Below, piece after piece: positions 1-64,000 of a stretch of DNA of 64,000 nt; the stretch's first letter is position 1; each line of letters starts with the position of its first letter. Origin of the DNA: Squalus acanthias (lineage: Eukaryota); assembly GCA_030390025.1 (NCBI GenBank), contig JASTWF010000033.1, positions 2,110,001 to 2,174,000 on the forward strand, in the 5' to 3' direction. The notes under the pieces were generated by a model. The model did not search any database. It was given only the letters and a program-made list of their open reading frames with translations, and was not told the origin of the DNA. The position numbers were made by a program, and so were the translations under genes.

Positions 1-1318
1 CAGTGTACATAACCCTAATGGGCCAATCACTGCCATTGTATATAACCCTAATGGGCCAATCACTGCCATTGTAAATAACCCTAATGGGCCAATCATTGCC
101 ATTGTATATAACCCTAATGGACCAATCACTGCCACTGTGTATAACCCTAATGGGCCAATCACTGCCATTGTATATAAACCGAATGGGCCAATCACTGCCA
201 GTGTATATAATCCTAATGGGCCAATCACTGCCAGTGTATATAACCCTAATGGGCCAATCACTGCCAGTGTATATAACCCTAATGGGCCAATCACTGCCAG
301 TGTATGTAACCCTAATGGGCCAATCACTGCCATTGTATATAACCTTAATGGGCCAATCACTGCCATTGTATAGAACCCTAATGGGCCAATCACTGCCAGT
401 GTATATAACCCTAATGGGCCAATCCCTGCCAGTGTATGTAGCCCTAATGGGCCAATCACGGCCATTGTATATAACCCTAATGGGCCAATAACTGCCATTG
501 TATAGAACCCTAATGGGCCAATCACTGCCAGTGTATATAACCCTAATGGGCCAACCACTGCCATTGTATATAACCCTAATGAGCCAATCACTGCCATTGT
601 ATATAATCCTAATGGGCCAATCACTGCCATTGTATATAACCCTAATGGGCCAATCACTGCCATTGTATATAATCCTAATGGGCCAATCACTGCCATTGTA
701 TAGAGCCCTAATGGGCCAATCACTGCCATTGTATAGAACCCTAATGGGCCAATCACTGCCATTGTATAGAACCCTAATGGGCCAATCACTGCCAGTGTAT
801 ATAGCCCTGAATGGCCAATCACTGGCAGTGTATATAACCCTAATGGGCCAATCACTGCCAGTGTATGTAGCCCTAATGGGCCAATCACGGCCATTGTATA
901 TAACCCTAATGGGCCAATAACTGCCATTGTATAGAACCCTAATGGGCCAATCACTGCCAGTGTATATAACCCTAATGGGCCAACCACTGCCATTGTATAT
1001 AACCCTAATGAGCCAATCACTGCCATTGTATATAATCCTATTGGGCCAATCACTGCCATTGTATATAACCCTAATGGGCCAATCACTGCCATTGTATATA
1101 ATCCTAATGGGCCAATCACTGCCATTGTATAGAACCCTAATGGGCCAATCACTGCCATTGTATATAACCCTAATGGGCCAATCACTGCCAGTGTATATAA
1201 CCCTAATGGGCCAATCACTGCCGTTGTATAGAACCCTAATGGGCCAATCACTGCCAGTGTATATAACCCTGAATGGCCAATCACTGGCAGTGTATATAAC
1301 CCTAATGGGCCAATCCCA
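1..1318. repeat. 33-bp minisatellite (CCCTAATGGGCCAATCACTGCCATTGTATATAA), about 40 copies, open at the window start; lies in the intron before the APEX1 last exon
   Basis: Direct 33-bp periodicity, seen as the 11-aa [11 protein letters not shown] repeat. Diagnostic variants recur at a 429-bp (13-unit) offset, e.g. ccaataactg near 485 and 914, atgagcc at 579 and 1008. Confidence 0.97.
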
Positions 1319-1344
1319 TTGTGTCTTTTTGTGCTGGTTGCTAG

Positions 1345-1859
1345 GAGTCGAAGAGCATGATGGCGAAGGCCGGGTCATCACCGCGGAATTTAACAAGTAC
1401 TTCCTGGTCACTGCGTACGTGCCGAATTCTGGCCGTGGCCTGGTGCGTCTGGATTACCACAAGACCTGGGACGTGGATTTCCTCGCCTACCTGAAGGGGC
1501 TGGAGAGCAAGAAGCCCCTCATCCTGTGTGGAGACCTCAATGTCGCTCACCAGGAGCTCGACCTCAAGAACCCCAAAACGAACAAAAAATCGGCCAGCTT
1601 CACGCCGGAGGAGAGGCAGGGCTTCGGCGCTCTGCTGGGCGAGGGCTTCGTCGACAGCTACTGCCACCTGTACCCCGACACCTCCCACGCCTACACCTTC
1701 TGGACCTACATGGGCAACTGCAGGGCCAAGAACGTGGGCTGGCGCCTGGACTACTTTGTGTTGTCCAAGGCTCTGCTCCCTTGCCTGTGCGACAGCAAGA
1801 TCCGCTCGAAGGCCATGGGCTCCGAGCATTGCCCCATCACCTTGCTCATGGCCATGTGA
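1345..1859 (+). CDS. APEX1: Last coding exon of DNA-(apurinic/apyrimidinic site) endonuclease 1, possibly a decaying duplicate; upstream exons are outside the window
   Basis: Translation [16 protein letters not shown]...[14 protein letters not shown]...LCGDLNVAH...YTFWTYM...[10 protein letters not shown]...[17 protein letters not shown] matches the APE1 C-terminal half. A pyrimidine-rich acceptor ctag ends at 1344 (phase 1, in the Gly codon where I recall the human last exon begins). The stop TGA ends at 1859. The part of the ORF track at 927-1344 is repeat read-through. Confidence 0.9.
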
Positions 1860-2458
1860 AGGTGTGTGTCTCCCCCACCCGCCCTTTGTGGCCGCTTCCA
1901 ATTCAGTCGAAAGGGAGCAATGGCCAAGGGCCTGAGGTCTTGCATTCCTTCCCACCCCGCTTTCATTGTCCAGCAGCTTGGGCCGGCTCAGCTTAGCTCA
2001 GCGGCTGCCCTTTGGCCTTTTTGTGTTGGGTACGCGGGTTGAGATGTCCCCTGCAGTGCCCACTGCCCTGGGCGATCAGCAGTGAAGACTCTGTCTCTGA
2101 GCGGGGAGGCTCCGGGTGCATTGTGGGATGGTGCTTCCTGGCTCATGATGGGCTGTATATTGCCCATGATCCATTTCAGGGGTTCCTTTCGGTGCTTGGG
2201 GGAGGGAGGGTGGTGGGGGTGATGGTGCTTCGGGGAGAGGAGGGTGGTGGGGGTGATGGTGCTTGGGGGAGGGGGTGGTGGTGGGAGGGTGATGGTGAGG
2301 GGAGTCCAGCCCTCGTGTCAGAGTGACCCTGGGTCAATGTCTTACTTGTTCAAGCTGCTGTGCGATGTATTGCGGTCGGGATGAATGTACGACTTACTGA
2401 AAAATGGTGCAATATCTGAAGTGCATCGTGATAGGTTAGGAATCAAAAGTTGAAACTC

Positions 2459-2464
2459 AATAAA
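2459..2464 (+). promoter_or_regulatory. Candidate polyadenylation signal for APEX1 (a second AATAAA lies at 2595-2600)
   Basis: AATAAA about 600 bp after the stop codon, followed by a GT-rich tract (tgtgtgtgtattg). Confidence 0.5.
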
Positions 2465-2599
2465 GCTAGCTTACTTCTGTCTCCATCTTTCCATGTGTGT
2501 GTATTGAGTGAGATGAATCAACTCCAGGCTCCTTTCCTGATAGACCAAACCCTTAGCTATGGAGCTGTGGTTAAAGCTAATGTCTAGTTGCTAAAATAA

Positions 2600-2870
2600 A
2601 ACTTGCATTTGTACGGCGCCTGTCACATTCTCAGCTCCTAAAGTGTTTCTCAGCCAATAAGTGGCTTGTGTGGTCACCGTTGTTATGCAGACAAACATGA
2701 CAGCTGTTTTGTGCACAGCAAGATCTCACAAACAGCCGTGAGGTGAATGCCTGGTTAATCTGTTTCTCTGGTTGGTGCTGGTTAAGGGAGGAATGTTTGC
2801 CCCAGGACAGCGGGGAGACCTTCCCTGCTCTTCCAATAGTGGCTGTGGCATCGTTAACGCCTACCTGAGC
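2600..2870 (-). mobile_element. Degenerate SINE fragment, Deu-domain (SacSINE1/AmnSINE-like)
   Basis: acttgcatttgtacggcgcc...gcacagcaagatctcacaaacagc...ccaggacagcggggagaccttccctgctcttccaatagtgg resembles the reverse complement of the DeuSINE core and tail as I recall them; not checked against a database. Confidence 0.6.
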
Positions 2871-3104
2871 TTGTGGATACGCCACACCACACCCGCCCCA
2901 ATCTTCCACACTAACTACAACAGCTTGGCTGCAGCAATCTCTCCTGTACTAGAAAATGTGATCATGAAAACTGGTTCACTGATGTCCTTCACTCCGGCCT
3001 TCCTCCCCATTGTGGCCAGCACTGACTCCAGCTCCACACCATTAAAGCTCTCTGAAATGGCCAATCGCTCAATCAGGAAACATACATCGAACTCCCGCTG
3101 GACA

Positions 3105-4068
3105 AAAATAATCAACCCCCATCTCCTCAACCCAACTACTGATGGGCAATAATCAACCCCCATCTCCGCAACCCAACTACCGATGGGCAATAACCAACCC
3201 CCATCTCCTCAACCCAACTACCGATGGGCAATAACCAACCCCCATCTCCTCAACCCAACTACCGATGGGCAATAACCAACCCCCATCTCCTCAACCCAAC
3301 TACCGATGGGCAATAACCAACCCCCATCTCCTCAACCCAACTACCGATGGACAATAACCAACCCCCATCTCCTCAACCCAACTACCGATGGACAATAACC
3401 AACCCCCATCTCCTCAACCCAACTACCGATGGACAATAACCAACCCCCATCTCCTCAACCCAACTACTGATGGGCATTACCCAACCCCCATTGCCGCAAC
3501 CCAACTACTGATGGACAATAACCAACCCCCATCTCCACAGCCCAACTACCGATGGGCAATAATCAACCCCCATCTCCTCAACCCAACTACCGATGGGCAA
3601 TAATCAACCCCCATCTCCGCAACCCAACTACCGATGGACAATACCCAACCCCCATCTCTGCAACCCAACTACCGATGGGCAATAATCAACCCCCATCTCC
3701 TCAACCCAACTACCGATGGGCAATACCCAACCCCCATCTCCTCAACCCAACTACCGATGGGCAATACCCAACCCCCATCTCCTCAACCCAACTACCGATG
3801 GGCAATACCCAACCCCCATCTCCTCAACCCAAATACCGATGGACAATATCCAACCCCCATCTCCTCAACCCAACTACCGATGGGCAATACCCAACCCCCA
3901 GCTCCTCAACCCATCTACCGATGGACAATAACCAACCCCCATCTCCTCAACCCAACTACCGATGGACTATAACCAACCCCCATCTCCTCAACACAACTAC
4001 CGATGGACAATAACCAACCCCCATCTCCTCAACCCAACTACCGATGGGAAATACCCAACCCCCATCTT
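3105..4068. repeat. 41-bp C-rich minisatellite (AATAACCAACCCCCATCTCCTCAACCCAACTACCGATGGGC), about 23 copies
   Basis: Direct 41-bp periodicity. Confidence 0.96.
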
Positions 4069-4265
4069 TCACCATAAATTCTGCAGAAACCCGGAAGGAT
4101 CTTACTGCCGCCCCATCACCGGGTGTGATCCCGGGATTCCCCGCCCAGGCACCGGGAGCGATCCCCAGGATTCCCGACACAGTCACTGGGAGTGATTCTC
4201 TCACTACCCCATCCCCAGTCTCAGGTCTCCCTCCCATCCCTGTCGATGTTAGTTCATTCCTTGCA

Positions 4266-5400
4266 GAATCATAGAAAGTTACAGCACGGAAGGAGGCCAT
4301 TTCGGCCCATCGTGTCCGCGCCGGCCAACAAAGAGCTATCCGGCCTAATCCCTCTTCCCAGCTCTTGCTCCGTAGCCCTGCAGGTTACAGCATCCCAAGT
4401 GCACATCCAAATACTTTTTAAATGTGATGAGGGTTCCTGCCTCTACCACCCTTTCAGGCAGTGAGTTCCAGACCCACACAACCCTCTGGGTGAAGAAATT
4501 TCCCCTCAAATCCCCTCTAAACCTTCCACCAATTACTTTAAATCTGTGCCCCCTGGTTTTTAACCCCTCTGCTAAGGGAAATAGGTCGATTCTATCCACT
4601 TTATCTATGCCCCTCATAATTTTATACACCTCAATAAGGTCTCCCCTCAGCCTCCTCTGTTCCAAGGAAAACAGACCCAGCCTATTCAGTCTTTCCTCAT
4701 AGCTAAGATTCTCTATTCCTGGCAACAACCTTGTAAATCTCTTCTGTACCCTCTCTAGTGCAATCACATCTTTCCTGTAATGTGGTGACCAGAACTGCAT
4801 GCAGTACTCTAGCTGAGGCCTAACTAGTGTTTTATACAGTTGAAGCATAACCCCCCTGCTCTTGTATTCTATGCCACGGCTAATAAAGGCAAGCATTCCG
4901 TATGCCTTCTCAACCACCTTATCTAGCTGGCCTGCTACCTTCAGGGATCTGTGGACATGCACTCCAAGGTCCCTTTGTTCCTCTACACTACTCAGTGTTT
5001 TACCATTTATTGTGTATTCCCTTTCCTTGTTACCCCTCCCCAAATGCATTACCTCACACATCCCCGGATTGAATTTAATTTGCCACTGTTCTGCCCACCT
5101 GACCAATTTATTGATATCTTCCTGCAGTCTACAGCTTCCTTCTTCAGTATCAACCACACAGACGATTTTAGTATCATCTGCAAACTTCTTAATCATACCC
5201 CCTATATTGAAGTCTCGATCATTGATATATACCACATAAAGCAAGGGACCTAGTATTGAGCCTTGCGGAACCTCACTGGAATCAGCCTTCCAGTCACAAA
5301 AACACCCATCAACCATTACCCTCTGCTTCCTGTCTCCGAGCCAGTTTTGAATCCAACTTGACACTTTGCCCTGGATTCCATGGGATTTTAACTTTGTGGG
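4266..5400 (-). mobile_element. 5'-truncated CR1-clade LINE (RT and C-terminus of ORF2 at 4345-5364, 3' UTR and tail)
   Basis: Motifs VPQGSILGP, KFADDTK, RPQLEYCMQFWSP and RRLRGDLIEVYK. The tail reads agaatcatagaa on + ((TTCTATGA)-type on -). Confidence 0.95.
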
Positions 5401-7238
5401 ATCAGTTTCGGGATTGATACAGGGCTATGGGGAGAGAGCGAGGCAGTGGGATCAGTTTGGGGATTGATACAGGCCTATGGGGAGAGAGCGGGGCAGTGGG
5501 ATAAGTTTTGCATTGATACAGGGCTATTGGGAGAGAGCGGGACAGTGGCATTAGTTTGGGATTGATACAGGGCTATGGGGAGAGAGCGGGGCAGTGGGAT
5601 TAGTTTGGGATTAATACAGGGCTATGGGGAGAGAGCAGGGCAGTGGGATTAGTTTGGGATTGATACAGGGCTATGGGGAGAGAGCGGGACAGTGGAATTA
5701 GTTTTGGGATTGATAAAGGGCCATGGGGAGAGAGCGGGACAGTGGGATTAGTTTGGGATTAATAAAGGGCGATGGGGAGAGAGAAGGGCAGTGGGATTAG
5801 TTTGAGATTGATACAGGGCTATGGGCAGAGAGCGGGGCAGGGGGATTAGTTTGAGATTAATACAGGGCCATGGGGAGAGAGCGGGGCAGTGGGATTAGTT
5901 TGGGGATTAATACAGGGCTTTGGGGAGTGAACGGGGCAGTGGGATTAGTTTGGGATTAATACAGGGACATGGGAAGAGAGTGAGGCAGTGGGATTAGTTT
6001 GGGATTGATACAGGGCTATGGAGTGAGAGCGGGGCAGTGGGATTAGTTTGGGATTAATACAGGGGCTTCGGGAGAGAGCGAGGCAGAGAGATTAGTTTGG
6101 GATTGATAAAGGGCTATGGGGAGAGAGCAAGGCAGTGGGATTAGTTTGGGATGGATACAGGGCTATGGGGAGAGAGCGGGGCAGTGGGATCAGTTTGGGA
6201 TTGATACAGGGCGATGGGGAGAGAGCGGGGCAGTGGGATTAGTTTGGGGATTGATACAGGGCCATGGGGAGAGAGCGGGGCAGTTGGATTAGTTTGGGGA
6301 TTGATAAAGGGCTATGGGGAGAGAGCGGAACAGTGGGATTAGTTTGGGGATTGATAAAGGGCTATGGGGATAGAGCGAGACAGTGGGATTAGTTTGGGAT
6401 TAATACAGGGCTATGGGGAGAGACCAGGGCAGTGGGATTAGTTTGGGATTGATACAGGGCTATGGGGAGAGAGCGGGACATTTGGATTAGTTTGGGGATT
6501 GATACAGGGCCATGGGGAGAGAGCGTGACAGTGGGATTAGTTTGGGATTAATACAGGGCTATTGTGAGAGAGCGGGGCAGTGGGATTAGTTTGGGATTGA
6601 TACAGGGACATGGGGAGAGAGCGGGGCAGTGGGATTAGTTTGGGATTAATACAGGGCTATGGGGAGAGAGCGGGGCAGTGGGATTAGTTTGGGATTGATA
6701 CAGGGCTATGGGGAGAGAGCAGGGCAGTGGGATTAGTTTGGGATAGATACAGGAATAAGGGCAGAGAGTGGGGCAGTGGCATTAGTTAGGGATTGATACA
6801 GGGCTATAGGGAGAGAGCGGGGAAGAGGGATTAGTTTGGGGATTGATACAGGGCTATGGGGAGAGAGCGGGTCAGTGGGATTAGTTAGGGATTGATACAG
6901 GGCTATGTGGCGAGAGCAGGGCAGAGGGATTAGTTTGGGGATTGATACAGGGCTATGGGGAGAGTGCGGGGCAGTGGGATTAGTTTGGGATTGATACAGG
7001 GTTATGGAGTGAGAGCGAGGCAGTGGGATTAGTTTGGGATTAATACAGGGCCATGGGGAGAGAGCGAGGCAGTGAGATTAGTTTGGGATTGATAAAGGGC
7101 TATGGGGTGAGAGCGGGGTAGTGGGATTAATTTGGGAATGATACAGGGCCATGGGGAGTAAGAGGGGCAGTGGCATCAGTTTGGGGTTAATACAGGGCTA
7201 TGGGGAGAGAGCGGGGCAGTGGGATAAGTTTGGGTTTT
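5396..7238 (+). repeat. 49-bp G-rich satellite (GGGATTAGTTTGGGATTGATACAGGGCTATGGGGAGAGAGCGGGGCAGT), about 37 copies, derived from the CR1 3' end
   Basis: 49/50-bp periodicity up to the gap. The unit translates as IQGYGERAGQWD*, like the CR1 ORF2 terminus LQGYGARAGKRD* at 4345-4383. Confidence 0.93.
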
Positions 7239-7438
7239 NNNNNNNNNNNNNNNNNNNNNNNNNNNNNNNNNNNNNNNNNNNNNNNNNNNNNNNNNNNNNN
7301 NNNNNNNNNNNNNNNNNNNNNNNNNNNNNNNNNNNNNNNNNNNNNNNNNNNNNNNNNNNNNNNNNNNNNNNNNNNNNNNNNNNNNNNNNNNNNNNNNNNN
7401 NNNNNNNNNNNNNNNNNNNNNNNNNNNNNNNNNNNNNN
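7239..7438. other. Assembly gap (200 N)
   Basis: Run of exactly 200 N, so the true distance and adjacency across it are unknown. Confidence 1.
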
Positions 7439-10400
7439 GGGTGTATCTAACCCGTGCTGTATCTGCCCTGGTCTGGTTTGATGGACAGTGTAGAGGGAGC
7501 TTTACTCGTATCTAACCCGTGCTGTATCTGCCCTGGGAGTGTTTGATGGGACAGTGTAGAGGGAGCTTTACTCTGTATTAACCCTGCTGTACCTGCCCTG
7601 GTGTTGGGGTGGGACAGTGTCGAGGGAGCTTTACTCTGTATCTAACCCGTGCTGTACTGCCCTGGGAGTGTTTGATGGGGACAGTGTAGAGGAGCTTTAC
7701 TCTGTATCTAACCCGTGCTGTACCTGCCCTGGAGTGTTTGATGGACAGTGTAGAGGGAGCTTTACTCTGTATCTAACCCGTGCTGTACCTGCCCTGAGGG
7801 AGTGTTTGATGGACAGTGTAGAGGGATCTTTACTCCTGTATCTAACCCGTGCTGTACCTGCCCTGGGATGTTTGATGGGACAGTGTAGAGGGAGCTTACT
7901 CTGTATCTAACCCGTGCTGTACCTGCCCTGGAGTGTTTGATGGGACAGTGCAGAGGGAGTTTTACTCTTTATCTGAACCGTGCTGTACCTGCCCTGGGAG
8001 TGTTTGATGGACAGTGCAGAGGGAGCTTTACTCTGTATCTAACCCGTGCTGTACCTGCCCTGGATGTTTGATGGGACAGTGAAGGGGAGCTTTACTCTGT
8101 ATCTAACCCGTGCTGTACCTGCCCTGGAGTGTTTGATGGGACAGTGCAGAGGGAGCTTTACTCTGTATCTAACCCGTGCTGTACCTGCCCTGGGAGTGTT
8201 TGATGGGACAGTGTAGAGGGACTTTACTCTGTATCTAACCGTGCTGTACCGCCCTGGGAGTGTTTGATGGACAGTGTAGAGGGAGCTTTACTCTGTATCT
8301 AACCCGTGCTGTACCTGCCCTGGAGTGTTTGATGGGACAGTGTAGAGGGAGCTTTACTCTGTATCTAACCCGTGCTGTACCTGCCCTGGGAGTGTTTGAT
8401 GGGACAGTGTAGAGGGAGCTTTACTCTGTATCTAACCCGTGCTGTATCTGCCCTGGGAGTGTTTGATGGGACAGTGTAGAGGAGCTTTACTCTGTATCTA
8501 ACCCGTGCTGTACCTGCCCTGGGAGTGTTTGATGGGACAGTGTAGAGGGAGCTTTACTCGTATCTAACCCGTGCTGTACCTGCCCTGGGAGTGTTTGATG
8601 GGACAGTGTAGAGGGAGCTTTACTCTGTATCTAACCCGTGCTGTATCTGCCCTGGGAGTGTTTGATGGGACAGTGTAGAGGAGCTTTACTCTGTATCTAA
8701 CCCGTGCTGTACCTGCCCTGGGAGTGTTTGATGGACAGTGTAGAGGGAGCTTTACTCTGTATCTAACCCGTGCTGTACCTGCCCTGGGAGTGTTTGATGG
8801 GACAGTGTAGAGGAGCTTTACTCTGTATCTAACCCGTGCTGTACCTGCCCTGGGAGTGTTTGATGGGACAGTGTAGAGGGAGCTTTACTCTGTATCTAAC
8901 CCGTGCTGTACCTGCCCTGGGAGTGTTTGATGGACAGTGAAGAGGGAGCTTTACTCTGTATCTAACCCGTGCTGTATCCTGCCCTGGAGTGTTTGATGGG
9001 ACAGTGTACGAGGGACTTTACTCTGTATCTAACCCGTGCTGGTACCTGCCCTGGGAGTGTTTGATGGTACAGTGCAGAGGGAGCTTTAACTCTGTATCTT
9101 ACCCGTGCTGTACTGACCTGGAGTGGTTTGATGGACAGTGTAGAGGGAGCTTTACTCTGTATCTAAGCCTGTGCTGTACCTGCCACTGGGAGTTTTATGG
9201 GACAGTGTAGAGGGAGCTTTACTCTGTATCTAACCCATGCTGTACCTGCCCTTGGAGTGTTTGATGGACAGTGTAGAGGGAGATTTACTCTGTATCTACC
9301 CGTGCTGTACCTGCCTTGGAGTGTTTGATGGGACAGTGTCGAGGGAGCTTTACTCTGTATCTAACCTGTGCTGTACCTGCCCTGGGAGTGTTTGATGGGA
9401 CAGTGTAGAGGGAGCTTTACTCTGTATCTTAGCCTGTGCTGTACCTGCCCTGGGAGTGTTTGATGGACAGTGCTAGAGGGAGCTTTACTCTGTATCTAAC
9501 CCAGTGCTGTACCTGCCCTGGGCAGTTTTGATGGGGACAGTGTAGAGGGAGCTTTACTCTGTATCTAACCCATGCTGTAGCCTGCTCTGGGAGTGTTTGA
9601 TGGGACAGTGTAGAGGGAGCTTTACTCTGTATCTAACCCGTGCTGTACCTGCCCTGGGAAGTGTTGGATGGGACAGTGTAGAGGGAGCTTTACTCTATAG
9701 CTAACCCGTGCTGTACCTACCCTGGGAGTGTTTGATGGGACAGTGTACAGGGAGCTTTACTCTGTATCTAACACGTGCTGTACCTGCCCTGGAAGTGTTT
9801 GATGGGACAGTGTAGAGGTAGCTTTACTCTGTATCTAACCTGTGCTATACATATCCGAGGAGTGTTTGATGGGACAGTGTAGAGGGAGCTTTAACTCTGT
9901 ATCCTATCCGTGCTGTACCTGCTCTAGGAGTGTTTTGATGGGACATTGTAGAGGGAGCTTTACTCTGTATCTAATCCCATGCTGTACCTGCCCTAGGAGT
10001 GTTTGATGGGACATTGTAGAGGGAGCTTTACTTTGTATCTAACCCGTGCTGTACCTGCCCTTGGAGTGTTTGATGGGTCAGTGTAGAGGGAGCTTTACCT
10101 CTATCTAACCCAGTGCTGTACTGACCGGGAGTGTTTGATGGACAGTGTAGAGGGAGCTTTACTCTGTATCTTACCCGTGCTGTACCTGCCCTGGGAGGTG
10201 TTTGGGACAGTGTAGAGGGAGCTTTACTCTGTTATCTAACCCGTGCTGTACCTGACCCTGGGAGTGTTTGATGGACAGTGTAGAGGGAGCTTTACTCTGT
10301 ATCTAACCCGATGCTGTACCTGCCCTGGGAGTGTTTGATGGGACAGTGTAGAGGGAGCTTTACTCTGTATCAAACCGTGCTGTACCTGCCCTGGAGTGTT

Positions 10401-13400
10401 TGATGGGACAGTGTAGAGGGAGCTTTTACTCTGTATCTAACCCTGTGCTATACCTACCCTGGAGTGGTTATGGACAGTGTAGAGGTAGGCTTTACTCTGT
10501 ATCTAACCCGTGCTGTACCTGCCCTGGAGTGTTTGATGGGACAGTGTAGAGGGAGCTTTACTCTGTATCTAACCGTGCTGTACCTGCCCTGGCAGTGTTT
10601 GATGGGACAGTGTAGAGGGAGCTTTACTCTGTATCTAACCTGTGCAGTACCATATCCCTGGAGTGTTTGATGGGACAGTGTAGAGGGAGCTTTACTCTGG
10701 TATCTAACCCGTGCTGTACCTGCCCTGGAGTGTTTGATGGGACAGTGTAGATGGAGCTTACTCTGTATCTAACTGTGCTGACCTGCCCTTGGAGTGTTTG
10801 ATGGGACAGTGTAGAGGGAGCTTTACTCTGTATCTTAACCCGTGCTGTACCTGCCCTGGAGTGTTTGATGGGACAGTGTAGAGGGAGCTTTACTCTGTAT
10901 CTTACCTGTGGCTGTACCTGCCCTGGGAGTGTTTGATGGACAGTGTAGAGGGAGCTTTACTCTGTATCTAAGCCGTGCTGTACCTGCCCTGGGAGTGTTT
11001 GGATGGGACAGTGTAGAGGGAGCTTTACTCTGTATCTAACCCGTTGCTGTACCTGCCCTGGGAGTGTTTGATGGGACAGTGTAGAGGGAGCTTTACTCTG
11101 TATCAACCTGTGCTGTACCTGCCCTGGGAGTGTTTGATGGGACAGTGTAGAGGGAGCTTTACTCTGTATCTAACCCGTGCTGTATCTGCCCTGGGGAGTG
11201 TTTGAATGGGACAGTGTAGAGGGAGCTTTACTCTGTATCTAACCGTGCTGTACTGCCCTGGGAGTGTTTGATGGGACAGTGTAGAGGGAGCTTTACTCTG
11301 CATCTAGACCTCGTTTGTATCTGCCCGGGAGTGTTTGATGGGACAGTGTAGAGGGAGCTTTACTCTGTATCTAACCCGTGCTGTACCTGCCCTGGGAGTG
11401 TTTGATGGGACAGTGTAGAGGGAGCTTTACTCTGTATCTAACCGTGCTGTACCTGCCCTGGGAGTGTTTGATGGGACAGTGTAGAGGGAGCTTTACTCTG
11501 TATCTAACCCGTGCTGTACCTGCCCTGGGAGTGTTTGATGGGACAGTGTAGAGGGAGCTTTACTCTGTATCTAACCCGTGCTGTACCTGCCCTGGGAGTG
11601 TTTGATGGGACAGTGTAGAGGGAGCTTTACTCTGTATCTAACCCGTGCTGTACCTGCCCTGGGAGTGTTTGATGGGACAGTGTAGAGGGAGCTTTACTCT
11701 GTATCTAACCCGTGCTGTACCTGCCCTGGGAGTGTTTGATGGGACAGTGTAGAGGGAGCTTTACTCTGTATCTAACCCGTGCTGTACCTGCCCTGGGAGT
11801 GTTTGATGGGACAGTGTAGAGGGAGCTTTACTCTGTATCTAACCCGTGCTGTACCTGCCCTGGGAGTGTTTGATGGGACAGTGTAGAGGGAGCTTTACTC
11901 TGTATCTAACCCGTGCTGTACCTGCCCTGGGAGTGTTTGATGGGACAGTGTAGAGGGAGCTTTACTCTGTATCTAACCCGTGCTGTACCTGCCCTGGGAG
12001 TGTTTGATGGGACAGTGTAGAGGGAGCTTTACTCTGTATCTAACCCGTGCTGTACCTGCCCTGGGAGTGTTTGATGGGACAGTGTAGAGGGAGCTTTACT
12101 CTGTATCTAACCGTGCTGTACCTGCCCTGGGAGTGTTTGATGGGACAGTGTAGAGGGAGCTTTACTCTGTATCTAACCCGTGCTGTACCTGCCCTGGGAG
12201 TGTTTGATGGGACAGTGTAGAGGGAGCTTTACTCTGTATCTAACCCGTGCTGTACCTGCCCTGGGAGTGTTTGATGGGACAGTGTAGAGGGAGCTTTACT
12301 CTGTATCTAACCCGTGCTGTACCTGCCCTGGGAGTGTTTGATGGGACAGTGTAGAGGGAGCTTTACTCTGTATCTAACCCGTGCTGTACCTGCCCTGGGA
12401 GTGTTTGATGGGACAGTGTAGAGGGAGCTTTACTCTGTATCTAACCCGTGCTGTACCTGCCCTGGGAGTGTTTGATGGGACAGTGTAGAGGGAGCTTTAC
12501 TCTGTATCTAACCCGTGCTGTACCTGCCCTGGGAGTGTTTGATGGGACAGTGTAGAGGGAGCTTTACTCTGTATCTAACCCGTGCTGTACCTGCCCTGGG
12601 AGTGTTTGATGGGACAGTGTAGAGGGAGCTTTACTCTGTATCTAACCCGTGCTGTACCTGCCCTGGGAGTGTTTGATGGGACAGTGTAGAGGGAGCTTTA
12701 CTCTGTATCTAACCCGTGCTGTACCTGCCCTGGGAGTGTTTGATGGGACAGTGTAGAGGGAGCTTTACTCTGTATCTAACCCGTGCTGTACCTGCCCTGG
12801 GAGTGTTTGATGGGACAGTGTAGAGGGAGCTTTACTCTGTATCTAACCCGTGCTGTACCTGCCCTGGGAGTGTTTGATGGGACAGTGTAGAGGGAGCTTT
12901 ACTCTGTATCTAACCCGTGCTGTACCTGCCCTGGGAGTGTTTGATGGGACAGTGTAGAGGGAGCTTTACTCTGTATCTAACCCGTGCTGTACCTGCCCTG
13001 GGAGTGTTTGATGGGACAGTGTAGAGGGAGCTTTACTCTGTATCTAACCCGTGCTGTACCTGCCCTGGGAGTGTTTGATGGGACAGTGTAGAGGGAGCTT
13101 TACTCTGTATCTAACCCGTGCTGTACCTGCCCTGGGAGTGTTTGATGGGACAGTGTAGAGGGAGCTTTACTCTGTATCTAACCCGTGCTGTACCTGCCCT
13201 GGGAGTGTTTGATGGGACAGTGTAGAGGGAGCTTTACTCTGTATCTAACCCGTGCTGTACCTGCCCTGGGAGTGTTTGATGGGACAGTGTAGAGGGAGCT
13301 TTACTCTGTATCTAACCCGTGCTGTACCTGCCTGGAGTGTTTGATGGGACAGTACTAGAGGGAGCTTTCTCTCGTATCTTACCCGTGCTGTACCTGCCCT

Positions 13401-16400
13401 GGGAGTGTTTGATGGGACAGTGTAGAGGGAGCTTTACTCTTCTATCTAAGCCGTGCTGTACCTGCCCTGGAGTGTTTGATGGGACAGTGTAGAGGGAAGC
13501 TTTACTCTGTATCTTACCCTGTGCTGTAGCCTGCCCTGGGGAGTGTTTGATGAGACAGTGTAGAGGGAGCTTTACTCGTATCTAACCCGTGCTGTACTGC
13601 CCTGGGAGTGTCTGGATGACAGTGTAGAGGGAGCTTTACTCTGTATCTAAGCCGTGCTGTACCTGCCCTTGGAGTATTGATGGGACAGTGTAGAGGGAGC
13701 TTTACTCTGTATCTAACCCGTGCTGTACCTGCCCTGGGAGTGTTTGATGGGGACAGTGTAGAGGGAGCTTTACTCTGTATCTAACTCGTGCTGTACCTGC
13801 CCGTGAGTGTTTGGATGGGGACAGTGTAGAGGGAGCTTTACTCTGTATCTAACCCGTGCTGTACCTGCCCTGGGAGTGTTTGATGGGACAGTGTAGAGGG
13901 AGCTTTACTCTGTATCTAACCCGTGCTGTACCTGCCCTGGGAGTGTTTGATGGGACAGTGTAGAGGGAGCTTTACTCTGTATCTAACCCGTGCTGTACCT
14001 GCCCTGGGAGTGTTTGATGGGACAGTGTAGAGGGAGCTTTACTCTGTATCTAACCCGTGCTGTACCTGCCCTGGGAGTGTTTGATGGGACAGTGTAGAGG
14101 GAGCTTTACTCTGTATCTAACCCGTGCTGTACCTGCCCTGGGAGTGTTTGATGGGACAGTGTAGAGGGAGCTTTACTCTGTATCTAACCCGTGCTGTACC
14201 TGCCCTGGGAGTGTTTGATGGGACAGTGTAGAGGGAGCTTTACTCTGTATCTAACCCGTGCTGTACCTGCCCTGGGAGTGTTTGATGGGACAGTGTAGAG
14301 GGAGCTTTACTCTGTATCTAACCCGTGCTGTACCTGCCCTGGGAGTGTTTGATGGGACAGTGTAGAGGGAGCTTTACTCTGTATCTAACCCGTGCTGTAC
14401 CTGCCCTGGGAGTGTTTGATGGGACAGTGTAGAGGGAGCTTTACTCTGTATCTAACCCGTGCTGTACCTGCCCTGGGAGTGTTTGATGGGACAGTGTAGA
14501 GGGAGCTTTACTCTGTATCTAACCCGTGCTGTACCTGCCCTGGGAGTGTTTGATGGGACAGTGTAGAGGGAGCTTTACTCTGTATCTAACCCGTGCTGTA
14601 CCTGCCCTGGGAGTGTTTGATGGGACAGTGTAGAGGGAGCTTTACTCTGTATCTAACCCGTGCTGTACCTGCCCTGGGAGTGTTTGATGGGACAGTGTAG
14701 AGGGAGCTTTACTCTGTATCTAACCCGTGCTGTACCTGCCCTGGGAGTGTTTGATGGGACAGTGTAGAGGGAGCTTTACTCTGTATCTAACCCGTGCTGT
14801 ACCTGCCCTGGGAGTGTTTGATGGGACAGTGTAGAGGGAGCTTTACTCTGTATCTAACCCGTGCTGTACCTGCCCTGGGAGTGTTTGATGGGACAGTGTA
14901 GAGGGAGCTTTACTCTGTATCTAACCCGTGCTGTACCTGCCCTGGGAGTGTTTGATGGGACAGTGTAGAGGGAGCTTTACTCTGTATCTAACCCGTGCTG
15001 TACCTGCCCTGGGAGTGTTTGATGGGACAGTGTAGAGGGAGCTTTACTCTGTATCTAACCCGTGCTGTACCTGCCCTGGGAGTGTTTGATGGGACAGTGT
15101 AGAGGGAGCTTTACTCTGTATCTAACCCGTGCTGTACCTGCCCTGGGAGTGTTTGATGGGACAGTGTAGAGGGAGCTTTACTCTGTATCTAACCCGTGCT
15201 GTACCTGCCCTGGGAGTGTTTGATGGGACAGTGTAGAGGGAGCTTTACTCTGTATCTAACCCGTGCTGTACCTGCCCTGGGAGTGTTTGATGGGACAGTG
15301 TAGAGGGAGCTTTACTCTGTATCTAACCCGTGCTGTACCTGCCCTGGGAGTGTTTGATGGGACAGTGTAGAGGGAGCTTTACTCTGTATCTAACCCGTGC
15401 TGTACCTGCCCTGGGAGTGTTTGATGGGACAGTGTAGAGGGAGCTTTACTCTGTATCTAACCCGTGCTGTACCTGCCCTGGGAGTGTTTGATGGGACAGT
15501 GTAGAGGGAGCTTTACTCTGTATCTAACCCGTGCTGTACCTGCCCTGGGAGTGTTTGATGGGACAGTGTAGAGGGAGCTTTACTCTGTATCTAACCCGTG
15601 CTGTACCTGCCCTGGGAGTGTTTGATGGGACAGTGTAGAGGGAGCTTTACTCTGTATCTAACCCGTGCTGTACCTGCCCTGGGAGTGTTTGATGGGACAG
15701 TGTAGAGGGAGCTTTACTCTGTATCTAACCCGTGCTGTACCTGCCCTGGGAGTGTTTGATGGGACAGTGTAGAGGGAGCTTTACTCTGTATCTAACCCGT
15801 GCTGTACCTGCCCTGGGAGTGTTTGATGGGACAGTGTAGAGGGAGCTTTACTCTGTATCTAACCCGTGCTGTACCTGCCCTGGGAGTGTTTGATGGGACA
15901 GTGTAGAGGGAGCTTTACTCTGTATCTAACCCGTGCTGTACCTGCCCTGGGAGTGTTTGATGGGACAGTGTAGAGGGAGCTTTACTCTGTATCTAACCCG
16001 TGCTGTACCTGCCCTGGGAGTGTTTGATGGGACAGTGTAGAGGGAGCTTTACTCTGTATCTAACCCGTGCTGTACCTGCCCTGGGAGTGTTTGATGGGAC
16101 AGTGTAGAGGGAGCTTTACTCTGTATCTAACCCGTGCTGTACCTGCCCTGGGAGTGTTTGATGGGACAGTGTAGAGGGAGCTTTACTCTGTATCTAACCC
16201 GTGCTGTACCTGCCCTGGGAGTGTTTGATGGGACAGTGTAGAGGGAGCTTTACTCTGTATCTAACCCGTGCTGTACCTGCCCTGGGAGTGTTTGATGGGA
16301 CAGTGTAGAGGGAGCTTTACTCTGTATCTAACCCGTGCTGTACCTGCCCTGGGAGTGTTTGATGGGACAGTGTAGAGGGAGCTTTACTCTGTATCTAACC

Positions 16401-19400
16401 CGTGCTGTACCTGCCCTGGGAGTGTTTGATGGGACAGTGTAGAGGGAGCTTTACTCTGTATCTAACCCGTGCTGTACCTGCCCTGGGAGTGTTTGATGGG
16501 ACAGTGTAGAGGGAGCTTTACTCTGTATCTAACCCGTGCTGTACCTGCCCTGGGAGTGTTTGATGGGACAGTGTAGAGGGAGCTTTACTCTGTATCTAAC
16601 CCGTGCTGTACCTGCCCTGGGAGTGTTTGATGGGACAGTGTAGAGGGAGCTTTACTCTGTATCTAACCCGTGCTGTACCTGCCCTGGGAGTGTTTGATGG
16701 GACAGTGTAGAGGGAGCTTTACTCTGTATCTAACCCGTGCTGTACCTGCCCTGGGAGTGTTTGATGGGACAGTGTAGAGGGAGCTTTACTCTGTATCTAA
16801 CCCGTGCTGTACCTGCCCTGGGAGTGTTTGATGGGACAGTGTAGAGGGAGCTTTACTCTGTATCTAACCCGTGCTGTACCTGCCCTGGGAGTGTTTGATG
16901 GGACAGTGTAGAGGGAGCTTTACTCTGTATCTAACCCGTGCTGTACCTGCCCTGGGAGTGTTTGATGGGACAGTGTAGAGGGAGCTTTACTCTGTATCTA
17001 ACCCGTGCTGTACCTGCCCTGGGAGTGTTTGATGGGACAGTGTAGAGGGAGCTTTACTCTGTATCTAACCCGTGCTGTACCTGCCCTGGGAGTGTTTGAT
17101 GGGACAGTGTAGAGGGAGCTTTACTCTGTATCTAACCCGTGCTGTACCTGCCCTGGGAGTGTTTGATGGGACAGTGTAGAGGGAGCTTTACTCTGTATCT
17201 AACCCGTGCTGTACCTGCCCTGGGAGTGTTTGATGGGACAGTGTAGAGGGAGCTTTACTCTGTATCTAACCCGTGCTGTACCTGCCCTGGGAGTGTTTGA
17301 TGGGACAGTGTAGAGGGAGCTTTACTCTGTATCTAACCCGTGCTGTACCTGCCCTGGGAGTGTTTGATGGGACAGTGTAGAGGGAGCTTTACTCTGTATC
17401 TAACCCGTGCTGTACCTGCCCTGGGAGTGTTTGATGGGACAGTGTAGAGGGAGCTTTACTCTGTATCTAACCCGTGCTGTACCTGCCCTGGGAGTGTTTG
17501 ATGGGACAGTGTAGAGGGAGCTTTACTCTGTATCTAACCCGTGCTGTACCTGCCCTGGGAGTGTTTGATGGGACAGTGTAGAGGGAGCTTTACTCTGTAT
17601 CTAACCCGTGCTGTACCTGCCCTGGGAGTGTTTGATGGGACAGTGTAGAGGGAGCTTTACTCTGTATCTAACCCGTGCTGTACCTGCCCTGGGAGTGTTT
17701 GATGGGACAGTGTAGAGGGAGCTTTACTCTGTATCTAACCCGTGCTGTACCTGCCCTGGGAGTGTTTGATGGGACAGTGTAGAGGGAGCTTTACTCTGTA
17801 TCTAACCCGTGCTGTACCTGCCCTGGGAGTGTTTGATGGGACAGTGTAGAGGGAGCTTTACTCTGTATCTAACCCGTGCTGTACCTGCCCTGGGAGTGTT
17901 TGATGGGACAGTGTAGAGGGAGCTTTACTCTGTATCTAACCCGTGCTGTACCTGCCCTGGGAGTGTTTGATGGGACAGTGTAGAGGGAGCTTTACTCTGT
18001 ATCTAACCCGTGCTGTACCTGCCCTGGGAGTGTTTGATGGGACAGTGTAGAGGGAGCTTTACTCTGTATCTAACCCGTGCTGTACCTGCCCTGGGAGTGT
18101 TTGATGGGACAGTGTAGAGGGAGCTTTACTCTGTATCTAACCCGTGCTGTACCTGCCCTGGGAGTGTTTGATGGGACAGTGTAGAGGGAGCTTTACTCTG
18201 TATCTAACCCGTGCTGTACCTGCCCTGGGAGTGTTTGATGGGACAGTGTAGAGGGAGCTTTACTCTGTATCTAACCCGTGCTGTACCTGCCCTGGGAGTG
18301 TTTGATGGGACAGTGTAGAGGGAGCTTTACTCTGTATCTAACCCGTGCTGTACCTGCCCTGGGAGTGTTTGATGGGACAGTGTAGAGGGAGCTTTACTCT
18401 GTATCTAACCCGTGCTGTACCTGCCCTGGGAGTGTTTGATGGGACAGTGTAGAGGGAGCTTTACTCTGTATCTAACCCGTGCTGTACCTGCCCTGGGAGT
18501 GTTTGATGGGACAGTGTAGAGGGAGCTTTACTCTGTATCTAACCCGTGCTGTACCTGCCCTGGGAGTGTTTGATGGGACAGTGTAGAGGGAGCTTTACTC
18601 TGTATCTAACCCGTGCTGTACCTGCCCTGGGAGTGTTTGATGGGACAGTGTAGAGGGAGCTTTACTCTGTATCTAACCCGTGCTGTACCTGCCCTGGGAG
18701 TGTTTGATGGGACAGTGTAGAGGGAGCTTTACTCTGTATCTAACCCGTGCTGTACCTGCCCTGGGAGTGTTTGATGGGACAGTGTAGAGGGAGCTTTACT
18801 CTGTATCTAACCCGTGCTGTACCTGCCCTGGGAGTGTTTGATGGGACAGTGTAGAGGGAGCTTTACTCTGTATCTAACCCGTGCTGTACCTGCCCTGGGA
18901 GTGTTTGATGGGACAGTGTAGAGGGAGCTTTACTCTGTATCTAACCCGTGCTGTACCTGCCCTGGGAGTGTTTGATGGGACAGTGTAGAGGGAGCTTTAC
19001 TCTGTATCTAACCCGTGCTGTACCTGCCCTGGGAGTGTTTGATGGGACAGTGTAGAGGGAGCTTTACTCTGTATCTAACCCGTGCTGTACCTGCCCTGGG
19101 AGTGTTTGATGGGACAGTGTAGAGGGAGCTTTACTCTGTATCTAACCCGTGCTGTACCTGCCCTGGGAGTGTTTGATGGGACAGTGTAGAGGGAGCTTTA
19201 CTCTGTATCTAACCCGTGCTGTACCTGCCCTGGGAGTGTTTGATGGGACAGTGTAGAGGGAGCTTTACTCTGTATCTAACCCGTGCTGTACCTGCCCTGG
19301 GAGTGTTTGATGGGACAGTGTAGAGGGAGCTTTACTCTGTATCTAACCCGTGCTGTACCTGCCCTGGGAGTGTTTGATGGGACAGTGTAGAGGGAGCTTT

Positions 19401-22400
19401 ACTCTGTATCTAACCCGTGCTGTACCTGCCCTGGGAGTGTTTGATGGGACAGTGTAGAGGGAGCTTTACTCTGTATCTAACCCGTGCTGTACCTGCCCTG
19501 GGAGTGTTTGATGGGACAGTGTAGAGGGAGCTTTACTCTGTATCTAACCCGTGCTGTACCTGCCCTGGGAGTGTTTGATGGGACAGTGTAGAGGGAGCTT
19601 TACTCTGTATCTAACCCGTGCTGTACCTGCCCTGGGAGTGTTTGATGGGACAGTGTAGAGGGAGCTTTACTCTGTATCTAACCCGTGCTGTACCTGCCCT
19701 GGGAGTGTTTGATGGGACAGTGTAGAGGGAGCTTTACTCTGTATCTAACCCGTGCTGTACCTGCCCTGGGAGTGTTTGATGGGACAGTGTAGAGGGAGCT
19801 TTACTCTGTATCTAACCCGTGCTGTACCTGCCCTGGGAGTGTTTGATGGGACAGTGTAGAGGGAGCTTTACTCTGTATCTAACCCGTGCTGTACCTGCCC
19901 TGGGAGTGTTTGATGGGACAGTGTAGAGGGAGCTTTACTCTGTATCTAACCCGTGCTGTACCTGCCCTGGGAGTGTTTGATGGGACAGTGTAGAGGGAGC
20001 TTTACTCTGTATCTAACCCGTGCTGTACCTGCCCTGGGAGTGTTTGATGGGACAGTGTAGAGGGAGCTTTACTCTGTATCTAACCCGTGCTGTACCTGCC
20101 CTGGGAGTGTTTGATGGGACAGTGTAGAGGGAGCTTTACTCTGTATCTAACCCGTGCTGTACCTGCCCTGGGAGTGTTTGATGGGACAGTGTAGAGGGAG
20201 CTTTACTCTGTATCTAACCCGTGCTGTACCTGCCCTGGGAGTGTTTGATGGGACAGTGTAGAGGGAGCTTTACTCTGTATCTAACCCGTGCTGTACCTGC
20301 CCTGGGAGTGTTTGATGGGACAGTGTAGAGGGAGCTTTACTCTGTATCTAACCCGTGCTGTACCTGCCCTGGGAGTGTTTGATGGGACAGTGTAGAGGGA
20401 GCTTTACTCTGTATCTAACCCGTGCTGTACCTGCCCTGGGAGTGTTTGATGGGACAGTGTAGAGGGAGCTTTACTCTGTATCTAACCCGTGCTGTACCTG
20501 CCCTGGGAGTGTTTGATGGGACAGTGTAGAGGGAGCTTTACTCTGTATCTAACCCGTGCTGTACCTGCCCTGGGAGTGTTTGATGGGACAGTGTAGAGGG
20601 AGCTTTACTCTGTATCTAACCCGTGCTGTACCTGCCCTGGGAGTGTTTGATGGGACAGTGTAGAGGGAGCTTTACTCTGTATCTAACCCGTGCTGTACCT
20701 GCCCTGGGAGTGTTTGATGGGACAGTGTAGAGGGAGCTTTACTCTGTATCTAACCCGTGCTGTACCTGCCCTGGGAGTGTTTGATGGGACAGTGTAGAGG
20801 GAGCTTTACTCTGTATCTAACCCGTGCTGTACCTGCCCTGGGAGTGTTTGATGGGACAGTGTAGAGGGAGCTTTACTCTGTATCTAACCCGTGCTGTACC
20901 TGCCCTGGGAGTGTTTGATGGGACAGTGTAGAGGGAGCTTTACTCTGTATCTAACCCGTGCTGTACCTGCCCTGGGAGTGTTTGATGGGACAGTGTAGAG
21001 GGAGCTTTACTCTGTATCTAACCCGTGCTGTACCTGCCCTGGGAGTGTTTGATGGGACAGTGTAGAGGGAGCTTTACTCTGTATCTAACCCGTGCTGTAC
21101 CTGCCCTGGGAGTGTTTGATGGGACAGTGTAGAGGGAGCTTTACTCTGTATCTAACCCGTGCTGTACCTGCCCTGGGAGTGTTTGATGGGACAGTGTAGA
21201 GGGAGCTTTACTCTGTATCTAACCCGTGCTGTACCTGCCCTGGGAGTGTTTGATGGGACAGTGTAGAGGGAGCTTTACTCTGTATCTAACCCGTGCTGTA
21301 CCTGCCCTGGGAGTGTTTGATGGGACAGTGTAGAGGGAGCTTTACTCTGTATCTAACCCGTGCTGTACCTGCCCTGGGAGTGTTTGATGGGACAGTGTAG
21401 AGGGAGCTTTACTCTGTATCTAACCCGTGCTGTACCTGCCCTGGGAGTGTTTGATGGGACAGTGTAGAGGGAGCTTTACTCTGTATCTAACCCGTGCTGT
21501 ACCTGCCCTGGGAGTGTTTGATGGGACAGTGTAGAGGGAGCTTTACTCTGTATCTAACCCGTGCTGTACCTGCCCTGGGAGTGTTTGATGGGACAGTGTA
21601 GAGGGAGCTTTACTCTGTATCTAACCCGTGCTGTACCTGCCCTGGGAGTGTTTGATGGGACAGTGTAGAGGGAGCTTTACTCTGTATCTAACCCGTGCTG
21701 TACCTGCCCTGGGAGTGTTTGATGGGACAGTGTAGAGGGAGCTTTACTCTGTATCTAACCCGTGCTGTACCTGCCCTGGGAGTGTTTGATGGGACAGTGT
21801 AGAGGGAGCTTTACTCTGTATCTAACCCGTGCTGTACCTGCCCTGGGAGTGTTTGATGGGACAGTGTAGAGGGAGCTTTACTCTGTATCTAACCCGTGCT
21901 GTACCTGCCCTGGGAGTGTTTGATGGGACAGTGTAGAGGGAGCTTTACTCTGTATCTAACCCGTGCTGTACCTGCCCTGGGAGTGTTTGATGGGACAGTG
22001 TAGAGGGAGCTTTACTCTGTATCTAACCCGTGCTGTACCTGCCCTGGGAGTGTTTGATGGGACAGTGTAGAGGGAGCTTTACTCTGTATCTAACCCGTGC
22101 TGTACCTGCCCTGGGAGTGTTTGATGGGACAGTGTAGAGGGAGCTTTACTCTGTATCTAACCCGTGCTGTACCTGCCCTGGGAGTGTTTGATGGGACAGT
22201 GTAGAGGGAGCTTTACTCTGTATCTAACCCGTGCTGTACCTGCCCTGGGAGTGTTTGATGGGACAGTGTAGAGGGAGCTTTACTCTGTATCTAACCCGTG
22301 CTGTACCTGCCCTGGGAGTGTTTGATGGGACAGTGTAGAGGGAGCTTTACTCTGTATCTAACCCGTGCTGTACCTGCCCTGGGAGTGTTTGATGGGACAG

Positions 22401-25400
22401 TGTAGAGGGAGCTTTACTCTGTATCTAACCCGTGCTGTACCTGCCCTGGGAGTGTTTGATGGGACAGTGTAGAGGGAGCTTTACTCTGTATCTAACCCGT
22501 GCTGTACCTGCCCTGGGAGTGTTTGATGGGACAGTGTAGAGGGAGCTTTACTCTGTATCTAACCCGTGCTGTACCTGCCCTGGGAGTGTTTGATGGGACA
22601 GTGTAGAGGGAGCTTTACTCTGTATCTAACCCGTGCTGTACCTGCCCTGGGAGTGTTTGATGGGACAGTGTAGAGGGAGCTTTACTCTGTATCTAACCCG
22701 TGCTGTACCTGCCCTGGGAGTGTTTGATGGGACAGTGTAGAGGGAGCTTTACTCTGTATCTAACCCGTGCTGTACCTGCCCTGGGAGTGTTTGATGGGAC
22801 AGTGTAGAGGGAGCTTTACTCTGTATCTAACCCGTGCTGTACCTGCCCTGGGAGTGTTTGATGGGACAGTGTAGAGGGAGCTTTACTCTGTATCTAACCC
22901 GTGCTGTACCTGCCCTGGGAGTGTTTGATGGGACAGTGTAGAGGGAGCTTTACTCTGTATCTAACCCGTGCTGTACCTGCCCTGGGAGTGTTTGATGGGA
23001 CAGTGTAGAGGGAGCTTTACTCTGTATCTAACCCGTGCTGTACCTGCCCTGGGAGTGTTTGATGGGACAGTGTAGAGGGAGCTTTACTCTGTATCTAACC
23101 CGTGCTGTACCTGCCCTGGGAGTGTTTGATGGGACAGTGTAGAGGGAGCTTTACTCTGTATCTAACCCGTGCTGTACCTGCCCTGGGAGTGTTTGATGGG
23201 ACAGTGTAGAGGGAGCTTTACTCTGTATCTAACCCGTGCTGTACCTGCCCTGGGAGTGTTTGATGGGACAGTGTAGAGGGAGCTTTACTCTGTATCTAAC
23301 CCGTGCTGTACCTGCCCTGGGAGTGTTTGATGGGACAGTGTAGAGGGAGCTTTACTCTGTATCTAACCCGTGCTGTACCTGCCCTGGGAGTGTTTGATGG
23401 GACAGTGTAGAGGGAGCTTTACTCTGTATCTAACCCGTGCTGTACCTGCCCTGGGAGTGTTTGATGGGACAGTGTAGAGGGAGCTTTACTCTGTATCTAA
23501 CCCGTGCTGTACCTGCCCTGGGAGTGTTTGATGGGACAGTGTAGAGGGAGCTTTACTCTGTATCTAACCCGTGCTGTACCTGCCCTGGGAGTGTTTGATG
23601 GGACAGTGTAGAGGGAGCTTTACTCTGTATCTAACCCGTGCTGTACCTGCCCTGGGAGTGTTTGATGGGACAGTGTAGAGGGAGCTTTACTCTGTATCTA
23701 ACCCGTGCTGTACCTGCCCTGGGAGTGTTTGATGGGACAGTGTAGAGGGAGCTTTACTCTGTATCTAACCCGTGCTGTACCTGCCCTGGGAGTGTTTGAT
23801 GGGACAGTGTAGAGGGAGCTTTACTCTGTATCTAACCCGTGCTGTACCTGCCCTGGGAGTGTTTGATGGGACAGTGTAGAGGGAGCTTTACTCTGTATCT
23901 AACCCGTGCTGTACCTGCCCTGGGAGTGTTTGATGGGACAGTGTAGAGGGAGCTTTACTCTGTATCTAACCCGTGCTGTACCTGCCCTGGGAGTGTTTGA
24001 TGGGACAGTGTAGAGGGAGCTTTACTCTGTATCTAACCCGTGCTGTACCTGCCCTGGGAGTGTTTGATGGGACAGTGTAGAGGGAGCTTTACTCTGTATC
24101 TAACCCGTGCTGTACCTGCCCTGGGAGTGTTTGATGGGACAGTGTAGAGGGAGCTTTACTCTGTATCTAACCCGTGCTGTACCTGCCCTGGGAGTGTTTG
24201 ATGGGACAGTGTAGAGGGAGCTTTACTCTGTATCTAACCCGTGCTGTACCTGCCCTGGGAGTGTTTGATGGGACAGTGTAGAGGGAGCTTTACTCTGTAT
24301 CTAACCCGTGCTGTACCTGCCCTGGGAGTGTTTGATGGGACAGTGTAGAGGGAGCTTTACTCTGTATCTAACCCGTGCTGTACCTGCCCTGGGAGTGTTT
24401 GATGGGACAGTGTAGAGGGAGCTTTACTCTGTATCTAACCCGTGCTGTACCTGCCCTGGGAGTGTTTGATGGGACAGTGTAGAGGGAGCTTTACTCTGTA
24501 TCTAACCCGTGCTGTACCTGCCCTGGGAGTGTTTGATGGGACAGTGTAGAGGGAGCTTTACTCTGTATCTAACCCGTGCTGTACCTGCCCTGGGAGTGTT
24601 TGATGGGACAGTGTAGAGGGAGCTTTACTCTGTATCTAACCCGTGCTGTACCTGCCCTGGGAGTGTTTGATGGGACAGTGTAGAGGGAGCTTTACTCTGT
24701 ATCTAACCCGTGCTGTACCTGCCCTGGGAGTGTTTGATGGGACAGTGTAGAGGGAGCTTTACTCTGTATCTAACCCGTGCTGTACCTGCCCTGGGAGTGT
24801 TTGATGGGACAGTGTAGAGGGAGCTTTACTCTGTATCTAACCCGTGCTGTACCTGCCCTGGGAGTGTTTGATGGGACAGTGTAGAGGGAGCTTTACTCTG
24901 TATCTAACCCGTGCTGTACCTGCCCTGGGAGTGTTTGATGGGACAGTGTAGAGGGAGCTTTACTCTGTATCTAACCCGTGCTGTACCTGCCCTGGGAGTG
25001 TTTGATGGGACAGTGTAGAGGGAGCTTTACTCTGTATCTAACCCGTGCTGTACCTGCCCTGGGAGTGTTTGATGGGACAGTGTAGAGGGAGCTTTACTCT
25101 GTATCTAACCCGTGCTGTACCTGCCCTGGGAGTGTTTGATGGGACAGTGTAGAGGGAGCTTTACTCTGTATCTAACCCGTGCTGTACCTGCCCTGGGAGT
25201 GTTTGATGGGACAGTGTAGAGGGAGCTTTACTCTGTATCTAACCCGTGCTGTACCTGCCCTGGGAGTGTTTGATGGGACAGTGTAGAGGGAGCTTTACTC
25301 TGTATCTAACCCGTGCTGTACCTGCCCTGGGAGTGTTTGATGGGACAGTGTAGAGGGAGCTTTACTCTGTATCTAACCCGTGCTGTACCTGCCCTGGGAG

Positions 25401-28400
25401 TGTTTGATGGGACAGTGTAGAGGGAGCTTTACTCTGTATCTAACCCGTGCTGTACCTGCCCTGGGAGTGTTTGATGGGACAGTGTAGAGGGAGCTTTACT
25501 CTGTATCTAACCCGTGCTGTACCTGCCCTGGGAGTGTTTGATGGGACAGTGTAGAGGGAGCTTTACTCTGTATCTAACCCGTGCTGTACCTGCCCTGGGA
25601 GTGTTTGATGGGACAGTGTAGAGGGAGCTTTACTCTGTATCTAACCCGTGCTGTACCTGCCCTGGGAGTGTTTGATGGGACAGTGTAGAGGGAGCTTTAC
25701 TCTGTATCTAACCCGTGCTGTACCTGCCCTGGGAGTGTTTGATGGGACAGTGTAGAGGGAGCTTTACTCTGTATCTAACCCGTGCTGTACCTGCCCTGGG
25801 AGTGTTTGATGGGACAGTGTAGAGGGAGCTTTACTCTGTATCTAACCCGTGCTGTACCTGCCCTGGGAGTGTTTGATGGGACAGTGTAGAGGGAGCTTTA
25901 CTCTGTATCTAACCCGTGCTGTACCTGCCCTGGGAGTGTTTGATGGGACAGTGTAGAGGGAGCTTTACTCTGTATCTAACCCGTGCTGTACCTGCCCTGG
26001 GAGTGTTTGATGGGACAGTGTAGAGGGAGCTTTACTCTGTATCTAACCCGTGCTGTACCTGCCCTGGGAGTGTTTGATGGGACAGTGTAGAGGGAGCTTT
26101 ACTCTGTATCTAACCCGTGCTGTACCTGCCCTGGGAGTGTTTGATGGGACAGTGTAGAGGGAGCTTTACTCTGTATCTAACCCGTGCTGTACCTGCCCTG
26201 GGAGTGTTTGATGGGACAGTGTAGAGGGAGCTTTACTCTGTATCTAACCCGTGCTGTACCTGCCCTGGGAGTGTTTGATGGGACAGTGTAGAGGGAGCTT
26301 TACTCTGTATCTAACCCGTGCTGTACCTGCCCTGGGAGTGTTTGATGGGACAGTGTAGAGGGAGCTTTACTCTGTATCTAACCCGTGCTGTACCTGCCCT
26401 GGGAGTGTTTGATGGGACAGTGTAGAGGGAGCTTTACTCTGTATCTAACCCGTGCTGTACCTGCCCTGGGAGTGTTTGATGGGACAGTGTAGAGGGAGCT
26501 TTACTCTGTATCTAACCCGTGCTGTACCTGCCCTGGGAGTGTTTGATGGGACAGTGTAGAGGGAGCTTTACTCTGTATCTAACCCGTGCTGTACCTGCCC
26601 TGGGAGTGTTTGATGGGACAGTGTAGAGGGAGCTTTACTCTGTATCTAACCCGTGCTGTACCTGCCCTGGGAGTGTTTGATGGGACAGTGTAGAGGGAGC
26701 TTTACTCTGTATCTAACCCGTGCTGTACCTGCCCTGGGAGTGTTTGATGGGACAGTGTAGAGGGAGCTTTACTCTGTATCTAACCCGTGCTGTACCTGCC
26801 CTGGGAGTGTTTGATGGGACAGTGTAGAGGGAGCTTTACTCTGTATCTAACCCGTGCTGTACCTGCCCTGGGAGTGTTTGATGGGACAGTGTAGAGGGAG
26901 CTTTACTCTGTATCTAACCCGTGCTGTACCTGCCCTGGGAGTGTTTGATGGGACAGTGTAGAGGGAGCTTTACTCTGTATCTAACCCGTGCTGTACCTGC
27001 CCTGGGAGTGTTTGATGGGACAGTGTAGAGGGAGCTTTACTCTGTATCTAACCCGTGCTGTACCTGCCCTGGGAGTGTTTGATGGGACAGTGTAGAGGGA
27101 GCTTTACTCTGTATCTAACCCGTGCTGTACCTGCCCTGGGAGTGTTTGATGGGACAGTGTAGAGGGAGCTTTACTCTGTATCTAACCCGTGCTGTACCTG
27201 CCCTGGGAGTGTTTGATGGGACAGTGTAGAGGGAGCTTTACTCTGTATCTAACCCGTGCTGTACCTGCCCTGGGAGTGTTTGATGGGACAGTGTAGAGGG
27301 AGCTTTACTCTGTATCTAACCCGTGCTGTACCTGCCCTGGGAGTGTTTGATGGGACAGTGTAGAGGGAGCTTTACTCTGTATCTAACCCGTGCTGTACCT
27401 GCCCTGGGAGTGTTTGATGGGACAGTGTAGAGGGAGCTTTACTCTGTATCTAACCCGTGCTGTACCTGCCCTGGGAGTGTTTGATGGGACAGTGTAGAGG
27501 GAGCTTTACTCTGTATCTAACCCGTGCTGTACCTGCCCTGGGAGTGTTTGATGGGACAGTGTAGAGGGAGCTTTACTCTGTATCTAACCCGTGCTGTACC
27601 TGCCCTGGGAGTGTTTGATGGGACAGTGTAGAGGGAGCTTTACTCTGTATCTAACCCGTGCTGTACCTGCCCTGGGAGTGTTTGATGGGACAGTGTAGAG
27701 GGAGCTTTACTCTGTATCTAACCCGTGCTGTACCTGCCCTGGGAGTGTTTGATGGGACAGTGTAGAGGGAGCTTTACTCTGTATCTAACCCGTGCTGTAC
27801 CTGCCCTGGGAGTGTTTGATGGGACAGTGTAGAGGGAGCTTTACTCTGTATCTAACCCGTGCTGTACCTGCCCTGGGAGTGTTTGATGGGACAGTGTAGA
27901 GGGAGCTTTACTCTGTATCTAACCCGTGCTGTACCTGCCCTGGGAGTGTTTGATGGGACAGTGTAGAGGGAGCTTTACTCTGTATCTAACCCGTGCTGTA
28001 CCTGCCCTGGGAGTGTTTGATGGGACAGTGTAGAGGGAGCTTTACTCTGTATCTAACCCGTGCTGTACCTGCCCTGGGAGTGTTTGATGGGACAGTGTAG
28101 AGGGAGCTTTACTCTGTATCTAACCCGTGCTGTACCTGCCCTGGGAGTGTTTGATGGGACAGTGTAGAGGGAGCTTTACTCTGTATCTAACCCGTGCTGT
28201 ACCTGCCCTGGGAGTGTTTGATGGGACAGTGTAGAGGGAGCTTTACTCTGTATCTAACCCGTGCTGTACCTGCCCTGGGAGTGTTTGATGGGACAGTGTA
28301 GAGGGAGCTTTACTCTGTATCTAACCCGTGCTGTACCTGCCCTGGGAGTGTTTGATGGGACAGTGTAGAGGGAGCTTTACTCTGTATCTAACCCGTGCTG

Positions 28401-31400
28401 TACCTGCCCTGGGAGTGTTTGATGGGACAGTGTAGAGGGAGCTTTACTCTGTATCTAACCCGTGCTGTACCTGCCCTGGGAGTGTTTGATGGGACAGTGT
28501 AGAGGGAGCTTTACTCTGTATCTAACCCGTGCTGTACCTGCCCTGGGAGTGTTTGATGGGACAGTGTAGAGGGAGCTTTACTCTGTATCTAACCCGTGCT
28601 GTACCTGCCCTGGGAGTGTTTGATGGGACAGTGTAGAGGGAGCTTTACTCTGTATCTAACCCGTGCTGTACCTGCCCTGGGAGTGTTTGATGGGACAGTG
28701 TAGAGGGAGCTTTACTCTGTATCTAACCCGTGCTGTACCTGCCCTGGGAGTGTTTGATGGGACAGTGTAGAGGGAGCTTTACTCTGTATCTAACCCGTGC
28801 TGTACCTGCCCTGGGAGTGTTTGATGGGACAGTGTAGAGGGAGCTTTACTCTGTATCTAACCCGTGCTGTACCTGCCCTGGGAGTGTTTGATGGGACAGT
28901 GTAGAGGGAGCTTTACTCTGTATCTAACCCGTGCTGTACCTGCCCTGGGAGTGTTTGATGGGACAGTGTAGAGGGAGCTTTACTCTGTATCTAACCCGTG
29001 CTGTACCTGCCCTGGGAGTGTTTGATGGGACAGTGTAGAGGGAGCTTTACTCTGTATCTAACCCGTGCTGTACCTGCCCTGGGAGTGTTTGATGGGACAG
29101 TGTAGAGGGAGCTTTACTCTGTATCTAACCCGTGCTGTACCTGCCCTGGGAGTGTTTGATGGGACAGTGTAGAGGGAGCTTTACTCTGTATCTAACCCGT
29201 GCTGTACCTGCCCTGGGAGTGTTTGATGGGACAGTGTAGAGGGAGCTTTACTCTGTATCTAACCCGTGCTGTACCTGCCCTGGGAGTGTTTGATGGGACA
29301 GTGTAGAGGGAGCTTTACTCTGTATCTAACCCGTGCTGTACCTGCCCTGGGAGTGTTTGATGGGACAGTGTAGAGGGAGCTTTACTCTGTATCTAACCCG
29401 TGCTGTACCTGCCCTGGGAGTGTTTGATGGGACAGTGTAGAGGGAGCTTTACTCTGTATCTAACCCGTGCTGTACCTGCCCTGGGAGTGTTTGATGGGAC
29501 AGTGTAGAGGGAGCTTTACTCTGTATCTAACCCGTGCTGTACCTGCCCTGGGAGTGTTTGATGGGACAGTGTAGAGGGAGCTTTACTCTGTATCTAACCC
29601 GTGCTGTACCTGCCCTGGGAGTGTTTGATGGGACAGTGTAGAGGGAGCTTTACTCTGTATCTAACCCGTGCTGTACCTGCCCTGGGAGTGTTTGATGGGA
29701 CAGTGTAGAGGGAGCTTTACTCTGTATCTAACCCGTGCTGTACCTGCCCTGGGAGTGTTTGATGGGACAGTGTAGAGGGAGCTTTACTCTGTATCTAACC
29801 CGTGCTGTACCTGCCCTGGGAGTGTTTGATGGGACAGTGTAGAGGGAGCTTTACTCTGTATCTAACCCGTGCTGTACCTGCCCTGGGAGTGTTTGATGGG
29901 ACAGTGTAGAGGGAGCTTTACTCTGTATCTAACCCGTGCTGTACCTGCCCTGGGAGTGTTTGATGGGACAGTGTAGAGGGAGCTTTACTCTGTATCTAAC
30001 CCGTGCTGTACCTGCCCTGGGAGTGTTTGATGGGACAGTGTAGAGGGAGCTTTACTCTGTATCTAACCCGTGCTGTACCTGCCCTGGGAGTGTTTGATGG
30101 GACAGTGTAGAGGGAGCTTTACTCTGTATCTAACCCGTGCTGTACCTGCCCTGGGAGTGTTTGATGGGACAGTGTAGAGGGAGCTTTACTCTGTATCTAA
30201 CCCGTGCTGTACCTGCCCTGGGAGTGTTTGATGGGACAGTGTAGAGGGAGCTTTACTCTGTATCTAACCCGTGCTGTACCTGCCCTGGGAGTGTTTGATG
30301 GGACAGTGTAGAGGGAGCTTTACTCTGTATCTAACCCGTGCTGTACCTGCCCTGGGAGTGTTTGATGGGACAGTGTAGAGGGAGCTTTACTCTGTATCTA
30401 ACCCGTGCTGTACCTGCCCTGGGAGTGTTTGATGGGACAGTGTAGAGGGAGCTTTACTCTGTATCTAACCCGTGCTGTACCTGCCCTGGGAGTGTTTGAT
30501 GGGACAGTGTAGAGGGAGCTTTACTCTGTATCTAACCCGTGCTGTACCTGCCCTGGGAGTGTTTGATGGGACAGTGTAGAGGGAGCTTTACTCTGTATCT
30601 AACCCGTGCTGTACCTGCCCTGGGAGTGTTTGATGGGACAGTGTAGAGGGAGCTTTACTCTGTATCTAACCCGTGCTGTACCTGCCCTGGGAGTGTTTGA
30701 TGGGACAGTGTAGAGGGAGCTTTACTCTGTATCTAACCCGTGCTGTACCTGCCCTGGGAGTGTTTGATGGGACAGTGTAGAGGGAGCTTTACTCTGTATC
30801 TAACCCGTGCTGTACCTGCCCTGGGAGTGTTTGATGGGACAGTGTAGAGGGAGCTTTACTCTGTATCTAACCCGTGCTGTACCTGCCCTGGGAGTGTTTG
30901 ATGGGACAGTGTAGAGGGAGCTTTACTCTGTATCTAACCCGTGCTGTACCTGCCCTGGGAGTGTTTGATGGGACAGTGTAGAGGGAGCTTTACTCTGTAT
31001 CTAACCCGTGCTGTACCTGCCCTGGGAGTGTTTGATGGGACAGTGTAGAGGGAGCTTTACTCTGTATCTAACCCGTGCTGTACCTGCCCTGGGAGTGTTT
31101 GATGGGACAGTGTAGAGGGAGCTTTACTCTGTATCTAACCCGTGCTGTACCTGCCCTGGGAGTGTTTGATGGGACAGTGTAGAGGGAGCTTTACTCTGTA
31201 TCTAACCCGTGCTGTACCTGCCCTGGGAGTGTTTGATGGGACAGTGTAGAGGGAGCTTTACTCTGTATCTAACCCGTGCTGTACCTGCCCTGGGAGTGTT
31301 TGATGGGACAGTGTAGAGGGAGCTTTACTCTGTATCTTACCCGTGCTGTACCCTGCCTGGGAGTGTTGATGGGACCAAGTAGAGTGAGGCTTTACTCTGT

Positions 31401-34400
31401 ATCTAACCCATGCTGTAGCTGCCCTGATTTTTTCATGGCCCCTGTGCAGAGGGAGCTTTACTCTGTTTCTAACCGTGCTGTACCTGCCCTGGGAGTGTTT
31501 GAGGGGACAGTGTAGAGGGAGCTTTACTCTGTATCTAACCCGTGCTGTACCTGCCCTGGACAGTTTGATGGGACAGTGTAGAGGGAGCTTTACTCTGTAT
31601 CTAACCCGTGCTGTACCTATCCTGGGAGTGTTTGATGGGGACAGTGTGGAGGGAGCTTTACTCTGTATCTAACCCGTGCTGTACCTGCCCTGGGAGTGTT
31701 TGATGGGACATTGTAGAGGGAGCTTTGCTCGGTATCTCAGCTGTGCTGTACCTGCCCTGGGAGTGTTTGATGGGACAGTGTAGAGGGAGCTTTACTTCAT
31801 ATCTAACCCGTGGTGCACCTGCCCTGGTCGTGTTTGATGGGGACAGTGTCGAGGGAGCTTTACTCGGTATCCAGCCCGTGCTGTTGCTGCACTAGCAGTG
31901 TTTGATGGGACAGTGCGGAGGGAGCTTTACTATGTATCTAACCCGTGCTGTACCTGCCCTGGGAGTGTTTGATGGGACAGTGCAGAGGGAGCTTTACTTG
32001 GTATCCAACCCATGCTGGACCTGCCCTGGGAGTGTTTGATGGGGACAGTGTAGAGGGAGCTTTACTCTGTATCTTACCCATGCTGTACCTGCCCTGGGAG
32101 TGTTTGATGGGACAGAGTAGAGGGAGCTAACTCTATATCTTACCCGTGCTGTACCTGCCCTGGAAGTGTTTGTTGGGCCTGTGTTGAGGGAGCTTTACTC
32201 TGTATCTAACCCGTGCGGTACCTGCCCTGGGAGTGTTTGATGGGCCAGTGTGGAGGGAGCTTTACTCTGTATCTAACCCGTGCTGTACCTGCCCTGGGAG
32301 TGTTTGAAGGGGACAGTGCAGAGGGAGCTTTACTCTGTATCTAACCCGTGCTGTACCTGCCCTGGGAGTGTTTGATGGGACAATGCAGAGGGAGCTTTAC
32401 TTGGTATCAAACCCATGCTGGACCTGCCCTGGGAGTGTTTGATGGGGACAGTGTAGAGGGAGCTTTACTCTGTATCTAACCCGTGCTGTACCTATCCTGG
32501 GAGTGTTTGACGGGACAGTGCAGAGGGAGCTTTACTTGGTATCAAACCCATGCTGTACCTGCCCTGGGAGTGTTTGATGGGACAGTGTAGAGGGAGCTTT
32601 TCTCTGTATCTAACCCGTGCTGCTCCTGCCCTGGGAGTATTTGATGAGACAGTGCAGAGGGAGCTTTACTCTGTATCTAACCTGTGCTGTACCTGCCCTG
32701 GGAGTGTTTGTTGTGTCAGTGTGGAGGGAGCTTTACTCTGTATCTAACCCGTGCTGTACCTGCCCTGGGAGTGCTTGATGGGGACAGTGTAGAGGGAGCT
32801 TTACTCTGTATCTAACCCGTGCTGTACCTTCCCTGGGAGTGTTTGATGGGACAGTGTAGAGGGAGCTTTACTCGGTATCTTACCCGTGCTGCACCTGCCC
32901 TGGTAGTGTTTGATGGGGACAGTGCAGAGGGAGCTTTACTCTGTATCTAACCCGTGCTGTACCTGACCTGTGAGTGTGTGATGGGCCTGTGTAGAGGGAG
33001 CTTTACTTTGTATCTAACCCGTGCTGTACCTGCCCTGGGAGTGTTTGATGGGGACAGCGTAGAGGGAGCTTTACTCTGTATCTAACCCGTGCTGTACCTG
33101 CCCTGGCTGTGTTTGATGGGACAGTGTAGATGGAGCTTTACTCTGTATCTAACCCGTGCTGCACCTGCCCTGGTAGTGTTTGATGGGGACAGTGCAGAGG
33201 GAGCTTTACTCTGTATCAAACCCATGCTGTACCTGAACTGGTAGTGTTTGATGTGACAGTGTAGAGGGAGCTTTACTCGGTATCTAACCCGTGCTGTATC
33301 TGCCCTGGCAGTGTTTGATAGGACAGTGTGGAGGGAGATTTACTCTGTATCTAACCCGTGATGTACCTGCCCTGGGAGTGTTTGAAGGGGACAGTGTAGA
33401 GGGAGCTTTACTCTGTATCTAACCCGTGCTGCACTGCCTTGGGAGTGTTTGAATGGACAATGTAGAGGGAGCTTTACTCTGTATCTAACCCATGCTGTAC
33501 CTGGCCTGGGTGTGTTTGATGGGCCTGTGTAGAGGGAGCTTTACTCTGCATCTAACCCGTGCGGTACCTGCCCTGGGAGTGTTTGATGGGACAGTGTAGA
33601 GGGAGCTTTACTCTATATCTGACCCGTGCTGTACCTGCCCTGGGAGTGTTTGTTGGGACAGTGTGGAGGGAACTTTACTCTGTTTCTAACCCGTGCTGTA
33701 CCTGCCCTGGGAGTGTTTGATGGAACAGTGTAGAGGGAGCTTTACTCTGTATCTAACCCGTGCTGTACCTGCCCTGGGAGTGTTTGATGGGACGGTTTCG
33801 AGTGAGCTTTACTCTGTATCTAACCCGTGCTGTACCTGCCCTGGGAGTGTTTGATGGGACAGTGTAGAGGGAGCTTTACTCTCTATTTGACCCGTGCTGC
33901 ACCTGCCCTGGAAGTGTTTGATGGGACAGTGTAGAGGGAACTTTACATTGTATCTAACCTATGCTGTACCTGCCCTGGGAGTGTTTGATGAGACAGTGTC
34001 GAGGGAGCTTTGCTCTGTATCTAACCTGTGCTGTACCTGCCCTGGGGGTGTTTGATGGGAGAGTGTCGAGTGAGATTTACTCTGTATCTAACCCGTGCTG
34101 TCCCTGCCCTGGGAGTGTTTGATGGGACGGTTTCGAGTGAGCTTTACTCTGTATCTAACCCGTGCTGTACCTGCCCTGGGAGTGTTTGATGGGACAGTGT
34201 CGAGGGAGCTTTACTCTGTATCTAACCCGTGCTGTACCTACCCTGGGAGTGTTTGGTGGGACAGTGTAGAGGGAGCTTTACTTTGTATCGAACCCGTGCG
34301 GTACCTGCCCTGGGAGTGTTTGATGGGACAGTGTAGAGGGAGCTTTACTCTGTATCTAACCCGTGCTGTACCTGCCCTGGCAGTGTTTGATGGGACAGTG

Positions 34401-36884
34401 TAGATGGTGCTTTACTCTGTATCTAACCCGTGCTGCACCTGCCCTGGTCGTGCTTGATGGGGACAGTGCAGAGGGAGCTTTACTCGGCATCTAACCCATG
34501 CTGCACCTGAACTGGTAGTGTTTGATGTGACAGTGCAGAGGGAGATTTGCTCTGTATCTAACCCGTGCTGTATCTGCCCTGGCAGTGTTTGATGGGACAG
34601 TGTGGAGGGAGATTTGCTCTGTATCTAACCCGTGATGTACCTGCCCTGGGAGTGTTTGAAGGGGACAGTGCAGAGGGAGCTTTACTCTGTATCTCACCCG
34701 TGCTGTACCTGCCTTGGGAGTGTTTGATGGGACAATGTAGAGGTAGCTTTACTCTGTATCTAACCCGTGCTGTACCTGTCCTGGGAGTGTTTGATGGGAC
34801 AATTTAGAGGGAGCTTTACTCTGTATCTAACCCATGCTGTAGCTGCCCTGGGAGTTTTTCATGGCCCTCTGTAGAGGGAGCTTTACTCTGTTTCTAACCC
34901 ATGCTGTACCTGGCGTGGGTGTGTTTGATGGGCCTGTGTAGAGGGAGCTTTACTCTGTATCTAACCCGTGCTGTACCTGCCCTGGGAGTGTTTGATGGGA
35001 CAGTGTAGAGGGAGCTTTACTCTGTATCTGACCCATGCTGTACCTGCCCTGGGAGTGTTTGATGGGACAGTGTAGAGGGAGTTTTACTCTGTATCTAACC
35101 CGTGCGGTACCTGCCCTGGGAGTGTTTGATGGGACAGTGTAGAGGGAGCTTTACTCTGTATCTAACCCGTGCTGTACCTGTCCTGGCAGTGTTTGATGGG
35201 ACAGTGTAGAGGTAGCTTTACTCTGTATCTAACCCGTGCTGTACCTACCCTGGGAGTTTTTCATGGCCCTGTGCAGAGGGAGCTTTGCTCAGTATCTAAC
35301 CCATGCTGCACCTACCCTGGTAGTGTTTGATGGGAACAGTGCAGAGGGAGCTTTACTCGGTATCTAACCCGTGCTGCACCTGCCCTGGTAGTGTTTGATA
35401 GTGACAGTGCAGAGGGAGCTTTACTCGGTATCTCACCCGTGCTGTACCTGCCCTGGGAGTCTTTGATAGGACAGTGTGGAGGGAGCTTTACTCTGTATCT
35501 AACCCGTGATGTACCTGCCCTGGGAGTGTTTGAAGGGGACAGTGTAGAGGGAGCTTTACTCTGTATCTAACCCGTGCTGTACCTATCCTGGGAGTGTTTG
35601 ATGGGACAATGTAGAGGGAGCTTTACTCTGTATCTAACCCGTGTTGTACCTGCCCTGGGAGTGTTTGATGGGACAATGTAGAGGGAGCTTTACTCTGTAT
35701 CGAACCCATGCTGTTCCTGCCCTGGGAGTGTTTGATGGGACAGTGTAGAGGGAGCTTTACTCTGTATCTAACCCGTGCTGTACCTGCCCTGGCAGTGTTT
35801 GATGGGCCTGTGTAGAGGGAGCTTTACTCTGTATCTAACCCATGCTGTACCTGGCCTGGGAGTGTTTGATGGGCCTGTGTAGAGGGAGCTTTACTCTGTA
35901 TCTAATCCGTGCGGTACCTGCCCTGGCAGTGTTTGATGGGACAGTGTGGAGGGAGATTTGCTCTGTATCTCACCCTTGATGTACCTGCCCTGGGAGTGTT
36001 TGAAGGGGACAGTGCAGAGGGAGCTTTACTCTGTATCTCACCCGTGCTGTACCTGCCTTGGGAGTGTTTGATGGGACAATGTAGAGGTAGCTTTACTCTG
36101 TATCTAACCCGTGCTGTACCTGTCCTGGGAGTGTTTGATGGGACAATTTAGAGGGAGCTTTACTCTGTATCTAACCCATGCTGTAGCTGCCCTGGGAGTT
36201 TTTCATGGCCCTGTGTAGAGGGAGCTTTACTCTGTTTCTAACCCATGCTGTACCTGGCGTGGGTGTGTATGATGGGCCTGTGTAGAGGGACCTTTACTCG
36301 GTATCTAACCCGTGCTGTACCTGCCCTGGGAGTGTTTGATGGGGACAGTGTAGAGGGAGCTTTACTCTGTATCTAACCTGTGCTGCACCTGCCCTGGGAG
36401 TGTTTGATGGGGACAGTGTAGAGGGAGCTTTACTCTGTATCTAAACCCCTGCTGTACCTGCCCTGGGAGTGTTTGCTGGGACATTGTAGAGGGAGCTTCA
36501 CTCGGTATCTAACCCGTGCTGTACCTGCCCTGGGAGTGTTTGATGGGACAGTGTAGAGGGAGCTTTACTCGGTATCTAACCCGTGCTGTACCTGCCCTGG
36601 GAGTGTTTGATGGGACAGTGTAGAGGGAGCTTTGCTCAGTGTCTAACCCATGCTGCACCTGCCCTGGTATTGTTTGATGGGGACAGTGCAGAGGGAGCTT
36701 TACTCGGTATCTAACCCGTGCTGTACCTGCCCTGGTAGTGTTTGATGGGGACAGTGCAGAGGGAGCTTTACTCGGTATCTAACCCGTGCTGTACCTGCCC
36801 TGGTAGTGTTTGATGGGGACAGTGCAGAGGGAGCTTTACTCGGTATCTTCCCCGTGCTGTACCTGCCCTGGCAGTCTTTGATAG
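7439..36884 (+). repeat. 67-bp satellite (GGGAGTGTTTGATGGGACAGTGTAGAGGGAGCTTTACTCTGTATCTAACCCGTGCTGTACCTGCCCT), about 440 copies
   Basis: Direct periodicity. Indel-noisy at 7439-11330 and 13330-13820, apparently invariant at about 13820-31330, substitution-diverged at 31330-36884. Confidence 0.98.
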
Positions 36885-38097
36885 AATTGAGAGGCCGCAC
36901 AACACCAGGTTATAGTCCAACAGTTTTATTTGAAATCACAAGCTTTCGGAGCTATCGATTGCCCCTTCCTCAGGTGAAGTAAATAGATACAGAATGGCCA
37001 AAGCATATATAGATAGACAACAAAGCATGTGTACCTTACAATTGCAGACAACTAAATTAAATCATGCTGACTGTCTGCCGAGGTGTGATAAAGTTAATCA
37101 GGTCAGCCAGGAAGGTACCACATCAAAGACATAGCAAGATACAACTGAGACAATGAGGTGTAGTCGCAGGGGTTCTAACGTGTCAAAAGCTGCCGTCTGT
37201 ATGTAAAACGAAAAGCTTTAAAATTTTTACTTTTTTACTGGGAAAATTTTTACTTTTTTACTGGGAATCACATCTGTGAACAAGCCAACGACGACTCGAG
37301 TCTGGATCACGTCATGTATCGTGACATGAACCCAAGATCCCGGTTGAGACCGTCTTCATGAGTGCGCAACTTGGCTATCAGTTTCTGCTCAATGATTTTG
37401 CGTTGTCGTGTGTTTCTAAGGTTGCCTTGGAGAACGCTTACCCGCAGATCCGAGGCTGAATGTCCTTGACTGCTGAAGTGTTCCCCGACTGGGAGGTAAC
37501 AATCCTACCTGGCGATTGTTGCGCGGTGCTTGTTCATACGTTGTCTCAGTGTCTGCATGGTCTCGCCGATGTACCATGCCGCGGTGCATTCTTTCCTGCA
37601 ACGTATGAGGTAGACAACGTTGGCCGAGTCACATGAGTATGTACCATGTACCTGGTGGGTAGTGTCCTCACGTGTGATGGTGGTATCTGTGTTGATGATC
37701 TGGCATGTCTTGCAGAGTTTGCCGTGGCAGGGTTGTGTGGTGTCGTGGTCGCTGTTATCCTGAAAGCTGGGTAATTTGCTGCGAACGATGGTACTTCTGA
37801 GGTTAGGCGGCTGTTTGAAGGCAAGTAGTGGAGGCGTGGGGATGGCCTTCGTGAGGTGTTTGTCGTCATCGATGACATGTTGAAGGCTGCGAAGAACATG
37901 GCGTAGTTTCTCCGCTCCGGGGAAGTACTGGACGACGTAGGGTACCCTGTTGGTTGTGTCCCGTGTTTGTCTTTTGAGGAGGTCTATGCGATTTTTCGCT
38001 GTGGCCCGTCGGAACTGTCGATCGATGAGTCGAGCGTCATATCCCGTTCTTACGAGGGCGTTTTTCAGCGTCCGTAGGTGTCCATCGCGTTCCTCCT
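36885..38097 (-). mobile_element. 5'-truncated Penelope-like retroelement (RT thumb/linker and GIY-YIG endonuclease), with a 13-bp TSD
   Basis: The minus frame at 38095-37307 reads EERDGHLRTLKNALVRTGY...PCHGKLCKTC...SCDSANVVYLIRCRKECTAAWYIGETMQTLRQRMNKHR...VGEHFS...GLNRDLGFMSRYMT*, with a premature TAG at 37505-37507. CAGTCTTTGATAG flanks it at 36872-36884 and 38098-38110. AATAAA lies on - at 36925-36930. Confidence 0.92.
36936..36977 (-). ncRNA. Putative minimal type I hammerhead ribozyme at the Penelope 3' end
   Basis: Minus strand: UCAC-CUGAGGA-A-GGGGC-AAUCGAUA-GCUCC-GAAA-GC-UU-GUGA. It has the core boxes CUGANGA and GAAA, a 5-bp stem II, a 4-bp stem I and a palindromic AGCU in place of stem III. 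Confidence 0.65.
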
Positions 38098-39978
38098 CAG
38101 TCTTTGATAGGACAGTGTGGAGGGAGATTTACTCTGTATCTAACCCGTGATGTACCTGCCCTGGGAGTATTTGAAGGGGACAGTGTCGAGGGAGCTTTAC
38201 TCTGTATCTAACCCGTGCTGTACCTATCCTGGGAGTGTTTGATGGGACAATGTAGAGGGAGCTTTACTCTGTATCTAACCTGTGCTGTGCCTGCCCTGGG
38301 AGTGTTTAATGGGACAATGTAGAGGGAGCTTTACTCTGTATCTAACCCATGCTGTACCTGCCCTGGGAGTGTTTGATGGGACAATGTAGAGGGAGCTTTA
38401 CTCTGTATCTAACCCATGCTGTACCTGCCCTGGGCGTGTTTGATGGGGACAGTGTAGAGGGAGCTTTACTCTGTATCTAACCCATGCTGCACCTGCCCTG
38501 GGTGTGTTTGATGGGACAGTGCAGAGGGAGCTTTACTCTGTTTCTAACGCATGCTGTACCTGCCCTGGGAGTGTTTGATGGGGTCAGTGTAGAGGGAGCT
38601 TTACTCTGTATCTGACCCATGCTGTACCTACCCTGGGAGTGTTTGATTGGCCTGTGTGGAGGGAGCTTTACTCTGTATCTAACCTATGCTGTACCTGGCC
38701 TGGGAGTGTTTGATTGGCCTGTGTAGAGGGAGCTTTACTCTGTCTCTAACCCGTGCGGTACCTGCCCTGGGAATGTTTGATGGGACAGTGTCGAGGGAGT
38801 TTTACTCTGTATCTAACCCGTGCTGTACCTGCCCTGGCAGTGTTTGATGGGACAATGTGGAGGGAGCTTTACTCTGTATCTAACCCGTGCTGTACCTGCC
38901 CTGGGAGTGTTTGATGGGCCTGTGTCGAGGGAGCTTTACTCTGTATCTAACCTGTGCTGTACCTGCCCTGGGAGTGTTTGATGGGACAGTGTAGAGGGAG
39001 CTTTACTCTGTATCTAACCCGTGCTGTACCTGCCCTGTGAGTGTTTGATGTGACAGTGTAGAGGGAGCTTTAATCTGTATCTAACCCGTGCTGTACCTGC
39101 CCTGGGAGTGTTTGATGGGGACAGTGTAGAGGGAGCTTTACTCTGTATCTAACCCGTGCTGTACCTGCCCTGGGAGTGCTTGATGGGGACAGTGTAGAGG
39201 GAGCTTTACTCTGTATCTAACCCGTGCTGTACCTGCCCTGGGAGTGTTTGATGGGACAGTGCAGAGGGAGCTTTACTCTGTATCTAACCCGTGCTGTACC
39301 TGCCCTGGGAGTGTTTGATGGGACAGTGTAGAGGGAGCTTTACTGTGCTTCTAACCCATGCTGTACCTGCCCTGGGAGTATTTGTTGTGTCAGTGTAGAG
39401 GGAGCTTTACTCTGTATCTAACCCATGCTGTACCTGCCCTGGGAGTGTTTGATGGGCCTGTGTTGAGGGAGTTTTACTTTGTATCTAACCCGTGCTGTAC
39501 CTGCCCTGGGAGTGTTTGATGGGGACAGTGCAGAGGGAGCTTTACTCTATCTAACCCATGCTGTACCTGCCCTGGGAGTGTTTGATGGGGACAGTGTAGA
39601 GGGAGCTTTACTCGGTATCTAACCTGTGCTGTACCTGCCCTGGGAGTGTTTGATGGGCCTGTGTTGAGGGAGCTTTACTCTGTATCTAACCCATGCTTTA
39701 CCTGCCCTGGGAGTGTTTGATGGGACAGTGTCGAGGGAGCTTTACTCTGTATCTAACCCGTGCTGTACCTGCCCTGGGAGTGTTTGATGGGACAGTGTAG
39801 TGGGAGCTTTCCTCTGTATCTAACCCGTGCTGTACCTGCCCTGGGAGTGTTTGATGGGACATTGTAGAGGGAGCTTTACTCTGTATCTAACCCGTGCTGT
39901 ACCTGCCCTGGGAGTGTTTGATGGGCTGTGTAGAGGGAGCTTTACTCTGTATCTAACCCGTGCTGTACCTGTCCTGGG
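38098..39978 (+). repeat. 67-bp satellite, diverged continuation after the Penelope insertion, about 28 copies
   Basis: Same unit, resuming in register at the TSD. Confidence 0.97.
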
Positions 39979-40276
39979 ACTGTGGAGAGGGATGTCAGGT
40001 CCAGGTACAATTTCATTTTTACCATCACTTGCACCAAGTATCACACACTGGAGGTTTATATCAGGAGCTTCTGTGTGATGGTGAGGTGATCACTGGACAA
40101 TAAAGTGCAGAGACTGGTGGGTGGCTGCTCATTATCCTCGGTGTGATTTAATCCCCTTTCCCACTGAATACTGCGGACAGACAGGACCACCTTGGGAACG
40201 GAATGGTCAGTGTGACATCACTTTCTAAACAAGAGCCCACAAGACAATGGGTTCTCAATAAATGTTAAAGGGATTC

Positions 40277-40845
40277 AAAGGCAAATGGTATGTTGGCCTT
40301 CATAGCGAGAGGATTCGAGTGCAGGAGCAAGGATGTCTTGCTGCAGTTGTACAGGGCCTTGGTGAGACCATACCTTGAGTATTGTGTGCAGTTTTGGTCG
40401 CCTTATCTGAGGAAGGATGTTCTTGCCATGGAGGGAGTGCAGCGAAGATTCACCAGACTGATACCTGGGATGGCAGGAATGACGTATGAGGAGAGATTGG
40501 GTCGATTCGGCTTGTATTTGCTAGAGTTTAGAAGAATGAGAGGGGATCTCATTGAAACTTATAAAATTCTAACAGGAATCGACAGACTAGATGCAGGAAG
40601 AATGTTCCCGATGGCCGGGGAGTCCAGAACCAGAGCTCACAGTCTAAGGATAAGGGGTAAGCCATTTTGGACTGAGATAAGGAGGAATTTCTTCACCCAG
40701 AGAGTGGTGAACCTGTGGAATTCTCTACCACAGAAGGCAGTTGAGGCCAATTCATTAAATATATTCAAGAAGAAGTTAGATATATTTCTTAAGGCTAAAG
40801 GGATATGGGGAGAAAGCAGGGACAGGGTACTGAATTTGGATGGTC
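40277..40845 (+). mobile_element. CR1 LINE 3' fragment (ORF2 C-terminus)
   Basis: LYRALVRPYLEYCVQFWSP, RRMRGDLIETYK and FFTQRVVNLWNSLP motifs. Confidence 0.93.
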
Positions 40846-40853
40846 CGACATGC

Positions 40854-40973
40854 AACATAGAAGATAGGAGCAGGAGTAGGCCATTCGGCCCCTCTAGCCT
40901 GCTCCGCCATTCGATGAGATCATGGCTGATCATCCAAATTCAGTGCCCTGTCCCTGCTATCTCCCCATATCCC
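40854..40973 (-). mobile_element. Inverted CR1 3' UTR and tail
   Basis: aacatagaagataggagcaggagtaggccattcggcccctctagcctgctccgccattc is the reverse complement of the CR1 3' UTR type seen on + at 49718-49808. Confidence 0.85.
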
Positions 40974-41488
40974 AGTCGGCATTAGGACCCTGCGGCCGCC
41001 CATCCGGCGGTGCTGTGAGGTCATGGTTCCAGGCTCTGTCTCACCCAATCAGTGGGTCCCGCCAAAGCTCAATAGAAAATACTGCAGCAAAAACAATCCT
41101 GAACATTCACAACTGGGAGCAATCGGCACAGCACAACACAAGTGTGAATTAGTAAACTTTAACACACAGAGTCTGTCACTAATTAGTACAAAGTGCAGGG
41201 CACTGTTGCTCACCTTCAGTCCTGTCCCTCAATCCCAGCTCATCTCTGGGGGATTGTTACAAGGTTCACCCCGTCCTTTCAACACAGATATTACCCACAT
41301 AATCCCACATCAATTAGACATTGCACACAGCTTCTGACAGTTATTAACAAGACTAGACCGATGCTTCAAAGCAAAAAATGATTGCATCCTCCCACCCACT
41401 CAAATATAATGTCTTTATTTATATTAATTAATTTCTGTCTGTCTGTCTTTGTGTGTGTGGGAGTGAGTGCAGTAATAACTCAGACATA

Positions 41489-42731
41489 GTCTAGTAAACA
41501 GAGACCGGGCCGAGTGTAATACAAACAGAGACAGGGTCTAGTGTAATATAAACAGAGACTGGGTCTAGTGCAATATAAACAGTGACAGGGTCTAGTGTAA
41601 TATAAACAGTGACAGGGTCTAGTGTAATATAAACAGAGACAGGGTCTCGTGTAATATAAACCGAGACAGGGTCTCGTGCGATATAAACCGAGACAGGGTC
41701 TAGCGCAAAATAAACCGAGACAGGGCCCAGTGCAATATAAACAGAGACAGGGCCCAGTGCGATATAAACCGAGACAGGGCCTAGTGTGATATAAACCGAG
41801 ACAGGGTCTCGTGTAATATAAACCGAGACAGGGTCTCGTGCGATATAAACCGAGACAGGGCCTAGTGTGATATAAACCGAGACAGGGTCTCGTGCGATAT
41901 AAACCGAGACAGGGTCTCGTGCGATATAAACCGAGACAGGGTCTCGTGTGATATAAACAGAGACAGGGTCTCGTGTAAAATAAACAGAGACAGGGTCTAG
42001 TGTAATATAAACAGAGACAGGGTCTAGTGTAATATAAACCGAGACAGGGCCTAGTGTGATATAAACAGAGACAGGGTCTAGTGTAATATAAACAGAGACA
42101 GGGTCTAGTGTAATATAAACAGAGACAGGGCCTAGTGTGATATAAACAGAGACAGGGTCTAGTGTAATATAAATAGAGACAGGGTCTAGTGTAATATAAA
42201 CAGAGACAGGGCCTAGTGTAATATAAACAGTGACAGGGTCTAGTGTGATATAAACAGAGACAGAGTCTCGTGTAATATAAACAGAGACAGGGCCTAGTAT
42301 AATATAAACCGAGACAGGGCCTAGTGTAATATAAACAGAGACAGGGTCTAGTGTAATATAAACAGAGACAGGGTCTAGTGTGATATAAACAGAGACAGGG
42401 CCTAGTGTAATATAAACAGAGACAGGGTCTAGTGTAATATAAACAGAGACAGGGTCTAGTGTAATATAAACAGAGACAGGGTCTAGTGTAATATAAACAG
42501 AGACAGGGTCTAGTGTAATATAAACAGAGACAGGGTCTAGTGTAATATAAACAGAGACAGGGTCTAGTGTAATATAAACAGAGACAGGGTCTAGTGTAAT
42601 ATAAACAGAGACAGGGTCTAGTGTGATATAAACAGAGACAGGGTCTAGTGTAATATAAACAGAGACAGGGTCTAGTGTAATATAAACAGAGACAGGGTCT
42701 AGTGTAATATAAACAGAGACAGGGTCTAGTG
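41489..42731. repeat. 27-bp minisatellite (GTCTAGTGTAATATAAACAGAGACAGG), about 45 copies
   Basis: Direct periodicity, seen as the 9-aa YYTRPCLCL repeat on -. Units are more homogeneous towards the right end. Confidence 0.97.
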
Positions 42732-42781
42732 CCAGGATATCGGGTCAGGCCCACCTTGTAAAATGAGTTTGACTCCCCTAA

Positions 42782-43197
42782 GGTTGTTCTCCTTCGAGCA
42801 GAGAAGCCCAAGAGGGGATTTGAGAGAGGAGTTTAAAATCACGAAGGGTTTAGATAGAGTAAATAAAGAGAAACTGTTTCCAGTGACTGAAGTGTCGATA
42901 ACCAGAGGGCACTGATTGAAGGTGATTGGCAAAAGAACCAGAGGCGACACGAGGAAAAACCTTTTTACACAACGAGTGGTTAGGATCTGGAATGCACTGC
43001 CTGATAGGGTGGTGGATACAGATTGAATAGGAGCCTTCAAAAGGGAATTGGAGAAATACTTGAAGGAGAAAACATTGCAGGGGTTTGGGGAATGAGCAGG
43101 GGAGTGGGACTAACTGGATTGCTCTTCGAAAGAGCCGGCACAGACTCGATGGGCAGAATAGCCTCCTTCTGTGCGGTACTATTCGATGATTGTATGA
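42782..43197 (+). mobile_element. Degenerate CR1 LINE 3' fragment
   Basis: ttgttctccttcgagcagagaag...tttttacacaacgagtggttaggatctggaatgcactgcctg...gatgggcagaatagcctccttctgtgc...tattcgatgattgtatga, homologous to the other CR1 3' ends in the window. Confidence 0.88.
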
Positions 43198-44689
43198 CAA
43201 TCTCTTTCTATTTTAATATTTATGATATTGTCGACAACACATCCCACAGCTGGAATCTGAGCATCACCCACAGGAGTGTAGACTGATGTGAAACCATCTT
43301 TAATGGTCTACTGACTCCTGACGTAGCTGGAAAAGCTTTTGCTATTATTACCACAATTGGGCACCATCAGCTTTTCCAAAGATCTCTGAGCTTCTCTAAT
43401 GGCTGCTTTCCTCTCCCTCCATTATGGGTGATATTTCTCCCTATTCTCCTGTAAACTGAATCCATCTTGATCTGAACTGGGTTCAATGTGAGACAGTTCG
43501 GGGAGTCAGGCATCATTCACCCCTAGACCTATACTGACAGGTTAAACCCCAGACGGTTCCTCAGTAAGGATTGCTCTGGTTCCTCACCATATATGTGTCA
43601 GGATACTGAAACCCAGCTTTCTCAGTCCACTCCTGGAGGCCCCACTCCCTGAGCCTACAACCTTCAGCAGGGTCAGTGCTGGAGTTCCACAGCGAGAGTG
43701 ATCCCAGAGTAACTGTCGGGATTGCACCCCGTGGATGTTCCGGGTCGTGTATTTTGAGTTATCCTGGTGTCTAACACGCACACATCAATAAAACAGGGAA
43801 TTCCTGGAAACACGCTGCAGGTCCTTCTTTATCTGGAGATCAAATGTCTGTTGTATAATTGTACCAGCAGTTAACAGGCTCCTGTCAACTCCTCCCTCTG
43901 CTATTTTAATGCAGACTTCAACCAATTTATGTTAAACAGGTTTATTTTAAATGAGCTAACACCTGCCTTAAAATGGTAGACTCAGGACTGTCTCACACAC
44001 ACATATTAAATCTTCGTGGAACAATTACCAGTCATTTTTAGACTGGAAACTTAACCCTGCCGTTTCACTTTCAGTCAGGAACAGATCGCAGTTTGACACC
44101 AATCTCTGATTTGACAGCACGTTTCCAGCATTCACCGTTGTTCTTCCTGACTCTAAACACAGGTGTAAAGGAGCATTCTGTTCCGTGCCTTCCGTTCAGT
44201 GTGGAAAATGTGAATGGTTAGAAGACGGAAAATAAAAGGAAATTAAAAGACAAAGCAAAGTGATATCGGTAAGGAATGATGAGTATTCTTTGATGGTTGG
44301 GTCCTGTGAGCGATAACAGCAAGCAGAAGAAGATTTGAGTGTTCGGTCTTTTTTACGGGATTTCAGGAAGTGGATGGATGGCTTTCTCCGTGGAAGGGCT
44401 GAAAACTGTGGACAAGGACTATGACTTTACATGGTTCGACAACATCAAATGATATTCGTTAATGGATTGCCAATAGGACTGGCGTAGAACTGGTATTTAA
44501 TTGTTTTGTTGGGAAGGTTTCAGGTTTTCTGTTTGAAAGCAGTTTACTTGAAGCTCAATTGATTTTCTGATAAGGACTGTGGGAATTTGCACATGGTGAT
44601 GTATTGGTGGTTATGTAGGAACTTATTTTGAGGTTATTGTCTAGTGTTGGTGGGTTTGAAAAGATAAAGTAAATTAATATTGTTAATTT

Positions 44690-44952
44690 ATTGAACGAAC
44701 GGACGCTCGAGTGAACGAACGGACGAACGATTCGAACGAACGCATTCATGCATTTTGGAACTTACACTCGATCGAACGAATGATCACTTGTGCAGTGATA
44801 GAACGAACGATTCGAGCGAATGCACGCAGGCGCGCACTGAGACAAATGATACGCACGCACGCATTCAGACATACGTATTGGAACTTACACTCGATCAAAC
44901 GAACGAACGCTTGAATGAATGAACGAACAATTGAATGAATGATCGAATGAAC
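44690..44952. repeat. Degenerate (GAAC/GAAT)n low-complexity tract with an internal direct repeat
   Basis: Runs of gaacgaac and gaatgaat; ggaacttacactcgatc occurs at about 44757 and about 44880. Confidence 0.6.
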
Positions 44953-45233
44953 AATGCCAGTAGGACTGGCGTAAAACGGGTTTTTTCTTGGTTTATTGGA
45001 ATAAATGTTATCTGTAGCATTTAATTGGATTATGATGGTGCTATGTGTTTGTACACTGGTGTTGAAATGGTTTTTGTTTTATGTGGAGTTAACTTTGAGA
45101 TTTATTATTTTAAATCTAAAAGGTTGTGTGGTATTGTTTAAGGGTATTTGTACTGTAAAGATTATAGATTATTTGTAAAATTAATCATTGCATTTATATT
45201 AACTATAAGGCTGTTTTTAAGGCTTTATTTTTT

Positions 45234-45318
45234 ACTGTGATGGATGAATGTGATGGATGAATGTAATGGATTTACTATGTAATGGATTTACTATGTAATG
45301 GATTTACCATGTAATTGA
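45234..45318. repeat. Short 13/16-bp tandem repeat
   Basis: tgtgatggatgaa twice, then tgtaatggattta(c)ta three times. Confidence 0.8.
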
Positions 45319-45369
45319 TGAGTTGAACAGGTATTATTGTTTTTGAATAAAAATATTCCACTGCAGGAG

Positions 45370-45750
45370 CCCAGTGCGCAGGCGCAGTGCCCGCCCGTAG
45401 CTGGAGCATGCGCAGTGTTACTGTGATCAGAGCCATGCGAGTGCAGGGAGCGGGACGATTTGGGAGACGCGGTTTTTGCGCCGATTACGAATCAGCGGGG
45501 CGCAGGGAGGTAACGCACCCGGCGCGTGAGCTTCGGAAGCACCTGGTGTAGGCCGCAAGCCCGGAATGAGAACCTACAGGTTCCGTGTTTGCAGCTTGGA
45601 GGCTTTTTCCCAGAAACTAGGCCCGTGTTAACGGCGGCCATCTTTGTAAAGCAGCTCCTCGGGTTTTTGCGTCGCCATCTTGCTTCTTCGATGGTAGGGC
45701 GCATGCGTGGCCATCTTTGTAAAGGAGCCACTAGGGGGCGTGGCTTCAGG
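45370..45750. promoter_or_regulatory. CpG-rich promoter-like island with NRF1, YY1 and GC-box motifs, probably belonging to the zinc-finger gene
   Basis: Abrupt CpG enrichment after AT-rich DNA. NRF1-like TGCGCAGGCGCA at 45375-45386, GCATGCGCA at 45406-45414 and GCGCATGCG at about 45699. YY1-like GCCATCTT at about 45637, 45674 and 45710. GGGGCGTGGC at about 45735. Confidence 0.65.
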
Positions 45751-45753
45751 GTC

Positions 45754-46226
45754 CCAGTGAGTGAACTGAACCCAGCCAGAGTCAGCACCTTCAGGGGAGG
45801 AGAGAGAGGGGAACCAGTGAGTGTAGAACTGAACCCAGCCAGAGTCAGCACCTTCAGGGGAGGAGAGAGAGGGGAACCAGTGAATGTAGAACTGAACCCA
45901 GCCAGAGTCAGCACCTTCAGGGGTGGAGAGGGAGGGGAACCAGTGAATGTAGAACTGAACCCAGCCAGAGTCAGCACCTTCAGGGGAGGAGAGGGAGGGG
46001 AACCAGTGAGTGTAGAACTGAACCCAGCCAGAGTCAGCACCTTCAGGGGAGGAGAGGGAGGGGAACCAGTGAGTGTGGAACTGAACCCAGCCACAGTCAG
46101 CACCTTCAGGGGAGGAGAACCAGTGAGTGTAGAACTGAACCCAGCCAGAGTTAGCACCTTCAGGGGAGGAGAGGGAGGGGAACCAGTGAGTGTCGAACTG
46201 AACCCAGCCAGAGTCAGCACCTTCAG
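45754..46226 (+). repeat. 63-bp minisatellite (CCAGTGAGTGTAGAACTGAACCCAGCCAGAGTCAGCACCTTCAGGGGAGGAGAGGGAGGGGAA), about 7.5 copies, one of them 54 bp
   Basis: Direct periodicity, seen as the 21-aa PVSVELNPARVSTFRGGEGGE repeat. Confidence 0.95.
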
Positions 46227-46418
46227 CAAGAAGGAAAATGTGTTGGAGATGGTGCGATGGGTTTGGATTTCAGCACAGGGAGGAGGGAGAGTGTGTGGGA
46301 CGGAGATTTACAGCTTTGGAGGAACAAGAGAGGAAAGTATGTTCCATAGAAACTAGAATTGTCTGTTCTGAATTTCTGTCCTCTACTTAGTAATGAATTT
46401 TATAAACTCCTTTTACAG

Positions 46419-47196
46419 GCTGTGAGAAGGGGAGGATTTACAGACCGGAAACTCAAACCAAACATAATTTCAAGATCTGACGGACTCACTCCATTCATCA
46501 GGACCTGAGTATCATCGGCCTTTGAATGTGGAAGGAGAAATGTTTGTCTGTTCTGTCTGTGGGAAAAGATTTCAAACATCAGTGTGACTGGAAAAGCACC
46601 GAGACACACACACCCGAGTGAGAGTGAGAGTGACTGTGGAAAGAGCTTTAACCAGTTACACAGACTGAAAAAACATCGCACCGTTCACAGCGGGGAGAAA
46701 CCGTACACGTGTTCTGTGTGTGACGAGGCTTCAACTGATCGTCCAACCTGGAGAGACACAAGGACACCCGCACCACGGAGAAACTGTGGAAATGTGGGGA
46801 CTGTTGGAAGGGATTCAATTACCCATCCCAGCTGGAAGCTCATCAACGCAGTCACACTGGGGAGAGACTGTTCACGTGCTCTGTGTGCGGGAAGGGATTC
46901 ACTAACTCCTCCAGCCTCACTTCACACCAATGCATTCACACTGATAAGAGATCTTTTAAATGTTCTGAGTGTGAGAAGAGCTTTAAAAGCACAAGGGATC
47001 TTCTGCCACACCAGCGAGTTCACATTGGGGAGTGGCCGTTCACCTGCTCCCTGTGTGGGAAGGGATTCACTCAGCCATCCCAGCTGCTGACACACCAGCG
47101 AGTTCACACTGGGGAGAGGCCGTTCACCTGCTCCGAATGTGGGAAGGGATCGTTCAGTCATCCCACCTGCTGAGACACCAGCGAGTTCACAAGTGA
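46419..47196 (+). pseudogene. C2H2 (Kruppel-type) zinc-finger gene exon with about 8 finger remnants, disrupted
   Basis: The acceptor ctccttttacag ends at 46418. [19 protein letters not shown] linkers are present. In-frame TGAs and frameshifts interrupt the first three fingers, ACG at 46775 stands where an ATG would fit, and a 1-nt deletion at about 47150 breaks the last finger before AAG TGA (47196). Confidence 0.85.
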
Positions 47197-47577
47197 CTGC
47201 AGGGCTTAGATTCTGCTGTTTTTGCTGCTGTTAATCACATCCAAGACTAAACCATGTTCATTCTGACAGTTGGAGTTTGTTTCTGCTGATAATAACCCCT
47301 CTAACTGGGTTGGAGTTTAATATTTTGATACCTGTCAGACAGATTAACTTTGTTTCGAACACACCGTGGGTCGAATCCTTGATTTCTCCAAGATAAGAGG
47401 AGACTAATTGATGTCCTGTTAATGACTGCTCCATTTTTGGGCCTTTTCTCTTTTCTAACTCAAGATTATTTCAGTTCTCACACCTTTAGTTACTCTCGTG
47501 CTCCAGCCGCAGCTCCCCAAACCTTCCAGAGTGCCTCTCTTAGCCTTGGTATCAAGCGACGGTTTCGGTAACATGTC

Positions 47578-48500
47578 CGTGTACCTGCCCTGGGAGTGTT
47601 GATGGGACAGTGTAGAGGGAGCTTTACTCTGTATCTAACCCATGCTGTACCTGCCATGGGAGTGTTTGATGGGACAGTGCAGAGGGAGCTTTACTTTGTA
47701 TTTAACCCGTGCTGTCCCTTCCCTGGGAGTGTTTGATGGGACAGTATAGAGGGAGCTTTACTCTGTATCTAACCCGTGCTGCACCTGTCCTGGGAGTGTT
47801 TGATGGGGTAGTGTAGAGGAAGCTTTACTCTGTATCTAACCCGTGCTGTACCTGCCCTGGGAGTGTTTGATGGGACAGTGAAGAGGGAGCTTTATTCTGT
47901 ATCTAACCCGTGCTGTAAATTCTTAGGGAGTGTTTGGTGGGACAGTGTCGAGCGAGTTTTACTCTGTATCTAACCTGTGCTGTACCTGCCCTTGGACTGT
48001 TTGGTGGGACAATGTAGAGGGAGCTTTACACTGTATCTAACCCGTGCTGTTCCTTCCCTGTGAGTGTTTGATGGGACAGTGTGGTAGGAGCTTTACTCTG
48101 TATTTAATCTGTGCTGTACCAGCCCTGGGAGTGTATGATGGGATAGTGTAAAGGGAGCTTTACTCTGTCTGTAACCTGTGCTGTACCTGCCCTGGGAGGG
48201 TTTGATGGGACAGTGTAGAGGGAGCTTTAATCTGTATCTAACCCTTGTTGTACCTGCCCTGTGAGTGTTTGATGGGACATTGTAGAGGGAGGTTTACTCT
48301 GTATTTAATCTGTGCTGTACCTGCCCTGGGAGAGTTTGGTGGGACAGTGTAGAGGGAGCTTTACTCTGTATCTAACCCGTACTGTACCTCCCCTGGGAGT
48401 GTTTGATGGGACAGTGCAGAGGGGGCTTTACTCTGTATCTAACCCGTGCTGTACGTGCCCTGGGAGTGTTTGATGGGACAGTATAGAGGGAGCTTTACTC
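47578..48500 (+). repeat. Separate, more diverged array of the 67-bp satellite, about 14 copies
   Basis: Same unit and orientation as 7439-39978. Confidence 0.96.
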
Positions 48501-49532
48501 CAGTGTGGGGTGGTGGATGGAAAATTTTCGGACTGGAGACCAGTTACCAGCGGTGTGCCACAGGGGTCGGTGCTGGGTCCTCTGCTGTTTGTGACTTTTA
48601 TCAATGACTTGGAGGAGGGGACTGAAGGGTGGATCAGTAAATTTGCTGATGACACCAAGATTGGTGGAGTAGTGGATGAGGTGGAGGGCTGTTGTAGGCT
48701 GCAAAGAGACATTGATAGGATGCAGAGCTGGGCCGAAAAATGGCAGATGGAATTTAACCCTGATAAGTGCGAGGTGATTCATTTTGGTAGGGCAAATTTG
48801 AATAAGGATTACAGGGTCAACGGCAGGGTTCTGAGGAACGTGGAGGAACAGAGGGATCTGGGGGTTCATATCCACAGATCTGAAGGTTGCCACTCAAGTG
48901 GATAGAGCAGTAAAGAAGGCCTATAGTGTGTTAGCGTTTATCAACAAAGGGTTTGAGTTTAAGAACCGTGAGGTTATGCTGCAACTGTACAGGACCTTGG
49001 TGAGACCACATTTGGAATATTGTGTGCAGTTCTGGTCACCTCACTATAGGAAGGACGTGGAAGCATTGGAGAGGGTGCAAAGGAGATTTACCAGGATGCT
49101 GCCTGGTTTGGGGGGGAGGTCTTATGAGGAAAGATTGAGGGAGTTGGGGCTTTTCTCTTTAGAGCGGAGGAGGATGCGAGGTGACTTAATAGAGGTTTAT
49201 AAGATGATGAGGGGGATAGATAGAGTGGATGTTCAGAGACTATTTCCTCGGGTGGATGTAGCTGTTACAAGGGGGCATAACTATAAGGTGCATGGGGGGA
49301 GAGAAAGAAGGGATGTCCGAGTTAGATTCTTTACTCAGAGAGTGGTTGGGGTGTGGAATGGACTGCCTGCTGTGATAGTGGAGTCGGACACTTTAGGAAC
49401 TTTCAAGCGGTTATTGGATAAGCACATGGAGCACACCAGAATGATAGGGAGTGGGATAGCTTGATCTTGGTTTCGGACAATGCTTGGCACAACATCGAGG
49501 GCCGAAGGGCCTGTACTGTGCTGTGTTCTATG
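48501..49532 (+). mobile_element. 5'-truncated CR1 LINE (RT with one frameshift near 48880, stop at 49464, 3' tail)
   Basis: SGVPQGSVLGP and KFADDTK, then RPHLEYCVQFWSP in the next frame. Tail gggccgaagggcctgtactgtgctgtgttctatg. Confidence 0.95.
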
Positions 49533-49808
49533 GGGAATTAAGGGTTACGGGGAGCGGGCAGGAATTTGGACATGAGTCCAGGTTCGGATCGGTCATGGCC
49601 CTGTGGGTAGCGTAGCGGGCCCAGGGGCCGTGTAGCCTGATCCTGCTCCTATTTCGTGTGTCCAATTCTGTTAGGTTCAGGAGATGGTTCTGTGATAGTA
49701 GATTGGCGGTTAGGATCAGATCAGCCATGATCTTATTGAATGGTGGAGCAGGCTCGAGGGGCCAATTGGCCTACTCCTGCTCCTATTTCTTATGTTCTTC
49801 TGTTCTTC
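49533..49808 (+). mobile_element. Two further stacked CR1 3' ends
   Basis: attaagggttacggggagcgggcaggaa (IKGYGERAG), then two copies of a UTR ending in cctgctcctatttc (about 49642 and about 49776), the second with a ttatgttcttctgttctt tail. Confidence 0.8.
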
Positions 49809-52800
49809 TGACTGAATACCCTGGTGAGGGATTGAAGTGTAGAGGGACTGAGTACAGTGGTGTGAGATTGAAGTGTAGAGGGACTGAATACAGTGGTGTG
49901 AGATTGAAGTGTAGAGGGACTGAATACAGTGGTGAGATTGAAGTGTAGAGGGACTGAATACAGTGGTGTGGGATTGAAGTGTAGAGGGACTGAATACAGT
50001 GGTGTGAGATTGAAGTGTAGAGGGACTGAATACAGTGGTGAGATTGAAGTGTAGAGGGACTGAATACAGTGGTGTGAGATTGAAGTGTCGAGGGACTGAA
50101 TACAGTGGTGAGATTGAAGTGTAGAGGGACTGAATACAGTGGTGTGAGATTGAAGTGTCGAGGGACTGAATATAGTGGTGTGGGATTGAAGTGTAGAGGG
50201 ACTGAGTACAGTGGTGTGAGATTGAAGTGCAGAGGGACTGAATACAGTGGTGTGAGATTGAAGTGTCGAGGGACTGAATATAGTGGTGAGATTGAGGTGT
50301 AGAGGGACTGAATACAGTGGTGAGGGATTGAAGTGTAGAGGGACTGAATACCCTGGTGAGGGATTGAAGTGTCGAGGGACTGAATACGGTGGTATGAGAT
50401 TGAAGTGTAGAGGGACTGAATACAGTGGTGAGGGATTGAAGTGCAGAGGGACTGAATACAGTGGTGTGGGATTGAAGTGTAGAGGGACTGAATACAGTGG
50501 TGAGGGATTAAAGTGTAGAGGGACTGAATACAGTGGTGTGGGATTGAAGTGTAGAGGGACTGAATACAGTGGTGTGAGATTGAAGTGTAGAGGGACTGAA
50601 TACGGTGGTGTGAGATTGAAGTGTAGAGGGACTGAGTACAGTGGTGTGAGATTGAAGTGTCGAGGGACTGAGTACAGTGGTGAGGGATTGAAGTGTAGAG
50701 GGACTGAATACAGTGGTGTGGGATTGAAGTGTAGAGGGACTGAATACAGTGGTGTGGGATTGAAGTGTAGAGGGACTGAATACAGTGGTGTGAGATTGAA
50801 GTGTAGAGGGACTGAATACGGTGGTGTGAGATTGAAGTGTAGAGGGACTGAGTACAGTGGTGTGAGATTGAAGTGTCGAGGGACTGAGTACAGTGGTGAG
50901 GGATTGAAGTGTCGAGGGACTGAATACAGTGGTGTGGGATTGAAGTGTAGAGGGACTGAATACAGTGGTGTGAGATTGAAGTGTAGAGGGACTGAATACA
51001 GTGGTGTGAGATTGAAGTGTCGAGGGACTGAGTACAGTGGTGAGGGATTGAAGTGTAGAGGGACTGAATACAGTGATGTGAGATTGAAGTGTCGAGGGAC
51101 TGAGTACAGTGGTGAGGGATTGAAGTGTAGAGGGACTGAATACAGTGGTGTGGGATTGAAGTGTAGAGGGACTGAATACAGTGGTGTGAGATTGAAGTGT
51201 CGAGGGACTGAATACAGTGGTGAGGGATTGAAGTGTAGAGGGACTGAATACAGTGGTGTGGGAATGAAGTGTAGAGGGACTGAAGACAGTGGTGTGGGAT
51301 TGAAGTGTAGAGGGACTGAATACAGTGGTGTGAGATTGAAGTGTAGAGGGACTGAATACAGTGGTGTGAGATTGAAGTGTAGAGGGACTGAATACAGTGG
51401 TGTGGGATTGAAGTGTAGAGGGACTGAATACCCTGGTGTGGGATTGAAGTGTAGAGGGACTGAATACAGTGGTGTGGGATTGAAGTGTAGAGGGACTGAA
51501 TACAGTGGTGTGAGATTGAAGTGTAGAGGGACTGAATACAGTGGTGTGGGATTGAACTGTAGAGGGACTGAATACCCTGGTGTGGGATTGAAGTGTAGAG
51601 GGACTGAATACCCTGGTGTGGGATTGAAGTGTACAGGGACTGAATACAGTGGTGAGATTGAAGTGTAGAGGGACTGAATACAGTGGTGTGAGATTGATGT
51701 GTAGAGGGACTGAATACAGTGGTGAGATTGAAGTGTAGAGGGACTGAATACAGTGGTGTGAGATTGATGTGTAGAGGGACTGAATACAGTGGTGTGGGAT
51801 TGAAGTGTAGAGGGACTGAATACAGTGGTGAGATTGAAGTGTAGAGGGACTGAATACAGTGGTGTGAGATTGATGTGTAGAGGGACTGAATACAGTGGTG
51901 TGAGATTGAAGTGTAGAGGGACTGAATATAGTGGTGTGGGATTGAAGTGTAGAGGGACTGAATACAGTGGTGTTGGATTGAAGTGTAGAGGGACTGAATA
52001 CCCTGATGTGAGATTGAAGTGTAGAGGGACTGAATACAGTGGTGTGAGATTGAAGTGTAGAGGGACTGAATACCCTGGTGAGGGATTGAAGTGTCGAGGG
52101 ACTGAATACGGTGGTGTGAGATTGAAGTGTAGAGGGACTGAATACAGTGGTGTGGGATTGAAGTGCAGAGGGACTGAATACAGTGGTGAGGGATTGAAGT
52201 GTAGAGGGACTGAATACAGTGGTGTGAGATTGAAGTGTCGAGGGACTGAGTACAGTGGTGAGGGATTGAAGTGCAGAGGGACTGAATACAGTGGTGTGGG
52301 ATTGAAGTGTAGAGGGACTGAATACAGTGGTGTGGGATTGAAGTGTAGAGGGACTGAATACAGTGGTGTGAGATTGAAGTGCAGAGGGACTGAATACAGT
52401 GGTGTGGGATTGAAGTGTAGAGGGACTGAATACCCTGGTGTGGGATTGAAGTGTAGAGGGACTGAATACAGTGGTGTGGGATTGAAGTGCAGAGGGACTG
52501 AATACAGTGGTGTGAGATTGAAGTGTAGAGGGACTGAATACAGTGGTGTGAGATTGAAGTGTAGAGGGACTGAATACAGTGGTGTGGGATTGAAGTGCAG
52601 AGGGACTGAATACAGTGGTGTGAGATTGAAGTGTAGAGGGACTGAATACAGTGGTGAGATTGAAGTGTAGAGGGACTGAATACAGTGGTGTGGGATTGAA
52701 GTGTAGAGGAACTGAATACAGTGGTGTGAGATTGAAGTGTAGAGGGACTGAATACAGTGGTGTGAGATTGAAGTGTCGAGGGACTGAATATAGTGGTGTG

Positions 52801-55800
52801 GGATTGAAGTGTAGAGGGACTGAGTACAGTGGTGTGAGATTGAAGTGTAGAGGGACTGAATACAGTGGTGTGAGATTGAAGTGTAGAGGGACTGAATACA
52901 GTGGTGTGGGATTGAAGTGTAGAGGGACTGAATACAGTGGTGTGGGATTGAAGTGTAGAGGGACTGAATACAGTGGTGTGAGATTGAAGTGTAGAGGGAC
53001 TGAATACAGTGGTGTGGGATTGAAGTGTAGAGGAACTGAATACAGTGGTGAGAGATTGAAGTGTCGAGGGACTGAATACAGTGGTGTGGGATTGAAGTGT
53101 AGAGGGACTGAATACAGTGGTGAGAGATTGAAGTGTCGAGGGACTGAATACAGTGGTGAGATTGAAGTGTAGAGGGACTGAATACAGTGGTGTGGGATTG
53201 AAGTGTAGAGGGACTGAATACAGTGGTGTGGGATTGAAGTCTAGAGGGACTGAATACAGTGGTGTGGGATTGAAGTGTAGAGGAACTGAATACAGTGGTG
53301 AGATTGAAGTGTAGAGGGACTGAATACAGTGGTGTGGGATTGAAGTATAGAGGGACTGAATACAGTGGTGTGGGATTGAAGTGCAGAGCGACTGAATACA
53401 GTGGTGAGAGATTGAAGTGTGGAGGGACTGAATACAGTGGTGTGGGATTGAAGTGTAGAGGAACTGAATACAGTGGTGTGAGATTGAAGTGTGGAGGGAC
53501 TGAATACAGTGGTGTGGGATTGAAGTGTGGAGGGACTGAATACAGTGGTGTGGGATTGAAGTGTAGAGGAACTGAATACAGTGGTGTGAGATTGAAGTGT
53601 CGAGGGACTGAATACAGTGGTGTGGGATTGAAGTGTAGAGGGACTGAATACAGTGGTGTGGGATTGAAGTGTAGAGGGACTGAATACAATGGTGTGAGAT
53701 TGAAGTGTAGAGGGACTGAATACAGTGGTGAGATTGAAGTGTAGAGGGAATGAATACAGTGGTATGGGATTGAAGTGTAGAGGGACTGAATACAGTGGTG
53801 TGGGATTGAAGTGTAGAGGGACTGAATACAGTGGTGTGAGATTGAAGTGTAGAGGGACTGAATACCCTGATGTGAGATTGAAGTGTAGAGGGACTGAATA
53901 CCCTGGTGAGGGATTGAAGTGTCGAGGGACTGAATACGGTGGTGAGATTGAAGTGTAGAGGGACTGAATACAGTGGTGTGGGATTGAAGTGTAGAGGGAC
54001 TGAATACAGTGGTGTGGGATTGAAGTGTCGAGGGACTGAGTACAGTGGTGTGGGATTGAAGTGTAGAGGGACTGAATACAGTGGTGTGGGATTGAAGTGT
54101 AGAGGGACTGAATACAGTGGTGTGGGATTGAAGTGTAGAGGGACTGAATACAGTGGTGTGAGATTGAAGTGTAGAGGGAGTGAATACAGTGGTGTGGGAT
54201 TGAAGTGTAGAGGGACTGAATACAGTGGTGAGGGATTGAAGTGTAGAGGGACTGAATACAGTGGTGAGATTGAAGTGTCGAGGGACTGAGTACAGTGGTG
54301 AGGGATTGAACTGTAGAGGGACTGAATACAGTGGTGAGATTGAAGTGTCGAGGGACTGAATACAGTGGTGTGGGATTGAAGTGCAGAGGGACTGAATACA
54401 GTGGTGTGAGATTGAAGTGTAGAGGGACTGAATACAGTGGTGTGAGATTGAAGTGTAGAGGGACTGAATACAGTGGTGTGAGATTGAAGTGTAGAGGGAC
54501 TGAATACAGTGGTGTGAGATTGAAGTGTAGAGGGACTGAATACAGTGGTGTGAGATTGAAGTGTAGAGGGACTGAATACAGTGGTGTGAGATTGAAGTGT
54601 AGAGGGACTGTATACAGTGGTGTGAGATTGAAGTGTAGAGGGACTGTATACAGTGGTGTGAGATTGAAGTGTAGAGGGACTGAATACAGTGGGGAGATTG
54701 AAGTGTCGAGGGACTGAATACAGTGGTGTGGGATTGAAGTGAAGAGGGACTGAATACAGTGGTGTGGGATTGAAGTGTAGAGGGACTGAATACAGTGGTG
54801 AGGGATTGAAGTGTAGAGGGACTGAATACAGTGGTGTGGGATTGAAGTGTAGAGGGACTGAATGTGTGGTGTGAGATTGAAGTGTCGAGGGACTGAATAC
54901 AGTGGTGTGAGATTGAAGTGTAGAGGGACTGAATACAGTGGTGTGGGATTGAAGTGTAGAGGGACTGAATACAGTGGTGTGAGATTGAAGTGTAGAGGGA
55001 CTGAATGTGTGGTGTGGGATTGAAGTGTCGAGGGACTGAATACAGTGGTGTGGGATTGAAGTGTTGAGGGACTGAATACCCTGGTGAGGGATTGAAGTGT
55101 AGAGGGACTGAATACAGTGGTGTGAGATTGAAGTGTAGAGGGACTGAATGTGTGGTGTGGGATTGAAGTGTAGAGGGACTGAATACAGTGGTGTGGGATT
55201 GAAGTGTTGAGGGACTGAATACCCTGATGTGAGATTGAAGTGTAGAGGGACTGAATACAGTGGTGTGAGATTGAAGTGTAGAGGGACTGAATACAGTGGT
55301 GTGAGATTGAAGTGTAGAGGGACTGAATACAGTGGTGTTGGATTGAAGTGTAGAGGGACTGAATACAGTGGTGTGAGATTGAAGTGTAGAGGGACTGAAT
55401 GTGTGGTGTGGGATTGAAGTGTCGAGGGACTGAATACAGTGGTGTGAGATTGAAGTGTAGAGGGACTGAATACAGTGGTGTGGGATTGAAGTGTAGAGGG
55501 ACTGAATACAGTGGTGTGGGATTGAAGTGTTGAGGGACTGAATACCCTGGTGAGGGATTGAAGTGTAGAGGGACTGAATACAGTGGTGTGAGATTGAAGT
55601 GCAGAGGGACTGAATACAGTGGTGTTGGATTGAAGTGTCGAGGGACTGAGTACAGTGTTGTGGGATTGAAGTGAAGAGGGACTGAATACAGTGGTGTGGG
55701 ATTGAAGTGTAGAGGGACTGAATACAGTGGTGTGAGATTGAAGTGTAGAGGGACTGAATACAGTGGTGTGGGATTGAAGTGTCGAGGGACTGAATACAGT

Positions 55801-58800
55801 GGTGTGGGATTGAAGTGTCGAGGGACTGAATACAGTGGTGTGGGATTGAAGTGCGGAGGGACTGAATACAGTGGTGTGGGATTGAAGTGTAGAGGGACTG
55901 AATACAGTGGTGTGAGATTGAAGTGTAGAGGGACTGAATACAGTGGTGTGAGATTGAAATGTAGAGGGACTGAATACAGTGGTGTGGGATTGAAGTGTAG
56001 AGGGACTGAATACCCTGGTGAGGGATTGAAGTGTAGAGGGACTGAATACAGTGGTGTGAGATTGAAGTGTAGAGGGACTGAATACAGTGGTGAGGGATTG
56101 AAGTGTAGAGGGACTGAATACAGTGGTGAGATTGAAGTGTAGAGGGACTGAATACAGTGGTGTGAGATTGAAGTGTAGAGGGACTGTATACAGTGGTGTG
56201 AGATTGAAGTGTAGAGGGACTGTATACAGTGGTGTGAGATTGAAGTGTAGAGGGACTGAATACAGTGGGGAGATTGAAGTGTCGAGGGACTGAATACAGT
56301 GGTGTGGGATTGAAGTGAAGAGGGACTGAATACAGTGGTGTGGGATTGAAGTGTAGAGGGACTGAATACAGTGGTGAGGGATTGAAGTGTAGAGGGACTG
56401 AATACAGTGGTGTGGGATTGAAGTGTAGAGGGACTGAATGTGTGGTGTGAGATTGAAGTGTCGAGGGACTGAATACAGTGGTGTGAGATTGAAGTGTAGA
56501 GGGACTGAATACAGTGGTGTGGGATTGAAGTGTGGAGGGACTGAATACAGTGGTGTGAGATTGAAGTGTAGAGGGACTGAATGTGTGGTGTGGGATTGAA
56601 GTGTCGAGGGACTGAATACAGTGGTGTGGGATTGAAGTGTTGAGGGACTGAATACCCTGGTGAGGGATTGAAGTGTAGAGGGACTGAATACAGTGGTGTG
56701 AGATTGAAGTGTAGAGGGACTGAATGTGTGGTGTGGGATTGAAGTGTAGAGGGACTGAATACAGTGGTGTGGATTGAAGTGTTGAGGGACTGAATACCCT
56801 GATGTGAGATTGAAGTGTAGAGGGACTGAATACAGTGGTGTGAGATTGAAGTGTAGAGGGACTGAATACAGTGGTGTGAGATTGAAGTGTAGAGGGACTG
56901 AATACAGTGGTGTTGGATTGAAGTGTAGAGGGACTGAATACAGTGGTGTGAGATTGAAGTGTAGAGGGACTGAATGTGTGGTGTGAGATTGAAGTGTCGA
57001 GGGACTGAATACAGTGGTGTGAGATTGAAGTGTAGAGGGACTGAATACAGTGGTGTGGGATTGAAGTGTAGAGGGACTGAATACAGTGGTGTGGGATTGA
57101 AGTGTTGAGGGACTGAATACCTGGTGAGGGATTGAAGTGTAGAGGGACTGAATACAGTGGTGTGAGATTGAAGTGCAGAGGGACTGAATACAGTGGTGTT
57201 GGATTGAAGTGTCGAGGGACTGAGTACAGTGTTGTGGGATTGAAGTGAAGAGGGACTGAATACAGTGGTGTGGGATTGAAGTGTAGAGGGACTGAATACA
57301 GTGGTGTGAGATTGAAGTGTAGAGGGACTGAATACAGTGGTGTGGGATTGAAGTGTCGAGGGACTGAATACAGTGGTGTGGGATTGAAGTGTCGAGGGAC
57401 TGAATACAGTGGTGTGGGATTGAAGTGCGGAGGGACTGAATACAGTGGTGTGGGATTGAAGTGTAGAGGGACTGAATACAGTGGTGTGAGATTGAAGTGT
57501 AGAGGGACTGAATACAGTGGTGTGAGATTGAAGTGTAGAGGGACTGAATACAGTGGTGTGGGATTGAAGTGTAGAGGGACTGAATACAGTGGTGTGAGAT
57601 TGAAATGTAGAGGGACTGAATACAGTGGTGTGGGATTGAAGTGTAGAGGGACTGAATACCCTGGTGAGGGATTGAAGTGTAGAGGGACTGAATACAGTGG
57701 TGTGAGATTGAAGTGTAGAGGGACTGAATACAGTGGTGAGGGATTGAAGTGTAGAGGGACTGAATACAGTGGTGAGATTGAAGTGTAGAGGGACTGAATA
57801 CCCTGATGTGAGATTGAAGTGTAGAGGGACTGAATACAGTGGTGTGAGATTGAAGTGTAGAGGGACTGAATACAGTGGTGAGATTGAAGTGTCGAGGGAC
57901 TGAATACAGTGGTGTGAGATTGAAGTGCAGAGGGACTGAATACAGTGGCGTTGGATTGAAGTGTAGAGGGACTGAATACAGTGGTGAGATTGAAGTGTAG
58001 AGGGACTGAATACCCTGGTGTGGGATTGAAGTGTAGAGGGACTGAATACAGTGGTGTGGGATTGAAGTGCAGAGGGACTGAATACAGTGGTGTGAGATTG
58101 AAGTGTAGAGGGACTGAATACAGTGGTGTGAGATTGAAGTGTAGAGGGACTGAATACAGTGGTGTGGGATTGAAGTGTAGAGGGACTGAATACAGTGGTG
58201 TGGGATTGAAGTGTAGAGGGACTGAATACAGTGGTGTGGGATTGAAGTGGAGAGGGACTGAATACAGTGGTGTGGGATTGAAGTGTAGAGGGACTGAATA
58301 CAGTGGTGTGGGATTGAAGTGTAGAGGGACTGAATATAGTGGTGTGAGATTGAAGTGCAGAGGGACTGAAAACAGTGGTGTGAGATTGAAGTGTAGAGGG
58401 ACTGAAAACAGTGGTGTGAGATTGAAGTGTAGAGGGACTGAATACAGTGGTGTGGGATTGAAGTGTAGAGGGACTGAATACAGTGGTGTGGGATTGAAGT
58501 GTAGAGGGACTGAATATAGTGGTGTGAGATTGAAGTGTAGAGGGACTGAATACCCTGGTGTGGGATTGAAGTGTCGAGGGACTGAATACCCTGATGTGAG
58601 ATTGAAGTGTAGAGGGACTGAATACAGTGGTGTGGGATTGAAGTGTAGAGGGACTGAATACAGTGGTGTGAGATTGTAGTGTAGAGGGACTGAATACAGT
58701 GATGTGAGATTGAAGTGTGGAGGGACTGAATACAGTGGTGTGGGATTGAAGTGTAGAGGGACTGAATACAGTGGTGTGAGATTGAAGTGTAGAGGGACTG

Positions 58801-61800
58801 AATACAGTGGTGAGGGATTGAAGTGTAGAGGGACTGAATACAGTGGTGAGGGATTGAAGTGTAGAGGGACTGAATACAGTGGTGTTGGATTGAAGTGTAG
58901 ATGGACTGAATACAGTGGTGAGGGATTGAAGTGTAGAGGGACTGAATACAGTGGTGTTGGATTGAAGTGTCGATGGACTGAATACAGTGGTGTGGGATTG
59001 AAGTGTAGAGGGACTGAATACAGTGGTGTGAGATTGAAGTGTCGAGGGACTGAATACAGTGGTGTGGGATTGAAGTGTAGAGGGACTGAATACAGTGGTG
59101 AGATTGAAGTGTAGAGGGACTGAATACAGTGGTGAGATTGAAGTGTAGAGGGACTGAATACAGTGGTGTGAGATTGAAGTGTAGAGGGACTGAATACAGT
59201 GGTGAGATTGAAGTGTAGAGGGACTGAATACAGTGGTGTGGGATTGAAGTGTAGAGGGACTGAATACCCTGGTGTGGGATTGAAGTGTAGAGGGACTGAA
59301 TACAGTGGTGAGGGATTGAAGTGTAGAGGGACTGAATACAGTGGTGTGAGATTGAAGTGTAGAGGGACTGAATACAGTGGTGTGGGATTGAACTGTAGAG
59401 GGACTGAATACCCTGGTGTGGGATTGAAGTGTAGAGGGACTGAATACCCTGGTGTGGGATTGAAGTGTACAGGGACTGAATACAGTGGTGAGATTGAAGT
59501 GTAGAGGGACTGAATACAGTGGTGTGAGATTGATGTGTAGAGGGACTGAATACAGTGGTGAGATTGAAGTGTAGAGGGACTGAATACAGTGGTGTGAGAT
59601 TGATGTGTAGAGGGACTGAATACAGTGGTGTGGGATTGAAGTGTAGAGGGACTGAATACAGTGGTGAGATTGAAGTGTAGAGGGACTGAATACAGTGGTG
59701 TGAGATTGATGTGTAGAGGGACTGAATACAGTGGTGTGAGATTGAAGTGTAGAGGGACTGAATATAGTGGTGTGGGATTGAAGTGTAGAGGGACTGAATA
59801 CAGTGGTGTTGGATTGAAGTGTAGAGGGACTGAATACCCTGATGTGAGATTGAAGTGTAGAGGGACTGAATACAGTGGTGTGAGATTGAAGTGTAGAGGG
59901 ACTGAATACCCTGGTGAGGGATTGAAGTGTCGAGGGACTGAATACGGTGGTGTGAGATTGAAGTGTAGAGGGACTGAATACAGTGGTGTGGGATTGAAGT
60001 GCAGAGGGACTGAATACAGTGGTGAGGGATTGAAGTGTAGAGGGACTGAATACAGTGGTGTGAGATTGAAGTGTCGAGGGACTGAGTACAGTGGTGAGGG
60101 ATTGAAGTGTAGAGGGACTGAATACAGTGGTGTGGGATTGAAGTGTAGAGGGACTGAATACAGTGGTGTGGGATTGAAGTGTAGAGGGACTGAATACAGT
60201 GGTGTGAGATTGAAGTGTAGAGGGACTGAATACAGTGGTGTGGGATTGAAGTGTAGAGGGACTGAATACAGTGGTGTGGGAATGAAGTGTAGAGGGACTG
60301 AATACAGTGGTGTGGGATTGAACTGTAGAGGGACTGAATACAGTGGTGTGGGATTGAAGTGTAGAGGGACTGAATACCCTGGTGTGGGATTGAAGTGTAG
60401 AGGGACTGAATACAGTGGTGTGGGATTGAAGTGCAGAGGGACTGAATACAGTGGTGTGAGATTGAAGTGTAGAGGGACTGAATACAGTGGTGTGAGATTG
60501 AAGTGTAGAGGGACTGAATACAGTGGTGTGGGATTGAAGTGCAGAGGGACTGAATACAGTGGTGTGAGATTGAAGTGTAGAGGGACTGAATACAGTGGTG
60601 AGATTGAAGTGTAGAGGGACTGAATACAGTGGTGTGGGATTGAAGTGTAGAGGAACTGAATACAGTGGTGTGAGATTGAAGTGTAGAGGGACTGAATACA
60701 GTGGTGTGAGATTGAAGTGTCGAGGGACTGAATATAGTGGTGTGGGATTGAAGTGTAGAGGGACTGAGTACAGTGGTGTGAGATTGAAGTGTAGAGGGAC
60801 TGAATACAGTGGTGTGAGATTGAAGTGTAGAGGGACTGAATACAGTGGTGTGGGATTGAAGTGTAGAGGGACTGAATACAGTGGTGTGGGATTGAAGTGT
60901 AGAGGGACTGAATACAGTGGTGTGAGATTGAAGTGTAGAGGGACTGAATACAGTGGTGTGGGATTGAAGTGTAGAGGAACTGAATACAGTGGTGAGAGAT
61001 TGAAGTGTCGAGGGACTGAATACAGTGGTGTGGGATTGAAGTGTAGAGGGACTGAATACAGTGGTGAGAGATTGAAGTGTCGAGGGACTGAATACAGTGG
61101 TGAGATTGAAGTGTAGAGGGACTGAATACAGTGGTGTGGGATTGAGGTGTAGAGGGACTGAATACAGTGGTGTGGGATTGAAGTCTAGAGGGACTGAATA
61201 CAGTGGTGTGGGATTGAAGTGTAGAGGAACTGAATACAGTGGTGAGATTGAAGTGTAGAGGGACTGAATACAGTGGTGTGGGATTGAAGTATAGAGGGAC
61301 TGAATACAGTGGTGTGGGATTGAAGTGCAGAGCGACTGAATACAGTGGTGAGAGATTGAAGTGTGGAGGGACTGAATACAGTGGTGTGGGATTGAAGTGT
61401 AGAGGAACTGAATACAGTGGTGTGAGATTGAAGTGTGGAGGGACTGAATACAGTGGTGTGGGATTGAAGTGTGGAGGGACTGAATACAGTGGTGTGGGAT
61501 TGAAGTGTAGAGGGACTGAATACAGTGGTGTGGGATTGAAGTGTAGAGGAACTGAATACAGTGGTGTGAGATTGAAGTGTCGAGGGACTGAATACAGTGG
61601 TGTGGGATTGAAGTGTAGAGGGACTGAATACAGTGGTGTGGGATTGAAGTGTAGAGGGACTGAATACAATGGTGTGAGATTGAAGTGTAGAGGGACTGAA
61701 TACAGTGGTGAGATTGAAGTGTAGAGGGACTGAATACAGTGGTGTGGGATTGAAGTGTAGAGGGACTGAATACAGTGGTGTGGGATTGAAGTGTAGAGGG

Positions 61801-64000
61801 ACTGAATACAGTGGTGTGAGATTGAAGTGTAGAGGGACTGAATACCCTGATGTGAGATTGAAGTGTAGAGGGACTGAATACCCTGGTGTGGGATTGAAGT
61901 GTAGAGCGACTGAATACAGTGGTGTGGGATTGAAGTGTCGAGGGACTGAATACAGTGGTGTGGGATTGAAGTGTAGAGGGACTGAATACAGTGGTGTGGG
62001 ATTGAAGTGTAGAGGGACTGAATACAGTGGTGAGGGATTGAACTGTAGAGGGACTGAATACCCTGGTGTGGGATTGAAGTGTAGAGGAACTGAATACAGT
62101 GGTGTGGGATTGAAGTGTCGAGGGACTGAATACAGTGGTGTGGGATTGAAGTGTAGAGGGACTGAATACAGTGGTGTGGGATTGAAGTGTCGAGGGACTG
62201 AATACAGTGGTGTGAGATTGAAGTGCAGAGGGACTGAATACAGTGGTGTGGGATTGAAGTGTAGAGGGACTGAATACAGTGGTGTGGGATTGAAGTGTAG
62301 AGGGACTGAATACAGTGGTGTGGGATTGAAGTGTAGAGGGACTGAATACAGTGGTGTGAGATTGAAGTGTAGAGGGACTGAATACAGTGGTGTGGGATTG
62401 AAGTGTAGAGGGACTGAATACAGTGGTGTGAGATTGAAGTGTAGAGGGACTGAATACAGTGGTGTGGGATTGAAGTGTAGAGGGACTGAATACAGTGGTG
62501 TGGGATTGAAGTGTAGAGGGACTGAATACAGTGGTGTGGGATTGAAGTGTAGAGGGACTGAATACAGTGGTGTGAGATTGAAGTGTAGAGGGACTGAATA
62601 CAGTGGTGAGGGATTGAAGTGTAGAGGGACTGAATACAGTGGTGTTGGATTGAAGTGTAGAGGGACTGAATACAGTGGTGAGAGATTGAAGTGTAGAGGG
62701 ACTGAATACAGTGGTGTGAGATTGAAGTGTAGAGGGACTGAATACAGTGGTGTGGATTGAAGTGTAGAGGGACTGAATACAGTGGTGTGAGATTGAAGTG
62801 TAGATGGACTGAATACAGTGGTGTGGGATTGAAGTGTAGAGGGACTGAATACAGTGGTGTGAGATTGAAGTGTCGAGGGACTGAATACAGTGGTGTGGGA
62901 TTGAAGTGTAGAGGGACTGAATACAGTGGTGAGATTGAAGTGTAGAGGGACTGAATACAGTGGTGAGATTGAAGTGTAGAGGGACTGAATACAGTGGTGT
63001 GAGATTGAAGTGTCGAGGGACTGAATACAGTGGTGAGATTGAAGTGTAGAGGGACTGAATACAGTGGTGTGGGATTGAAGTGTAGAGGGACTGAATACAG
63101 TGGTGAGGGATTGAAGTGTAGAGGGACTGAATACACTGGTTTGAGATTGAAGTGTAGAGGGACTGAATACAGTGGTGAGGGATTGAAGTGTAGAGGACTG
63201 AATACATGGTGTGGAGATTGAAGTGTAGAGGGACTGAATACAGTGTGTGAGATTGAGTGTAGAGGGACTGAATACAGTGGTGTGGGATTGAAGTGTAGAG
63301 GGACTGAATACAGTGGTGTGGGATTGAAGTGTAGAGGGACTGAATACAGTGGTGTGAGATTGAAGTGTAGAGGGACTGAATACCAGTGGTGTGAGATTGA
63401 AGTGTAGAGGGACTGAATACAGTGGTGTGAGATTGAAGTGTAGAGGGACTGAATACAGTGGGTGGGATTGAAGTGTCGAGGGACTGAATACAGTGGTGTG
63501 GATTGAAGTGTAGAGGGACTGAATACAGTGGTGTGGATTGAAGTGTAGAGGGACTGAATACAGTGGTGAGGGATTGAAGTGTAGAGGGACTGAATACCGT
63601 GGTGTGGATTGAAGTGTAGAGGGACTGAATACAGTGGTGTGGGATTGAAGTGTCGAGGGACTGAATACAGTGGTGTGAGATTGAAGTGTAGAGGGACTGA
63701 ATACAGTGGTGTGGGATTGAAGTGTCGAGGGACTGAATACAGTGGTGTGAGATTGAAGTGTAGAGGGACTGAATACAGTGGTGTGGGATTGAAGTGTAGA
63801 GGGACTGAATACAGTGGTGTGGGATTGAAGTGTAGAGGACTGAATACAGTGGTGTGGGATTGAAGTGTAGAGGGACTGATACAGTGGTGTGAGATTGAAG
63901 TGTAGAGGGACTGAATACAGTGGTGTGGATTGAAGGTAGAGGGACTGAATACAGTGGTGTGAGATTGAAGTGTAGAGGGACTGAATACAGTGGTGTGGAT
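49809..64000 (+). repeat. 36-bp satellite (GTAGAGGGACTGAATACAGTGGTGTGGGATTGAAGT) with 34-bp variants, about 395 copies, open at the window end
   Basis: Direct periodicity (CRGTEYSGVGLK). Higher-order duplications of about 1.58 kb and about 7.8-8.0 kb. Indel noise after about 63190. Confidence 0.98.

Follow-up and report, generated by a model that had tools for sequence, protein, structure and literature searches.

Minimal hammerhead ribozymes (min-HHRs) in the pseudo-LTRs (pLTRs) of metazoan Penelope-like elements were described by Cervera and de la Pena in 2014 (PMC4209133). According to that paper they are found in Xena, Poseidon and Neptune elements from fishes, where most stand alone in truncated copies; they number about 4,000 in the coelacanth and 9,000 in Xenopus, with thousands per genome in fish, too. 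In vitro, the Schistosoma min-HHR was inactive as a monomer and weak as a dimer (PMC4209133), and a review credits Lunse, Weinberg and Breaker (2017) with hammerhead variants associated with Penelope-like elements that cleave as dimers. Cleavage is likewise dimer-dependent in non-LTR retrozymes and hammerhead satellites such as those of newt (satellite 2) and axolotl (PMC7229834; bioRxiv 10.64898/2026.07.22.740005). For PAc, the Poseidon element of Anolis carolinensis, Frangieh et al. (2024; PMC11167929) report that the hammerhead cuts only with the element's protein present, and that reverse transcription starts at two sites bounding an optional "tail", with uncut RNA as template. An optional tail of 30–40 bp is reported for endonuclease-positive elements of the Neptune clade (PMC8557442), and an optional tail also for Pen2a, an element of the rotifer Adineta vaga (PMC3846280). 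The promoter of D. virilis Penelope is TATA-less (PMC2377424).

The hammerhead class and its association with Penelope-like elements are therefore already known, and the window (the whole 64-kb stretch of DNA analysed here) adds one example. Portions of the text and supplement of PMC4209133 name no cartilaginous fish, and portions of its text describe no downstream hairpin; a literature search of partial coverage, which does not establish absence from print, found no shark example and no conserved Neptune hairpin. The motif in the window is very probably a standard minimal pLTR hammerhead of a Neptune-type element, carried into satellite DNA as the passenger of a single young, 5'-truncated insertion, and at its present site it most likely does nothing. 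The mechanistic details considered below are less certain than this identity and passenger status.

The hammerhead motif and its host insertion

The motif lies at 36936..36977 on the minus strand, as do all element features given below. It is a minimal type I hammerhead with a 4-bp stem I (5' strand 36977-36974, 3' strand 36939-36936), the first core box CUGAGGA (36973-36967), one extra A (36966), a stem II of 5 bp with one G-U pair and an 8-nt loop (36965-36961 with 36952-36948), and the GAAA box (36947-36944) followed by GC. Palindromic AGCU replaces stem III. U16.1 is at 36941 and U17 at 36940, and a cut is predicted between 36940 and 36939, after CUU. AAUAAA (36925-36930) begins 5 nt past stem I. 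An earlier note on this DNA had named these parts, AAUAAA included, and had assigned them to a minimal type I hammerhead of a Penelope-like element cut after CUU between 36940 and 36939. Every part was located where that note had placed it, the predicted cut agrees with its site, and the features of the class that can be checked in sequence are present.

A relaxed type I scan of both strands gave one match in 64 kb. When the 1.2-kb insert was shuffled 5,000 times with its dinucleotides kept, four of the shuffled sequences contained any match and none an equally complete one. The earlier note had proposed a check with hammerhead models; the Rfam hammerhead families gave no match at E<=10 (chance microRNA and lncRNA matches only), presumably because the Rfam models need the helix III that the minimal class lacks. 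The minimum-energy fold of the 42-mer contains both stems; its stability is at chance level (z −0.99; 30 of 200 shuffles as stable). Loop II holds a 6-nt palindrome (36959-36954) that is specific to the window's subfamily, being found in neither of the two related loci (L003 and L005, described below) that contain the motif. It predicts a stable, inactive dimer, and was rejected as an aid to catalysis on that account. Stem I can be extended past an internal loop or bulge (36985-36981 with 36931-36927; likewise L003:976-981), in the window in read-through RNA only and not in RNA starting at 36980.

The host insertion is a single copy in the window, a 5'-truncated Penelope-like element of Neptune type measuring 1,214 bp (38098-36885). 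Its boundaries are fixed by loose ends, the points at which contigs of other copies diverge from the window sequence, which fall at 38098 and 36885/36888. It sits in a 67-bp satellite array (7442..39983; 485.5 copies, 93% matches) and is flanked by a target-site duplication of 12 bp, or 13 if one base shared ambiguously with the element is counted (upstream copy 38098..38110, downstream copy 36872..36884), which bears out the earlier placement of a Penelope-like element inside satellite DNA. The duplicated satellite 13-mer is found at the array's two junctions only; its first 12 bases recur in one further satellite unit. The satellite units themselves are without hammerhead: the 485.5-unit array holds one motif, inside the insertion, and the window holds no second copy of element or hammerhead, even allowing mismatches. 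A retrozyme or hammerhead satellite requires at least two consecutive motif-bearing units, and this identity was rejected since the repeat unit does not carry the motif. The satellite is a landing site only.

The element retains the C-terminal 264 codons of its ORF (37307..38098), spanning the post-RT-core region, linker and endonuclease, followed by the 3' non-coding region or pLTR (36885..37306). Within the ORF are a C-x4-C-x2-C linker motif (37703..37729), a GIY-YIG endonuclease core (37520..37618; Pfam PF01541, E 6e-4, 20.5 bits, under the 22.6 cut-off) and an in-frame stop (37505-37507) private to the window's copy. The RT itself has been lost, and no RT is encoded. A protein search returned 33 matches among 316 candidates. 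The best eight are shark proteins (69%–88% identity), many matches are longer ORFs with an RVT_1 (RT) domain upstream, and the linker cysteines are invariant in all 14 aligned sequences. The host of the element is probably a cartilaginous fish. Under the definitions of PMC8557442 this linker is of the Neptune/Nematis type, so that the element would belong to one of these two clades, and a CX2-5CxxC linker excludes Penelope/Poseidon and Hydra. We prefer Neptune because a preprint reports only Neptune and Poseidon from vertebrates; the assignment is made by motif rather than by RT tree.

The hammerhead core lies 334 nt past the ORF end (278 nt in L003, 753 nt in L005), in the pLTR, which is the location seen in the minimal class. 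The partial-tandem arrangement with two pLTRs is absent, the window holding a single truncated copy, and the copy therefore cannot be active; such absence is expected for most insertions. By sequence comparison the copy is young: contigs of run X16 are identical to it over up to 169 nt, and about eight variants are private to it among the 40 listed of 63.

Other features of the window are recorded here for orientation. Seven stretches of rare sequence within the 67-bp array (9885-9943, 10417-10498, 13510-13563, 31343-31398, 31788-31839, 33643-33694 and 36249-36301) are divergent 67-bp units or small insertions. The same satellite forms another block, more diverged, at 47580-48500 (13.8 copies, 85%), a 36-bp array of about 397 copies runs from 49810 to 63998, and additional arrays have units of 33, 41, 49, 27 and 63 bp. 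Fragments of LINE-type reverse transcriptase (RVT_1) occur at 4348-5424 (minus strand) and 48474-48902 (plus strand), and two stretches at ~40260-40860 and ~42760-43190 look by eye like LINE 3' ends, with no Pfam match in the frames scanned. A C2H2 zinc-finger exon with frameshifts and stops (46509-47200, plus strand; Pfam zf-C2H2) is accompanied by a CpG-rich stretch at ~45360-45740. This stretch may hold the promoter of the exon, and of the candidate origins for divergent transcription heading toward the element on the minus strand it is the nearest.

Conservation in related loci and family copies

Five related loci (L001–L005; 43%–56% identity) were chosen by protein alone. Two of the five, L003 and L005, have a minimal hammerhead 3' of the ORF, and these are the only two that reach far enough: the contigs of L001, L002 and L004 stop 73, 500 and 679 nt past the ORF stop, and the final bases of L004 align with L005 immediately upstream of the L005 hammerhead. 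Across the window, L003 and L005 the core differs at N7 and N17 only, the positions left free by the hammerhead consensus. N17 reads U, U and A, as the exclusion of G at this site demands, and U16.1 and both core boxes are intact. None of the three loci shows a change in the extra A, G10.1-C11.1 or AGCU, so the palindrome to which the earlier note had drawn attention is preserved. AAUAAA is found in L005 and not in L003. Inverted pieces of the element, typical of Penelope-like insertions, were seen at the 5' side of three relatives (L003:3-185 and L001:3-134, both minus strand, and L005:1-86, the last by eye).

All 26 stem cells are paired across the three loci. Two pairs change on both sides, one per stem (U-A to A-U in stem I; G-U, C-G and A-U across loci in stem II), whereas six slid controls gave 22%–48% pairing and no two-sided change in any. 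Both stems thus show the covariation that the earlier note had suggested looking for, but it is not significant alone, because there are three sequences only and a shuffle control matched it in 55 of 500 cases. That note had also made conservation of the core relative to the flanks a deciding point, and here the L003/L005 comparison came out in its favour. By blastn, the hammerhead and the motif that follows it are the only non-coding parts similar to these loci, and the 200 nt upstream score near the shuffled level (6/200 and 58/200 shuffles as high).

These comparisons bear on whether the resemblance to a hammerhead is accidental. The motif has few bases and a fold no stabler than that of shuffled sequence, and similar letter patterns do turn up in large collections: searching for the motif pattern alone gave three matches in prokaryote genomes and 14 in viral contigs. 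In none of these 17, which served as a negative control and of which none is linked to the element, do both stems form. Protein searches of viral contigs found no relatives, and none came from a pattern search for the downstream motif or from blastn of plasmids. Given the strict shuffles, the same motif in the same place in both informative relatives, the failed stem test of the chance matches and the pairing and covariation comparison, we regard chance resemblance as refuted and its probability as negligible.

A different question is whether the motif persists chiefly through a role in protein binding or folding within the pLTR and cuts seldom or never. CUU is a poor cleavage triplet, a point in favour of this idea. 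So are the reports of weak activity in vitro for this class (PMC4209133) and the success of Naiad elements, which thrive without canonical hammerheads (PMC8557442). Yet conservation falls on precisely the positions needed for catalysis, the two variable positions are those on which catalysis does not depend, and position 17 is G at none of the three loci. We judge this explanation quite unlikely, and prefer to regard the motif as a standard min-HHR.

Variation among family copies was assessed in four runs from three coded organisms; contig depth, which is not copy number, served qualitatively only. In X1, 13,150 contigs mapped to the family, and 15 of the 24 runs listed contain half or more of its sequence words; two runs recorded as RNA contain only 7%–8% and were not used as evidence. 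Among the 40 of 63 variants listed, the sole one inside the motif is at 36960, in loop II. All four runs cover 36880-36963 more deeply than the next bin, by a factor of 6 to 28. Loose ends at 36951-36952 (22 contigs, X1) represent other subfamilies with identical boxes in register and a different stem II and loop. In X8, a 13-contig consensus of loose ends at 36952 (agreement 0.8) has CUGCGGA as its first box, possibly an altered-core subfamily or a consensus artefact, and one contig of X6 has CCGACGA.

Element 3' end, candidate promoter and possible RNA cutting

With no poly(A), the copy comes to its end at 36885, which is 55 nt beyond the predicted cut and 51 nt beyond stem I. The RNA that served as template must therefore have been unbroken at the cut site: it had either stayed uncut or been re-ligated there. 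The earlier note had put the motif at the 3' end of the element, and on this point it needs correcting, as the end lies 51 nt beyond stem I; the ribozyme was accordingly rejected as the element's 3' end. Use of AAUAAA as the end for insertion was also rejected, since poly(A) is absent, the copy runs on for 40 nt after it and L003 has no such signal.

What follows the hammerhead is the 5' half (36885..36921) of a conserved hairpin, with its 5' arm at 36921-36914. The window's copy stops between the arms, before the 3' arm, and is thus without a tail. L003 and L005 share the 8-nt motif that the window has at 36921-36914, and in both the 3' strand of the hairpin begins exactly 46 nt later. Pair probabilities exceed 0.9 at eight of eight and seven of eight positions, respectively, folding z-scores are −3.2 and −2.0, and the inner end changes from U-A to G-C between the two loci. 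Loose ends in X1 and X6 contain a candidate 3' arm pairing at seven of eight positions, about 48 nt on, in a consensus whose agreement is just 0.57. By analogy with PAc, whose reverse transcription is initiated in a stem-loop on the 3' side of its hammerhead (PMC11167929), this hairpin is probably a reverse-transcription start signal.

Upstream, a TATA-like box at 37004..37011 precedes an initiator-like A (36980) by 31 nt. The same spacing is seen in L003, and L005 is without the TATA box (two of three loci); the pattern arose in 13 of 20,000 shuffles, in a test devised after it had been spotted. From its sequence the pair would seem to be a candidate pLTR promoter. We tentatively suggest, while thinking it likelier to fail than to hold as a whole, that the Neptune-type pLTR end is a compact module of TATA/initiator, hammerhead and hairpin, kept at ~50% protein identity. 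In such a module, which rests on three sequences, transcription would start 3 nt before the hammerhead, the ribozyme would remove a ~41-nt capped leader from element RNA, and a covarying hairpin of ~55 nt, 16–29 nt past the cut, would be the start signal for reverse transcription. If true, the hairpin explains both tailed and tail-less copies, and solo copies could drive and decap transcripts running into satellite DNA.

In intact tandem elements, transcription would most likely start just upstream of the hammerhead; two hammerheads would pair through AGCU and cut slowly, probably aided by the element protein; and reverse transcription would initiate at the downstream hairpin, on a template unbroken at the cut site. 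By nearest-neighbour energies the catalytic dimer is not the preferred form, being predicted at −20.1 kcal/mol versus −21.0 for two monomers and about −32 for the inactive loop-II dimer.

The alternative way to obtain a continuous template is re-ligation: hammerheads in both pLTRs would excise a unit-length RNA, and the ligated circle would be the template for insertion. This was proposed in PMC4209133 and shown for related retrozymes in PMC7229834; the re-ligated junction restores an intact hammerhead, and the anatomy of the window's copy fits equally well. For the anole element, however, mutants defective in cleavage inserted as usual in vitro, and the cut coincided with neither the start nor the end of any RNA-seq read (PMC11167929), and no re-ligation-type joint is among the loose ends listed, though contigs cannot show one. 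A circular template thus appears doubtful.

The earlier note had further suggested that the motif could cut read-through satellite RNA. In that case minus-strand RNA would be cut when the transcript of another copy pairs with it in trans, so that the insertion processes satellite RNA; in a variant, RNA from the element's own TATA/initiator would enter 29 kb of satellite and the ribozyme would remove its 41-nt capped leader. The motif is intact and the copy young, with no private change inside the motif among the variants listed, the family is abundant, and a candidate promoter is present. Folding gives stem probabilities of 0.2–0.5 in read-through contexts, but 0.01–0.05 in two of the folds starting at 36980, although the minimum-energy fold of a longer RNA starting there retains the hammerhead stems. 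There is, however, no partner motif within 36 kb downstream or 26 kb upstream of the hammerhead, AAUAAA stands directly 3' of the motif, and the catalytic dimer is energetically disfavoured relative to monomers and inactive dimer. Minus-strand transcription is unsupported, the RNA label of X8 being a guess and the contigs strandless. Cutting of satellite RNA is therefore possible but unsupported, and we consider it improbable; an idle passenger accounts better for the motif as it stands.

Comparison with described systems

As found, the motif matters little, since thousands of such motifs per genome have already been reported. The young shark-type family, on the other hand, offers an intact and abundant example for studying the part played by the ribozyme in the life cycle of Penelope elements. 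The geometry of hairpin and start site, if general, would supply defined mutations for testing the choice of reverse-transcription start and 5' trimming in Neptune elements.

Adineta vaga Pen2a shares with the window a pLTR in which a TATA box is followed by an initiator-like TCACT, as well as a short target duplication (PMC3846280). Non-LTR retrozymes and hammerhead satellites also combine a type I hammerhead with tandem repeats, but there the ribozyme is present in every unit, whereas the window has one motif, in an inserted element (PMC7229834; bioRxiv 10.64898/2026.07.22.740005). PAc likewise has its hammerhead at the pLTR (PMC11167929). It differs in belonging to the Poseidon clade, without a CX2-5CxxC linker, and in having an ORF that starts inside the hammerhead, whereas the first box of the window, CUGAGGA, has no AUG; moreover, the activity of PAc was measured, while the cut in the window is a predicted one.

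With the Neptune clade as described by Craig et al. (2021; PMC8557442) the element has in common a C-terminal GIY-YIG domain, the CX2-5CxxC linker and 5' truncation; it departs from that description as a lone fragment with a clean 12–13 bp duplication, lying in a 67-bp satellite and not a microsatellite. The closest correspondence in the ribozyme itself is with the min-HHRs of PMC4209133: type I, no helix III, an extra base between positions 9 and 10.1, G10.1-C11.1, palindromic bases at 15.2-16.2 and a short helix I (4–5 bp) are all shared, and helix II, at 5 bp, is shorter than the 7–8 bp of Schistosoma.
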